DNA of 63,991 nt, the filler included, from Stramenopiles sp. TOSAG23-3 (Eukaryota): assembly GCA_900128585.1 (NCBI GenBank). It is 5 parts of 5 records of this genome, joined end to end, with 100 filler letters (N's around TTAATTAATTAA, not from the genome) between each part and the next. Parts side by side here need not be neighbours in the genome. Positions count along the whole stretch, not along the records: positions 13,087 to 26,069 come from LT642653.1; 4 more parts are not named here. One strand, given 5' to 3'. Shown one piece after another: positions 1 through 63,991 of this stretch. The translations under genes were made by a program, and so were the position numbers. Each line of letters starts with the position of its first letter. Within the stretch, counting starts at the first letter, position 1. The notes beneath the pieces were generated by a model. That model made no database searches and was not told the DNA's origin. It worked only from the letters and a program-made list of their open reading frames with translations.

Positions 1-1
1 T

Positions 2-133
2 ACTTCGTTGACAAAGATTTTTTTGCGCGGTAACAACATTGGTGCTGAAGGGGCAAAATATGTTGCAGAGGCGTTGAAAGTGAATACTTCGTTGACAGAG
101 ATCACGGAAGATGTTTTTTTTTTAAATACATAA
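2..133 (+). CDS. C-terminal fragment of an RNI/NLRC3-type leucine-rich-repeat protein (5' end cut by the window edge)
   Basis: Manual translation from nt 2 gives TSLTKIFLRGNNIGAEGAKYVAEALKVNTSLTEI..., a 28-aa RNI-like LRR unit; TAA at 131-133. Confidence 0.8.
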   Translation, partial: TSLTKIFLRGNNIGAEGAKYVAEALKVNTSLTEITEDVFFLNT

Positions 134-178
134 AGAACCGCCAATGTTTCGTTTTTAAGAATCTTATTTGTTCTTAAA

Positions 179-1087
179 TTACAAAACGTAAGCATCTCCT
201 GCTTTGCTCGTTCCTGTTTTTCCAACAAGATAACGATGTCTGGATCCTTGGCATCGAAAGGTCAGTGAGACCCTCTCCTTGCAGCGCAAGGAGGCATGCG
301 GTATCCCATGGGTCCAAGAGTATCGGCTCTCTTTTGTAACAATCTGTAGACTTCGTCGAGGCAAATATACAGTCACAGTTTCTTTCGTTTTCGGATTCTT
401 GTATACCATTTCTGCGTCCCCTTGAAGCGAAATGTTTGCCAACAGTTCGCCGCTTAATTGTCGATCGTCAAAGTGTGCGGAGAGGAAATGGCCTTCTGCC
501 TTTATGTATTTGTTTGAATTGCATTCGTTCGGTTTCCACCCCGCCATCGGCATATAGCTTCCCCCTTGGCACATGCGCTCGATGTACATGTTCAAAAATG
601 GGGGCATTTTTGACGTGGAAGCAGTGTTGTCAATAACCCGCGTCACCACGTCCAGCTCGACCCCCCAGTGCTTTGATAAGCACGCGCCATTCCATTTAGA
701 CATTTTCCAGTCCGGGCTTGTTTTGTTAATCTTTTCCAGCAAATCACGCTCTTCCTCCTTCGTCAAAAAGTCGGGCGCGAGAAAAAGCCCTGGTATTCTT
801 TGCTGTATTAATTTCTTGGGTCGGTACGCCAGCGACAACAAAGGGTTAATTTTGCAGCCCCCGACGGAAGCAGCCTTTTCTTTTTTCAGCAGGGTGGAAG
901 GCGGGGTAACGTCAACGACAACCAGGAGGCATTTATCCAAGTGGCTGTTCACTCGGTTGGACGGAATACTTTTCTTACACGATGGGCAGACGACAAAAGT
1001 GGTGGATCCTACGCCTTTTGATTTCTTCCTCGCACTGCCAGCACTAGCCGGCGACGGCCTCAAAAGTTCAAACGCGTTTCGTTTCAT
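179..1087 (-). CDS. AlkB-family 2OG-Fe(II) dioxygenase (ALKBH4-like) with N-terminal Rad18-type UBZ zinc finger
   Basis: CPSC-x12-HLDKC zinc finger; HFDD, WTHGI and RVSLTFR iron/2OG motifs; PRRSL...RY.W.H pattern. Confidence 0.85.
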   Translation of the reverse strand: MKRNAFELLRPSPASAGSARKKSKGVGSTTFVVCPSCKKSIPSNRVNSHLDKCLLVVVDVTPPSTLLKKEKAASVGGCKINPLLSLAYRPKKLIQQRIPGLFLAPDFLTKEEERDLLEKINKTSPDWKMSKWNGACLSKHWGVELDVVTRVIDNTASTSKMPPFLNMYIERMCQGGSYMPMAGWKPNECNSNKYIKAEGHFLSAHFDDRQLSGELLANISLQGDAEMVYKNPKTKETVTVYLPRRSLQIVTKESRYSWTHGIPHASLRCKERVSLTFRCQGSRHRYLVGKTGTSKAGDAYVL

Positions 1088-1596
1088 TTTTTACCACGCA
1101 TCTTCTCGCGACAGAAAAGAAAGAACTAGGCGGTGTTTTGGACGAAAATTTCCCAGTTCAGAATGAACTTCAAGCCGGGACACTCCGTACGTCGTTTAAA
1201 ACAATTTTCCAATGATCAACTCCTGCACATTGAATTTCCTGTCCACAAAACAATTAAGTGAGGCAACATCCGATTAAAATATCAGTTCATCTCTGTGAAG
1301 AAAATAAGTAGAAAGAATTATTTGTCTTCCACAATTATTATTCCGTTTTCTTTTTTTTGTTCGTCGCGCCGCGCCGATTCTTCTCTTCTTTTTTTTTCTT
1401 CTTTTCTTCTCTTCTTTTTTTTTTTTTTTTTTTTTGTAAATAATCATCATCAGCAGAGGAGGAGAGCAGAATACAACATCCCCTGTTCCAGAAATGAGCT
1501 CATCCCCTACGCTAAAATAAGCTACCTTAACGGTGATGCTATTATTATGTTAATGAATATAAATATAGTAATAGCATAGACAGAACTAGCGCATTA

Positions 1597-1704
1597 AGGT
1601 GTTTTTCTATATAGGAAATCTCCATCAAATGGTACGTCCATTTGGTAGTCTTTTATTGTAAAGATTTGTTGAAAATGACCCTACGACCATCTCCTACGAC
1701 CAAC
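1597..1704 (+). promoter_or_regulatory. Conserved ~100-bp upstream element, copy A
   Basis: Near-identical to 7336-7442 and partly to 7241-7311; ends ~110 nt before the ATG at 1817. Regulatory role is inferred from position. Confidence 0.6.
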
Positions 1705-1816
1705 GACGATGAGGTACTAATAAAAAAATTAAAAAATCGTATTAACAATTCTTCTACATGAAAAATAGTATCACATAAAAACGGAATAACCAATAACCTC
1801 TTTAAAACAACTCAAC

Positions 1817-2437
1817 ATGTCTTCTGAATCTTGCATGCAACACACACTATTACAAAGAAACTCACAAAACAGTAAGAAACGAAAAAGAAATGCCGATGAA
1901 AAAACAGAAACCCTCCTAAACAACCGCCGACGAACAGAAGCTCCCTCTGTTCGAAGGGAAGCAAAGCCAACCTCCGAACGTCCTGTTGAAACCCACACCG
2001 TCTCGACAGGGGAACTGGGTGAATGTGCTATATGCTATGAAACTACGACGGTTTTCCGCTGTGGGGGAACCTGCAAAAACGACGATACACGACAATGCTT
2101 GGTCTGCACGATAAGCAACGACACGTTCGATAAGGACGGACAAGTGAAGTGTCCATACTGCCGCCAATACTACACGCCACCGTGGGTAAACGACGATATC
2201 CTGTCTCGACACAAGATGAATGAATTGTCACAGGGACATGACGAAGAACAACAGGATATGATCTTTGAACCAATCAAGGAACACGACGATGACGTATTTT
2301 GGCAATTGTTATCGATAGACCGTGAACTTCTCAGCTATCGATCCGAAACCAACGGTTGCTCCGTGTCAGACTATATAGCACAGTACGGAAGTGAACAACT
2401 TCAAATGGAAGTCTTTTCAAATGATATGGAACCGTAG
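1817..2437 (+). CDS. RING-like (all-Cys) zinc-finger protein with NLS-like basic patches
   Basis: CAIC...CGGTC...CLVC...CPYCR spacing; KKRKR and RRR motifs. Confidence 0.65.
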   Translation: MSSESCMQHTLLQRNSQNSKKRKRNADEKTETLLNNRRRTEAPSVRREAKPTSERPVETHTVSTGELGECAICYETTTVFRCGGTCKNDDTRQCLVCTISNDTFDKDGQVKCPYCRQYYTPPWVNDDILSRHKMNELSQGHDEEQQDMIFEPIKEHDDDVFWQLLSIDRELLSYRSETNGCSVSDYIAQYGSEQLQMEVFSNDMEP

Positions 2438-2592
2438 TAAGCTGAAGGCATACGATCTTGGTGTTTGGGAAGCTGGGTCTATCCGTTGACTCTGGATTCA
2501 TCGACGCCCGATTTGGCAAGTTGGGTTTTATAATATTTTATTCTATAACTAGTTTTTTTACCCAGTTGCAGTGGTTGCTATTTATAATACTA

Positions 2593-2811
2593 AGGCTCTA
2601 GCAGTCGATTCATTTCGGTATCAGCCGATTCATTTCGGTATCAGCCGATTCATGCTGAACCATCACTCAAGCAAAAGAATTCATTTCACAGGTGATATGC
2701 CCCTGTTGATATGAACTACATAGGCTCTAGCAGTCGATTCATGCTAACAAGCAAAAGAATTCATTTCACGGTTGATATGCCGCTGTTGATGTACTTACAA
2801 AGGCTCTAGCA
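2593..2811. repeat. Nested minisatellite
   Basis: AGGCTCTAGCA at 2593, 2722 and 2801; TTCGGTATCAGCCGATTCAT twice; CAAGCAAAAGAATTCATTTCAC...CTGTTGAT twice. Confidence 0.85.
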
Positions 2812-3091
2812 TAATTAACAAAAGGAGGAGAAAGACAAAATGCCCACAATAATAAAAGTGGAGGGGGTAGTTATTCGCAGCTAGATCACTAGACCAGATT
2901 ACAAGTAGAAAGAACTAGCTACAGCGTTTAGCTCCTTCAAGGTAGAATTCCAGCCAGCCAGAACCTTGTGGACGTGGTTGTTTAGGCAATGCGTGTAAAA
3001 AGATTGCTTTTGAACGAAAGAGGAACCGAAAGAAGAGAAGAAAGAACCTGTCACTTTCTTCATAATACATTTCTAAAAACAAAGAAACGCT

Positions 3092-5059
3092 ATGATGAAG
3101 TTGGTTTTATTCTTTCTTTTTGTCCTTTCTGTACGAGGCCAAGGTGGGGGTGGAGTACGCGACGCGGGTCTTCGGTGTCGCACAGGATTCGGGAATAAAT
3201 GGGTTGGTGGGTTGGGTTGGAGGGGAAGGTGGCGTTGTCATATATGTCCCAGGGGAACCTTCTCAGCACATGGGGGGAGGGTCTTATGCAAAAAATGTAG
3301 AATGGGAACCTATAGTGGTAAGGTAGGAGCAAGCAGTTGCAGACTATGCGAAATGGGAACCTATAGTGATGAGGCAGGAGCAGGCAGTTGCAAAGTATGT
3401 CCAAAAGATACCTACAATGATTTATCTGGACAAACGAGCTGCAAAACATGCTTGCACGGTAGGATTCCAAGCCACAACCAAACACGGTGTATTGATGAGT
3501 ATTTAGCCGATGCCGTAAAACACTTGATGTCAGCGCTCGCGTTGCAAAAAGAAGAGCAAAACGATTTGTCCATAAAGAATTCACGCCTCTGGCAAAAAGA
3601 GCAAATACGAATGCGTCACGACAAATTGATGGCCGCTCGCAAAAAACTAGATAACCGAAAGGAAAAGGGTGCCTGCGAGGCGGACCTCAGAGATGGTACC
3701 ATCATCTTTCCTGCGATTGAAATTGAAAACGAGATTGAAGACATAGAAGATACTACTTGCATAGATACCAATCGTGACGAAATGTTGAAATCGTTCTGTT
3801 CCTTCCGATCCGATCTAGACAATCTATTTCATATTCAGAACATCAAGAAAGAAGCCAAGACGTTTTGGCCCAATATTTGCTGCAAGGAACGTCGAGATAC
3901 TACTCTGGAGGTATGCAACGACCCAAGTGGGAAGCGACAGCGTGGCGAAATAGTACCGTTTGCTTTGTCGTCTGGTGGCCACTACAGCCGCCATAATTTG
4001 TACGTGGAGGTGACGGATACAATAAGAAGAAATGGATATTTGCATAGAGGGATGAATCGATTGATAGACGCGCTCCCAAAGATTGGGTACACGAAGAAAC
4101 AGGAAGTGAAGCAGCTCATCGGAGCATTCTTCAACGATGTCTCTCTATGTGGACCACGCATCGTGGATGCGCCTGGAAAAAGTGAAAATAAGCTATGCGA
4201 ATTGTTTGTGCCATATCATCATGCCATGAGAAACTTTTTCAATTTGATTGAAAGTCTGTACCAAGTGCCAATACCGCAACCCGCTTTTCTAGAAACCATG
4301 GAAACGTCTTTAGACCGACGGCATCAATTCCTGCCTCGTCTGGGCAAGGGTGGAAATGTTGGTGCGATGATGCAGACTAAGAAAAAGGACACGAAAAAAA
4401 CGTGTAGCGGTGGAAGCAAATATGGTAGTCGGTTAAAATTAGCTGAAAAGAAGGCAGAATTCTGCAAAGGTTACAAGCACCTGGACTTGAGCGGCACCAA
4501 CGTAAAGAATATTGCTGTTCATTACATTGAGAAGGATATTTTACCAACATTTGCGAAAAATGATAGAGTCATGAACAGCCTAAAACATACGCTGCGATAC
4601 CAGGTGAAAGACACATCGTGCCCGTCTCCTTTGTTTACCGCGAACGACATTTCCATCCAGCAGGTTGCGATGGATGCCTTGGGAACAAAAAAAGAATGGG
4701 TTGCCGTGGTGAATTTGAATACGAAGAATGACGATGGTTATTTACAGAGTGAATTACCGTACTGTGAGGAAAGATCGTATCTTATTGGTACCAGCGTTAG
4801 CGTGAAAGCTTATGTGGACAGCGGAAACTATTGTGGAAAGTTAGTGGATTACAATGAATGCAGAAGTAAATGCTTAGCAGAATGTCGTGCTGGCAACTCT
4901 AGAAACTGTGGCAAAACATGCAACAGAAAATTGGTACAACTGAAAAATCGGCAGGACAAGCATTACTCCAAAGAGGTGGTGCTGATGGGAACGCAATACA
5001 CGGTGAATAGTATTAGCAGGAGAAGGCGGTTGTTAAACTATGGCCAGGCGGGTTGTTAA
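3092..5059 (+). CDS. Secreted Cys-rich protein with GCC2/GCC3 (ephrin-receptor-like/TNFR-like) repeats, coiled coil and unassigned Cys-rich C-terminal domains
   Basis: Signal peptide MMKLVLFFLFVLSVRG; four CxxCxxGTY/FS-like repeats; ends RRRRLLNYGQAGC. Confidence 0.75.
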   Translation: MMKLVLFFLFVLSVRGQGGGGVRDAGLRCRTGFGNKWVGGLGWRGRWRCHICPRGTFSAHGGRVLCKKCRMGTYSGKVGASSCRLCEMGTYSDEAGAGSCKVCPKDTYNDLSGQTSCKTCLHGRIPSHNQTRCIDEYLADAVKHLMSALALQKEEQNDLSIKNSRLWQKEQIRMRHDKLMAARKKLDNRKEKGACEADLRDGTIIFPAIEIENEIEDIEDTTCIDTNRDEMLKSFCSFRSDLDNLFHIQNIKKEAKTFWPNICCKERRDTTLEVCNDPSGKRQRGEIVPFALSSGGHYSRHNLYVEVTDTIRRNGYLHRGMNRLIDALPKIGYTKKQEVKQLIGAFFNDVSLCGPRIVDAPGKSENKLCELFVPYHHAMRNFFNLIESLYQVPIPQPAFLETMETSLDRRHQFLPRLGKGGNVGAMMQTKKKDTKKTCSGGSKYGSRLKLAEKKAEFCKGYKHLDLSGTNVKNIAVHYIEKDILPTFAKNDRVMNSLKHTLRYQVKDTSCPSPLFTANDISIQQVAMDALGTKKEWVAVVNLNTKNDDGYLQSELPYCEERSYLIGTSVSVKAYVDSGNYCGKLVDYNECRSKCLAECRAGNSRNCGKTCNRKLVQLKNRQDKHYSKEVVLMGTQYTVNSISRRRRLLNYGQAGC

Positions 5060-5135
5060 AATTGGAAGAACTAGAATTATTTGCGAACTAAATATTATAA
5101 AAATAAATTTGTCCACTGTGTAGGCAAGCTTTTCT

Positions 5136-7034
5136 TTAGTCGTATTTACAATCACCACCATCGTAGTCACACTCCTCTGAATTGCACTCGATATTGCACA
5201 TCCCATTACCAGGAGCTTCCCTTCCCCAACACGTTTTTGAGCAGAGCGGTTCACAATCTAACGTAGAATCCACTTTGCATACTGCATTTCCAGAAAAGTA
5301 TGCTTTCACATTGTTCTTTGTTAGCAAATCTTTCAAATCGTCATTCACCATCGTAATATTATTATTTCTTGCATCCAAATATTGCAAGCCACGATACCCT
5401 AATACAGCTTCTGGAATACCGACTAATTTGCACCGAGCAATGTCCAAGTATAATAGATTCTTCAATTTTTTACCAGGAAATACTTTCATATGGTTTCCAC
5501 TTAAATACAAATATAGAAGCCGCGGAAATGCTTCTACTTCAAATGCTGTGGTAAGAACCATATCATTTTCTTGAAGATTCAGGTAATTCAGCGATGGCAT
5601 GGATATTCCAGTGGCAGGTATACTCAGTCCTACATTGCCATCGAACCCTACGGCGACAACTGTAGGGTGGGTCCATACAGCCTTTTCATTATATCGCATA
5701 ATATTATTATGTGCCAAATGTAATTTATTCAGCTTCTCCCATTGCAGAACATCCACGTCGAACTCTTTTAACCTGTTCGCAGTCACCTCAAAGTCTACCA
5801 TTTCCGCCAACTGTTCCATATTTGGCGGTAACTTAGTCAAGTTGCAATACTGTATAAAGACCTTCCGCAACCCTTGCATCTCGTCTACAAGAGAATCGGG
5901 CAATGCTGTCAGTGTGAAATCGTTTACGATGTGTAGAGACGCACAATTGCACGTCGGTGTAAACAGGCTCTCACAGAAGGGAATCTTGTTCACGCATCCC
6001 TTTTCCCACGTTTTTTCGTCGCAACCCGTCGGCCGCATTGCTAAATGTGCAACCGCCACCACCAAAAAAAAGAGTCCAAACATACCCTTGCTACCAGCTA
6101 CAAAGAACCGCACCTGTCGAGGCACTCTATCCTCTTGCGCTTTTGCCATTTCAATCGATGCCACCTGTCTAAAAACACTTTCTCTGCGCCGTTTCATCTT
6201 AAACGATCGATTCATCTGCTCTTTCAATACTCGCTGTGCAGAACGTTGGTAAACGATTTCTTCCAATATATCGTCCATCTTGCCCAGCATCGAAAAAGTC
6301 GGCATCAGTGTGATGGATAACATCTCCGATATCGATATTGGCACTTCGTACACAAACCACATAACGGACAGGGGTACTGCCACGCACAAAAAGTCGATTG
6401 CCGTGTCTATTTTCACCTGACGATCCCTACGCACGGGTGTATTTTTGTGCACCAACGTATGCACCGTATGGAAACAGTCCACAGACAAGGCAAAACAAAT
6501 AGAGCAAGTCCACGCTACGGGCAAAGAGCACAAATAGACCGTTGTTATATTTACACACTGTTGAGCAGATTCAAGCAGTTCGGACATGTAAAGCTTCCAC
6601 AAAAACCATGGCCCATTCATTTGCAACTTTTCGTATATGCCTTTGGCCCGTAGGGCTGCCATTTTCGCACGTTCTGTGGCTGATTTTGTGCGCTTTAGTC
6701 CATTGCCTTGCTTCACTTCCCTTGCAGCTTGCTGGCGTACCGTGTTCTCCGTCGCCAAGTTCTTCCAGATGAATAGAAATTTCAACACCAGGAGGATGTA
6801 CAACACGGCAAAGACCACAAACAACCAGATCCATTCGCGATGCCATGCCTGAAACTGTTTTGTATACAAATAAGTGATGTATAGAAAGAGTCCAGCAATA
6901 CCCAGCGAGAAAAACAGTATCAACGCGCCGTCCCAACCCACGTGCGTGGAGAAAGTTATCTCGACGTCTACCTTCTGCCGCTTGCCAGCGGGTTTCACTG
7001 CAGTCAACTCGATTTCTTTTGGGTTTGTCTCCAT
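5136..7034 (-). CDS. Multi-pass membrane protein with C-terminal LRRs and an LNR (Notch/LIN-12) repeat
   Basis: About 6-7 hydrophobic segments, then LxxLxLxxN repeats and terminal CWGREAPGNGMCNIECNSEECDYDGGDC; start placed at METNPK (ORF is open further upstream). Confidence 0.8.
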   Translation of the reverse strand: METNPKEIELTAVKPAGKRQKVDVEITFSTHVGWDGALILFFSLGIAGLFLYITYLYTKQFQAWHREWIWLFVVFAVLYILLVLKFLFIWKNLATENTVRQQAAREVKQGNGLKRTKSATERAKMAALRAKGIYEKLQMNGPWFLWKLYMSELLESAQQCVNITTVYLCSLPVAWTCSICFALSVDCFHTVHTLVHKNTPVRRDRQVKIDTAIDFLCVAVPLSVMWFVYEVPISISEMLSITLMPTFSMLGKMDDILEEIVYQRSAQRVLKEQMNRSFKMKRRRESVFRQVASIEMAKAQEDRVPRQVRFFVAGSKGMFGLFFLVVAVAHLAMRPTGCDEKTWEKGCVNKIPFCESLFTPTCNCASLHIVNDFTLTALPDSLVDEMQGLRKVFIQYCNLTKLPPNMEQLAEMVDFEVTANRLKEFDVDVLQWEKLNKLHLAHNNIMRYNEKAVWTHPTVVAVGFDGNVGLSIPATGISMPSLNYLNLQENDMVLTTAFEVEAFPRLLYLYLSGNHMKVFPGKKLKNLLYLDIARCKLVGIPEAVLGYRGLQYLDARNNNITMVNDDLKDLLTKNNVKAYFSGNAVCKVDSTLDCEPLCSKTCWGREAPGNGMCNIECNSEECDYDGGDCKYD

Positions 7035-7240
7035 CGTGATTGGTCTACATAGGCGAATGCTTTTTAAGGCGATTGTCATAAAAGATTTGAATTTTGGGTT
7101 GGTTGTTGAAATGGAGTAGGTTTGGTGGACGGTTACTTTTTTGGGCAATTATCGAGTCATACGTGATTGAGGGTTGGATTCCGTATTACCACTGGTGATG
7201 CCTATAAAAAACATATCAATACGTAATACCATAGGTGGTT

Positions 7241-7442
7241 GGTATTCCTCTATATAGGACATATCCATCAAATGGTACCTCAATTTGGTAGTGTATTATT
7301 GTAAAGATTTTAGACCTGAAAGACAATCGACCACAAGGTATTTCTATATAGGAAATCTCCATCAAATGGTAGATCTGTTTGGTAGTGTATTGTCGTAAGA
7401 TTTGTTGAAAATGACCCTACGACCATACCCTACGACCCACGA
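7241..7442 (+). promoter_or_regulatory. Conserved upstream element, copies B (partial, 7241-7311) and C (7336-7442)
   Basis: Alignment by eye with 1597-1704; copy C ends ~95 nt before the ATG at 7538. Confidence 0.6.
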
Positions 7443-7537
7443 AAAAAAAAAAAATAATTATAGAACCTCCAAAGATTTTTACAAAAAGTTACGAGTATTA
7501 CAAGAAAAACAGAAACAAAACAAAACAATACAAACAA

Positions 7538-8440
7538 ATGTCCAACATGAATCCACTCACCACCAGACAACTTTTATCTACACCAGTACATGGCATCGTC
7601 CTCCCAAATGACATCAAACTAAACGACAAACGAAAAAAAGACGGTACCATAACGTCTGTTGGCAAAGTCCTGTCCGCTGGCACCCGACTCAATATCTCAA
7701 TAACGCCGTCCAAGTACAACACTGCCGACGCCTGGGAAGAACTTCTTTCGTTGGATACGTATTCAGACGATGCAACGTTATCTTTGGACATGCAACAAAA
7801 ACCAAAATGGTTGAAGGGGACGCACCCAAACCTCAATTATCGGGGCAACTCTATCAACCGTACAAAGCTCTGGCTGCAACAAGCCACAGACAAGGTTCTG
7901 ATATACTCGTACACGGGGTTTCAATATTCCGTCGCACAGGCAACAGCCGACCTGAAATTGCTCCCCTGCACGAATGCATTGGCCAATGACATGAAACTCT
8001 CCTGCTTAGGCAACCATTGGATTGTTACCAAATACGTCGATGGTAACGATGCCATTGGCATGCACTCCGATAAAACAAGGAACTGGGAAAAAGACAGCTC
8101 GTTTCACGTTGTCAAGTTCGGGGCCCCTCGCCGCTTTGTTGTCCAGATGAACGACGAAGCTGAAACAGTTGTCTTCGATATGAAACTCCCCGCTGGGACC
8201 TCAATTGTCTGTGATATGCATACCAATTTCGTAACCAAACACGGCGTTCCAACATCCGATGAATCTGTGGGCGTGTCTGGCTCAATTGTCAGTCGATCCA
8301 TTGAAACAGCATTGTCCCTGGACGCATTTGAAAAACGGTTGAAAAAGGCCGCTTCGGACAAGACGGCTCGGGAAAGGAAGAAGGCTTTGACCCAGGTGAA
8401 TACCAACGGCCCGATGCAGAAGAAACCGAAACTATGTTAA
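7538..8440 (+). CDS. AlkB-like (ALKBH2/3-type) 2OG-Fe(II) oxygenase
   Basis: YSYTG, YVDGNDAIGMHSD, FGAPRRF and TKHGVP motifs. Confidence 0.8.
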   Translation: MSNMNPLTTRQLLSTPVHGIVLPNDIKLNDKRKKDGTITSVGKVLSAGTRLNISITPSKYNTADAWEELLSLDTYSDDATLSLDMQQKPKWLKGTHPNLNYRGNSINRTKLWLQQATDKVLIYSYTGFQYSVAQATADLKLLPCTNALANDMKLSCLGNHWIVTKYVDGNDAIGMHSDKTRNWEKDSSFHVVKFGAPRRFVVQMNDEAETVVFDMKLPAGTSIVCDMHTNFVTKHGVPTSDESVGVSGSIVSRSIETALSLDAFEKRLKKAASDKTARERKKALTQVNTNGPMQKKPKLC

Positions 8441-8637
8441 GTCGATACACTACTCAAAGAAGGGCATGGTGCAGATGGAAGTTGCCTTTCATGTTGGCCC
8501 ACTATGCAAAAAAAACTTGTCGATGGTCCGCATGTCACAGAATAGTTTATAGTTTATAATAAAAATTATCTACATGTGCGGACAACTACCACAGCATAGG
8601 ATTTCAATTACAAGGTATACACCATACTTTACCCATA

Positions 8638-8982
8638 TCATTTTTTTCTTGATTTTAATCTCTCCTCGAATTTCTTTTTCTTCTGTACCTTCAATTCGTT
8701 CATTTCCTCATGTTGTTTCCTCCTAAGATGATGGCTACTCTTCTCCATATCGTCCTGAATCCGTTTCACTTCCATGGTGTGCATGTGTCTTTGTCTAAAT
8801 TTTGATCGGACATGCTCCTTCACCAAACTCCCCAACGATTTCAAACTCGCCTTCTTTTTCTTACCAGAAGCTGGTAGCATAACTTTACGAATTGCCAATA
8901 ATTTTTTTCGTTTTTTCGCCAGGATGTTGGTCTTCACAATGGCATCTAGAGTTGTCTTTTTCGTAGGATAGATTTTGGACAT
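8638..8982 (-). CDS. Small Lys/Arg-rich coiled-coil ORF, possibly a gene fragment
   Basis: 114-aa ORF with coding-like composition; no family recognised. Confidence 0.35.
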   Translation of the reverse strand: MSKIYPTKKTTLDAIVKTNILAKKRKKLLAIRKVMLPASGKKKKASLKSLGSLVKEHVRSKFRQRHMHTMEVKRIQDDMEKSSHHLRRKQHEEMNELKVQKKKKFEERLKSRKK

Positions 8983-9059
8983 TCGCTTCTTCTTTTGCGA
9001 CTGTTAATTTCTTCATCAGGAAGCCATTTCACAATGAGGAGGCATTTTATGAACCCCTT

Positions 9060-10025
9060 TATGGAAACGCTGCGCCAGGGCGGTGCTCAAACAGATCATT
9101 TTGTTCAATGGGAAACGGGACCGTGGAGCCGTACGTTGTCGGTCATAATCTGTTGAGAGCTCATGCAAAGGCAGTGGCGGTATTCCGAGACATGAAGAAG
9201 GGTTCTCCCCCCATCCTTCACCCGTTGAGCACCATCACCATGGTTATATCGGGAGACTGGACTGAGCCATGGAACAGTGCAGACCCGCGCGATGCCGAAG
9301 CCTCCCAGCGGCGGCAAGAGTTTCAGATAGGTTGGTTTGGCGACCCTATATTTTTTGGAAACTACCCGAAAAGTATGAGGGAAGGGATTGGGGGAGGGCG
9401 ACTACCAGAATTCACGGCCAAGGAGCAGCGCCTGCTTCGTGGGTCTGTCGATTACTTTGCTTTAAACCATTATACGAGCCGTTACGGCCAGACCCCCAAT
9501 AGTAGCATTTGTAGCGAGGGAGGCGGGGCGAACATTTCTGGTGGCGAAGGATGGGACCAGGACCAATGCTGCAGTGCTCTCACAACCGACCGTTGGGGAA
9601 GACCGATTGGGCCACGCCCAGAAGGGTCCGAGTGGCTGTTTTCGGTCCCATGGGGGTTGCGCAGCTTGCTTCGATGGGTGGCGCATCGTTACAACAATTC
9701 TCCCATCGTCGTGACGGAAAACGGTTGCGTCGATCCAGTCCAAGCTGCCCAGGCACCGAAAGAAGTGAACGACACGTTTAGAATTGCTTATCACCAGGGT
9801 TACTTGGCCGCTTTGCGAAGAGCAATGATAGAAGATAAGGTGGATATTCGAGGATATTTTGTGTGGAGTTTACTGGACAATGTTGAATGGGGCGATGGCT
9901 TTCGAGACCGGTTTGGCCTTTATTCGGTCGATCGGCCTTCTTTGGACCGCATTCCAAAGGCCAGCGTCCGCTGGATATCAGACTACATTAGAAAGTGGAA
10001 AAACCAAACAAAAAACAAAAAATAA
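9060..10025 (+). pseudogene. 5'-truncated glycoside hydrolase family 1 beta-glucosidase (C-terminal half only)
   Basis: APGRCS...EPYVVGHNLLRAHA, NHYT, VTENG nucleophile and WSLLDNVEW motifs present; no NEP acid/base motif upstream; in-frame TAG at 8964. Confidence 0.7.
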
Positions 10026-10588
10026 GTATATATCTGGGGGCATCGGTGGGTGGGTCAAAGGAGTTTGGAAGTAGACAATTATTTTGTTTTGATGCACATT
10101 CACAAAACCGAAAAAGATATAAAATAGATATTATACTACAATTTGTGAAGAGAAAACAGAAATTAACCTGGAGTGGTTTACAATGAAGGCAAATGGAAAC
10201 ATATAAACAGTTTAAATTTTTTATCCCGACGAAGAAGTGTAGTACATTAAATTCCTTATTATATTTCATCGACAACAACAAAACATCGCGAAGAAGAAGA
10301 AGAAGAAAAGAAAGAGAGGAGGAGGAAGAGAAAAAGAAAATAAAAAAGAAGGACAGTTCATTATTACTATATAATATTATATTTTATATTATTTAGAGGT
10401 TCATATTTCCTTAAAATATCATCAATGTCTTTAACCGTCGTTATTATTATTAAAGAAACTTTCGTAGACAGGAACATAAGTTTAATAAAAAAATTGCCAC
10501 GGTAATTTTCCCCATCAATACCGTAGAATTTTCTGTGGAATTGGTAAAATTTGGAATAGTAGGAAAGGGTGGTTTGATTTTCCTCGTC

Positions 10589-11413
10589 ATGTCGGCCATA
10601 ATAGGAAACGGAAACGGCGCGGCTGTGGGAAGTGGGCGTCCCGAAGTGCGTAATGAAATAGAAACGGAAAGTTTGTTCAGGGTTCAGTACAAGACCATCC
10701 CAATGACCTCTTTTTTGGCGTCGCTTTTATCAATTGAATTTATAAAGCACGCAAGCCACATGCGGCGGCAAATACCGTGCAGCTTTAACGATTTAGTGCG
10801 CTTTGCAGAAGAGGAGAAAAAAAAGAAAGAGCAGTCGCGGAAGCGTCGTCGGCTTACTGCAGGGTTTCACAAGAAGGCGCACAAATTTGTGACGGACATC
10901 CTTTGCGTCTTCGACGGGATACGGACGGTCTTTAGCGAACTCCGACCGAAGAAAATTTTGATTCTTTGCGGAGGGTCGGCGGCAAGTCCCCGGGAAGGAT
11001 TTATGTTGAATATAGAGTATACGGAAAAGGGCGACCTCGGGGGTGGTTTGGAGTACACTTACACGGACAAACAGTGCGGCCTGGCCGTTCGAAAACTTGT
11101 CCGATCGTTGTTTCTCGAAGGTGCGCGTGTATTTCAAAGCGAAATTCGGCCTTTGAAGTTGTTTTTCTTTGTTTATGGGCGCAGAGTAGACGATTGCAGC
11201 CGTTTGGGAGGATTTTTGCCGAAGGAGAATTTCAAAGTGAACACAAAGTCAAGGCGGTCGAGGGCACCGTTTGAAATTTCAATCTCTGGGTTGCAGAGCG
11301 TCGACGAGGAGCTGGAGGACGAGATGTACGGGGAGGACCCGATGGAAAATATGTGGTACGGTTGGCCGAGAGGGGTTACTGGGTTGAGAAGCCCACCAGA
11401 TCGGAAGAAGTAG
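10589..11413 (+). CDS. MAD2L1BP: p31comet / MAD2L1-binding protein (HORMA-fold spindle-checkpoint silencer)
   Basis: EFIKH..HMRRQIP, ILILCGGSAASPRE, RKLVRSL, GFLPK..F and terminal WY...V.G blocks. Confidence 0.75.
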   Translation: MSAIIGNGNGAAVGSGRPEVRNEIETESLFRVQYKTIPMTSFLASLLSIEFIKHASHMRRQIPCSFNDLVRFAEEEKKKKEQSRKRRRLTAGFHKKAHKFVTDILCVFDGIRTVFSELRPKKILILCGGSAASPREGFMLNIEYTEKGDLGGGLEYTYTDKQCGLAVRKLVRSLFLEGARVFQSEIRPLKLFFFVYGRRVDDCSRLGGFLPKENFKVNTKSRRSRAPFEISISGLQSVDEELEDEMYGEDPMENMWYGWPRGVTGLRSPPDRKK

Positions 11414-11510
11414 CTGCAATATCCAAGAAAGGATTGAAGTTTAAAAATATTACGAAGTGGTTCTCAGAAAAAAAGGTGTGTATAAATATTTGATTTATCT
11501 TATACTAAAA

Positions 11511-11632
11511 TAAAAACAAGAAAATTGGCTGTTATTTATATTAAGTACAATTAAAATTAATGTACTGCCAACTGAACTCTAAATTTAAACATTCGAGGTT
11601 TACTTAAATAACATCCAATTTTCTTGTTTTAA
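11511..11632. repeat. Inverted pair of the AAAACAAGAAAATTGGCTGTTATTT motif between convergent genes
   Basis: + copy ~11513-11538; reverse copy ~11606-11631 with 1 mismatch. Confidence 0.8.
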
Positions 11633-11647
11633 AAATACACTCCCTAG

Positions 11648-12757
11648 CTACAAGTACACGTGGTCGTGGACCAAAATTTCATTGAGAAATGGAAGCAGAA
11701 AGAAACGCACGGCAAAAAATGTAAAAATTCCAAAGCAAAGCGCAATTGGTAGCGCAGGGACGGCTGCAAGCGACGAGGAAATCGTGTACACCACCGTCAG
11801 GCATATGCCCGAAATCAACGACAGCGTGCAGCAGAGCGCGTTCAAGTAGCCGAGCAGGGCGGCCCGGGCAATCAGGACGGAGTAAAACGTGATGTCCCCT
11901 GTGCCAAGGTTGAACAAGCGATGGTGGTACACTAAGCCCGGAGGGAGCTCAAACTGGTCTTCCCCTCGAACCGACCGCTCCCGGTTGATCTTCATAATAA
12001 GAGCAAGGGGTCCGCAGGGGGTTAAAACTGCAAATAAATCCCAAATGATCAACAACACCAAAGTGCACAAGACCGTCCACTCGGAAAAGCATGCAAAAGG
12101 CCACGCCAACGCGACAGACTCCAGCAACAAGAAAAAGTTCATCGTATTGCTGTAATACTCGTTGCTGTCCTCAAACCAATCTGCAAACAGGACTTGGTGC
12201 AGCGGTTTCCAATAGACAACAACGAGACCAGCAACGTTTAAATTCAGCATAAGGAAGAAAAATGTGATGGACGACACTGGGATTCGATACAGCGTGGACA
12301 CGGAGTACACCCAGTACCCTACGAACGCAGATATCGACACCACGAAGGCCCCCATCAGAATTCCATAGAGCGTCCTCTCGTACCGCTTTGCGTAAAGAAA
12401 CAAAAACAAGCAAGTCAGCACAATCACGTACGCCAAAATATAAAACCCGTTGGCCAAGGTCCCCCACACCTGGTCGTACACCCCTCCATTTTCGGCGGTC
12501 GCAACGTACGGCATTTGGGATACAAAAGGGTCGGAGCCTTCTACACGTAGCTGCATCGTGGTCACGTACGAAATGGTGAGAAAGCAAGTAAGCAAGACAG
12601 GGTTCGTCATGCACAAAATTTGCTCACATCGGCGCTCAAAAATAGTTCTATTGTTTCCAGGGATAACCGAAGCCATGAACTTTCTCCAACCACTCTCCGT
12701 TATGGACGCACCCGTTCCATTTTCAACAATCTCTAACTCCACCACGTTTTCCCCCAT
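11648..12757 (-). CDS. PSEN: Presenilin-family GxGD intramembrane aspartyl protease
   Basis: IIWDLFAVLTPCGPL, LGTGDITFYSVL and PALP motifs; about 9 TM segments. Confidence 0.92.
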   Translation of the reverse strand: MGENVVELEIVENGTGASITESGWRKFMASVIPGNNRTIFERRCEQILCMTNPVLLTCFLTISYVTTMQLRVEGSDPFVSQMPYVATAENGGVYDQVWGTLANGFYILAYVIVLTCLFLFLYAKRYERTLYGILMGAFVVSISAFVGYWVYSVSTLYRIPVSSITFFFLMLNLNVAGLVVVYWKPLHQVLFADWFEDSNEYYSNTMNFFLLLESVALAWPFACFSEWTVLCTLVLLIIWDLFAVLTPCGPLALIMKINRERSVRGEDQFELPPGLVYHHRLFNLGTGDITFYSVLIARAALLGYLNALCCTLSLISGICLTVVYTISSSLAAVPALPIALCFGIFTFFAVRFFLLPFLNEILVHDHVYL

Positions 12758-12986
12758 ACTTCTCGCGTCGCAAATACCCACCCACCTACGTAATTGAAAC
12801 GGTCCCTCTATTTATCTTACTAATTTAAAATTTTAATTCCATCTATATATTCAACCTATTTTTTTTGTTATTTGATTCTTTGAATAAAGAAGTTAATTAG
12901 AAAAGCAATTTTCTTTCAACAAACATAACATTTTTATAATCATTCATTTTTATTGTTGCTGTACACACTCCCGCGATTACATATTA

Positions 12987-13086
12987 NNNNNNNNNNNNNN
13001 NNNNNNNNNNNNNNNNNNNNNNNNNNNNNNTTAATTAATTAANNNNNNNNNNNNNNNNNNNNNNNNNNNNNNNNNNNNNNNNNNNN
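12987..13086. other. Artificial contig linker (N44-TTAATTAATTAA-N44)
   Basis: Six-frame stop linker; same structure four times in the window. Confidence 0.97.
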
Positions 13087-13496
13087 GGGGGGGGGGGGGG
13101 GGGACGGTGGGAAAGACCCTAAACTAAACTAAACGAGGGGGGGTGGGGAAGGACAACCGAAGAAGAAGAAGTTCAACAGCCTCCCCTTCGTGTCTGTCTC
13201 CCTAAATCTCTTTAATTCTATGACTGAAGCAACCACACCACAAAGGCACACACACTTTCAAGTAAAGGTTTTTCAAAAAAACAATGACAGAAATAAATGG
13301 TTGTTAACAAAACGAGAAAGAAACGACACGTTCAGAGTATCTTACTATTTTCTTTTCGTTAATTCTCTTTCTTCTTTTTTGGTTTGTCTTATATATTATT
13401 TGAAGTAATAAATATTATTGTACTTTTTATATATTTTTATAAATATGAATTATTTCTTCTTATTATTAATTATTATTATTTTTTTTTAGTTTTTTA

Positions 13497-13497
13497 A

Positions 13498-13528
<31 letters not shown>

Positions 13529-13590
13529 AGAAGAAGAAGAAAGAAGAAGAAGAAGAAGAAGAAGAAGAAGAAAGAAGAAGAAAGAAGTGG
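13497..13590. repeat. (GAA)n microsatellite in an AT-rich low-complexity tract
   Basis: Direct reading. Confidence 0.9.
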
Positions 13591-14608
13591 TTTTAATATT
13601 AATATTTTATAGTAGATGGTATTATACTGTATAATAGTCCTATTACATCATTATATAAATAAATATTAAATAATAAATTATTTCTTTTCTTTCTTTCTTT
13701 CTTTCTTCTCTTTCTTCTCTTTCTTTCTTCTCTTTCTTTTCTTTTTAGAGTTATAGAGTACGTATTATTTATTATTTATTATAATATTTATTACATCCTA
13801 CTTTTTATAGCTTATTCCATTTTATTCTTTCTATTTATTATTATTATTATTTTATTAAAATTTAACCGTCGTGATGGTGGGGGGGTGTGGGGGACTTACT
13901 TACATATTATAAAGTAGGACTATGAAGACCGAATATAATAAAAGACAAGGAAGAATAGTATAGACCGATATTCGACTGATCTAATTCTAATTATTAAGAA
14001 ATAATAAAAGAAAGAAGAAAGAAGAAAGAAAGAGAAGAAGAAAGAAAGAGAATATTAAAATACAATGATATTTATATAGTATATTTTATTATACTTCAAT
14101 TGTATTCTAAATTATACTTTTATGAAAAGTGGGGGGGGGGAGGGGGGAGGGGCTGCTTCTTTGCTTTATTATATTTAGACTACTATTATTTATTATTAAA
14201 ATGGATGTTAAAGTTAGGATACTATTTCTATTTCTATATAGATTAGATTAGATTAATTATATTTTTAATTATTACTACTTCTTTCTTAGTGCTATTCTTC
14301 TATTCTTCTCTCTCGAAAAAGAAAAAAAAAAAGAAAAATAATAATATGGTTTTTTCGTTTATTATTATTATATTTTCATTTCATTTTTTATTTGATGATT
14401 TAATTAGACAAGAAAGTAAGTGTTAATTATAAAAAACAATATATATATATGTATGTTATACAAGTTTAAAAAACTGAAACAGAAAGACAAAACGAAATTG
14501 TTTACAAAAGGATAAGGGGGGTGATATAGATATTGCCATTCAAATACACATACATTTACATACTTTCGGCACGTACGTACGTACATACATACACCTTTGT
14601 TTACCAAC

Positions 14609-16336
14609 ATGGCGAAAGGGGGTCGTCATGGGTCCTCCGTGGCCGTGCCGTCGGTGCGCCCGCGTGCTTGCCATGCTTGGGGATTATCACCCATCTATGC
14701 CCCTGGTGCCCGGGCGCCCGTGCGGGGCAAGTGCGCCGCCGTCATTGTCTTTGTCTTTTTGTGCTCGTGCGCCAGCGCCAGCCCTCCCCCCGTCTCGGTC
14801 GTCTCGTCCATGTGGGCGCACGAGCGCGTCCTCGTCTCCGTGGAACCGGGCGCCGTCGTCGCGGACGGCGTCCCGGCGGCCCACAGGGCCCACTTGAACA
14901 AGGGGAGGTTCACGAGGGAAATGCTTGTCAGCATCGCGTACGTCAAGTTCGACCAGGGCCTCCAAGTCAACCGGAACCTGAACTCGTCCTTGCTCCTGGA
15001 CGACGAGGGCTTCTTCCCTGAATCGAAGGAGAACTCCGTGGGCCTGACCGAGCTGGCGTGCACGGGCGGCCGCCCCGCTGCCAGAATACCCTCGTACGAC
15101 CACCGGCAGCCCGCGGAGAACGGTGGGGCGGTGGAGGAGGGGCTGGCCCCGCGGCGTACGTTTTTTCTGGACGAACGGCTCCCGCTGGACACCTTTATCC
15201 CCGCGGAGATGCTCAGTTCCAACTCGCTCATGTGGCTCGCGGCCACGGTCGCGCGGAACGTGTTCAAGCTGAACACGCTGTCGAGCAAAGAATTTTTGGG
15301 GGTGGTGTTTCGGGACCCGGAACGGCTCAACGAGGCCGCGGGGGTTGGGGAGGGGGCATGGGACAACTGCACGGTGACGTTCCTGACCCACGCGGAGCAG
15401 GGGGGCGCCCGGCTGCCCGGGCAGTACGAAAGCGTGGACGGCGCCCCGTTCTTCGGGGCCGTCCCGTTGGAGACCAGGGACCCGATGGCATACGGGGTCC
15501 TGTGGCCGGTCCACACCGAGGTCCGCCAAGCGACGGCCGCCGCGGCGACGTCGTTGGCGCTGTTCACTAAATTTCGAAACGACGAGGCCAGCGGCGGCCA
15601 GCGGTGCACCCCGCTGCCCCACGCTGCCAAGACCCCAGAGGGGGCCGCGGCGCTGCTGGAGACGGGCACGTACGTCGGGTTTCCCGACGAGTTCATCTCG
15701 GACGTGATGCCGAACCTGCTCAAAGGGAGCGTCATGGCCCTCCTGATGCCCATCCTGAAGCTCCTTGGGGTGTTTGGCGGCGACAAGCTGATGACCCCGC
15801 TGATGGACAACATGAGCCAGATGACCGATGGGGGTCTGGTCGGCGCGCTGAACGAACAGATCAGCCCAAAGCTGATATTGGATTTGAACCATGGTATTCC
15901 CCCGGGCGTCCGGGCCGCCATGCCGGAGACCGTGACCCAGGCGATTGCAGAAATGATGGAATCGTACGTGAAGCGGTCCCTACTGGCAGACCTGTACGAC
16001 CCCGTGTCCACGCGCATTGCGAACTCCTTGCCGAGGCGCGTCCCAGGGAACACGGCGGAACGCGTCTCCAAGTCCCTCTCGTCCTACGTCCTGAAGAACG
16101 CGGTCCATACCTTGACCCGGTCGCTGACGCACTCCATCGTCCCGTCGTTGACGCACACGCTTACCCACAACCCGATGCAGGACTACTACTGCTACTACTG
16201 CTTCGAGCACAAGACGTATTGCCAGTACTGCAGCTATGCCCCGAGCCAGCTGTACTACGCCACCTTCTACGCGGGCTACTACAGCACCTACTTTAGCGAT
16301 TATTACAGCGGGGCAGCCCCCCCGTTGGTGCAGTAA
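14609..16336 (+). CDS. GC-rich hypothetical secreted/membrane protein with LTH(S/T)L repeats and a Tyr/Cys-rich C-terminus
   Basis: Long ORF with strong third-position GC bias; hydrophobic AAVIVFVFLCSCASA; C-terminal YYCYYC...YCQYC...YYATFYAGYYSTYFSDYY. Confidence 0.75.
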   Translation: MAKGGRHGSSVAVPSVRPRACHAWGLSPIYAPGARAPVRGKCAAVIVFVFLCSCASASPPPVSVVSSMWAHERVLVSVEPGAVVADGVPAAHRAHLNKGRFTREMLVSIAYVKFDQGLQVNRNLNSSLLLDDEGFFPESKENSVGLTELACTGGRPAARIPSYDHRQPAENGGAVEEGLAPRRTFFLDERLPLDTFIPAEMLSSNSLMWLAATVARNVFKLNTLSSKEFLGVVFRDPERLNEAAGVGEGAWDNCTVTFLTHAEQGGARLPGQYESVDGAPFFGAVPLETRDPMAYGVLWPVHTEVRQATAAAATSLALFTKFRNDEASGGQRCTPLPHAAKTPEGAAALLETGTYVGFPDEFISDVMPNLLKGSVMALLMPILKLLGVFGGDKLMTPLMDNMSQMTDGGLVGALNEQISPKLILDLNHGIPPGVRAAMPETVTQAIAEMMESYVKRSLLADLYDPVSTRIANSLPRRVPGNTAERVSKSLSSYVLKNAVHTLTRSLTHSIVPSLTHTLTHNPMQDYYCYYCFEHKTYCQYCSYAPSQLYYATFYAGYYSTYFSDYYSGAAPPLVQ

Positions 16337-16470
16337 ACGCTGGGGAAACTACAAAAAGGGGTCGTGGGTTGCTTGGGTATTTTCAGTAAACTTAGGACGA
16401 GATACTGGACTTATATTAAAGGCAAGAAAATTGGCTGTTATTTAAGTTTTTAATTTATATTTTACACTCT

Positions 16471-16811
16471 TTACACGCCAATTGCCACAACACACAACAA
16501 CAACAAAAATTCATCTTCTTGGAAAATATTTTTTCTTCTCTTTGGCTCTTGAGTCGTCGTTGATACCAAAGTCGTCGTCGGTTCTTGCGTGGTTTTTGGT
16601 TCTGCTGTCATTGCTGGTTCTTGTGTCGTTGTCGGTTCTTGCGTCGTCGTACGTTCTTGTGCCGTTGTCAGTTCTTGCGCGGTTGTTGTAAGCGCTACTG
16701 ACGTTGTTGGTTCTTGCGTGGTTGTTGTTGGCACCACTGTCATCGTTGTTGGTTCTGCTCTCGTCGTTGGTGCCAAGGTCGTCGTCAGTTCTTGTGTAGC
16801 CAGGGTCCCGC
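16471..16811 (-). CDS. Thr-rich mucin-like fragment (TTTQEP repeats), possibly a terminal exon or relic
   Basis: 18-nt repeats encoding TT(T/A)QEP; no ATG; preceded on the minus strand by TTCTTTTTTATTAG, resembling a splice acceptor. Confidence 0.45.
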
Positions 16812-17646
16812 CTAATAAAAAAGAAGGTCTTAAAATAACAGCCAATTTTCTTGTTAAAAAAAGAAGGTCTAAAAAAAAGAAACCTTGGTGAGTGATTCGA
16901 TTAAATGAAACTATGCATGGTGTGTACCTGTTCTATTCGTTTTGGTGTGAGAAAAATGAATGTTTGTTGTGGTTGATTCTTCTGATACAATTATCAAGGA
17001 CCAGGACATGGAAAAAGAGCGGGGTTTCTACGACAACATCCTAAGGCAGCAGGAGCAGGAGGTGCAGGCTCACCTGGCCGCGGCCCGGGGGGCCAACCCT
17101 CCCTTGACGATAAGGTGTGTTGTTTTTGTAGGACAATTCGTATTTGGGACGGCCAGAAGGAGGGCTCGTTGGTGGTCTATCGTTTTTCTAAAAAGTAGTA
17201 TAATTTAAAAACTTGTGCCGTAACAATAACAATTCAAATCATATTACTCCTGGAAGACAAAACTTGTTGCGTGCTATAGCGTAGGTGGCATTGCTGTTAA
17301 TTCTTATAACATTATTTGATCCTTGGGGGCAGTTAATCTAGTAGAGTACACAGACTTTTGAAAAACAATGTACACATAATTTTTAATGAAAAATTATTCT
17401 TTGATTTCCCTCTCTGCTCTGATTCTTCTCTGATATTTCTGCAAGGTAGTATCAGGACGTGATGAAGGAAAACTATCGTACCATTTGTTATCCCGGGAGT
17501 AAAATTCAAATCTTAAAAGTATAGAAACATCAAAGTAGAAAAGAAGCACCTTCCAGCTAGGACGACCAGCTCTGATTGCTGCCGCTGATGTACAATGATG
17601 ATGCTATATTTTTGAGATATTTTCTTGGAATTTCCTCCTCGCAACC

Positions 17647-20600
17647 TCAAGCCGCGACTTTGCCATGGCAACCAAAGAGACTGCCGCCTCGGAGTTTTGG
17701 TTTCTCAGACAGATCACTAAATATGAATCTATCGCAGCAACCATATTCCGACAAAGTTAAATTTCCATGACTTTGCAAACTCAGAATCTTAGGATTACTG
17801 TTCGGAATTTTTAATTCCAGTTGGCTCAACCTCTTCTCTGGTTCCATTCGAGAGTAGACTTTACTGACAGTTGTGGTCGTTGGATCGCACTGCAGCAGTT
17901 CCTTTCCATCTAAGACGACACTGCACCATCTTTGCTGTTGGCATGCCCATTGAAACGCTTGTTTCATACCTTGCGCATGAGAAATCCCTAATTTCCCCAC
18001 AAGGTTGCTGAAAGTAACTACTCCAAAGTCGGCGGCATTTATCAACTGACGTTTCTCATTCAATGACAACGTTTCGACGCAGGAAGGTTCACATTCGCAA
18101 GCTTTGAGTTTTTGTACTGTGTTCTCATCTGCTGGAGACCCTGGAGACCCTTCCGCATTTGGCTCCGCCTGCCAACCAGAGTGACCTACAGGTATGTTAT
18201 CTGCAGATATTTTTTTCTTTGCAAACACCTGGGCATCGGTTCCTCGTAAGTCTTCGAACGGATCGGGTTCACGGAAAGACATTCTTTTGGGAATAGAGTC
18301 TTCCTCTTCGGCAAAACGCTTTAATTCAAGGGTACTTTCATTGAATGCATTGTGCCAAAAGTCATCAAACCACGAACGCATTCTGCTGGTCAGAACATTT
18401 TCAAATGGTTTCTTTGCTGCATTGTACAGCCTTTTAACACTTCGCTCGAGCCTGACTTTGTCCCTTTGGCTCGGTATGGACACATTAGTTACACTAAGGG
18501 CAGCTTGGAGTTGTGCAGTGCTTATGGCATCCAGCAAGACTACACGCGCTCTGGTGGCGGCTGTTTCAAATCCATTTGTGACCGCTGTGATGATTGCTCC
18601 CTGTTCAACACTATTAAGCGGGCTCTTTTGCGGCGTAAAAAGGTGGACGCGCTTTTCGATCCAGTCGACACGCTCATTTACCAAGGGCAGAAACACGTTT
18701 TCCATTAAAAACCTTACTGAGAGGTCTGTGGTTTCTCCAATCAAGGTGTTGCAAATACTGCGTGCCCGATCAACTGGCTTCCGGGTGAGACTTTGCGACT
18801 GAAATCTCGCCTGTTCGTACCTTCGCGTCCAATTTTCTTGCATCAACATGCGTGTTTGAGATATAACTGCCTTTGCCATATCACCGTAGTCTACGTAGTT
18901 GACCATATCTTCTTCGTAAAGCCGGTATTTCAACTCTTTCATTAGAAAATCCGCGAGAAGATCAAGGTCCCCTTCTTCGTCTCTTGCACGAAGAGAGAGG
19001 GGCTTGCGTCTTTCGTCCAATTTTTGACACGCCGAAATGCTACGGTACAACAGTTGGCTCGTTAAACATTCCATTTCGTAAAGAATTTCTTGGGTGTTGC
19101 CAGTACTCACTTGGACAAGCCTCTCAGCTCCGTACTTAGAGGACACGTTGGCGCCCAAAAATGTCCTCTTTGCTCTTTCGCTCGCTTGATCGTGCCCGTG
19201 CGTCATCACGCAGATTCGCGAAATGTACTGGTCGTTCTCGCGCGGGTGATAGGCGGCGATTGACAGAATCGGGGGCTGGGCATTGTTCGCGTTAAAACAA
19301 AGCCCAACGACTCCATCTTTTCTCTGCCGATGTAAGGTCGACACAGAGTCCTCCATACACTCTTGCTCCAAAAAAGCCATATGCCCTATCGTATCAATGA
19401 GAGTTGCGTGAAGATATCGACGGCTCGCCGGGTTTACTACCACTATGGAAAGCGGGGCCTTGTGGTGATCCACCTCATCTTGATGGGTCCGTTTCTGAAC
19501 GATCACCTTTTTGTCGAGTAAGACCTTCTTTGCAAAGTCCACTTCCTCAACGCACTGCCCATCAATTAAAAGATATGTTTTATTGGTAGACATATCCAGT
19601 CTCGATGTGACACTTACCTTTCTTGCCGTCGTATGCTCTTCCCCCGAGGGCAATTTAAAAGCCATGAGTGAAGTGCCTTCTAGCAGCACAGACATAAAGC
19701 TGTTTACAATCATGGTTTTACCTGCTCCACTGGCGCCGATTAAATGCATTGTTGCCCCGCTCTTTATTTCTTTTACGACATTTGCTGCTTCAGCTTCCAA
19801 CCTATCAAGAAGTGGGATCATGTGGTCATTCATCACAACTTTGTCAAAATTTATTTTCGCCATAACTTCTGCTGCAATTGCTTCAGTTTCATCTACAACA
19901 GCAGAACCATCATTTTTTTGCTGCGTTCGTGCACGATGCTCGTTCAAAATGGTGAGAAAAGCATTGCCGTGTTTCTCGTCTGCGTCTGGACCAAAGACGT
20001 CCGCGAGTGGTGCTGTTGGTGGAATCGGTGAAACGTCATAATCTTTCATCCTACCGTCAATTTCCTGGGGTACATCCGATGGTTCGGCAGTTAATCGGTG
20101 CAATTTTTGCTTTAATGTTCTTTTCATTTTAGCAGCCCGATTCTTGGTGGCCTTTACGATGTCACGAACACGTCGGCCTCCCCCCACGATTCTGGCTCTG
20201 TGCTCAATGGTACTCCCGGGACTGATTCCACTTTTCCTTACGACTTGATCATCGTACAAGGGTTTCTTCTCAAACGTCAACCATTGACCAATTGGGGGGT
20301 ACCCCTCTTTGTCTTGAATGCTCTGCTTCACATCGAAAACCGTATCTTCAGGACAAATATCCAATGCTATTGTTTTTCCACTTCCCAATCGGACAAGTAC
20401 TTGCATGGTGTCGGTTGTTCGTTCATTTTCAAGCAAAGTTTTCCTGCTGCTCGCGGAATGGCTTTTGACGCCATTATAAAATTCCCTCGAGTTACTCAAA
20501 TCGATAACATCTTCTAATGAGAGCGTGCGCTTCCCATCGGGCGATAAGCCATCTAAGACGTTCAATTCTTTTTTGACTTGTTCGTCTTCGATGTCCCCAA

Positions 20601-22194
20601 ACCCAAGGATAAATGTTTTCCATTCTTCAGCTGTTTCTGCATGTTGCTTCTTATAGGCTATCTCTTTTTGTTCTCCGAACCTCTTTAGGGATCCCGACGA
20701 ATGCAAGAATTTTCTTATGTTCTTTGGGATAACTTCGTTGTGATGAAAATCAGTACACCGCAACTGCGCTTCATAATCTCTTTGTTCCGACGAAGGGTTG
20801 CGGTTTTGGAGGACTTCCGCTAGGAACGTATCATCCCACGTGTCACATCCTCCAGTTGGAATTTTTACATCGCCGAAGGGAACAATACCCGTGTCCGATG
20901 CGGGTTTTTGTTTACACAGCAATGGTGTATTGCAGTCGTTACCCGCTCTTGGTGCAGATTTGTTTTTGCTGTATCGTTGCCTTATACATTGCCAAAACCT
21001 GGAGCACATAGGAGTACTTTTTTTAGTCTCGAAACGCGTATGGATAACGCCAGAGACGTTGTGGGAATTGTTGAGTTTTTCAGCATGAGCGTCTTCCTTC
21101 AGTCGGGAATATTCATAACCTTCTTCATCTCCTCCTGGATCTCCGCCTGCTGCTGGCTGTTTCTTCATCATCATGCTGTGACGCTTATATTCGTCTTTCA
21201 AAACGGGCGTAGTGTTGTTGGTAGTAGTACCGGTAGTAGTATTATTATCGTCGTCATCATCGTTCCGTAACCACCATGCTTGTGGGATTTTGGGCGCGGG
21301 GTTATAATCGAAATTTTGCTCTTCCTTTCGGAATCGGTTGGCTCGCTCATGATCATTTCTGGACGATTCTGATACATAAGCATCTACGTCAAACACGCCT
21401 GCAGTTGCATCAGTTTGTGGGAGTGCATCCCCAAGGCTGAAGTACGTATTGCGGTAGACCAAATTGCTCACATTTTTTCTTTCTTCTTCATCGGCGGGGA
21501 CGGCACCGTTGAAGATGTTCAAGTAATGAGCAAGTACGATCGCACCACTTGACGGAAGGGCGAAGCTTTTCGGCTGGGCGTGTACAGATCCAATTCTACT
21601 GAGAATTAGCAAGGTCACTTTAAATATTTTTTTCTTTTCTTTTTTGTCGTTTTTTAATTTTTTTCTTTCTTTTTTTTTTCCATTTGGGGGGGGGGGCGCT
21701 TGCAATGTTGCCAGGGAAGTTGCTGCTCCTAACACGGTAAGAAACAGAAATGCGAAGCCAATCTTCGGTTCAACGTTCGCGTAAACATTTGTTTTCACTG
21801 GGCTCATTTGATTGCTTATCTTTAAACCAGGGCTTGAAGCCTTACGGTTTTGATGAACCGGTTTTGCAGTGCTGCCCCGCGAGAACGGCAGAAGATCTTT
21901 GCTCGAAATGGTCTGCGCGCAAACTTCATCGCAGCGGCTTATGATCTCGCGTCTATTCCAACTGGGTCTACAACGAGAGTACTCCATGAGTGAAGCACTT
22001 CGGCTCATAGATTTCTCTGTGTTGAAGCACGTGAAAAGTTGCACGGTTTTCGAATGTACGGGAGCGCTTTTGGGCGTGAACGCGGCATGAGCGTAACGTT
22101 GCGCGCGCAGTGCCCATGGAGGGCCTATCAAGCTCGCATCGTAAGCATGGCTTAGGACACTTGCAGCAAGTGTTATCAATAACAATTTAAACAT
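17647..22194 (-). CDS. 1515-aa polyprotein-like protein: signal/TM segments - Ubl(GG) - dynamin-like GTPase plus helical region - Ubl(LRGG)
   Basis: 76-aa ubiquitin homologue at 20406-20179; G1 GASGAGKT (19737-19714), LPSG..HTT, LIDTIG (D-G at 19395-19384), VMTHGHD; second Ubl ending TLSEYG...KLRGG at 17683. Confidence 0.8.
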   Translation of the reverse strand: MFKLLLITLAASVLSHAYDASLIGPPWALRAQRYAHAAFTPKSAPVHSKTVQLFTCFNTEKSMSRSASLMEYSRCRPSWNRREIISRCDEVCAQTISSKDLLPFSRGSTAKPVHQNRKASSPGLKISNQMSPVKTNVYANVEPKIGFAFLFLTVLGAATSLATLQAPPPPNGKKKERKKLKNDKKEKKKIFKVTLLILSRIGSVHAQPKSFALPSSGAIVLAHYLNIFNGAVPADEEERKNVSNLVYRNTYFSLGDALPQTDATAGVFDVDAYVSESSRNDHERANRFRKEEQNFDYNPAPKIPQAWWLRNDDDDDNNTTTGTTTNNTTPVLKDEYKRHSMMMKKQPAAGGDPGGDEEGYEYSRLKEDAHAEKLNNSHNVSGVIHTRFETKKSTPMCSRFWQCIRQRYSKNKSAPRAGNDCNTPLLCKQKPASDTGIVPFGDVKIPTGGCDTWDDTFLAEVLQNRNPSSEQRDYEAQLRCTDFHHNEVIPKNIRKFLHSSGSLKRFGEQKEIAYKKQHAETAEEWKTFILGFGDIEDEQVKKELNVLDGLSPDGKRTLSLEDVIDLSNSREFYNGVKSHSASSRKTLLENERTTDTMQVLVRLGSGKTIALDICPEDTVFDVKQSIQDKEGYPPIGQWLTFEKKPLYDDQVVRKSGISPGSTIEHRARIVGGGRRVRDIVKATKNRAAKMKRTLKQKLHRLTAEPSDVPQEIDGRMKDYDVSPIPPTAPLADVFGPDADEKHGNAFLTILNEHRARTQQKNDGSAVVDETEAIAAEVMAKINFDKVVMNDHMIPLLDRLEAEAANVVKEIKSGATMHLIGASGAGKTMIVNSFMSVLLEGTSLMAFKLPSGEEHTTARKVSVTSRLDMSTNKTYLLIDGQCVEEVDFAKKVLLDKKVIVQKRTHQDEVDHHKAPLSIVVVNPASRRYLHATLIDTIGHMAFLEQECMEDSVSTLHRQRKDGVVGLCFNANNAQPPILSIAAYHPRENDQYISRICVMTHGHDQASERAKRTFLGANVSSKYGAERLVQVSTGNTQEILYEMECLTSQLLYRSISACQKLDERRKPLSLRARDEEGDLDLLADFLMKELKYRLYEEDMVNYVDYGDMAKAVISQTRMLMQENWTRRYEQARFQSQSLTRKPVDRARSICNTLIGETTDLSVRFLMENVFLPLVNERVDWIEKRVHLFTPQKSPLNSVEQGAIITAVTNGFETAATRARVVLLDAISTAQLQAALSVTNVSIPSQRDKVRLERSVKRLYNAAKKPFENVLTSRMRSWFDDFWHNAFNESTLELKRFAEEEDSIPKRMSFREPDPFEDLRGTDAQVFAKKKISADNIPVGHSGWQAEPNAEGSPGSPADENTVQKLKACECEPSCVETLSLNEKRQLINAADFGVVTFSNLVGKLGISHAQGMKQAFQWACQQQRWCSVVLDGKELLQCDPTTTTVSKVYSRMEPEKRLSQLELKIPNSNPKILSLQSHGNLTLSEYGCCDRFIFSDLSEKPKLRGGSLFGCHGKVAA

Positions 22195-23407
22195 GTGTGT
22201 GGGTTGGTTAGGTTTAGGTTTGACGATTTGACGATTGATTGGTTATTCTACTAACGGCTTTCTTTCGTTTTTACATGAAGTTTTTACATGTATTTTGATT
22301 TCAGTAGTTAAATACTATTACTTTCGCGGTGTGGGTTTGGTTGTGTGTTTGCATTTGTTTTTTTTTCGCGCAAAAAAATTATTAATGCTATACTAGCAAG
22401 GTGTACCTGGTATTAGATTAGTACAGGTACCGATACTTCGTATATTTTGTTGTCCTCGACGATTATACGGTATTACTTGGTAATACAGGTAGGGCAATAC
22501 TCGGATATTTTTGATGCTGTGTTCCTTTATATGTCAATTGATCTGAAACATATTTTTTGCGCGCTAATTGTGATTGATGTTGTATGCTGTATACCTGTAA
22601 ATTGTTATGTGAAATAATAATTTCCTTGCGACACACGCCTCATACTGTACTACTACGACAGTACAGGAACAAATTCGCACAATTTTTTTGTGTTTGCTCG
22701 CACAATTTTTTTGTGTTTGTTGCAGCACAAATAATTTGGGTTATAAAATTATATTTATTAGTTTGACTACTTGGACTACGAGGATTACTACAAATTATAA
22801 TAGCTTGTAGACGACTAATTCAATACCAAAAGCTCAGGCAGCTGGTAAAAAATATTACTAGGCGACTATTATACTATTCTTTGGAAATAAATTAGTCCTT
22901 GTACCAAAATTAATAGACGATAATAGAGCGTATTATTGCTACTATAAATAATACAGTATACGGTACGAACTGAGAGTAATATTTTTATTATTTACACCTG
23001 GGTACCAAATAATAATACTGAACGAATAATCGTCTTCTCTCTTCTCTCTCTACATGTATTTAAAATGTTCCGCGCCAGTAGTAATTAGTCTAATACTAGT
23101 CCGTGGATTACTACCAACAAGGTACAGGTACCGTACCAGGTATTATACCTGTACCAGGTACCGAGGTACCGTAATACGAGGAGTAGTACAGTAGACCCAA
23201 AAAATATATTTTTTTATTAAAAAAAAAATTATTGTTGTTGTTTTTTTGTTGTTGTCTGTCGTCGTCGTCGTCGTCGTCTAGCGGCGTACGTCTAGTATGA
23301 CATAAATAAGCAATTTTAAATTATATTTTTTACCTAACTGGATTCCGTCCAATAATCCAATCAAACACACAAAGTTTAACAAATCTAACATCGCGCATAT
23401 ACAAGAA

Positions 23408-24304
23408 ATGCCCCCTAAATTCCAACGAAGGGTTTTTCAACCCCCAGGAAAAGAAGAAGCTTCATTATCGGCTAAAACCTACGCCCAAGTTGTCAGGAAT
23501 GTCCTGAACACCACCTCCCCTAGTGCGGCGCAGCCTTTGGCCGAACACGCTTCTGCCGTGCTACAAAGAAAAGGCTATGAAACACCAACCGATCCCGCTC
23601 TTTTATCCATGTCTTCCCCATCAGCTTTGATGAGGGTTAAAAATCTGAAAAACAGAGGAGATGGTTTTAGTCCAGATGACGAAAAGAAGTACATTTATGA
23701 ATACGTTCCTAAATTGAACTCAACCAAGGAAACAACCTTCAGTCAACAGGTAGCTGCCCGCCCAGTCCCGCGTCAGTGGGCGCGAAAGAAGCATAAAAGG
23801 AAAAAGCGCGTACGGCTTCAACACTTGCATTCTCGTAAAACAAAAGACACAAAAAGAAAACAAAATATCGATGATTATGAAGCTATGAAGGAAGCAAAAA
23901 GGCTGAACGAGGCAAGCAGCCTGGAAGATACAACTTCAACGTCCTCCACTCTTTGTGCGTGTAGTTTTATCCTACTGCAGATAGGTGCATCGAACCAACA
24001 ACCTCCAATTCAAATGGTTACCGAAGCAAAGTTTTCAGCTGAGCTGGTTTATCACAATACGCTGAAGGTATGCATCAGAGACCCAACAGTACTCATGAGT
24101 AAAATATTTGACGCTGTGTTTCTTTTCTTCCCTGAGGATCGGAAAAAGTTTAATTGTTTTCTTGGAATTAAAGAGCTCTTACATTCAACAACACGCGTTA
24201 CGGTAGAGAACTTAGGGTTAAATTCAGGCCAAATGCTGAAATTGAAGCGACAATATCGCAACGGATTACCAGGGGGAGGAACACCATGGTCTAAGCTCGC
24301 TTAA
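23408..24304 (+). CDS. Basic hypothetical protein with C-terminal ubiquitin-like domain ending LPGG
   Basis: LMSKIFDA...F...KEL...TVENLGLNSGQMLKL...GLPGG resembles a beta-grasp Ubl; 8-aa tail after the first GG. Confidence 0.6.
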   Translation: MPPKFQRRVFQPPGKEEASLSAKTYAQVVRNVLNTTSPSAAQPLAEHASAVLQRKGYETPTDPALLSMSSPSALMRVKNLKNRGDGFSPDDEKKYIYEYVPKLNSTKETTFSQQVAARPVPRQWARKKHKRKKRVRLQHLHSRKTKDTKRKQNIDDYEAMKEAKRLNEASSLEDTTSTSSTLCACSFILLQIGASNQQPPIQMVTEAKFSAELVYHNTLKVCIRDPTVLMSKIFDAVFLFFPEDRKKFNCFLGIKELLHSTTRVTVENLGLNSGQMLKLKRQYRNGLPGGGTPWSKLA

Positions 24305-24444
24305 TTAAGGAAGTAAAACTTTACTGGACATAAGGAGCAGAAATAAATTCGCGGTACATGAAGTAAATTTTTACAATAGACCTCTTTCCTCTAACAACAT
24401 TAGTCAAAAAACCAAAATATATAGTATGTTTTAAGACTCTCATT

Positions 24445-25431
24445 TTAAATCCAATAGTCATATGCATAATCTATGTAATGTGTACCGCTGTCCTGATGCA
24501 TTTTACGTTTTTTCTTGTTCCTTTCATTTGGAATCATTTTCCTTTCGTCTGTTTTCCCCCATTCCTCAGTCGATCCAGGAGTTTCGTCATCATTCGGCTC
24601 CCCGGGTTGGCCACTGTCTTGCGAGGTGTCACAATGTTCCAAAAACCCATCTTCCGGAGTCTCGTCTAAGCTCTGGTATAATCTGTCACGGAGCCCGCAG
24701 TATTTCGATTTCAGCTTTTCCAAGCTGTCACGGAGATTGTCGATTTCCAATTCGTACCGCTGCTTTTCCGATGCGAGCCTCTCCTTTTCCAATTCGCAAC
24801 CTAACGAGCACACGTTGCTCTTGTTTTCATCATCTACATTCATCTCATTATAAAAGCTGCCATGGATATTGTCGAACGAGCACACGTTGCTCATGTTTTC
24901 ATCATCTATATTCATCTTATTATATTGTTCCGACAGCGAGCACACGTCTTCTTTGAAAACAAATTGCAGCTCTTCCGATTTAAAGTTTGCGCCTTTCAAG
25001 CCACCATGGGTCGACGCGTTTTCCTCTTGCTGCTCTTTTGCCCCCAAATCCCACTTCTTGTAAACCACATCTGTGGCTACTTCCGCAAAAAAATGTTTCT
25101 CTAATCTCTCCTTTTTGTCTGTTCCACTTCCACCGCCCGGTGCAAAATAATCGTATTTGCGGTGTTTATGGGCGCGGCGAATAGCTTTATCCATATCATG
25201 GTACTCCTTTGCTTTATACTGTGTGCGTCCTTGTTCATCCTTATATTCCTCATCTTTGAAGTTCTTAAATTCAAGTTTACGATTAGCACAATCAATTTCA
25301 ACAATTTCATTTCGGATTCTTCCACATTCCAAAACAGTCTGGGAATGGTGGTACTTTTTTGTTTGTATGTCCACAGCTTCCTGCACCATCTCCCACTTTT
25401 CCGGGGAGACACCTTCCCAGTTCTTTATCAT
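24445..25431 (-). CDS. Charged hypothetical protein with internal repeats (YNxMNxDDENxSNVCS) and coiled coil
   Basis: 328-aa ORF; ~72-nt duplication at ~24804-24925; no family recognised. Confidence 0.5.
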   Translation of the reverse strand: MIKNWEGVSPEKWEMVQEAVDIQTKKYHHSQTVLECGRIRNEIVEIDCANRKLEFKNFKDEEYKDEQGRTQYKAKEYHDMDKAIRRAHKHRKYDYFAPGGGSGTDKKERLEKHFFAEVATDVVYKKWDLGAKEQQEENASTHGGLKGANFKSEELQFVFKEDVCSLSEQYNKMNIDDENMSNVCSFDNIHGSFYNEMNVDDENKSNVCSLGCELEKERLASEKQRYELEIDNLRDSLEKLKSKYCGLRDRLYQSLDETPEDGFLEHCDTSQDSGQPGEPNDDETPGSTEEWGKTDERKMIPNERNKKKRKMHQDSGTHYIDYAYDYWI

Positions 25432-26069
25432 GCCTTTGGCTTCGCAGTTGATAAGTTTATCCCACTGCTACCGGAGGGTTTTGCGGTATGATTTCTTTGC
25501 GGTAAAGAGAGGGAATTATTCACCTGTGTAAAAAACAAGCAATAGCAGTTTCAAATGTAGATTCACCCTTAGTATGCCACAAGATTTTTCAAGTCAATTA
25601 TACTTGAGTAAGAATTTCTGTTCCTTTTCTTTCCACGAAGAGAAAAAGAAGTGCGTATCGTAAGAGTACTTCAATTCTATGATTATGATGATTGATGTTA
25701 TTTATTATAAATACGACGATGATGATTTTTTTGGATTTTTAATGATGATGATGATGATGTTGTATGTTATTAAGAAGAGAAGAAACTATTTTTGGGTATA
25801 TAATTTTAGTTCTAGCTAGAATACCACCAGGTATTATAACAGCAGGAATAGTAGTCGTCTAATTACTATTAGTGTAACTAATAAAAAAAAATCGGAAAAA
25901 AGAACGAAGTCCAGCGTAATAATAGTAGCTAGTAATATTTGAGACTAGAAATACTATGAAATTAGGACTCCTCGAATTAATAGACTTTATTTGACTATAG
26001 TAGTAGTACTATATATTTCCGTAGTAAAAAAGCAAAGAAAACGAAGGGAACTGAACTACCGGTACGATA

Positions 26070-26169
26070 NNNNNNNNNNNNNNNNNNNNNNNNNNNNNNN
26101 NNNNNNNNNNNNNTTAATTAATTAANNNNNNNNNNNNNNNNNNNNNNNNNNNNNNNNNNNNNNNNNNNN
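26070..26169. other. Artificial contig linker
   Basis: N44-TTAATTAATTAA-N44. Confidence 0.97.
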
Positions 26170-26603
26170 TCAACTTCCTCATCCGATATCTCACTCAGAG
26201 ATAAATCAACCCTTGTACCATCTTCCAAGCAGCGGCTTAATTGTTTTTTAGGTGCTCGTTGTCTGACTTTGAAATCGGTCAAGGGGTTTTTATCTGTGGG
26301 TTGAGATGTCGGGGGAGGGTCGTTTGCGATATTTTTGATCTGCGGTGCAATAGCCGAGGTTCGTTGGCGAGCCCGTTGGAACCTCGTCCTGCTGGCAACG
26401 CTCTGATTCTCTGTGACATCATCCGAGGATATCACTACTAGGGTCGGGGCAATGCTGAGTTGCTGACTGCTGGATTGTTCACTGCTGTATTGCAATTCGG
26501 TGTCAGAGGCCGAGTCTGGGCTGTCCGGAGCCGGGAATCGGGCCAGGGTGTGGGGGTACCGGGTAGGGGGCGCTATTTTGGCTGCTTCAGTGGCATAGTC
26601 CAT
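26170..26603 (-). CDS. N-terminal fragment of a disordered Ser/Pro-rich protein running off the contig edge
   Basis: ATG at 26603, frame open to the linker. Confidence 0.4.
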
Positions 26604-27235
26604 AGGCAGAGCCGTTGGGAGATAGGCACGGAATTAAGACGAGAAAAAGAACACAACGTCGAGGGAACATTATAATTATGACCCTAACCAGTCAAGAGGT
26701 TTCATTGTAGTTTATTAAACAGTTCTACACCGCGTTAGTAAGTACCTTCAGAATTGGGGTATTTACAACTTTAAAATTAAAGAAAAACAGTAGGATGTTT
26801 CTTTTTCTGAGAGTGAAAATATGTTCCATATTGTGTGTATAATTATTATACTATTTTACTGAACTTACTTTTTTTTAGCTAATCATCAGAAAAGGTCTTG
26901 ATTACGAATGACAATATGGAGACAATCCTTTTGTTTCTCTTTGTTTTGTAACTGCATATTTATTTACCAAAAAAACCTTATTTTGGTCGTCAGAGTTTTA
27001 GAGCAAACAAATCTTCTGTTTTCGACTTCTTTCCTCCTCTCTCGATACGAGGAGTATACACAGTATTGGTTAATAAGATACAAATAGCATTGATTAATTT
27101 TCAAGTGATTCTAAGCTCGGGCCTCCCTATTTGGATATTTAGACTCGGCGGGTGCTTCCAGGCCCGTTCCAGGCACCGGCCTTGCAAATCCCAGAATTTT
27201 CAGTTTGAGCTCCTCTGATGGCTGCATATATTTTC

Positions 27236-28639
27236 TTATTTTTTCGCCTTCTTGCCTTCACTGCCAAAAGCTTCAATGTTAACGTCATCTTGCGTCTCAG
27301 GAGCAGGCATGTTTGCAACGAAATCACACTTTCCGTCACTTTCATAAACAAGCACAAAACCATTTTTAGCATTATTCTTTGATTCTGATCCATCTCTTGG
27401 GAAGACGGGCTCTATTGCCGTTCGGATGATATCCTCAGAAATAGTCGTTAAGAGCATTTTTGATATTGCAGGCGTAGCGTTGACCTCTTGCAACCATACT
27501 TTGCAGGAAGAATCGACAATCATATCAAAACCGAAGAACATGAAAGAGTGGTAATCGTCAATATCGTCAATACTTTCCATAATTGGCTTAGCTGCGACGA
27601 AAACCTCCTTTACAATAGAATGTATCTGTTTCTTGATCGTTTCTTCAAAACGCACACCCTTTTCTTCCTGAAGGAACGAAGAAAATTCTGAAAACAATAT
27701 TTCGTTGGCTTCCTCATGTTTCCCGAAATCTTTGTGTTCAGACTGGATGCTGTGGTTGGTCATGTGAATATAACGATTCCGTAAATCACTCATGTCGAAC
27801 GTGCAAGAGCTAGTGCGAAGGACGCCCTCCTCGTGTACATACACCTTGTAATCATGGCTCAGAAGAACCCATACACGTATATCAAATTTGCGATCTCCAG
27901 ATATTAATAGCGGGCTACTAATATATTTCTGTGCAACCCATGGCGAGCTGCCTTCGGGTTGAGAATCGATATGGTCCAGTATTTCAGCTCTAGACGAACT
28001 TAAAAAAATACCATTTCCATGGGCCTCATTACTAGGCTTCACAATCCATACAGATTCTCTACTCTCACAATAAGTTTCAAAAGCACTCCTCTGGCTCACA
28101 TCATCACGACCGGGCCAGAAAAGAAACGATTCGGGAAGAAATTGATCGACGTTATTATCCCGGAAGTGCTTTTGTAAGGTTTGTGTCATCATCACCTTAT
28201 TTGTAATAGTTTTGCAGTTGCGATTATAATTAACAAGTGGTTTAATGCCGTAGTCATAACGAAATACTTGGCTGAACCGTTTGAATGGGATACCACTCCC
28301 TCCAGCTTCTCCGAATACCATATGAAAACGCCCAGCAGTACTTCGCTTTCGTTTCCAACCACCTTGGCGAGCAAGAAGCCGTGCAACCTGACTGTAAACA
28401 CTACCAAGTTTTCCGTTATTGTTCAGGACTACACATATTCGGTCAGGCTCTTGATGTTCATACTTTCGTTCTGCGTTTTCTTTTAGATCAGAGCGAGATG
28501 TGATATCAGCCATCGTTAAGCCGCATTTGTTGGGGTCGACGGCTTTCGCGTTTGCCCCATCCCAAACAGGGGCTTCCCCAGTAGCACGACTAGTTGCAGC
28601 AGTTTTGATGGGAACGTTAGTCCACGCGGGCTCCGACAT
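27236..28639 (-). CDS. TTL: Tubulin-tyrosine ligase
   Basis: WIVKP..AHGNGI, QKYISSPLL, RKFDIRVWVL, GVLRTSS, HMTNHSIQ...FGKHEEANE, FGFDMIVD and EVN motifs. Confidence 0.9.
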   Translation of the reverse strand: MSEPAWTNVPIKTAATSRATGEAPVWDGANAKAVDPNKCGLTMADITSRSDLKENAERKYEHQEPDRICVVLNNNGKLGSVYSQVARLLARQGGWKRKRSTAGRFHMVFGEAGGSGIPFKRFSQVFRYDYGIKPLVNYNRNCKTITNKVMMTQTLQKHFRDNNVDQFLPESFLFWPGRDDVSQRSAFETYCESRESVWIVKPSNEAHGNGIFLSSSRAEILDHIDSQPEGSSPWVAQKYISSPLLISGDRKFDIRVWVLLSHDYKVYVHEEGVLRTSSCTFDMSDLRNRYIHMTNHSIQSEHKDFGKHEEANEILFSEFSSFLQEEKGVRFEETIKKQIHSIVKEVFVAAKPIMESIDDIDDYHSFMFFGFDMIVDSSCKVWLQEVNATPAISKMLLTTISEDIIRTAIEPVFPRDGSESKNNAKNGFVLVYESDGKCDFVANMPAPETQDDVNIEAFGSEGKKAKK

Positions 28640-29215
28640 GACTCACTTGAAGACGTTTAGGAAAAGCCGGGTTAAATGAAAGGGGATATTAAAATCGATG
28701 AATTTAGAGATTGGGTCTAAACGTATGTAAGTCGTGCTCTTTGTAGTGGAGATGCGTTGTTCGCGTTTTCGCGTTCGTGTTTAAAGTCTTACTTCAACGA
28801 ATACTGTCAAATAATTTCGAAAAAAGTACAAGTAATGCTCTCATTTTTTTCAACTTGTTGTGGTTGTAGTAGTAGTGTCTATTTGATTCTACTCTACAGT
28901 AGTATTAATAACATATTAGAAAGAAAATTAAAAAAAGAAATTCAAAAATTATTCAAAAAACTAAAACAGAAAAAAACGAATTTTCAATATTTAAGGTATT
29001 AAGATGCAAAGAATAAATAAAAAAATAGGGAGGAATCAGAGCATCATTTAAAACAATCGCTTTTCAACGAAACAAAGTTCAGTACAATATAAGACAGTAA
29101 AATTATCTTTTAATTTGAACTTACATACAGTATTTTCATTATTTATCACTTCCTCAGACACTGTTGTCTCGGTGGTGTTTTTCTTTATTTTTAATTGCCT
29201 GGCGTATCAGCTTGT

Positions 29216-29459
29216 TAGGGCTCGACAAGATAAGCCACAATTAAGGATATGTCCCTCCGGGATAACGGTGAGACCCTTCGACATAATAAGGCCGTTCTGT
29301 AGTAATTTATATTTTGTCTCTTCGCGATAAATTAATAATAACGATTAATATAATAAAAAACTAAATTCGCGAAGCGACAAAGTAAACCTCCCGAGGTGAC
29401 ACAGCATATAAAAACCGAAGGGATGTGTCCTTAATCGTGTCTTATTTTGTCCAGCCCTA
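29216..29459. mobile_element. MITE (244 bp) with ~45-bp imperfect TIRs, hAT-like TAGGGCT termini
   Basis: Left TAGGGCTCGACAAGATAAGCCACAATTAAGGATATGTCCCTCCGG versus right reverse-complement TAGGGCTGGACAAAATAAGACACGATTAAGGACACATCCCTTCGG. Confidence 0.8.
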
Positions 29460-30364
29460 GTATCTGTGTATTAATACGAGTCTAATACAATACGTTCACA
29501 ATGAGCCTCCATGAAGATGGAATTAAAATTTTCTCATCAATGTGGTGATCATTTGATACAGTATGAATTTTTATTTTGAAAAACTTTTTGTTGATTTGTT
29601 GATTTTTTTTTGTGGAAGAATTTTATAATTTTCATATTACAGTGTACATCAAATGACCATCATTTATACTTTAAAGGGAAATTAGAAAAGGTGAAAAAAA
29701 TTATTTCACAAAATATGAAGTTTTATGCACCAATAGTAACTCAGGAAACCATGAGCAAAATAGCACGAAGCTTCATCGTAATCGGAGCGTAGCGCATTTT
29801 AACCATAAGTAGTACAAATTTCCAAAACTTTTTTATCATCACCGCTTTTTACCAAGGACACCTTAAATCAGCAGGATCATCCGTGCCAGAGGTTCTTTTA
29901 TTGAATGATGTGCCGATGGTTGGATTAAGGAAATATCAATTAACTACATAATAAATAAAAATTTGGTCATAGCCAATTTGTTATTTTTTGTTTGTTTCAA
30001 AAGTTACAGAGTAGTATAATATGCTGTGTTAATTATAGAACAAAATAAGAAACTAGCAGTGCTGTGTGTATGTATTAAATCCTTTTTTTGTTACATTCGT
30101 TTTTGGGACTCTATTATTTTAATTTATCGATGACGCCAAAAAAAGAAGATGAACAACCGAGATTAGAAGAGAAGAAAATTCGCTCCTTACACAAATATTT
30201 TTACCATCCAAGAAAGTGACGACTTCATTTCAACATTGAAATTCAGAGAGCATGAGTTCCAGCCCATTACAACAACTAAGAGCAAAACTTAAGACGAAGG
30301 GCCTACCACCAACATTAGAAAAATAAAATCTCCACCCCACGTTTGATACACAAACGAATTTACA

Positions 30365-31357
30365 ATGGGGGAGCAATATAAACTACAGGCATTTAATCGA
30401 AGACTTGAAACTGTTAGGAATGGTCTTATGTTTGACCCTCAGGATTCAGATCCTTTGAGTTCGCGGATTGCCCATAGATTCATGTTTGCAGAATTTCTAG
30501 GCTCGCTATTCTTTGGGTTGATTTCCCAAGGGAGTGTAATCGCTAGTGGCGCGTTAACTTTCGAGTTTACATACCACAACTTATTCCCTGGCCGTTTGAT
30601 GACTATATCGCTGGCAAACGCGTTTGCACAAACGTCGATTTTGTATTCTGTATTACCGTACGCAACACACGTGGGATCAAAACAAGAAGGCCATAACGAT
30701 GAGGGTCCCTCCTCGAGCCAGTTGTCTATTGGTAGAGACCAATACGTTGTCGGACATTTCAACCCCGTCGTTACACTCGCGATGGTTGTATTAAAGGAAA
30801 TACGCTTAGGGCAAGCAATAATGTTTTGGGTTGCCCAATTTTTTGGTTTTGCTCTTGCGTCTCTATTATTAATCAATAGTGTACCTGATGCAGAAAATTC
30901 TATTCTTGGTGTTCCGCAAAAATGTTTTAAATGCTCACAACAAAAGTCGTTGCTGATGGAAATAGTTTTGACCTTTTTCATGATTTGGTCGTGCTTTATT
31001 TTTATGGTGCGTCCCCCCAAAGGATTTGTTTCTGAGTTTAAAGCCAGCCTGTTTGGCTTTTTCTTAGTTTCATCGCAGTTTGTTGGCGCTGGGGTTTCTG
31101 GCGCTTGCATGAACCCAGCTCGTGCACTTGGACCTGCTCTCGTCGCTGGACACTGGGAAGATTTGTGGGTCTATATAGTTGGTCCTGTTGTCGGAATGTT
31201 CCTTGCAATTGTGGTAATTTATTATGAAACCGCGGAAACGAAACAAAAAAATGCCATGGGAGATATTGTACTGACTCGTTTTCCTGTGAAGTATGACCAC
31301 ATGGAATCTTATCATCACATGTATCCGGATAGAAAAAATGTTGAAGCTTCAAAATAA
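30365..31357 (+). CDS. Aquaporin / MIP channel
   Basis: AEFLG, GHFNPVVT and GACMNPARALGP motifs; six TM segments. Confidence 0.92.
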   Translation: MGEQYKLQAFNRRLETVRNGLMFDPQDSDPLSSRIAHRFMFAEFLGSLFFGLISQGSVIASGALTFEFTYHNLFPGRLMTISLANAFAQTSILYSVLPYATHVGSKQEGHNDEGPSSSQLSIGRDQYVVGHFNPVVTLAMVVLKEIRLGQAIMFWVAQFFGFALASLLLINSVPDAENSILGVPQKCFKCSQQKSLLMEIVLTFFMIWSCFIFMVRPPKGFVSEFKASLFGFFLVSSQFVGAGVSGACMNPARALGPALVAGHWEDLWVYIVGPVVGMFLAIVVIYYETAETKQKNAMGDIVLTRFPVKYDHMESYHHMYPDRKNVEASK

Positions 31358-32082
31358 TGTCTGAAAAAGAAAAATATGGGAAGACTGGGTAGTTTGACCA
31401 TTGACAGTACATTTTACTTAGGCAAGGTAATGAAATATTATACTTAACACCAATTACTGATGAGATAGAGAGAGCAAGCCCAGAATTTAATGGCATGACA
31501 GCACAAATTAAATGCTGTGTTCCAAAAAAAACATGATAGAGAAATACACTTCATGTTCCAAGTACGTGCACGGATTTGAATACAACACGTACAAATCAGT
31601 TAGTTCACTTAGTTTACATAAACGATTCGGAATTTTATTACAAGTACGAAATCAGGCGTAAATGTTTGTGTTCAATGCATCTTCTACTTTAACAAGAGAA
31701 AGTGTTCCCTTATTATAATATCGCACTTCCCGTAAATTTTCTCTAAGATATGATATTTCCAAACTGCCTAAATTTTTTATTTTTAATAAAAAAAACAAAT
31801 TATATAGTAGTTTTAAGACTCTCATTCTAAATCAATTACTATTTCATTTCCAACCCTAATCCTATCTTGATGTTTTAATTTGATTTTTTAATTTCGTTTC
31901 GTCGTTGATGATTGATTGTCAATCATCACAGAGGAATTATTTTTATTCCAATGAGAAGAATTTTATTTTTAATTATGATAGACTACAGTATTCTTCCTTT
32001 TTTATACAGGATTTTATTGTTATCTAAAAGTTATACTGAAATCTAAACGATCCTTTTGATAGAGTTCTAAGGGAAATCTGAC

Positions 32083-32212
32083 TTATCGGAGCCGCTCAGT
32101 AGAGATTATTAGCATTCAAATAGACAGAGCATCCTTCGCTATGCTCTGCCGATCCGGCTGATAATTCTACCTCAGGCCTACGTGTGTAGGCCAACCTATT
32201 GTTATTTTTTTT
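32083..32212. ncRNA. Candidate small structured RNA (unassigned)
   Basis: Three stems within ~100 nt of locally GC-richer DNA, followed by a T-run. Confidence 0.3.
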
Positions 32213-32688
32213 GTAAATACAGTTTTGTATTTGAAAGTATACGAGCTCGTACAGTGCTGACAGATTCTTTTTCCTTGTTTTGTTTAAGGTATTTTCAAAA
32301 ATATGTAATGGTCAGCAATAAACTTCCTTCCTAGTAAACGCAACGAAGAATATTATCCAGTACAACTCAGGCACCCTGGCTGTCCTTCAAGTTTGTTGTA
32401 CCAACAACATTTTTGAAAGCATTTTGTGTAGTAGTAGTATTAGCATTTACGACGACACGAAGAAGAAGCAAAAAAACAAATAAAAAAAAGTCGTCGACGA
32501 GACGACGAAGAAGATGAAGAAGGAAAAGAAAAAAAAGAAGAGAAGAACATAATCCCAGAGTAGGAACTTTACCATAAAGCTAAGTTCACCAACGGTACAC
32601 GTATTGATTGCTTTCAAAATGTTACTTGAAATGCCGAGTACATGTCCGGTACAAGACTACGAGGAACGGTTTAAATGCATTAAGTATA

Positions 32689-34194
32689 ATGGCAGTGAAC
32701 AGTTCAGAAGTTAACCTTTTGGTGTACCGGTACCTGCAGGAGTCGGGTTTCTCACATTCTGCTTTTACTTTTGGACATGAGTCGCTTGTTTTCAAGTCAA
32801 CAGTTGCGAATGCAGACCTTCCTCCAGGTGCACTGATATCGATTCTTCAGAAGGGCTTACAATATATTGAGATAGAGGCTCATCTCAACGAGGATGGGTC
32901 TGAAAGAGCAATCCCTGAACCCTTTGCTCTTCTAGCTCCCCAAGCTGTCAGAGCACATAGAGCAACAGCTCTGCAAAATGAAAGTTACTTAAAGCGGGAA
33001 GAGGAACTTGCTCGGCTTTCCCATGATCGAATTGCTGGTAAAGTTGTCGTTCCAGAATGTGTCGCTACTTTAAAAGGACATTCTTCTGAGGTGTTCATTT
33101 GTTCATGGAACCCAAAGCTTGACTTGCTGGCTTCTGGTTCAAAGGACTCTACCGCTCGCCTGTGGCAAGTTCCTCCTGGTCAATCTGGCCGTCCTGCTGG
33201 TGAAGTAGCATCAAAAACTTCTTGTGTTTTAGAACATGTGGACGTGAATGATATCAATAAACAACATAAAGATGTTACTACCTTAGACTGGAGTGCAGAC
33301 GGTGCTTTGTTGGCCACTGGCACTTTTGATGGACAAGCGCGGATTTGGACACGTGAAGGGTCCCTCTTGTCTACTCTCACGAAACACACAGGCCCCATTT
33401 TTTCTCTAAAATGGAACAAGTCTGGAAGATATCTTTTGAGCGGTAGTGTTGATAAAACTACGATAGTTTGGGATGCACAATCAGGTACGGTAAAGCAACA
33501 ATTTAAGTTCCACAGAAAACCAACTCTTGATGTAGATTGGAGAGATGAATCTTGTTTCGCCACATGCTCCTCTGATCGTTTAATTCATGTATGCCAGTTA
33601 GGAGAGGATACCCCCATTGCAACTTTTGTTGGCCACGAAGATGAGGTCAATGGCATTAAATGGGACCCATCTAAACGGGTACTTGCATCATGTTCCGATG
33701 ATGGCACCGCCAAACTCTGGAAAATAGGACACAAACCAAATGATGGGACTGTAGCTGCTGAAGACAATTCATTAAGTTATTCAAAAAATGCATGGGTGCA
33801 CAGTTTTGATGATCACTTAAAAGAAGTTTATACTATACGGTGGAGTCCTTGTGGGGAGGGCTCCGTAAACCCCAACAAGCAATTGCTCTTGGCAAGTGCA
33901 TCATTTGATTCTGACATAATGCTTTGGGATGTTGAAACTATGAAGCGCGTTCATTGGCTACAAAAGCATTCAAACCCAGTTTATTCTGTTTCCTTTAGCC
34001 CTGATGGCAAATATTTAGCATCTGGTGCATTTGACAAATGTCTGCATATCTGGTCTGTTAAGGATGGTACATTGATAAAGACATATCGAGGTCCTGGTGG
34101 AATTTTTGATGTATCCTGGAATGCATCGGGCAGCAAGGTAGCAGCCGGATTTTCTGACAACTCCGTTGTTGTCGTCGACTTGAAAATGATGTAG
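32689..34194 (+). CDS. TBL1: TBL1/TBL1XR1/HOS15 LisH-WD40 co-repressor subunit
   Basis: SSEVNLLVYRYLQESGFSHSAFTF LisH; PPGALISILQKGLQY; WD40 repeats with KDVTTLDW and LASASFD. Confidence 0.95.
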   Translation: MAVNSSEVNLLVYRYLQESGFSHSAFTFGHESLVFKSTVANADLPPGALISILQKGLQYIEIEAHLNEDGSERAIPEPFALLAPQAVRAHRATALQNESYLKREEELARLSHDRIAGKVVVPECVATLKGHSSEVFICSWNPKLDLLASGSKDSTARLWQVPPGQSGRPAGEVASKTSCVLEHVDVNDINKQHKDVTTLDWSADGALLATGTFDGQARIWTREGSLLSTLTKHTGPIFSLKWNKSGRYLLSGSVDKTTIVWDAQSGTVKQQFKFHRKPTLDVDWRDESCFATCSSDRLIHVCQLGEDTPIATFVGHEDEVNGIKWDPSKRVLASCSDDGTAKLWKIGHKPNDGTVAAEDNSLSYSKNAWVHSFDDHLKEVYTIRWSPCGEGSVNPNKQLLLASASFDSDIMLWDVETMKRVHWLQKHSNPVYSVSFSPDGKYLASGAFDKCLHIWSVKDGTLIKTYRGPGGIFDVSWNASGSKVAAGFSDNSVVVVDLKMM

Positions 34195-35773
34195 AAGCAG
34201 TATATGAGGGATTGGTATATAAGAACAAAATATTTGCTCTGTTACTTAGATACTATCTTAAAGTTATATGACTACTGAAATTTGCCCAATTCATCCATCA
34301 ACAGTGCAGTGTAATTTTTTTTCGTCCACTAAAGTTTTACTCCCTTCCTGTACTGCGATTTGTGAAATCGTAGTGTAGTGTCCCCTATCAACGTTATTCT
34401 AAACTGATAAAAAGTGCATTTCCTTAAGGAAAAAACACAAAGAAACACCGATGCTGTGTTTGTCTGTAAAGTGAGGATTGGTGAGATTTGGTTGAGGAGT
34501 TCAATTCTTCTGAGGGCCCTTTACGGCGGCAACAACTACGCAAAAAAATGACGCATAATAAAGAAGAAGAAAGAAGTGAGAGAGATGTATGATGGTTTGT
34601 CGGGGGACGAAATGAAAGGATTTATTTTACCATTACCTGGTATAGGTACTGTATATATTTGGCCAATATAAGTGTTTCACTATTTTCCCATTTTTTGTTG
34701 CATCAGCAAAACGTAAAAAGCAAAGAACTACTGCAAATCGGCCAATTCGCTTATTTGAATCTGTTATCATTAATTACCAATGCTGTGGTTATATTTTAAA
34801 ATAAGGCATATTTTAAACAAAAAAGCCTTAATTAAAAAAATATTAGAGTCCAACAGTGTATTTTTGACTTTAAAACAAGAAAAAGAAATATCTCGTTGAA
34901 ATGCTAGTGTTTTCCTTAACTATAAATTACGAGTGCTGTGTGATGTAATTTGATGGTATTGTGATATTATTATTTCGTTAGGCCGGTTTCTTAAAGAGCT
35001 TGTGTAACAACTATTTTAAGAAAATTTGATAAAATTAAAGAAGAAAAAAAGCAAATAAGGATTATTGGATTATATTACAATATGTTTGATGGGAACAATG
35101 GTAATACTGTTTAGCTGTTGAAAGTTATTTAGTTATCCAAGTTCATGAGTTCGTTTTAATCATAATGGTTCTATAGTTGATTTAATGTTGTTACCTTCTT
35201 CATAGTTATATGAGTACATAAAAGTAATCAAAATAATCATCGGTACTACAGTATTTAAATGTTGTATTCTAATTCAAAAACTTGATTTTTCCAATTTCGT
35301 TTTCATGAAGGTTAAGAAAGAGGTTTCGTAAATACTAATAAAGTAGCATTTAATTTTGAATTTATTAATTTTAGTACATTATTTGACTGGAACCACACAA
35401 TACGAGTTCTAATACTTAAATAAAAGTAGGGCCTAAAGTGAAAAGTTAAATGTTGTCGAGGAGCTGAGCTGCTCTATTATTATTAGATAAAATAATAATA
35501 GAATAATAAAGAAGTAGACAAAAAAAAAAAAAATGATTGAAGCATGAAGAAATTTGACTCAATAAAATTGCAGTGACAGCCACTACGAAAGGAAATAATA
35601 CAACAATATGCTGAAGTATAGTAGTGTACTGGTGTTCCATGTTATCAGGTAAGTAACTGTGGAATTGTGCAAGCTCAATTTGATCACAATTTGAAATAGC
35701 TTAATTTGATTTGATCACAATTTGAAATAGCTTGGGTATCTTTCTTTCGTTATTTATTCTGTAAGGCGCAAAT

Positions 35774-37297
35774 ATGAACTCCGTAGGCGGCAGTGTCTAC
35801 ATTTCGACCTTGGAGGACGACTACAGTAGTCTCGGTAGTTCATGCGTGAGACCTAATATGATAACTAGCAGTATTAGAGGCGATAGCGGCGGTGCACGCA
35901 TCACTTTAAACCCTGGCTCCAACGGAGCAGCAACTATTGTGGAGAAAGAGGTTGCTCGGGTAACACCGAGTGACTGTTTGGCGTGTAGTGGTTGTGTTAC
36001 TTCAACTGAAAACGTTCTCATTGCAGCTCATAACACTGACCTACTGAGTAAAGAATTGGAGCATAATCCTAAGAAAACTTTTGCTTTAAGCATATCTCCC
36101 CATGCTCGTGCATCATTGGCAAACCATTTCGGTTGCACTTTAACCGAGTGCCACCAGCGATTAGTAACTTATTTCCGTAGTATAGGTATTCGATATATAT
36201 TCGATACCGTGAGCGCTACGGAAATTATCCAAGAAGAAATATCACGTGAATTCATATCGAACTTTCAACCTAGAGGTACGGGGCAGGGGGGGGGGGAGGC
36301 AACAGGTACCATATTTACTAACCACAGCAATAAAATGCCTATGATGACGTCATCTTGCCCTGGCTGGATTTGTTATGCTGAAAAAAAGCACCCTGACATT
36401 TTACCGCATATCACCACGTGCAAGTCCCCACAGCAAGTCTTGGGAAGGGTGTTGAAAACAAAATTGCTTGTGAAAGAAACAAGTTTATACCATGTAACAT
36501 TAATGCCATGTTTTGACAAAAAGCTTGAATCTTCTCGGCAAACATTACGAGAGACGTACACAGGGGAGGGGAGGGTTATTCCTGATGTAGATTTAGTTAT
36601 CACCCCAACTGAACTGTTGAAATTATTTCAAAAAGATGGAATTGACTTCAAAGGTTTGGCATTAGCCCCATTCCCTGCAGTAGATAGTATCGAACGCCGA
36701 TTCGTTAGTGTTGAAAATATAAACGGAAGAGATAAAATAGTCACTGCCGCAAATGATTCTTCACATTCCGGTAGTTCGGGGGGTTATTTAGACTATGTTT
36801 TGCGAGCTACTGCAACTCGCTTGTTTCATTTAGATACATTCAACAGCTTCAAGAAATTGAATTTCCAAGTACAGAGAAACAGGGATTTCAAAATTATACA
36901 TTTATTGGCTGGTGACGAAGTTCTGGTAAAATTTGCTTTGATTTATGGATTTCGAAATATAGAAATTATTTTAAAAAAGCTGAAAAGCGGGGATAGAATA
37001 TTTGATTTTGCAGAAGTAATGGCATGCCCAAGTGGCTGTTTAAATGGAGGCGCACAAATTAAACCAAAGAAACGCCCGAAAGCAAAGCAAATGCTTGCAA
37101 GCATTAAACAGTTATGTGATAGTAGCATGAGCCGAAAAACTCATGATTTTGTAGGTTTGTGTGCAAAAAATAGTTTCATATACGATGGAATTTTCAATGG
37201 GAATTTATTCTCTTCAGAATCCCAGAAGAATTTTCGCACACAGTACAAAGCAGTTTCATCATTGAAAAAGAATTCATTTGCCAACACGGCTTGGTGA
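35774..37297 (+). CDS. NAR1: Cytosolic Fe-S assembly factor NAR1/NARFL (FeFe-hydrogenase-like)
   Basis: DCLACSGCVTSTE, SSCPGWICYAEK, MPCFDKKLE, YGFRNI and EVMACPSGCLNGG motifs; terminal W. Confidence 0.93.
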   Translation: MNSVGGSVYISTLEDDYSSLGSSCVRPNMITSSIRGDSGGARITLNPGSNGAATIVEKEVARVTPSDCLACSGCVTSTENVLIAAHNTDLLSKELEHNPKKTFALSISPHARASLANHFGCTLTECHQRLVTYFRSIGIRYIFDTVSATEIIQEEISREFISNFQPRGTGQGGGEATGTIFTNHSNKMPMMTSSCPGWICYAEKKHPDILPHITTCKSPQQVLGRVLKTKLLVKETSLYHVTLMPCFDKKLESSRQTLRETYTGEGRVIPDVDLVITPTELLKLFQKDGIDFKGLALAPFPAVDSIERRFVSVENINGRDKIVTAANDSSHSGSSGGYLDYVLRATATRLFHLDTFNSFKKLNFQVQRNRDFKIIHLLAGDEVLVKFALIYGFRNIEIILKKLKSGDRIFDFAEVMACPSGCLNGGAQIKPKKRPKAKQMLASIKQLCDSSMSRKTHDFVGLCAKNSFIYDGIFNGNLFSSESQKNFRTQYKAVSSLKKNSFANTAW

Positions 37298-37756
37298 CCC
37301 CAGAAAAACGACACAATGACATGTTTGTGTTATTTTCGTTTGTCTGAATTTACCAGTAAGTACAAGAGGGGGGGTTGTACATAGTCAGTATGTTATTTTA
37401 TGATCTGGAAAAATGAATAAAATTCTTCAGGGTGCACAAAAAAAACAATCACTTTCTGTCAATGGGGTTTTGTTGAAAAGTTTAAAAAAAGAAGAGGATG
37501 ACAGAAAATTCGAATTATGTTTAAATCCTAATTTATGTTACTTTGAGTAAGAGTCTGAATCTCGTGGCCTAAACTAATTTACCTATTAAATAATATACTT
37601 ATATGAACGGAAAATCTTTTTTTGGAAAATCCAATAAAAACGAGTATAAATAGGAATACTCCTTAGATTACTGTACTCTGTACATATGTTTTTAAGTGTT
37701 TTCATTAATTTCCATTATTATTATATTGATGCTACACCATGTAACAAAAGAAAGGA

Positions 37757-38125
37757 GTGAAGCCAGCGTGGGACTCGACCGTGTGAATCTTGGATGATCC
37801 TAACCCCACATCGCTAGCAGGAGGAAGGTTTCTCAATCTCCTCCTTGTTAACTGTAAATCGGCCCAGCGGGCCGACGGCATCTTGAACAAATAGGGCAGT
37901 GCAGGTAGATCGATTGACTAGATTTTAAAATATTAGTTTCTGCCAATGGTATACCACACTGTGGCTTTCCACGGCAGCCATGGCAAAAGACTGCAAGCTT
38001 TCCATAACATGTGAACGAAAATACGCTCAAGAAGTGGGGATAAAACTTCGCACCACAGTGAGGCCTCTTTATTCGTGTAAACCATGCTTTTACGCATCTG
38101 CCGAGTCTAGCACATCTCCCTGCCT
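37757..38125. ncRNA. Candidate ~350-nt structured RNA (telomerase-RNA-like layout possible)
   Basis: GC-richer island with end-to-end pairing, several hairpins and CCTAACCC at 37799-37806. Confidence 0.3.
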
Positions 38126-38338
38126 CCCTTCCCAGATACTTTCACAAGTATTGTAATATAACCCAAGAAATATAGAAACATGGACGACAACGAAAGAGTT
38201 AATTCGTATTAGTTGTTCTAGTAGGATATTTTTTTATTAAAGAAGTCTAACAACAAAACGTTCTAGTACCTTGTAGGATACAAAAAAATATTATATACAG
38301 TTCTTGACCGCACTTCCTAGACTACGCCTAGGAAGTGC

Positions 38339-38517
38339 GTATTCAGTTATAAGCCCAAAAAAATATTCAGTTATAAGCCCTTTTTTTCTTGAGATTTTTC
38401 TGCATGCTATTCCTATTGTAGAATATACGATTGCATTTGGCAAATGATTGCTTAATTGTGCTATTTCCTTCCTATGTACTATTTCCCTTGATTCGATTTG
38501 GGCTTATAAGTGAATAC
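38339..38517. mobile_element. Putative MITE with 21-bp TIRs
   Basis: GTATTCAGTTATAAGCCCAAA (38339-38359) and TTTGGGCTTATAAGTGAATAC (38497-38517), 1 mismatch; extra internal copy at ~38364. Confidence 0.65.
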
Positions 38518-39118
38518 ATTAACATAGCAGGTGATGTGGCAAGATTAAAAAATTCTTTTTTATAATCCCTTAACTTTTGGGGGTTAGGGAGAGATGTGTG
38601 GCTGATGTAGGGTACAATTATGTTGACAGAGGCTGATCATTACACCTCTGCTCTTTTCTTCGTCTGTTTTTTATGTAGAAGTGTTTTTTATTTCACAATA
38701 ATTGGTTTAGTTTAGTTTCACTCTACGTATTTATATAGGTAAATATTACAAGTACAAAAAAACATGGAATTTTATCGCAAAATCTTTAAATACCGTACTT
38801 GTAAAAAAACACTTCTATGCTATTTCTATGTATTAGTTAAAAATCATCCTAATGGTGTGTTGCTGTAATAAAAATTCCTATTTTTTAGGTGCGATAACAC
38901 TAAAAACTACAATCAGTAGAAATAATAAAAGTTTTATCAAGAAAACACAGCGTTTTTTTCATACGCGGGGGGAAATTTCCAGTATCCTTTTAATTGAAAT
39001 AATACCATTTTAACAGTAATACAGCATTAATGGTATTACAATATATAAAATAGCCTTAATACAGTGCTTGGATAAATATGATCTTTTGTTGAAAAAAAAA
39101 AAAAAAAAAAAAAAAAAA

Positions 39119-39218
39119 NNNNNNNNNNNNNNNNNNNNNNNNNNNNNNNNNNNNNNNNNNNNTTAATTAATTAANNNNNNNNNNNNNNNNNNNNNNNNNN
39201 NNNNNNNNNNNNNNNNNN
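39119..39218. other. Artificial contig linker
   Basis: N44-TTAATTAATTAA-N44. Confidence 0.97.
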
Positions 39219-39297
39219 AATTTAAATTATATTAATAAAGTTTCCGTCTCCGTCCTCTCTCCCCTTTTTCTTCTTGGTTCTTTTTGGGTGGTGGATG
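39219..39297 (+). repeat. 79-nt exact direct repeat at the scaffold start (copy at 52066-52144)
   Basis: Identical sequence at both ends of piece 4. Confidence 0.95.
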
Positions 39298-39387
39298 GTG
39301 GATGGTGGATAGTTGAGTTGTTGGCCCCTCGTTTAACAATAGAGGTATATTTAGGGTTAATAGAAAAAGGCGTTTCTTCTTTCTCTC

Positions 39388-39555
39388 GAAGAAGGAAGAA
39401 GGAAGAAGAGAAAAAAAGAGGAGAAGAAGAAGCAAGAAAAGAAGAAGAAGAAGAAGAAGAAGAAGAAGAAAGAAGAAGAAGAAGAAGAAGAAGAAGAAGA
39501 AGAAGAAGAAGAGAAGAAGAAGAAGAAGAAAAAAAAAGAAGAAAAAAAAAAGAAG
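39388..39555. repeat. (GAA)n microsatellite
   Basis: Direct reading. Confidence 0.9.
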
Positions 39556-39749
39556 CGAATTAATAATAATACTAATAATTATTTAAAAAAATGGAATAAT
39601 ACACAGTAATAATAAATAATTTATTTTTACATGTTCTTTACTTCGCATACTTTTGCAAAACACACATCAAGAGAACATTTGAGCTCATACAATGAGCTTG
39701 ATTTTTTTTACAAGAGGCAGTGAAACAAAATCAGTTTAGCGTCAACAAA

Positions 39750-40115
39750 ATGAGCAATCGTAGAGGTGGACGGAAGGTCGACCAGGCAAAAGGGGAGAGT
39801 GACGAAAGCGAACCGTCCTCCAGTCCTTTATCGCCGCGGTGTACAGATGGAGAAGAAGAAGCAGACAGGATTGAAGCGAAATACGGTAATTTTAGAATGT
39901 TGTACGGTGGGTCACAACTGTATAAAAAATATAATGATGGTTACAGCTCGGGCGAAGACGATGCATCTGAACCCCCAGCATTTTTAAGAAATATACCTAT
40001 TGACAGGGACGGCGAAAACAAATACGATTTAGAGTGGCCAAGCGCAGAGCCTGAGGAGAACGAAATTTTTCTTTCGCAGTCTTCTATGGGATGGAAATTG
40101 GCTTCTAAGAATTAA
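39750..40115 (+). CDS. Small acidic hypothetical protein
   Basis: ATG at 39750, coding-like composition, convergent with the SET gene. Confidence 0.5.
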   Translation: MSNRRGGRKVDQAKGESDESEPSSSPLSPRCTDGEEEADRIEAKYGNFRMLYGGSQLYKKYNDGYSSGEDDASEPPAFLRNIPIDRDGENKYDLEWPSAEPEENEIFLSQSSMGWKLASKN

Positions 40116-40220
40116 TTTTTAGAAAAAGTGTTAAACGGCTTTAATAGTTGATTAACACGAGTTTAATAAAATTTAAAACACGAGTTTAATAAATTTTAAA
40201 CTCTTCACATGCACTCTCTC

Positions 40221-43200
40221 TCAGAGACTTTTTGCCGTCTGCCTTTGACGGTTAATTTTCTTTAATACTGCCTTATTTTTCACATCTTTCACACTCGTAT
40301 GAGTAAAAATGGGTTTGATTCTTCCACTTGCCATAGACACCCACACATCGAACCTAGCGCGGAATCCGTTGTAATGGACCAAATACTGGTTCAAGAGATC
40401 TTCTTTCTTCGCTTCCACTATTTTGCTGCAGTGCCATACTTTATCCAATGAACAAAATACATCGCAGTAATCTCCAACAGACAGCTCCCCTAACGCTTCT
40501 GTTTCGTACGAGTAAGACTCATTATTGTCGTAACTTTGCTCGGGTGCATCACAACTGGCACGGTCCGGATCCCACTTGTTCATCGAACAGTACCAGGGGT
40601 CATCCGAGTTGATTTGTGCATCATTTGGCAAAAGTCTCCATTTCATACAACTTTCGTGCCCGCACTGCACCCAATTTTTGTGCTGTTTCTCTTCTTTAGG
40701 CTCAACCTTCTGTAAAGACTTGGTGACACTGTCGGTATTATACCTGTGTACATACTTGGCTCTACTGTTTTGTAGCATTTTTTCCAGCTGTTTTATAGCC
40801 AAAGGCACGCTACTTTTCTCTTCTCCGATATTTTTCAAAAGTTCATCAAACAAAGGACTGCCGTAAACGTGCCGGTGTATTTCGCCTTCAAGGAAATCGG
40901 GAAATGCAGCTTTGCAGACGTTTGGCCAAGGTTCATCAAAGCGCTCTTCTTTGAAATAGTCGACAAGGGTTTTTCGATTCAATTTGCTGTACCGACGGCG
41001 ATCGCCTGCTGCAAAGCAGGTTTGAATGCTTGGCAAGCGGACACATCCATACAAATCGTTTGGCATCGACATGTTGTTATTTTGTTCAAACCAATGCAGC
41101 ATTTCTTTGTGCACAGTCTGTTCGTCGTACTCGACGTGAGTGTCAAAGTATGGAGAATCACCTACCGGGAAACCGGGTATGTCCGCCGGCATCGTGCCGG
41201 GGACGTCTGCCATTGGGATGTGCATAGTCCGCGACCGAACTGGCCGGTAAGAATGCAGAGTAAAGAATGTTTCTGTAGAAATGTACAAGGTCAATAGGTC
41301 ACAGAGTGCTTGGGTTCGGGAACCAATTTTGGGACAAATTTGTGGCAGCGTAAATATTTCGTCGCGCAAGCAAGTAAGGGCACGCTTCACATCCTTCATA
41401 GTTTTCCCCCAAGTATTAACCAATCGGTCGATCCTACCAAGCGTGGTAAAAATCTCAAGCCTCTTTTGCATAGAGCGTGCACTTTCTCCCTCACATTCAA
41501 TCTTGGTTTCAGCTTCGTCGCCACTTGCATTTTCTTCATCTTCGCTTGAGCTGGCGTTGTCATCATCGCTATCTGCCCCTTCCTGCACGCCCCCGATATC
41601 ACCGTCTTCCTCCGAATCTTCGTCTTCCTCCGATGACTCCCCACCCGTGTCTTCGTCAAACGACGCGTAACCATCTCCTAGTTCTCGTCTAATTGCTTCC
41701 ATTGCTTTTTTTTTCTCGTCAGATTTAAGCTTTTTCAACGCTTTCTCAAACTTTTTTTTTCCTGCAGCATACGCTGCTTTGTCCTTTTGGAAATGTTGCA
41801 AGTAGGGGGCCCGCGTTTCATCGCTCATTGCCCTCCATTGCTCGCCTCCATACGAGGCAAGCTGAGTCAACTTTAGTTGTGAATTGTCGGCCTTCCACCC
41901 CTCACGTTTGTCTTTCAAGAATAAGAAAAACGCAGTCAAAGGCCGTTTTGGTTCATTCTTTTCTGTAAACGTTTCAATGACAGTTTTCATCGTTTCTTTT
42001 TTCCCTTCAACGAATGCTCTCTCCTTGCGCTTTCTTTCTCTGACTGCTTGCTCTTTCGCTTGTGCTTTAACAATTTGCTGTCGCAACACTTCGATTTTTG
42101 CATCAGCCAAAGATACATCATATGAATAGACGGTTCGCAGCCACTTGTAAGTGACTTCGCTGATTGAACCCCACTCGTTCCAGAGCATATCCATGACTTT
42201 GCCTTCACTTAGGATGTTTACAGGCGCTGCACTAAGCTCCAGGAGCTCCTCGCTTAAACTCGAGCCCTGGTGCTGCTCTTTCTCTGCCAACGAATTGGGG
42301 AGGTACTGTTCACTCAGAAAATGTCGTACTTTGTCCATCGATATCACCAAATTGTGCACCCGTTGCTCGGCAACTCCTTGTGCTTCTGCTTCTGCCGCCG
42401 TTAGAGATTTGGGCTTGCCTATTGTCTGTTTCATAAGAACATGCGGCAACCTCTCTTTCTCGTATTCGACAAACGCGAGGCACTTCGATGCGTATCGACG
42501 CGCCCACTGTGGCAAGCCTGATAACGCCGAGCTTCTAAGCCCATACTTGCCGCAGCGAGTCTTTTCTTCTTCCATGGCAGCTAACCGTACTGCGTTCGCA
42601 TGGTCGATCGCCGCCTGCTTCTTTTGATCTTTTTCCTGCTGTCGCCGCAAGGTTTCCCGTTCAGTGTCCGCCTGCTGCTGCTTCTGTGCCTCCCGAAACT
42701 GTGCAAGGGGTCCGTTGGTGAACGCCTCCATTTTCTTTTGGTAGTCCGCTTTCAATTCGGCTGAGAGTCCCTTAAAGTAGTAGCGTTGGTCTTCTGGCAA
42801 AGTCCTCCACATTTTCCCGGCCAACGAAGCAAGTTCAGTTTTGGCCATTCCAGGGTTGGACTTTTGTATGTCCGCACGTTTTTCTCTGAGAAAGACGAAG
42901 AAGTCGCTCAATGGGCGCTTGGGAGCATTTTCCTTTGTAAACACCTTTTCCCGTTCTTTCAGTTTCTTCAGCGCTGCCTTTTCTTTTGCCATTTGCTTCT
43001 GCTTTCGTTTCTTTGCTTCCGCCTTTTGCCTCCGTTTCATTGTTTTTGGGCTTTCGGCAACAGGCGTATCCGGCACAATTGAAGTTTTTTTCTCGTCCCT
43101 GCAGGCCCTCACAAGCATTCCCAATCTTGAAATAGGAGCGTGGCTATCGCGAATAATTTCTTCGTAAGCCTTCGTCTTTGTTAAGTACAAAAATGATCCT

Positions 43201-45308
43201 CGGCACTTTGAGCTTCCGCATAAGCATGCAGCAAGAGCAAATTCGTGGGTACTTTCAGTAACCGCGTTGTAATCAAAAGTCAGCTCCTCCCCTTTCCGGA
43301 TGGAGCGGATGGAGTACATAGCAACCATGTAACGCCCGTTTACAGCAATACACACCGTTGCACAATTTGGGCGGCAGCTATGGCTCATGCGAGACGCAAA
43401 ATTTGCGCACTGGCTTGGGTCAATCGTCAAAATGTTGTGCCCCTCGGTGTCATTCGTATGCCGCTCGAGCTGAATATTCCAGAAATCAGGTATTGCATTT
43501 TTGTTTGCCTGCTGCGCAGTCAGGTTTTCAACAGCCTGTTCTCGCTCATTCCATTGCCACGCTGGGTAAACTTCCCCTTGGTATTCCTTTATGAATTCTC
43601 CCTTCTGGATTCCTGCCGCCGAATGACATATTACACCTTTGCCCTTTGGGTGCACTTTAAAATTGTGGTCTTCCCAACGAGTGACGGCGGAGGCTAATTT
43701 TTGGGCTACCTTTTTATGCAAAGGATTCTTTGATTCCTCGATCGCGCGCAACGCTACACGCATATCGTGGGCTTCGTCACTAGTTTGGGCGTTGATAGCG
43801 GGTAGCAAAACAGACTCGATAAATTCATTTTTTTCCTCATCGCCAGAGAGGGTATCTCCAATAGCCAGAAGTATGTTTTTGCGAGTGTAGCAGTCTATTC
43901 CCCACACGTCAGTTTTAACCAGATCCACACCATCGATTGCGTGCCCTGACGGATTCTTCAGGGCGTAGGCCTTGTTCCCGTTGCCGTCCTCTGTGCAATC
44001 AAGCCACAGGGAGTAGTCTGGCAAAGTTTCAGCGGCTTCATTTCTACCCGGTGGTGGTGGGCCGCTTATCTTCGTTTGCAAGGCTTTGTATACACCCTCT
44101 TGTTCGTGCTCAGAGAGGCACCTCGCTGCAATACAATGGTCGATTGCCTTAAACTTTCGAACTTTGTAGGGCTTCTTTCTCCACTCTGTTTGGACTGCGG
44201 GCTCACGGTTCTCAGCTTGCACCTTATCCAACTCTTCTTGGGTCAATCTCTCTTGAATATCTGAACTATGCTTTGCTGCTTTGTACCCTATCGTTTCTTC
44301 GACGAACGCCAGTAGTCGTTTTGCTTCCCTGTGGACATTGCCAGGGACTTCCTCCAATGGGTTGTACCCCATGGCGTTGTTGCACAATAAAGCAAGGTCC
44401 TCCCGCAAGCTCTTCCAGTCAACCGATTTCATAAACCCATTTTCTTTTGCCCCATCGCTGGTATAGGCTTTTGCAAGAACTTTCTTCTCGATTGTGCAAA
44501 GGTCAATCGGGTGGGAAACTTTCAGTGCATACTCGGGATCAGCTTCTGGGGTCACAGGCTCCAAAAAATGGCAATACTGGTCCTTTTGCTTGATCCGCTG
44601 GAACGTCTTTACAAGATCCTGAAAATGGGCTTGAAACATTTTTCTGCGCAATTCCATGTTGTCTTGTTTTGCCCTTGTCTTCTCCTCTTCGCTCGGGCCT
44701 TTTGAGCACATTATTACGTTCGTTGATTTCGATAATGGTGGACTTGCGGGGGCATGACTAGTTTTCTTCTTCTTCTTTAAGGATGGATTTGAAGGCTTCA
44801 GTGATGTGTCCTTCTGGCGCTTGATACCAGCGAAAAATTGTGGCAGCGTGGTTGGCCCTAAAAAAGGTGGGGCAAAAGGCGCAGTCGTTTTGGCTTTGTT
44901 CTGTTGTTTATTGTGGTTGTTGCTGCCAGTCGGTTTGAGTTCCACATTCGCGCGAAACGCCGCCATCGCAGACGTCGACGTGCCCTCTGAAACCCTCTGC
45001 CTTGTAATACCCTGGCTGGTTACAGCTCTTTTCTCTGCTCCCGTGTCTTTGTTGTTGACAAAGTTCTCTTTCACACTTTGCGGAGAAGGGTTTTGGCCTA
45101 TGACTTTCTCGATCTTCAGAGTCTTACCGCCGGTTTCCTTTGCCACTTGTTTTATCGCTAGGGGGGCGTTGCCTTGGCGAGATTTTTCCCTGTCCGCGCA
45201 CATCGACATCGATAAGGCCAGGCCTAACTGCATATCCATCTGCGAGCGGCTGAAGGATGAATAGGTACCTTGGCTAGCCTTCCGCTTTCTGCTTGGTCGG
45301 CGACTCAT
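40221..45308 (-). CDS. ATXR3/SDG2-like histone methyltransferase: bromodomain - SET/post-SET - 2 HMG boxes - zf-CW - Tudor-knot/chromo-barrel
   Basis: FLEPV...PIDL...NAMGYN bromodomain; WGIDCYTRKNI, GEVYPAWQW, NFASRMSHSCRPNC, ELTFDY, CLCGSSKCRG; PKRPLS/PKRPLT HMG starts; WVQC...KWR...WYC..N; YLVHYNGFRARFDVWV. Confidence 0.88.
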   Translation of the reverse strand: MSRRPSRKRKASQGTYSSFSRSQMDMQLGLALSMSMCADREKSRQGNAPLAIKQVAKETGGKTLKIEKVIGQNPSPQSVKENFVNNKDTGAEKRAVTSQGITRQRVSEGTSTSAMAAFRANVELKPTGSNNHNKQQNKAKTTAPFAPPFLGPTTLPQFFAGIKRQKDTSLKPSNPSLKKKKKTSHAPASPPLSKSTNVIMCSKGPSEEEKTRAKQDNMELRRKMFQAHFQDLVKTFQRIKQKDQYCHFLEPVTPEADPEYALKVSHPIDLCTIEKKVLAKAYTSDGAKENGFMKSVDWKSLREDLALLCNNAMGYNPLEEVPGNVHREAKRLLAFVEETIGYKAAKHSSDIQERLTQEELDKVQAENREPAVQTEWRKKPYKVRKFKAIDHCIAARCLSEHEQEGVYKALQTKISGPPPPGRNEAAETLPDYSLWLDCTEDGNGNKAYALKNPSGHAIDGVDLVKTDVWGIDCYTRKNILLAIGDTLSGDEEKNEFIESVLLPAINAQTSDEAHDMRVALRAIEESKNPLHKKVAQKLASAVTRWEDHNFKVHPKGKGVICHSAAGIQKGEFIKEYQGEVYPAWQWNEREQAVENLTAQQANKNAIPDFWNIQLERHTNDTEGHNILTIDPSQCANFASRMSHSCRPNCATVCIAVNGRYMVAMYSIRSIRKGEELTFDYNAVTESTHEFALAACLCGSSKCRGSFLYLTKTKAYEEIIRDSHAPISRLGMLVRACRDEKKTSIVPDTPVAESPKTMKRRQKAEAKKRKQKQMAKEKAALKKLKEREKVFTKENAPKRPLSDFFVFLREKRADIQKSNPGMAKTELASLAGKMWRTLPEDQRYYFKGLSAELKADYQKKMEAFTNGPLAQFREAQKQQQADTERETLRRQQEKDQKKQAAIDHANAVRLAAMEEEKTRCGKYGLRSSALSGLPQWARRYASKCLAFVEYEKERLPHVLMKQTIGKPKSLTAAEAEAQGVAEQRVHNLVISMDKVRHFLSEQYLPNSLAEKEQHQGSSLSEELLELSAAPVNILSEGKVMDMLWNEWGSISEVTYKWLRTVYSYDVSLADAKIEVLRQQIVKAQAKEQAVRERKRKERAFVEGKKETMKTVIETFTEKNEPKRPLTAFFLFLKDKREGWKADNSQLKLTQLASYGGEQWRAMSDETRAPYLQHFQKDKAAYAAGKKKFEKALKKLKSDEKKKAMEAIRRELGDGYASFDEDTGGESSEEDEDSEEDGDIGGVQEGADSDDDNASSSEDEENASGDEAETKIECEGESARSMQKRLEIFTTLGRIDRLVNTWGKTMKDVKRALTCLRDEIFTLPQICPKIGSRTQALCDLLTLYISTETFFTLHSYRPVRSRTMHIPMADVPGTMPADIPGFPVGDSPYFDTHVEYDEQTVHKEMLHWFEQNNNMSMPNDLYGCVRLPSIQTCFAAGDRRRYSKLNRKTLVDYFKEERFDEPWPNVCKAAFPDFLEGEIHRHVYGSPLFDELLKNIGEEKSSVPLAIKQLEKMLQNSRAKYVHRYNTDSVTKSLQKVEPKEEKQHKNWVQCGHESCMKWRLLPNDAQINSDDPWYCSMNKWDPDRASCDAPEQSYDNNESYSYETEALGELSVGDYCDVFCSLDKVWHCSKIVEAKKEDLLNQYLVHYNGFRARFDVWVSMASGRIKPIFTHTSVKDVKNKAVLKKINRQRQTAKSL

Positions 45309-46372
45309 ATTGCTCTGCTAAGTGCTTACCACACTCGAGCGTATCCTTGGCGATAGTTGGAAAACTTGTAAGCACTAAACTGTATTAATGCCGCTAATTT
45401 TTTGGTTCTGTTTACTGTTCCCTATGCTTTCTTTCTTGCCGTCTGCAGATAAGCAGATAAATGTCGTTAAACATTTGGGCTTTTTTCTTATTGAAACGCA
45501 GCAAACAACAATTCTACTATTCAGTTGTTCTATACAGCGATTATTATTGAAGAATGATGTAATTATAACATTTAAAAAATATATAATAATAAATAATACT
45601 AGTCTATAAGAACACACCATATCACTTCTATTCTTATTATTTATATTTTTTTTATATTACACAGTCATCATACTACTTCCTTATTTATATTTATTAAAAT
45701 AGTTTGCCTCTCCACCTCCTCCTCCTTGTTGTGTTCTGCTGCGTTGTTTGAATTAATAAAAAAATAATGTAATTTATAAAAAATAATAAAAAAAATTGAA
45801 TTTTTTTATCTATAATAACTCTATATAACTATACTATACTACTTGAAAAAAGTATTTTACGACAGAATTAAATACATTGAATAGTATAAATAGTACAAAA
45901 ACTATTTAACAACATCGAAAGGAAAAAGGACAGCTAGACTCTATGGCATGGGAATAGATCATTAGCAGGTAAATAGAATCGATCAATTGGATTGGTGGTG
46001 ATGATGGTATACGTAAGGATTTTATTACCATCTGTCCATTTCGAACCTTGACAACACAGTTTATATCTTCATTATAATTATATATATATAAATTAATTTC
46101 CTTTTGGACTGATTGAACGCACAGGCTACGTCCTTAAGCTGTAAAAATCTTATTCGCGCCAAATAAAAGGCAATGTATCCATTTCATTTCATACAAGAAG
46201 TACAATTAAATGTATTGTTGGAATACTATATAAGACATTGATCTACCTTCTACTTCTACTCCTCTCCGCCTTGCCGGTTCGTTCTCTTCCCTTCCTCCTC
46301 CCCCCCCCGCCGCTCGTCATCGTTTTTTTCGCGAAAATATAATTTCAACATTTTCTTCCCGGAAAACCATGT

Positions 46373-47053
46373 TCACGAGAAAACCATTTTACTGGGTGCG
46401 GTGGGGAATAGTTTTTGTACATACGTCATAATTCGCTTCACACTGTTTAATGACTTTCTAGTCGCCTCGTCGTCCATTATATGGGCAATTTTGTTCGCAC
46501 CAATGCGCTCTCTGCCTCCACGAGAGTGAATACCTACAGCCGTCACACCGATTGGCCATGGGGAATTGCCAATCGCCATAAGCATGTACTGATCGTGGGC
46601 TCTAACGTACTCTTGCTGTTTCAAATACAACACGATTTTGCTTATGCCGCCTACTACATCAATATGGATCGAACCAGATTTACTCCCTTTGAAAAACGAT
46701 TTCATGCTTGACTTGACCTGTTTAAACTGTCCTGTTGCCGCTCGGCCGAGTCCCGAGTTTTTCACCTCCGGTGGACGCGCCAATAAGTCACTCTCCCAGC
46801 GCTTCAGTATCGCCTTGAAATACTCTTTGCTAAACTTGCCCAATTCTTTAAGAGTCAGCTTTTCCAACTCATCGATACTTTGCGGTTGTATCTTTTTCTT
46901 TACAGAACCAGCACTCGCCGAATTGGCGTTTGCACCATTACCACTCCCCCCTTTATCCCCAGCCGTGTTTGGATTTACGGAGCCCGTCCGCTGCTTCTTC
47001 GCCACTCCAGGGCGACCCTCTTCATCCCGACTTCTCTTAAGGTCTTCAGACAT
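46373..47053 (-). CDS. PRP18: Pre-mRNA splicing factor Prp18
   Basis: YMLMAIGNSPWPIGVTAVGIHSRGGRERI...AHIMDDEATRK signature. Confidence 0.93.
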   Translation of the reverse strand: MSEDLKRSRDEEGRPGVAKKQRTGSVNPNTAGDKGGSGNGANANSASAGSVKKKIQPQSIDELEKLTLKELGKFSKEYFKAILKRWESDLLARPPEVKNSGLGRAATGQFKQVKSSMKSFFKGSKSGSIHIDVVGGISKIVLYLKQQEYVRAHDQYMLMAIGNSPWPIGVTAVGIHSRGGRERIGANKIAHIMDDEATRKSLNSVKRIMTYVQKLFPTAPSKMVFS

Positions 47054-47987
47054 ACTCGCTTGGGCAGATCACAGTAATTTATGCAATTGGTTCTGTTGCA
47101 ATGAAATCGTATATGATCTTGTCTATGTAAAGTGTGTTTACTCTTTTCTTCTTTAACGTAAAAATAAATGTACAATTGTATAAAATACCGACGGTATTAA
47201 TAACTAAGACGTTTTCTTGTAATATATTATTACACTACTGGTGGTGGGGGATGATGATGATGGGAGACACGAAGAAGAAGAAGAAGAAGAAGAAGAAAAG
47301 ACTTCCTCCTCGTCCCCCTCCATCTCCTTCTCTCCTACACAAAATATTAATATAAATGAAGTATAAAGCCAACATGTGGACGGATGATATACCTATAATA
47401 ATAATACTAATACCATAATGTACCTATATAATAACTAACAAAAGTACAACATTATTTGTACTTTTCATCTACCGGTACCTATACTCGTAGTAGGTATGAA
47501 ACAATATAAATGCCGGTGTACACTACAATGCTGTAACGAGAGAAAAAAAATAGATTCAAACAACAATCAAAATAAAATAAACATGGAAACAGCAACAGCT
47601 GCTGCTGGCTGCTGCCGTTATTATTTTTATTATTTATTATATAACCTACCGGTACCTGGTAGAGATGGTAGACCTAGTATTGTGTTGGTAATAAATTAAT
47701 AAATATACTACTAACTACTACTCACCAGTCAGAAGAAATAATAAAAAAAAAAAAATATTTACAAGACAACAACGTAACAGCAAAAACAGTTGAAACACAA
47801 AATTGAAAATATTATATAATAATATATGAGACATTGAGAATAAAGAATGAATTGTTTTGTATCGGATCGAAAGAATAACAATCAGAAACACATAAGTCAA
47901 GAGTTCTATCTGAAGTCGATAGCCCCAACCTGTAACAGCGCGGGAGGGACAAAGTCAACGAAAGAGCGAACCAACCTGCAGTGAACA

Positions 47988-49561
47988 ATGTCCGAAACGC
48001 TGAGGGCTCTGAAAGCCCGGAGCGAAGCCAGGCTGCACGAAGAAAAACGCGTTGTAGATAGAAACCGTAATATTCTGACACTGGTGTTGAGGCATTTGGT
48101 CGACCATGGGTATGTCGATACGGCAGAGCGATTGCAAACGGAGGGGGGGGTCTCTCTCTCAAAGTACGACGTGGCCGACAACGTGGACTTGACGGGCATA
48201 GTCCATCAGTGGGAAGACTATCACGCTTTTAAGTTTGGAAAACCCCCGAAAATCGTCAGGCGAAACGATAGTTTTTCCTCCGTGGAATCGACGTCCGGTG
48301 CTACCAAGCAAAAATCTTCCACAAGTAGACATAATAAAAGTTCGTCAGCGAGTTCCGAGAACAAGAAGGAGAAGCATAAAGCAAAGGAAAGACGAGATAA
48401 ACGCAACAACTACTCTGGCCACGTGGGCAAAGGTGGCGTGGACGGCAACGCCGTCCCCACTGCGCTCAAGGGAAAACTGAAATCTTTGCAGCCCGTCTTG
48501 CCATCGTCCGGCGCTGGTGTGTCTCCTGCAGCTCCAGGTGGAGGTGCGGGAGGGATTGGTATCGAAGGAAATAAAATAAACGTACAGCACGGTCGTCCCC
48601 AGGTTGCGAAGCAAATAGGATCGGAGGACCAGCGTCTCCTGAAACCCCTCCCTAGCTTTGCCGACTCAGAAACCAGAGCACTCGGAAGCGTTATTACCCG
48701 GGACATATACCAGCGGAGCCCTGGGGTGTACTGGGATGATGTTGTAGAACTTCACCACGCGAAGAAACTTTTGAAAGAAGCAGTCGTCATGCCGACAAAA
48801 TACCCGGAGTTGTTTACTGGCTTACTTGCACCGTGGAAGGGCATCCTTCTATTCGGCCCCCCGGGCACCGGCAAAACTATGCTGGCACGGGCGGTAGCAA
48901 CGGAATGCCATACTACTTTTTTCAATATATCCGCATCTTCCATCGTGAGCAAATACAGGGGGGACTCGGAAAAATTGATCCGGGTTTTGTTTGAGTTGGC
49001 CCGGTACCACGCACCATCTACAATTTTTATCGACGAGATCGATTCGATCATGTCAGCCCGGGGATCGGGTCAAGAGCATGAGGCAAGCCGTCGCATGAAG
49101 ACGGAACTACTGATCCAGATGGACGGGCTGGCAAAAGGAGACGAACTCGTATTTGTTCTGGCTGCGAGCAACCTGCCGCTGGAAAAGCGGATACTGGTTC
49201 CACTCCCGGGGCAACATGCCCGGAAGGTCATGTTTGAGAAGCTCCTTAGCAAATCAAAAGTTTCCTTAACGAAACCTGGGGGGGAAGGCGGCACCGCCGA
49301 GCCTGGTTCTTCCAAAGGCAGTGTCGACTGTTCGCTTATGGCCGACCGGACAGAAGGTTACTCGGGTGCCGACATACACCTGGTGGCCAAGGAAGCAGCC
49401 ATGCGACCTCTGCGGCGCCTAATGGGAAAGCTTGAGGCCCTAGACGACGATCAACTAAATTCGAAAAGCCTACAAGATGCTATGGATCCTATTTCTATGG
49501 CCGACGTCCTTGCTGCCCTTGAATGCACCAAAGCATCAACCAGTACGAAAACAGACAAGTA
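47988..49561 (+). CDS. KATNAL2: Katanin p60 subunit A-like 2 (LisH + AAA); 3' end lost in a gap; internal 10-aa deletion
   Basis: N-terminal LisH (RNILTLVLRHLVDHGY); PWKGILLFGPPGTGKT, IFIDEID and EHEASRRMKTELL motifs. Confidence 0.9.
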
Positions 49562-49745
49562 NNNNNNNNNNNNNNNNNNNNNNNNNNNNNNNNNNNNNNN
49601 NNNNNNNNNNNNNNNNNNNNNNNNNNNNNNNNNNNNNNNNNNNNNNNNNNNNNNNNNNNNNNNNNNNNNNNNNNNNNNNNNNNNNNNNNNNNNNNNNNNN
49701 NNNNNNNNNNNNNNNNNNNNNNNNNNNNNNNNNNNNNNNNNNNNN
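49562..49745. other. Scaffold gap (no linker)
   Basis: Run of N without TTAATTAATTAA. Confidence 0.95.
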
Positions 49746-50811
49746 TCCCCCGTCGTTCCACCTTCAGTTCGAGTCGCCCATCCTTGAAGAGTCGAGCTAT
49801 TCTGCCGAAAACATGGACACAGAAACGTGGGCATGGCAGGGTAATTTGATTCCCATTTTGCACACGTATATCACAGACATTGATTATATTTCTAGTCAGC
49901 ACATTGTCGTCAGTATGGGGTCGGTCAACAAGCACGGAATATTTACGCCTGAACATGGGTTTGCTGAAATTCCGTTATCAATAATTAACAAGGACGAAAC
50001 CTTTCAGGACTTTCACCAAATTGTCATGAAAGATGGGATGTACATAGGAAACTTGGCGGGGCGAATAAAAATGAAATTTATCCGAGGGCTAGAGGACATC
50101 GAAAAGGTTTTAGGCGATTCTGAAGCAGCTAGTGTTCTGTCAAATCTCAATTTAACTCGCTCTGCAAGTTTTCGGGGCAGACCTAGTATGCGATCTCGTA
50201 CAAGAAGTGGCGAGTCGGTGGCGGGGGAGTTGTCCCACCGATTTGCCAATCTTTCGTCTGTCACAGAATTGGAAGATGTCTCCGAAGTTGTTGATTACTA
50301 CGTCGACGATGACGATGACGACGATGACGTTGAAGAAGATGAAGAAGAAGAGGATGCGAAAGACGCAATTGATTCGGCCGACATAAAAACAGAAGGAAAG
50401 AATTCTCTGGTAACCGTTGAAGAGGAAACGACTGAAGAAATACCTGTTTCTAAAAAGAAAATTGACACGGCTGACAGTGGCACGGCTGTGGGCAATGGCG
50501 TATCCGAACCAGGGAAAGATGGTTTAGGAATTCTACACCAGTTCGACCGGCTGAAACTTGACGACAAAATTCAAGCGCTCAGGAAAATGATTGTCTCAGT
50601 GTCTTCTGAATCGATCGCTGACTCCTGTTTGAATGCTATCGAAAAATGCCAAAAAGACGAACTGAAAGAAAAAATCATGTCTATTAGTGGGAAACATAGG
50701 TCTTTACGGAGGCCCCCGCGAATGTCGACGTTTGAACGGAAAATTAAGGGCGCTGTGCCACCACCTCCACCTGGTGAGGGAGCGGCGCCACCGCCTCCAC
50801 AGAGCAAGTGA
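49746..50811 (+). CDS. C-terminal part of a probable inositol 5-phosphatase with SHIP-type C2 domain, acidic and poly-Pro tail
   Basis: FHLQFESPILE / IPILHTYITDIDYISSQHIVVSM / HGFAEIPL / GMYIGNLAGRIK parallels the C2 domain after the SHIP1/2 catalytic domain (comparison from memory). Confidence 0.6.
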
Positions 50812-51167
50812 GGATGCACCACTAAGGCCTATTTGTTTTAGAAAACCTCCTTAAGCGTAAAAGAAGTAACTTCAGAAAATAATTAATGTAAGCTTGTGCG
50901 ATTTTCTATTTTAATACCCGAGAGGATAAACACTACTCCCGAATTTCAAAAGAATATTATAAACTTATATTATTTGCTATTTTATTTACGAGTATGAACA
51001 TCAAATTGAGAAATATTTACTCATAATTTAGATAAAGTGAGATGTACTAAGTACTAACTTCGTAAAGTAAATTAAAAACGTTTGTACGCGCTTAAAAAAA
51101 TTGTTTTGTCTTCTTCTCCCAAAACGAAATTTGTCAAAATGTCAGATGCACAGTCTTCTCTTGGCAT

Positions 51168-51836
51168 CTACAACGACAGCAAATTTGTAGAATCATCTCC
51201 CGCCTCTTCCTCGGAATCATTGTTATAAGTGTTTCCGTAGTCCCCAGCTTCAAAGTCCTCATTGTCGTCATCTACAGTTGCTGTTAAGTTCTCCTCATTC
51301 CCATCGGTCCCTTCGGTCCCTTCAGTCTGCGTCCGGTCCCTTCCAAGGTCGCCCCCTTCGCCTCTCATACCGCTCAAAATATCAGATGAATTCATAGATA
51401 CCCCCGCTCCAAATTCCAATCCGGTCGCCGGTATTTCGCCATCGCCTATACCAGACAGTGCTTTCACCACGCCAGGGACGCACAAACTATTTAAATTTAA
51501 ACGACCACAAAGCTCTTTCTGTGCCGACTTTTTTCCTTTTGAGTTGACTTGCGTTGAACGCAATGGGTGCGGTATTCTAGGCTCACGCGCCATATAAAAT
51601 GGAGACGTTTGGGCAAGTTTTGAAATACGCCTTGCTAATCGTATGCCTTCATAATCCTCGTTTGAGGGTAAACGCTCAGAAAATTTCACTATCGGTTGTC
51701 TCAAATGCTCGTCTCTGAGATATTTCTCCCCGCCCCCATGGGAGTAGTCTTGCCGCTGTGGTTCACTGAATTCTTCTTCCTCGTCACTATCCCGCCTTCT
51801 CCGCTTGCGCGACCTGCCTTTGAAATTTCGCCGCAT
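51168..51836 (-). CDS. Possible RNA polymerase III subunit RPC7/C31-like protein
   Basis: Basic N-terminus, SPFYM motif, acidic C-terminus with GDYGNTYNNDSEEE. Confidence 0.45.
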   Translation of the reverse strand: MRRNFKGRSRKRRRRDSDEEEEFSEPQRQDYSHGGGEKYLRDEHLRQPIVKFSERLPSNEDYEGIRLARRISKLAQTSPFYMAREPRIPHPLRSTQVNSKGKKSAQKELCGRLNLNSLCVPGVVKALSGIGDGEIPATGLEFGAGVSMNSSDILSGMRGEGGDLGRDRTQTEGTEGTDGNEENLTATVDDDNEDFEAGDYGNTYNNDSEEEAGDDSTNLLSL

Positions 51837-52065
51837 ACTTAATCACTTTAGCACTAGTTATCTTAATTTGAAACCTGATTATTTGTTTCAAGTGAACACG
51901 GTGCTAATCCTTTTTATTTCTGAAATTTACTTCTGTGGCTGTCTTGTTTATTGATTATTATAGTTATTATTACAACAAATCAGCTCATCCCATCTATAAT
52001 AATGTGATGGTGTTTTTCGTTGGTGGTTGGTCTGTGTCCTTTCCTGTTATTTCCTGTTAATGAAT

Positions 52066-52144
52066 AATTTAAATTATATTAATAAAGTTTCCGTCTCCGT
52101 CCTCTCTCCCCTTTTTCTTCTTGGTTCTTTTTGGGTGGTGGATG
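52066..52144 (+). repeat. 79-nt exact direct repeat at the scaffold end
   Basis: Identical to 39219-39297. Confidence 0.95.
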
Positions 52145-52244
52145 NNNNNNNNNNNNNNNNNNNNNNNNNNNNNNNNNNNNNNNNNNNNTTAATTAATTAA
52201 NNNNNNNNNNNNNNNNNNNNNNNNNNNNNNNNNNNNNNNNNNNN
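52145..52244. other. Artificial contig linker
   Basis: N44-TTAATTAATTAA-N44. Confidence 0.97.
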
Positions 52245-52995
52245 CCCTTCCACCCTTGACCTTCTGGTCTCATGTCTGACTTCCAAACCGCAAACACGAC
52301 CACCTGAAATTTAACTCCTGCTAACAAAAGCTGCGAAGGTAGTAACAGTAAATTGTTGAAACTCTCTCTTATTTACGATGACGACTGACGACCCCTTCTT
52401 CTTCTTCTTCTTCTTCTTCGGCGGGATGGGAGATGGGATGGACGCCTGTGATGATGATGATTGATGGCAAGGGGCCAGGGGCCAGGGGGCCTATTTCAAA
52501 AATGGTTTGTCACACGCTGTACCCCTACCGTTATTATTATACCGCAGCATGGGTATACCATCCAGGTAAATCGAACTAATAATGTAATAAAGACCACCTC
52601 CTTATATTAATACCAAGGTATAGTAGTCCGTTCTTCTAATTTTATTTCTTCTTCTTGTTCTTCTTCTTGTTCTTCTTCTTGTTTTCTTCTTTTTCTTCTC
52701 TTCTTCTTCTTCCTCTCCTCCTCCTTTCTTCTTCTTCTCTTCTTCTTTTTTTCTCATCACAACAACAATCATCACCACATCATCAAGAAGAAGAAAGGAA
52801 TTCGAAATTGTCCATTTTTTATATGTACCAGTATATGCTTGCAACGATACTCTATAATATATAATTGTTGAAATGATAATATAAAAAACAACCACTGTAT
52901 GTTAAAATAAACCAGAATAAACATTTCAACAAAACCATTAAAGAGGAACTTTAACCTGTTCATCGTCATCAACAGTTAATCAAGTGAACGCCATC

Positions 52996-53907
52996 ATGCC
53001 AAGCCCCATGTACAACAAGAAAAGGACATCAACCACGTCAACGGCAGACTTGCCATTTGAATCATTTCGCTACAGACGCATTACAGGTACCAAATCTGCT
53101 AGCGGTCGAATTAAATACCCAGGCAGTGTAAACGGCTCGAAACGATTAAAAGTTAAACACGACATGGACCAAGGCTTGAAACCCTCTAACATGTCTCATT
53201 CTGGAACGTTTTTTAGTCCGCACCTCCAACCAAGGATCATGCAGCAGAACGGCACACCAAAAACGTTGTTCCGCGCCATGTCAAAACCCCGGCAAGGCCA
53301 GATGTTGCCAAGAAGTCTCAATCAAACCGGTACGACTAATTCAATAGCGGTGCCGCCTAACAGTTATAATCAGAAACGAAAGCCAAAGCAGAGACCAGGT
53401 CGCGGACAAAAGGCAACAGGCCCAAAGAGGAGTTCAAAGGGTCCTGCTTTCCAAGATAGTCACGTAGAACCGGAAGAAGAGCGTCAATCCTTTGACGGCC
53501 CACACTCAATTTCAGGGGAAAACTTTCTCTCTGGGAACGGATTCTTTTTCTCGCCGTGTAAAACAAGTGTGTTATCAAGAGTTCAAACCATGATGTGGGA
53601 AGAAAATAGAATATCGCATTCATCTGCACAAATGAGAATGGCGAAGAGCCCCCACGCTCCTACGCCCTCGCCGCCTTACAGTGCCAAACAAGAGGAAGGA
53701 ATAGTTGATTTTTCTATCTACTCAAACAGCGTTGCCGGGCTACCGCACAGCAGTTCAGCACCGGGTTTTGCCCCCCATCACAACTGCATCCCTCGGCGCG
53801 ATCAATATAATCGCGATTATTTGGGTGCACCAATGCCGAGCGCCGATAGTTCGAGTGAGGACGATATGGAATCAACAATGCTGGACTTGTTTGGAGACGA
53901 AGACTGA
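52996..53907 (+). CDS. Disordered Ser/Pro-rich hypothetical protein
   Basis: ~300-aa ORF with coding-like GC between AT-rich flanks. Confidence 0.6.
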   Translation: MPSPMYNKKRTSTTSTADLPFESFRYRRITGTKSASGRIKYPGSVNGSKRLKVKHDMDQGLKPSNMSHSGTFFSPHLQPRIMQQNGTPKTLFRAMSKPRQGQMLPRSLNQTGTTNSIAVPPNSYNQKRKPKQRPGRGQKATGPKRSSKGPAFQDSHVEPEEERQSFDGPHSISGENFLSGNGFFFSPCKTSVLSRVQTMMWEENRISHSSAQMRMAKSPHAPTPSPPYSAKQEEGIVDFSIYSNSVAGLPHSSSAPGFAPHHNCIPRRDQYNRDYLGAPMPSADSSSEDDMESTMLDLFGDED

Positions 53908-54166
53908 GGATGCGAAAGTTTTACATCTTAGAAAAAGGGCGGGCAGCCATTCTTGGGCAGCGTGAAGCGTTTATCTCACTGCAAAAAATGCTTCTCGTAA
54001 AATAGAGTGTTTTGGCAGGGGAACAAAATTCAGTCTTTTTTTTTATTTATAATTTATGAAGCGGTCTTCCAAAAGTAAGAGAGTAAATGAATTCGCAGTA
54101 CACCTTAAAATAATAGGCACAACTGACAAAGTTTTACCAACTACGATCCTTTGCCGGCGCACTGGG

Positions 54167-56677
54167 CTAGTCTCGCCTTACACTCAAAGAAAATTCTTCG
54201 TAAAAATCTAACATTTCTGAGTTTGTCTGGGGCAATACTCTTTCCAGTGCGGTGACAAAGTGTTTCATTTCCACTAATTCTGCGGACATGTTTTCTTCCA
54301 AAGCAACAAACGCCGCCTCACGACAAACAGCGGCCAGCTCCGCACCAGTGTACCCCTCGGTCTTTTCCGCAAGGGATTCCAAACCGACCGATTCCTTATT
54401 GTAGGGTATTTTGCGCAAGTGAATGTCCAGAATTGCTGCCCGGGCCTCCTTTTCAGGGAGATTCACGTGCACAAGATAGTCAATCCGCCCCGGTCGGAGT
54501 AATGCGGCATCCAGCATATCTGGACGATTTGTGGCAGCTAGCACAATAACTTGGTTCAGGGGCTCAACTCCATCCAGCTCGACCAAAATCTGACTTAATA
54601 CCCTATCAATGACCTTGCTGCCTGCATCCCCTCCACCACCACGTTTTGTAGCCAGTGCATCGATCTCGTCAAAAAAAACAACTGTCGGTGCCGCCGCCCT
54701 TGCTTTTTTGAACAAGTCTCGTACGGCTTTCTCGGAGTCTCCAACCCACTGGCTCAAAAGTTCGGGCCCTTTCACCGCAATAAAGTTCATGGAACTTTCC
54801 GTCGCGACGGCCTTGGCCATCAAAGTCTTGCTGCAACCGGGTGGACCGTACAGAAGAATCCCCTTGGACGGGCGAATTCCAAGATCTGCAAACAACTCCG
54901 GGTGCTTCAGCGGCCACTCAACCGCTTCCTGCAACCGTTGCTTTGCTTTCGTCTGCCCACCAATATCGGTCCACCTAACGGCTGGGACATCGATGGCTAA
55001 TTCGCGGAGGGCGCTCGGTTTTACCGTCTCTAAGGCGCCTGCGAAATCTTCGGGTTGGAGTAAAAACGCCCCGGTGCTCTGGTCGTTGCCTCCCGAAGCA
55101 CTGGGAACGTTCTCGCTTAAGCGCAGCAAGGCGTTCAGTGACGCTTCCTGAACGAGAGCTTTCAAATCGGCGCCTACAAACCCATGGGTTATCGAAGCAA
55201 AGCGTTGAACATCACTGTCCGAAAAATTGTGAGGCACAGCACGAAGAAGGCAGTTCAGAATTTCTTTGCGACCTGTCTTGTTGGGAATCCCTATTTCTAG
55301 CTCTCGGTCAAATCTACCCGGGCGTCGTAGCGCTTGATCAATGGCGTCGGGGCGGTTGGTGGCTGCAATCACAACAACTCTCTCGTTGTCGCACGTGGAT
55401 GCACCGTCCATGAGAGTCAACAGCGTCGAAACCATCCGTTTGTCCACCTCTTCAACGTTCCGCCCCCCGGCCCCATCTTCCCCTTTCCCATCTCGTCGCG
55501 GGCACAACGCATCTATTTCGTCGATAAAAATTATAGCCGGCTGCTCTTCAACGGCTCTGTCAAACACATCCCGTAGTGCACCCTCCGACTCCCCCACGTA
55601 TGTGCTGAGCAATTCAGGCCCGTTGATCGCAAAAAACGATGCATCCGCATCTTGAGAGACGGCTTGCGCCAGCAATGTTTTCCCCGTTCCCGGAGGGCCA
55701 TACAACAGAACCCCTTTCGGAGGACGGACGCCTATGTTTGAAAATACCTCGGGCTGATGCAGAGGCATGTAAACCATCTGCCGTACGTTTTCTACCTGGT
55801 CCTTCAGCCCCCCAATGTGCTCAAATTTTCCACGGTTCCTGTCGTTCGCGTGGGCTGCGGGGTGTTTTGAGCCATCTTCTTCTTGTTGTATAATAAGGCG
55901 AGTCCAGGGCTTGACCAAAAATACACCGGTGTCAGAATCGCTATCGCTCCCTGGGTGGTCTTGCGGGGAGGAAACTTGGCCCCGAGCGTCGCTAACTGTG
56001 CAGCGGTAGGAAGTTCCAAACATGGACACTGAAAAAGGAGTCCCTTTCGTCACTAACCGACCGCCTATAAGCTGGCACATGTACTGTGAAAACCCTTTTG
56101 GTAAGGCGGGAATGGCCTTTGCAGTTTTATACGGATTATACATCGTTACTGTTAGTCGCTTTGCAGGAACCACGCCGGTCAGGTCCATACCGGCAGACCT
56201 GACGAAAAAGAACACCGGTTCGTCGTTTGAACGACTCTTCGTCCCAGAGTTCTTTATCCCCATCGTGCGCCGTAACAGGAGACTAAAATTAATAGTCCCG
56301 TCCACGGCTTTGGGGTGCATCCAAGCAACGGCGATGAAGGAAACGCCTTCGGGCTTTACAGCGTCACTTTCATTTATGTTCAACTGTTCAAGTGCGTCAG
56401 CGACCGACGCCGTCGTGTCTATCTGGCCCTCGGGGGCGCTGTCTTTCTCTTTGGTCCGCACCAAGACCAACGAGCCGCACTGAAGACCATTTGCCTCCAT
56501 CTCCTTCCGCGACAAATATACAATGCACTGGTTTTGGCTTGCAAACATATCGCCGTCGTCGGACATTTGAGGACCAAACCCTTTTGTAATAAAACTCCCT
56601 AAACGCACGTTGAATTCTACACTCTCACCAAGACCACCCCCTGGGGCACCCTCTTGTTCAGCCGAAGGACCCTCCAT
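54167..56677 (-). CDS. SPATA5: Double-ring AAA ATPase SPATA5/AFG2 (Drg1)
   Basis: GPPGTGKT and GPPGCSKT Walker A pair; THGFVGADL; LRRPGRFDRE and LLRPGRID. Confidence 0.9.
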   Translation of the reverse strand: MEGPSAEQEGAPGGGLGESVEFNVRLGSFITKGFGPQMSDDGDMFASQNQCIVYLSRKEMEANGLQCGSLVLVRTKEKDSAPEGQIDTTASVADALEQLNINESDAVKPEGVSFIAVAWMHPKAVDGTINFSLLLRRTMGIKNSGTKSRSNDEPVFFFVRSAGMDLTGVVPAKRLTVTMYNPYKTAKAIPALPKGFSQYMCQLIGGRLVTKGTPFSVSMFGTSYRCTVSDARGQVSSPQDHPGSDSDSDTGVFLVKPWTRLIIQQEEDGSKHPAAHANDRNRGKFEHIGGLKDQVENVRQMVYMPLHQPEVFSNIGVRPPKGVLLYGPPGTGKTLLAQAVSQDADASFFAINGPELLSTYVGESEGALRDVFDRAVEEQPAIIFIDEIDALCPRRDGKGEDGAGGRNVEEVDKRMVSTLLTLMDGASTCDNERVVVIAATNRPDAIDQALRRPGRFDRELEIGIPNKTGRKEILNCLLRAVPHNFSDSDVQRFASITHGFVGADLKALVQEASLNALLRLSENVPSASGGNDQSTGAFLLQPEDFAGALETVKPSALRELAIDVPAVRWTDIGGQTKAKQRLQEAVEWPLKHPELFADLGIRPSKGILLYGPPGCSKTLMAKAVATESSMNFIAVKGPELLSQWVGDSEKAVRDLFKKARAAAPTVVFFDEIDALATKRGGGGDAGSKVIDRVLSQILVELDGVEPLNQVIVLAATNRPDMLDAALLRPGRIDYLVHVNLPEKEARAAILDIHLRKIPYNKESVGLESLAEKTEGYTGAELAAVCREAAFVALEENMSAELVEMKHFVTALERVLPQTNSEMLDFYEEFSLSVRRD

Positions 56678-56884
56678 CACCAACCTTCTATCTACAGAAC
56701 TCTAAACCGGTCGCTATAACAAAGCCCGCGTAACAAAAAACTAGAGTGAACTCCATGCATGCTGACAACCCCCTTTTTCGTTCTACTCTTGTTCTTACGT
56801 ACTGTTCAAATACTGTAATATATAATTCAAAAGAATTATTCCTAATTAATTTATTTTTTTTATAATAGTCGTTTTTTTGTTTTC

Positions 56885-57270
56885 GTCGTTCTTCTCTTCT
56901 TCTTTCTTCTTCTTTATTAATAATTCTTCTTCTTTCTTCTTCTTCTCTCTCTTCTTCCTTCTTCTTCTTCTTCTTCTTCTTCTTTTTTCTTTTTTTAGTA
57001 ATAATAATTCTTCTTTTCTTCTTTTTCTTCTTCTTCTTCTTCTTCTTCCTTCTTCTTCTTCTTCTTCTTCTTCTTCTTCTTCTTCTTCTTCTTTTTTCTT
57101 TTTTTAGTAATAATAATTCTTCTTTTCTTCTTTTTTTTCTTCTTTCTTCTTCTTTCTTCTTTCTTCTTCTATTAATATTGTGTATTATAATAATACTTTC
57201 TTCTTCTCTTCTTTCTTCTTTTCTTTTTATTTTTTTCATTCACCGTTCCTTCTTTTCTTCTTCTTCTTCG
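56885..57270. repeat. (CTT)n microsatellite / pyrimidine-rich tract between divergent genes
   Basis: Direct reading. Confidence 0.9.
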
Positions 57271-57483
57271 GTATTTTTCGACGCCTCGAATTAAAATAAT
57301 AATTATAAATTTTTGTTTTTGTTGTTACATAATAAATAAGTTCCATGAACCAAAACGACATTCTTCTTTTTGGATAATATCGATGTTGCATTGTTTTGCT
57401 CGTCTTGTCACTTTCCGCTTGTTTGCTATAGAAGGGGTGCAAGATAGTATTATTGTAATCAGGCGGTCGTAGAAAAGTGGTCC

Positions 57484-59475
57484 ATGCTTCTCCCCGCAGG
57501 TGGTATGCGGGGCCCCCGAACGGAGGCGCTTATGCGAAGGCGTCGATATGTTACCCTGTTTACATTTCTACTCTTTTTGGTTTTGGTTGCGGAAGACCAG
57601 CCTGGGAAAACGCGTGCGGACAGAAAGGGGGGTAAGAAGCGTGTCTCCGTAAAAGTTGCCAAAGCAAGTGACGATGATGGGGAGGATACGCCCCCCGGCT
57701 CTAAAGTCTCGCAGGAGAAGAACACCACCGTGCGCAGCCCGTCAATATTTGGTAGAAATGAAGCAACCCCGGGATTGGGAAGGGATGATGGCATTGTTAT
57801 CAATTCTATTGGAGACAATGGGGCGCTGCAGTACTTGCGGATGGCCCACCGGGAAATGGAAGGGGAGAGCATGTTCCCGAAGAATCTAACCGCGCAATTT
57901 TTCGGAGCCTGGAAACGAACTGAGAGGTCTGCCAAGGGGGCGGGCGACGACAACATTACCGTGTTCACTCAACTTCGAGAGCACTCCGTCGTCAAAAACA
58001 GCAAGTTGAAATTAACGAAAACGTTCGGAAATTTTTCTTTGTACCTCAAAGCGAGTCCCTCCCCATCCCCTTTTCTCTCCAAACTGGAAGGTTCTATACG
58101 TATTTTCAACGGTGAAAGTCGGACTGAGAATGACATCCGGTCTTCGGTGAATGGGCTGTACCTTCGAAAATCAGGACGCGTCACCATTTTTGCCAACGCG
58201 ATCAAGCCAAAAATTGGGGTACACATGGGGACAAAATATCGGTTCAAGAACTACAAAAATAAGACGAACCACACGAGGGAGAAGGGGGTTGACGAACAAG
58301 ATCGCAAGAGGCCCTACCTCAGGGTCCCGACTGGGGACAACAAGTGCTTCATGCGGTTTGACTTCGATTTAAAGAAAAGCGGGGACCCGTCCCTGAAATT
58401 CGTAAAACGGTACGGCGGTTCGAACGCCGTTGAGCCCGTGCGTATCGACGGGTTCGCCCGTGCTCCTTTCAATTGTCACCACTTAAGGTTGGAGCTTTCT
58501 GCAACTGCGATGACCATTGATTTTGAAAAGGTTTACTCTGCAGGCACTGTGTACGGCATGTTTGTCTGTGCCTTGGTGGTTTGGCAATTCGCAGCGCTTA
58601 TTAAGCAAGTGCAATTTATCTCGACCCAAGCCGCGGCAGGCCGATTTTCCATGCTCACCGTGGCGATGCAAGGGATTCTAGACGCAGTCTTGTGTCTGGG
58701 TCACTTTTCTGTAGGGTTCAGTGCAGAGCCACTGTTCAACACCTTTGGCACAATTGGGTTTTTGAAGCTGATAAGCTTTTCTATTTTTGAATTGCGGATC
58801 GTTCTGATGATATGGAAGTCACGACGGCCGGACCTTTTTTCCCAGGGGTGGGTCATTGTCCGCCAGGAAGTGAGCAAAGTCTACTCCCATTTTTATTGCA
58901 CCTTGTTGATCGGGCTGACTCTGCTTTATCATTTGTGGGACTCAATTGCTGTGCTGGTATTTCTTGCTTACTCGTTTTGGGTGCCACAAATTGTGGAAAA
59001 CGCTTATTTCGATGTCAAGAAAGCCATGTGTGTCGAATATTTCCGCTGCATGACATACTCCCGGCTGTTCATACCGTGCTATTTTTGGTTCTACGAAAAC
59101 AACATTGCAGGCGTATTTTTTCGCACAAGCGCCCGCCCAATCCTTGGGACATGCTTGGTGCTGTGGGTGTTGCTCCAAGCAGCGCTTCTGCGCGCCCAAG
59201 AAAGGTTTGGCCCGAGGTGTTTTGTGCCAAAGCGGTTTCTTCCGGAAAAGTACGACTATCGGAGAAAAGTCGTTTGTAAGCAGTCCCTTGCGGACGCCGA
59301 AAATGGCGAAAGTGAAGAAATTAATTGTTCAATCTGTTTGAACCCAGTGGAAGCAGGAAGCAATGAGTACATGGTGACGCCGTGTGACCATTTCTTTCAC
59401 GATTCGTGCCTGGAACGTTGGATGGATGTGAAACAAGAGTGCCCGGTTTGCCGCACTGTTCTCCCAACAGTTTAG
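57484..59475 (+). CDS. TUL1: Transmembrane RING-H2 E3 ligase, Tul1/Dsc1/FLY family
   Basis: Signal/TM segment, luminal domain, ~7 TM segments, YSFWVPQI, FGPRCFVPK, CSIC...MVTPCDHFFHDSCLERWMDVKQECPVCR. Confidence 0.88.
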   Translation: MLLPAGGMRGPRTEALMRRRRYVTLFTFLLFLVLVAEDQPGKTRADRKGGKKRVSVKVAKASDDDGEDTPPGSKVSQEKNTTVRSPSIFGRNEATPGLGRDDGIVINSIGDNGALQYLRMAHREMEGESMFPKNLTAQFFGAWKRTERSAKGAGDDNITVFTQLREHSVVKNSKLKLTKTFGNFSLYLKASPSPSPFLSKLEGSIRIFNGESRTENDIRSSVNGLYLRKSGRVTIFANAIKPKIGVHMGTKYRFKNYKNKTNHTREKGVDEQDRKRPYLRVPTGDNKCFMRFDFDLKKSGDPSLKFVKRYGGSNAVEPVRIDGFARAPFNCHHLRLELSATAMTIDFEKVYSAGTVYGMFVCALVVWQFAALIKQVQFISTQAAAGRFSMLTVAMQGILDAVLCLGHFSVGFSAEPLFNTFGTIGFLKLISFSIFELRIVLMIWKSRRPDLFSQGWVIVRQEVSKVYSHFYCTLLIGLTLLYHLWDSIAVLVFLAYSFWVPQIVENAYFDVKKAMCVEYFRCMTYSRLFIPCYFWFYENNIAGVFFRTSARPILGTCLVLWVLLQAALLRAQERFGPRCFVPKRFLPEKYDYRRKVVCKQSLADAENGESEEINCSICLNPVEAGSNEYMVTPCDHFFHDSCLERWMDVKQECPVCRTVLPTV

Positions 59476-59838
59476 CGCAGAGGAGGACAGAATCGTAAGA
59501 AAAACAAAATATAACGTAGGCCTGTTATTTCGTATCATGCATGGAGTACACATGAGAATGATAGTCAGGACTAAGTGACAAGGGTATATCGATTTACTAA
59601 AATCGCAAACAGTAGAGCTCAGTTCGCAGTACATTAATTTTAATTCCTTACCTACTAATGGACAAAAGGAGCAGATTCATTTTCGCAGAGTACATGAGAA
59701 AGCTAAATTTTAATTACACTTAAATTAACACAGCCAATTTTTTGTTTTTAATAACATAACTCAGCCAATTTTTGTTTTTTAATCATATCATATCATATGA
59801 TATTTAATTTTAAGCCGCACCTGCGCAAAGAGTGTTTT

Positions 59839-61305
59839 TCATAATCTGTACATGTCTTCTGGGATCGTCCAAGTGGCATTCAACAAACCCCCAATCGGAA
59901 TCCACTGCGGGTACTCGTTTCGGTAGTGCGGAGGCTGCGCAACCTTTATGGAACGGATCTGCAAGATCTCGACGCGTTTGACTACGCGGCGTAAATTATT
60001 AACACCTCCCCCGAAATAAAACTTGTCGTAAAACGCTGCGCCAGCCGTTTCTTCTACAGACGTTGCCAGCGCGTCGTGCCAGGTGGTGGTGCCGTTGTAT
60101 AAGTCTAAACGTTGGGCGCGCATCGCTTGGCCTTCTTTTTGCCACATGGTCCCGCCGTCTATTGTGCCCCCGTTCGCAAGCCCTCCCCCAAAAACGAACA
60201 CGCCTTTCAACGCCAAAGCGATCGGCTGGCTGCGAGGTAGCGAGAGCTTCCATGCCCCCCATTTCGCCAGCAGCGTAAAGTAACAATCTAGCTGGTCGCT
60301 TTTCCCATCTTTGCTCATGCCGCCGACAAAGCAAATTTTGTGGTCGTGAAATGTCGCTGCCAAATCTGCACGGGCAACTTTCAGCTCCTGCCTGGACCAC
60401 ATGATATTTGTCTTCCCCGACCTCCACGAATCTACGTTCAACACGTCTACTTGCGAAAGGTACACCGGGTACTCGTACACGGTAAAGTGGCCACGGTGGT
60501 GACCACCGCCAAACATGCACATGCCATCCCCGCACGCGGCTGCATGGTGCGACCGGGACTTTGGGAGCACAAACCTTGATTTCATTGAATGCGTGGCGGG
60601 ATCGTAAACATCAATAGTGTCGGAATAGTACGGTTGAGATATCAAATACCGGGAGACTCCACCCGAAATAAATATCTCTTTCTTATGGTTGTCGCACACT
60701 GCCACGTTCGCCCTGGCTTCAAAGAGCGTCATGGTCGGGGTTAAAAATGCTTGCGTTTTGTAGTCAAACACATCAAGCACGTCCGAATACACGAGTTCCC
60801 TGTTGTGGTTTTCATAGAAACCCCCGGCAAAGACAATCCGTCCCTGAGACTCTGCGGTTTTGATGTCCTGCCGTGCAACGGATAGTTTGTCCGTTCTCCA
60901 CTTCATCGAAGACGAATTCAAAATGTCCACAACGTCGGTCTGGTTTACCTTTCCCAGACTTTCTTGCAAGGCACCACCTGCAAAAAGGACAGTATCGTTG
61001 TATGCGTTGGCAACCAGCGAAGACCGTGCAATAGACAGCTCCGTGTGGTTTCGGCGAAAATATATGGAAGGCAAGTCCCCCACGCTGTCGCCCACAAGGT
61101 TATAATCGTTTCCATTCGGCACGTCTTTCTTGTACTGGTTCAACCCATCCGTCGTGGCATTGTTATGGGGGTAGACGCGCTTGTTCAAACGGCGCTCGTC
61201 CGACTTCAATACTGGCCCTTTCTGCAAAATATAATTGACCCCAGAGTACACTCGGTGAGTGCAGAAACAGAGTAAAACAAAGCCTCTAAGCGCATAGAAG
61301 CCCAT
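59839..61305 (-). CDS. Secreted Kelch-repeat beta-propeller protein
   Basis: Signal peptide; repeated LSxAR...FAGG...VD.(F/Y)D units. Confidence 0.85.
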   Translation of the reverse strand: MGFYALRGFVLLCFCTHRVYSGVNYILQKGPVLKSDERRLNKRVYPHNNATTDGLNQYKKDVPNGNDYNLVGDSVGDLPSIYFRRNHTELSIARSSLVANAYNDTVLFAGGALQESLGKVNQTDVVDILNSSSMKWRTDKLSVARQDIKTAESQGRIVFAGGFYENHNRELVYSDVLDVFDYKTQAFLTPTMTLFEARANVAVCDNHKKEIFISGGVSRYLISQPYYSDTIDVYDPATHSMKSRFVLPKSRSHHAAACGDGMCMFGGGHHRGHFTVYEYPVYLSQVDVLNVDSWRSGKTNIMWSRQELKVARADLAATFHDHKICFVGGMSKDGKSDQLDCYFTLLAKWGAWKLSLPRSQPIALALKGVFVFGGGLANGGTIDGGTMWQKEGQAMRAQRLDLYNGTTTWHDALATSVEETAGAAFYDKFYFGGGVNNLRRVVKRVEILQIRSIKVAQPPHYRNEYPQWIPIGGLLNATWTIPEDMYRL

Positions 61306-62096
61306 CGTTAAATCCCTGCTCTTCCAAACCTTTCAAAATTCAATATCGGGATATGCAGACGGAAGCGACGAAAATAGAAGACAACCGAGTTCAAATGATT
61401 TAACCACGAATCTTAAAAAACAAATCAAAAATATATGATTGATCTTCTTCTTCAATTCATTTGATTCCATTTGATATTTGAGTTCATTTCATTCATTCAT
61501 TGGAATCTTAATGAATGTATTTATTTACAAGGATGTTCCTCATAACCAACTCTCTAACTCTCCCCTACCAAAACATATTATAAAAATTATTTTGTTATAT
61601 CATCATCTGAGAGTTGACCAATCACAACAAAATACGATTGGATTGGGTTGTTATTTTATTAATTTTATATAGAAGTATTTATTAATTAAATACAATGTCA
61701 CTGTAATATATAGTTATAATTTAAATTATTTTTTAGTACTATTAAATTGATTAGTATTAAAAATAATAAGGTTTCAAATGGTGTGGTTTCATTATTTAAA
61801 TTATTCGAATAATGCTAGATAGACCTATGCTAGACTATAATAAATGCCGTTATAAAAAAATTAAAAAAATATAAATAAAAAAATAATAATAATTTTTTTA
61901 TTAAAAAATATTATACTACTACTACTACTAAATAGCAAGCAGGATCCCTCAACAAAAAACAACATATACCAATAATCCAACAGTATTTTAAAAGAAGAAA
62001 TATAAGCTCTATCTATATTTGGTTTAGAGAAGAGTGAGTGTACATGGTGTCGAGGCGTATTTCGTGGCCAGGGACGAATGTGCCCGCGTGACAGGG

Positions 62097-62720
62097 ATGA
62101 ATTCCGCGATTGTACGGACTGCGGGACAGTTGTATGTATCCCAAATTTGTGAATCAGCGAAAACCTATGAAAAAAGTTTAAACAGCCTGCATTTGTTTTT
62201 GGTCTTTCCCGAAGAAATTATGGAAGGATCGTTGGCAAAGAAATCGGTAGAGGTTAATATTGCGTACCCTCTTCCCCGAATAGTACTGACCGCAATCGAT
62301 ATGCCAATAGGGGCTACCCTTCACCAAGCCCGAGAGATTATAAGAGGTCTCAGTGTTCTGTACCACCGTTTGTTATTCTTGGAAGATGAAGACGGCGACT
62401 CCTCCTCACCAGATGACGATAGTTCCGGGGGTTCAAGCGACGAATCCGAGAAAGACTTTGGGGAAGAAGAGCCAAAGTGGTTGAGGCGCAAGCACAAACG
62501 GGAAGCCGTGGACATCTTGAACAACAAGGTTCATGTTTTGGCAGGCATCAATCATGCAGAATCGTTTGTGTTCTTACATCGGGGCGAACGCATTAGCAAC
62601 GAGATAGAACCCGTGACTCAAGCTGTCGTCGTTGCAGTAGATAATGGCTCTGCTGACATGATTGCCCAGGAGCAAACTGATGGATTGTTGCTCATCTTGG
62701 CGGACGATACGGACGAATGA
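62097..62720 (+). CDS. Hypothetical protein with an acidic insert, possibly a split beta-grasp domain
   Basis: Coding-like ORF; ATLHQAREII...FVFLHRGERIS pattern; start uncertain (frame open from 62034). Confidence 0.5.
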   Translation: MNSAIVRTAGQLYVSQICESAKTYEKSLNSLHLFLVFPEEIMEGSLAKKSVEVNIAYPLPRIVLTAIDMPIGATLHQAREIIRGLSVLYHRLLFLEDEDGDSSSPDDDSSGGSSDESEKDFGEEEPKWLRRKHKREAVDILNNKVHVLAGINHAESFVFLHRGERISNEIEPVTQAVVVAVDNGSADMIAQEQTDGLLLILADDTDE

Positions 62721-63299
62721 ATTTAAAATGAAGAATTTTATTAAATAATAACAGCAAAAAAACATGAAAAGAAGTTATTTTTCAAGTGGCGAGGCGTATG
62801 AGCGTATGAGATAACATATGTGTTTGTTCTTGTTGTCTTTTTTTTATTCTTCTTCTATCTTCTATTCGACGAGACTCACTCCGCAGTAGTAAAAAAAAAT
62901 CGGTTGTTTGATGAGCAGACAGACCACACAGCACCACACAGCAACACACCACCACAAGAAATTTTTGTGAAAAAAAAAAAAAAAAAGAGAGAAAAATTCC
63001 GTATTTTTTTTTTCTTCTATTTTTTTCTGTTGTTCTTCTTCTATGTTGTCTCCCCATTATTAATATTTTTTATCGTCAAGTCTTAGTGTAGTACGAAGTA
63101 TTGTTGTAGTATAGTAGTAGTACGAACAACTGCTGGTTCAACAATTTTCTTCTCTTCGTTTATTTCTTCTCAATCGGATTGAATTCTGAATGATCGTATA
63201 ACTTTGATAACTTGAAAAGAATGTAGGCCGTCAGCAAAATTTCAAAAGGCCGATGCTGCCAGACACGACCGGATCATCAATATTATTTGCCCTGCAAGA

Positions 63300-63991
63300 A
63301 TGGAATTTGTAGACGAGTCTGGGGGTGAAGGGGACGAATGGGTTCTTATAAGTGAAAACGGGGAGACCGAGCTCTCGGAAGCTGAGAAAAACTTCTTGGG
63401 GTTTGCTGACGTTAGTAAGTTTGCTGACGTTAGTAAGACTGAAAGTGTTGACGATTTACTTTGCAGAACTGTGCTGTTGGACGGAAACAATAATGGCAAT
63501 GCATCAGTTCTGGGCGTGGACAAAATCGCAGCAGAAATTGCTCAAATGAAGTTTCCAAAGAGTGAGGAGGAGCCAACGGCGGTCAAGGCAAACGATTGGC
63601 TCGCCCCACCTGTATTCAGTGACTCAGACGCCGAAGAGGGACCTCTCTGCCCAAAACTCCCAACGAATTCGGGGGAAGGCCGGGCTCACACGCCCCAGAA
63701 AATAAGTAGACTTACCCGGCGGCGAGCGTCACCGTTGGCTCGTGAGTCGACGCTTCGTGCAAGAAAGGTAACGATGCAGACAGAAAGGAGAAAGAAGAAA
63801 ATGGGGAGAAGGAAAGAGCGTCGATGGGAAAACGACAATCTTTTGAAGAACCAGAGTTTTTGGAAAACGTTTGGAGATGTGATGGGGGATGAGACCAAGG
63901 ATGGGTTGTTTCAAGGGGTGGATGCTCTTGGAATGCAGGTTTCGAGAAGCGATGCACCGTTCGCGAAAATAATGAATGACTCTGACAGTTT
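63300..63991 (+). CDS. R3H-associated domain protein (R3HDM4-like), 3' end cut by the window edge
   Basis: Not in the ORF track; manual translation is open from ATG 63300 to the end and contains MGRRKERRWENDNLL. Confidence 0.65.
   Translation, partial: MEFVDESGGEGDEWVLISENGETELSEAEKNFLGFADVSKFADVSKTESVDDLLCRTVLLDGNNNGNASVLGVDKIAAEIAQMKFPKSEEEPTAVKANDWLAPPVFSDSDAEEGPLCPKLPTNSGEGRAHTPQKISRLTRRRASPLARESTLRARKVTMQTERRKKKMGRRKERRWENDNLLKNQSFWKTFGDVMGDETKDGLFQGVDALGMQVSRSDAPFAKIMNDSDS

Follow-up and report, generated by a model that had tools for sequence, protein, structure and literature searches.

The window analysed here is a stretch of 63,991 nt, filler included, from Stramenopiles sp. TOSAG23-3 (GCA_900128585.1), assembled as a chain of short contigs with spacers between them. 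One of these, a 12,983-nt contig (LT642653.1), carries a long open frame on the minus strand, gene A, in which a ubiquitin-family domain is followed by a P-loop GTPase-like domain, a helical region and a C-terminal Gly-Gly motif with a short tail. A second frame, gene B, adjoins it at a distance of 1.2 kb on the opposite strand, a module that the earlier note on this DNA missed. The features of both genes are given in Table 1.

Table 1. Features of genes A and B, numbered along the window
Feature	Residues	Position (nt)	Strand	Remarks
Gene A, full open frame		17647..22194	-	1515 codons + stop, no internal stop
N-terminal extension	1-596	20407..22194	-	no known family
Ubiquitin-family domain	597-672	20179..20406	-	PF00240; 76 aa, Met start, GG end
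Linker	673-805	19780..20178	-	basic start; FGP motif common to P0017 (alignments)
P-loop GTPase-like domain	806-1030	19105..19779	-	motifs G1, DxxG, T-H-x-D-like G4
G1, GASGAGKT	820-827	19714-19737	-	
LPSG..HTT (LPSGEEHTT)	848-856	19627-19653	-	
DTIG	934-937	19384-19395	-	
THGHD	998-1002	19189-19203	-	
Long helical region	1031-1300	18295..19104	-	first half homologous to P0017
Low-complexity stretch + small helical segment	1301-1420	17935..18294	-	no Pfam family match
C-terminal segment, putative second Ubl	1421-1504	17683..17934	-	end KLRGG
11-residue tail past C-terminal GG		17650..17682	-	translation
Gene B		23408..24304	+	298-aa ORF, ends GGG + 7 residues; divergent from gene A

Coding status of gene A and its ubiquitin-family domain

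Gene A is a real, coding gene of an intron-poor microbial eukaryote. The single polyprotein frame described in the earlier note is unbroken, and frame 0 has the best coding-potential score in 48 of 49 sliding windows. Compared with a relative in run X1, gene A has a dN/dS of 0.35 (up to 0.40) over the last 182 codons, the relative being ~94% identical, with 17 non-synonymous and 13 synonymous codon changes. There are no stop codons in the X1 variant of gene A, and X1 depth is above zero in every bin from 17200 to 22386. The junction between the ubiquitin domain and the GTPase is bridged by none of the 8 X1 records listed (of 262), and the EukProt gene model at the locus is fragmentary. A frame of this length, with 596 codons before the ubiquitin Met, is unexpected in DNA of ~45% GC and is therefore more than chance. 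The gene appears to be a fast-evolving, lineage-restricted orphan.

The N-terminal extension matches no family in Pfam at E≤10 and does not resemble the N-regions of gene B or of P0017, the metagenome homologue described below. At a Kyte-Doolittle value of at least 1.6 it contains one hydrophobic segment only (windows 144–148; residues 145–164, nt 21703–21762). A Lys-rich cluster is found at residues 173–189 (nt 21628–21678) and an A/C-rich low-complexity tract at nt 21623–21698. The codon score is lower over codons 1–180 (0.00–0.09) and from about codon 180 reaches 0.1–0.3 bits per codon, resembling the training genes (0.11–0.24). The X1 relative spans the extension at ~95–99% identity and shows a single in-frame deletion, of 3 nt, at 21129, unlike the intergenic DNA at 22634–23127, which has almost no X1 cover.

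The earlier note's exact 76-residue ubiquitin homologue ending in GG is also borne out. The domain matches PF00240 at E 2.9e-11 and aligns without gaps to ubiquitin 1–76 in PDB chains; its score of 43.4 bits, where the Pfam cut-off is 25.4, places the match beyond chance. The ubiquitin-fold domain is divergent but unmistakable, its best identity among the 44 ubiquitin units compared being 43% (32/75). At positions 8, 44 and 70 it carries G, T and R; most of the units compared have L/P, I and I there. These positions are presumably the hydrophobic patch used by many deubiquitinases (DUBs), and with them altered generic DUBs may fail to recognise the domain. The domain ends in ..RIVGG rather than the LRLRGG of ubiquitin, and P0017 and gene B also differ before the GG. 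A third glycine, G673, follows, and the linker that it begins has no Pfam family match. The domain sits internally, behind 596 coding-like codons, a point missed in the earlier note.

The GTPase-like domain and the C-terminal segment

All four GTPase motifs that had been reported are present, at residues 820–1002. G1 and G3 are intact, and G1, DxxG and T-H..D are invariant between gene A and P0017, the two domains being 33% identical. Is this a dynamin? The part of that earlier assignment that stands is a P-loop GTPase-like module. Its matches in Pfam, NCBIfam and PDB are at the P-loop level only and all below cut-offs, and Pfam Dynamin_N does not match gene A. With hhalign, the domain matched 20 bacterial dynamin-like G domains at a probability of 89.5, aligning co-linearly over 156 columns where MMR_HSR1 aligned over 27 and ABC over 29, but without the P-loop the match is not significant (E 0.084). 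In the ESM Atlas the top matches are Dynamin_N clusters (0.88–0.90), as are, in type, all 10 of the best matches that bear a family; the feature overlap is 138–151 of 256, where true family members typically have 170. The P-loop sequence is nearer to ABC or RsgA types.

As in the dynamin superfamily, particularly its bacterial dynamin-like and mitofusin-type members, the domain has a P-loop, a switch I of LP.G....T type, a long insert between switch I and hhhhDxxG, a G4 of T-x-x-D type and a helical region that extends for several hundred residues beyond the G domain. The motifs compare with those of mitofusin. The domain differs in having His in G4 where Lys is usual, and neither a paddle nor a transmembrane element was recognised in the GTPase part. 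These comparisons weakly support a very divergent P-loop GTPase that would in its build be most like the dynamin or bacterial dynamin-like class; membership of the dynamins is a lead, not demonstrated.

The BLASTP alignment with P0017 covers residues 816–1203 (220–607 of the 919-aa construct used as query). In an AF2 model of low confidence (pLDDT 35) the helical region has eight long helices, and residues 1301–1420 are the best-scoring blocks (pLDDT 47–53) of an otherwise poor full-length model.

Translation confirms the KLRGG end at nt 17683 and the 11-residue tail. The terminal GG and the [SN][LV]F after it are aligned and invariant between gene A and P0017, and the X1 relative has the same KLRGG, with one change, C to Y, in the tail. 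The GG and tail may be a second conserved processing motif. The claim of a second divergent Ubl in front of it found no support. Pfam at E≤10 yields no ubiquitin-type match to the segment, and against the ubiquitin profile it scores 0.6 bits, a value that 143 of 2000 shuffles attained and that falls within what 61 negative-control windows gave (maximum 1.6). The hhalign match to ubiquitin has just 10 columns (E 0.094), the best ESM Atlas score is 0.79, and Foldseek returned nothing at E≤0.001 for an AF2 model whose confidence (pLDDT 43) is too low to judge the fold by. Weak co-linear local matches to the ubiquitin profile are present at helix 1 and a TLS.Y turn. Apart from the GG end, the last ~85 residues of gene A and P0017 have no detectable likeness (Smith-Waterman z 0.9).

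A distant homologue and a neighbouring module

An exhaustive phmmer scan covered 1.84 billion protein representatives and yielded three proteins: two are fragments of gene A itself, and the third is P0017, a metagenome protein of 1035 aa that matches gene A over the G domain and helices at E 1e-24 (BLASTP). P0017 has, in order, a divergent Ubl ending in GGG, the same GTPase, helices and then GG + 7 residues. It repeats the domain order of gene A with both Gly-Gly sites; the motifs are therefore conserved, as the earlier note's reading would have it, in the sole distant homologue found, and a chimeric assembly is an unlikely origin for the junction. The segment at the position of the gene A ubiquitin domain reaches a Smith-Waterman z of 4.2, a score attained by 3 of 1000 shuffles, and the alignments show no variation in the GGG and GG..F columns. 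The conserved GGG could be a mere flexible hinge. With two members only, the family allows no covariation analysis and no usable structure model.

Gene B matches P0017 residues 11–290 at E 7e-28, with 32% identity over 293 columns (BLASTP), and at E 3.75e-26 in tblastn. The two share ~200 homologous residues upstream of the Ubl, and gene B appears to be a free-standing copy of the P0017 N-region and divergent Ubl module. In run X1 a high-copy repeat begins 3 nt past its stop, so gene B may be a truncated copy. Gene B carries this module with its GGG end, so the GG(G) persists in all three copies, although divergence has left their Ubl bodies barely recognisable.

A proposed ubiquitin-fusion-type precursor and its alternatives

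Like the ubiquitin and Ubl fusion genes Ub-eL40, Ub-eS31 and FUBI-eS30, gene A has a 76-residue ubiquitin-fold unit ending in GG that precedes an unrelated protein in frame. Unlike them, it has a Ubl only ~40% identical to ubiquitin, which thus cannot feed the ubiquitin pool, ~600 residues before that Ubl, and a second GG with a tail at the protein end. DUBs cut ubiquitin and Ubl precursors after GG, and FUBI is a divergent Ubl fusion that retains its GG (PMC8122580). N-terminal, internal and C-terminal ubiquitin fusions are all described in protist genomes (PMC6332867). By analogy, our preferred reading, tentatively held and somewhat short of probable, is that gene A codes for a precursor of ubiquitin-fusion type. 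The protein would be processed at its conserved GG junction to yield a large GTPase restricted to this lineage. The junction would act like those of natural ubiquitin and Ubl fusions, including the protist ones, and cleavage after the GG would fall to a protease of deubiquitinase or ULP type. Two products would result: an N-region-Ubl fragment ending in a free GG, and the GTPase module, which may then work through nucleotide-dependent self-assembly.

Is the junction cut at all? The ubiquitin fold might be a permanent interaction or regulatory module of an integral UBL-domain protein, of the Rad23 or parkin type, its GG(G) a relic or hinge and the C-terminal GG without special role. The internal position behind coding-like codons, identity of 43% or less to ubiquitin units and the changed positions 8, 44 and 70 agree with this, and in Giardia the Ub-eS31 fusion is known to stay uncleaved (PMC8122580). 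However, the GG(G) is kept at the exact fold end in gene A, P0017 and gene B despite a z of 4.2 or less, and gene B stops a few residues past its GGG, as a modifier precursor does. In integral UBL domains the terminal GG has usually been lost, and we consider this reading unlikely, if worth serious attention. If there is a cut, could the product simply begin at the ubiquitin Met (nt 20406), a Ubl-GTPase split co-translationally like Ub-eL40, with the upstream 596 codons a leader or another coding unit? The Met falls exactly at position 1, codons 1–180 are weakly coding, the upstream part has the A/C-rich tract, and ubiquitin is N-terminal in most natural fusions (PMC6332867). The absence of a stop throughout those 596 codons, coding scores on a par with those of real genes beyond about codon 180, X1 conservation above that of intergenic DNA with an in-frame 3-nt indel, and the ~200 homologous residues before the Ubl in P0017 and gene B make such a start quite improbable. 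An artefact (chimeric assembly, pseudogene or chance frame) is scarcely credible: the chained contigs, the fragmentary EukProt model and the unbridged junction among the 8 listed records would allow it, against 1515 open codons, a dN/dS of 0.35 with a stop-free relative, unbroken X1 depth and the same order in the independent P0017. Nor do we give much credence to a polyprotein of a selfish element or virus on a mobile or viral contig, with host-type ubiquitin built in for cleavage. Pestivirus polyproteins with inserted ubiquitin are a precedent, none of the tested ORFs on the contig has a known family except for the ubiquitin domain, a high-copy repeat abuts gene B and the family is extremely sparse. 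On the other side, a pattern scan of 2.9 million viral contigs found no relative, no replication, capsid or integrase gene was seen, the contig's codon scores match those of genes on other contigs, and dN/dS is below 1.

The earlier note went further, with both GG sites cut to give a GTPase bearing a C-terminal beta-grasp Ubl and a free LRGG, a potentially conjugatable or protease-activated effector. In full, this model would have an E1-like enzyme activate that end for conjugation to targets, or make it a protease-gated switch that activates an immune effector. The note's observations are partly confirmed and its interpretation partly supported. LRGG with a tail is the form of the Ub, NEDD8 and ISG15 precursors, and gene A ends in this way, P0017 in GG and a tail and gene B in GGG + 7. 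The conserved ending in gene A, P0017 and the X1 relative, the weak co-linear profile matches and the relaxed constraint (dN/dS 0.35–0.40), which suits a conflict gene, favour the proposal. Yet such a modifier would exceed 800 residues, the beta-grasp is only putative, with no support from Pfam, the ubiquitin profile, hhalign, the Atlas or Foldseek, the segment is not conserved in P0017, and no E1, E2, DUB or other protease is known as its partner; we judge the scheme improbable. In type II CBASS (Cap2/Cap3), bacterial cGAS is conjugated through its own C-terminal glycine without a beta-grasp, and a dedicated isopeptidase trims or deconjugates it (PMC10097602). This is the nearest analogue, in function only, for conjugation of gene A through its C-terminal GG, which is a bold possibility; CBASS is a bacterial operon with E1/E2 and JAB genes beside the enzyme, whereas gene A has no such neighbours.

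The fusion partner is different as well. Those of other protist ubiquitin fusions include actin, NiSOD, an HMG box and membrane proteins, whereas that of gene A is a large GTPase. Tables 1–2 of PMC6332867 give no GTPase or dynamin as a partner, and both words occur 0 times in the text of that paper. Ubiquitin fusions to other partners are known in protists (PMC6332867); what would be new beside these is a ubiquitin fold ending in GG fused to a large GTPase.

Reading frame and coding status of gene A

Gene A is a single open frame with zero internal stops. The earlier note had listed the motifs GASGAGKT, LPSG..HTT, DTIG and THGHD and a KLRGG end followed by 11 residues; all were located as claimed, and the descriptive portion of that finding is accurate. 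Is the frame coding along its whole length? When codons are scored by log-likelihood, with nine Pfam-domain ORFs from elsewhere in the window as the training set, the gene's own frame ranks top in 48 of 49 sliding windows, although the score penalises stop-containing frames and so depends partly on frame openness. Along most of the gene it reaches 0.1–0.36 bits per codon (0.11–0.24 in the training genes), and it is weak in codons 1–180 (0.00–0.09).

Contigs from a close relative (~94–97% identical) are present in the public sequencing run X1; the 8 records listed of 262 match the window at 94–99% identity. Its depth is above zero in all bins from 17200 to 22386, and its KLRGG is identical to that of gene A. 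The last 546 coding bases, for which the list of differences appears complete, carry 34 changes and no stop; with 13 synonymous and 17 non-synonymous codons (dN/dS 0.35), selection on gene A is purifying yet relaxed. In X1 the N-terminal extension has cover at about 95–99% identity, with a single in-frame 3-nt deletion, whereas intergenic DNA past 22634 is almost without cover, a gap that is not taken as evidence by itself. The 596 stop-free codons of the extension, its identity and in-frame deletion in X1 and the contrast in cover together mark it as coding. It follows that the ubiquitin domain lies inside the protein and not at its N-terminus. Gene A is real and testable.

In the public EukProt model of the gene (P0015, 285 aa), an internal Met serves as the start, and the C-terminus is read in the +1 frame after a jump of 196 nt, pointing to an intron that was predicted wrongly. 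The Ubl/GTPase fusion is not visible in this fragmentary annotation, so automated annotation overlooks fusions of this type.

Coordinates of gene A, its motifs and other features of the window
Feature	Position (nt)	Strand	Residues or size
Contig carrying gene A	13087-26069
Gene A	22194-17647	-	1515 codons
Ubiquitin domain	20406-20179	-	597-672
GG of the junction		-	671-672
G1, GASGAGKT		-	820-827
LPSGEEHTT		-	848-856
G3, DTIG		-	934-937
G4 position, THGHD		-	998-1002
C-terminal segment compared with ubiquitin		-	1421-1504
KLRGG end	17683	-
EukProt model P0015	18543-18840	-	285 aa
A/C-rich tract in N-terminal extension	21623-21698	-
Gene B	23408-24304	+	298 aa
High-copy repeat or mobile element	24307-24451
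Thr/Pro/Glu-rich repeat ORF	16471-16845	-	124 aa
GC-rich region with long ORFs	14597-16336	both	579 aa (+); 458 and 401 aa (-)
Chromatin protein, another contig	40221-45308	-	1695 aa
Spacers	12987-13086, 26070-26169, 39119-39218, 52145-52244		100 nt each

The ubiquitin domain, its relatives and the surrounding contig

The ubiquitin domain matches Pfam PF00240 at 43.4 bits (cut-off 25.4; E 2.9e-11) and aligns without gaps to residues 1–76 of ubiquitin in solved structures. It starts with Met and ends in IVGG, followed by a third glycine, G673. Its best identity across 44 ubiquitin units is 43% (32/75), which places it outside the ubiquitin pool, and it carries G at position 8, T at 44 and R at 70. 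A contributor to that pool would be nearly identical to ubiquitin and keep the L8/I44/V70 patch. The layout is that of a ubiquitin fusion (Ub-CEP), in which the GG runs straight into the linker and GTPase in one frame.

With the 843 residues that follow this domain as the query, phmmer run exhaustively against 1.84 billion protein representatives gave 3 matches. Two are fragments of gene A itself at 98% identity, and the third is P0017, a metagenome protein of 1035 residues (E 1.6e-19) that aligns with gene A over the G domain and halfway into the helical region (E 1e-24). The family has only two members. The parts of P0017 follow the order of gene A: about 200 residues, a GGG-ended segment, a linker, GLSGAGKT..DGIG..THAD, helices and IIGG with 7 further residues. 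The GGG-ended segment stands at the position of gene A's ubiquitin and forms the same Ubl-GG/linker-GTPase junction; its similarity to that ubiquitin is weak and measurable (Smith-Waterman 38, z 4.2, matched by 3 of 1000 shuffles). The GG sites, whose conservation the earlier note had proposed to test, are conserved: pairwise alignments of gene A and P0017 show no variation in the GGG or in the GG..F at the C-terminus. A further protein, P0016 (75 aa, from a 646-nt ENA contig), is 98% identical to gene A residues ~1272–1332 and has 17 further residues that are encoded in no frame anywhere in the window; these may reflect strain variation, splicing or a chimera.

Other searches added no members. 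A word-index search with the same 843 residues gave none at E<=0.01 among 7990 candidates, and with the ubiquitin domain included gave 13 matches among 8000, all of them multi-ubiquitin proteins at 8–14% coverage. The two-sequence profile of gene A and P0017 (A2) found none among 7991 candidates, a blank that carries little weight because P0017 itself was missed. Scanning metagenomes by pattern twice (505 and 596 matches) and viral contigs once (68 matches) yielded 0 confirmed relatives. Neither hhalign (E 0.62) nor BLASTP (best E 0.094) detects similarity between the N-terminal extension of gene A and the N-regions of gene B or P0017.

Gene B lies 1.2 kb from gene A in divergent orientation. 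It is homologous to the first 290 residues of P0017 (E 7e-28, 32% identity) and stops 7 residues past its own GGG. The GG(G) is kept at the end of the Ub-type module in three copies (gene A, P0017 and gene B), the bodies of which have drifted almost past recognition. From 3 nt past the stop of gene B, word depth in X1 rises to about 4200 with many loose ends; this is a high-copy repeat or mobile element, and because it begins so close to the stop, gene B may be a truncated copy.

Since the window consists of contigs joined by spacers, gene-context arguments across the spacers are invalid, and the true neighbours of gene A are the ORFs of its own contig. None of these has a known family, and none carries an E1, E2 or DUB domain. 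Just downstream of gene A, an ORF of Thr/Pro/Glu-rich units with 18-nt periodicity (6–7 copies) and no convincing Pfam family encodes a mucin-like repeat protein. Beyond it is a GC-rich (53%) region with long ORFs on both strands; its plus-strand ORF, which belongs to no Pfam family, has a C-terminal tail rich in Tyr and Cys. Within the N-terminal extension of gene A, a low-complexity A/C-rich tract codes for Pro and then for a cluster rich in Lys. A strongly basic cluster likewise precedes the Ubl in gene B and P0017, in regions that are not alignable with gene A.

The pieces of the window are about 13 kb each and fall in length order, and each spacer is 44 N, a 12-nt six-frame stop linker and 44 N. 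The other contigs encode SET/bromodomain/HMG proteins, AAA ATPases, tubulin-tyrosine ligase, WD40 proteins and a RING E3. That such ordinary eukaryotic genes occur as long uninterrupted ORFs points to an intron-poor microbial eukaryote as the source. One of them is a single-ORF chromatin protein that combines a bromodomain, SET, two HMG boxes, SDG2_C, zf-CW and Tudor-knot.

The GTPase domain and the C-terminal segment

The G1 (GxxxxGK[ST]) and G3 (DxxG) elements are present in gene A and invariant in P0017. At the G4 position, [NT]KxD, His replaces Lys in both proteins (THAD in P0017), and gene A has one extra residue. Invariance of G1, of hhhhDxxG and of T-H-x(1,2)-D after a hydrophobic strand fits a TRAFAC-class GTPase rather than an ABC ATPase. 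Matches to Pfam, NCBIfam and PDB on the G domain are at the level of the P-loop (ABC, RsgA and AAA families), all below cut-offs, and a PDB profile search with A2 likewise gave P-loop matches only, the best to an ABC transporter (E 0.0077). An ABC ATPase was considered and rejected, as the match is limited to 29 Walker A columns and the domain has hhhhDxxG; on reading the sequence, neither an LSGGQ-type signature nor an hhhhDE Walker B was seen.

The two-sequence G-domain alignment was compared by hhalign with 20 G domains of bacterial dynamin-like type (12 of 81 genomes had supplied 21, of which the one containing 4 stops was left out) and with control sets of 24 domains each from MMR_HSR1 (62 matches) and ABC_tran (455 matches). 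Against the dynamin-like set it aligned over 156 co-linear columns, spanning switch I, the long insert and DxxG (probability 89.5), and against the controls over the P-loop only (27 columns for MMR_HSR1, 29 for ABC); the highest raw score belonged to the ABC set. With the P-loop removed, E was 0.084 for the dynamin-like set (65 columns), 0.28 for MMR_HSR1 and 0.15 for ABC, none of them significant. In the ESM Atlas the post-ubiquitin protein is nearest to Dynamin_N clusters (0.88–0.90), with a feature overlap of 138–151 of 256, under the typical level of true Dynamin_N members. G1 and G3 thus fit the earlier description as dynamin-like, and the long co-linearity is a lead towards it; against it stand the loss of significance without the P-loop and the result for Dynamin_N (PF00350), which has no match on the whole gene A protein (E<=1), on its G-domain piece (E<=10) or on P0017. 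The domain is probably a P-loop GTPase of dynamin-like build, membership of the family not being demonstrated. The helices appear in a single-sequence full-length AF2 model that is too poor to interpret (pLDDT 35.3), and a complex prediction with two G-domain copies and GTP scored 0.00, giving no answer.

The second Ubl proposed at the C-terminus is the weak point of the earlier finding. Pfam at E<=10 has nothing ubiquitin-like across the last 167 or 317 residues. A ubiquitin profile built from 45 distinct units scores 90.3 bits on the true ubiquitin domain and 0.6 bits on the C-terminal segment, a score matched by 143 of 2000 shuffles and within the range of 61 negative-control windows (maximum 1.6). 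The counterpart in P0017 does worse (1077 of 2000 shuffles), and the two C-terminal segments have no detectable likeness to each other (z 0.9). By hhalign, 10 columns near TLSEY align with ubiquitin (E 0.094), and the ESM Atlas score of the segment is 0.79. An AF2 model of the C-terminal 95 residues is too poor to interpret (pLDDT 43.2), and Foldseek found no match to it at E<=0.001 (best E 0.47). What stood was the ending: LRGG with 11 residues in gene A aligns with GG and 7 residues in P0017, so that a C-terminal GG and short tail are conserved, whereas the ubiquitin profile, Pfam and Foldseek gave no match for the fold. The support left for a putative beta-grasp Ubl at the C-terminus is this ending and a local resemblance to the last third of ubiquitin.

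Possible processing and significance

What we infer begins beyond the existence and conservation of these domains and motifs. Is the ubiquitin-fold domain cut from the GTPase, or does it stay attached? Deubiquitinases cut ubiquitin and Ubl precursors after GG, and FUBI-eS30 is a divergent Ubl fusion able to keep this cleavage logic (PMC8122580). That three diverged copies have all kept GG(G) speaks for a functional junction, and it is chiefly for this reason that we tentatively favour a processed precursor, cut at the Ubl-GG junction, over a permanent UBL domain of the protein, which seems rather unlikely. Cutting of the precursor would yield two products: the N-region joined to the Ubl, its GG now exposed, which in gene A carries a hydrophobic segment and the Lys-rich cluster, and a GTPase with Gly as its first residue.

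The earlier note's bolder idea was a GTPase that is also trimmed to a free LRGG and conjugated. A more elaborate proposal along this line, which we regard as improbable, is a large GTPase that conjugates itself. The N-terminal region would keep the GTPase inactive or tethered via the Ubl-GG junction until a dedicated protease cut there; the 11-residue tail would be trimmed, and an E1-like enzyme would activate the protein's own LRGG for covalent attachment to, for example, pathogen or organelle surfaces. By analogy, this would be a eukaryotic counterpart of bacterial CBASS cGAS conjugation combined with ISG15-like chemistry, and gene B would be a free-standing modifier-type member of the system. 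Precedent for the mechanism comes from bacterial cGAS, an enzyme that lacks a beta-grasp yet is conjugated via the glycine at its own C-terminus (PMC10097602).

The individual elements of gene A, a ubiquitin fusion and a large GTPase, are of known kinds. Two protist algae have many ubiquitin fusions, with ubiquitin N-terminal, internal or C-terminal, and no GTPase partner is among those tabulated there (PMC6332867). A full-text literature search found no Ubl-GG/large GTPase/GG-tail protein described, although supplements may list further fusion partners. What is new is that these elements are combined, that the family is an orphan and that both ends retain a GG; the most exciting part of the finding is unproven. 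Ubiquitin fusions are a known route to two proteins from one frame, and odd ones are plentiful in protists; the literature searched holds no large dynamin-type GTPase as the fusion partner and no Gly-Gly conserved at both ends of an enzyme. Cleavage at the junction, if it occurs, would make gene A a simple and testable example of an enzyme of the membrane-remodelling type whose release is gated by a protease. Should the C-terminal GG serve for conjugation, the protein would be the first effector enzyme of a eukaryote to attach itself in the manner of a Ubl modifier.
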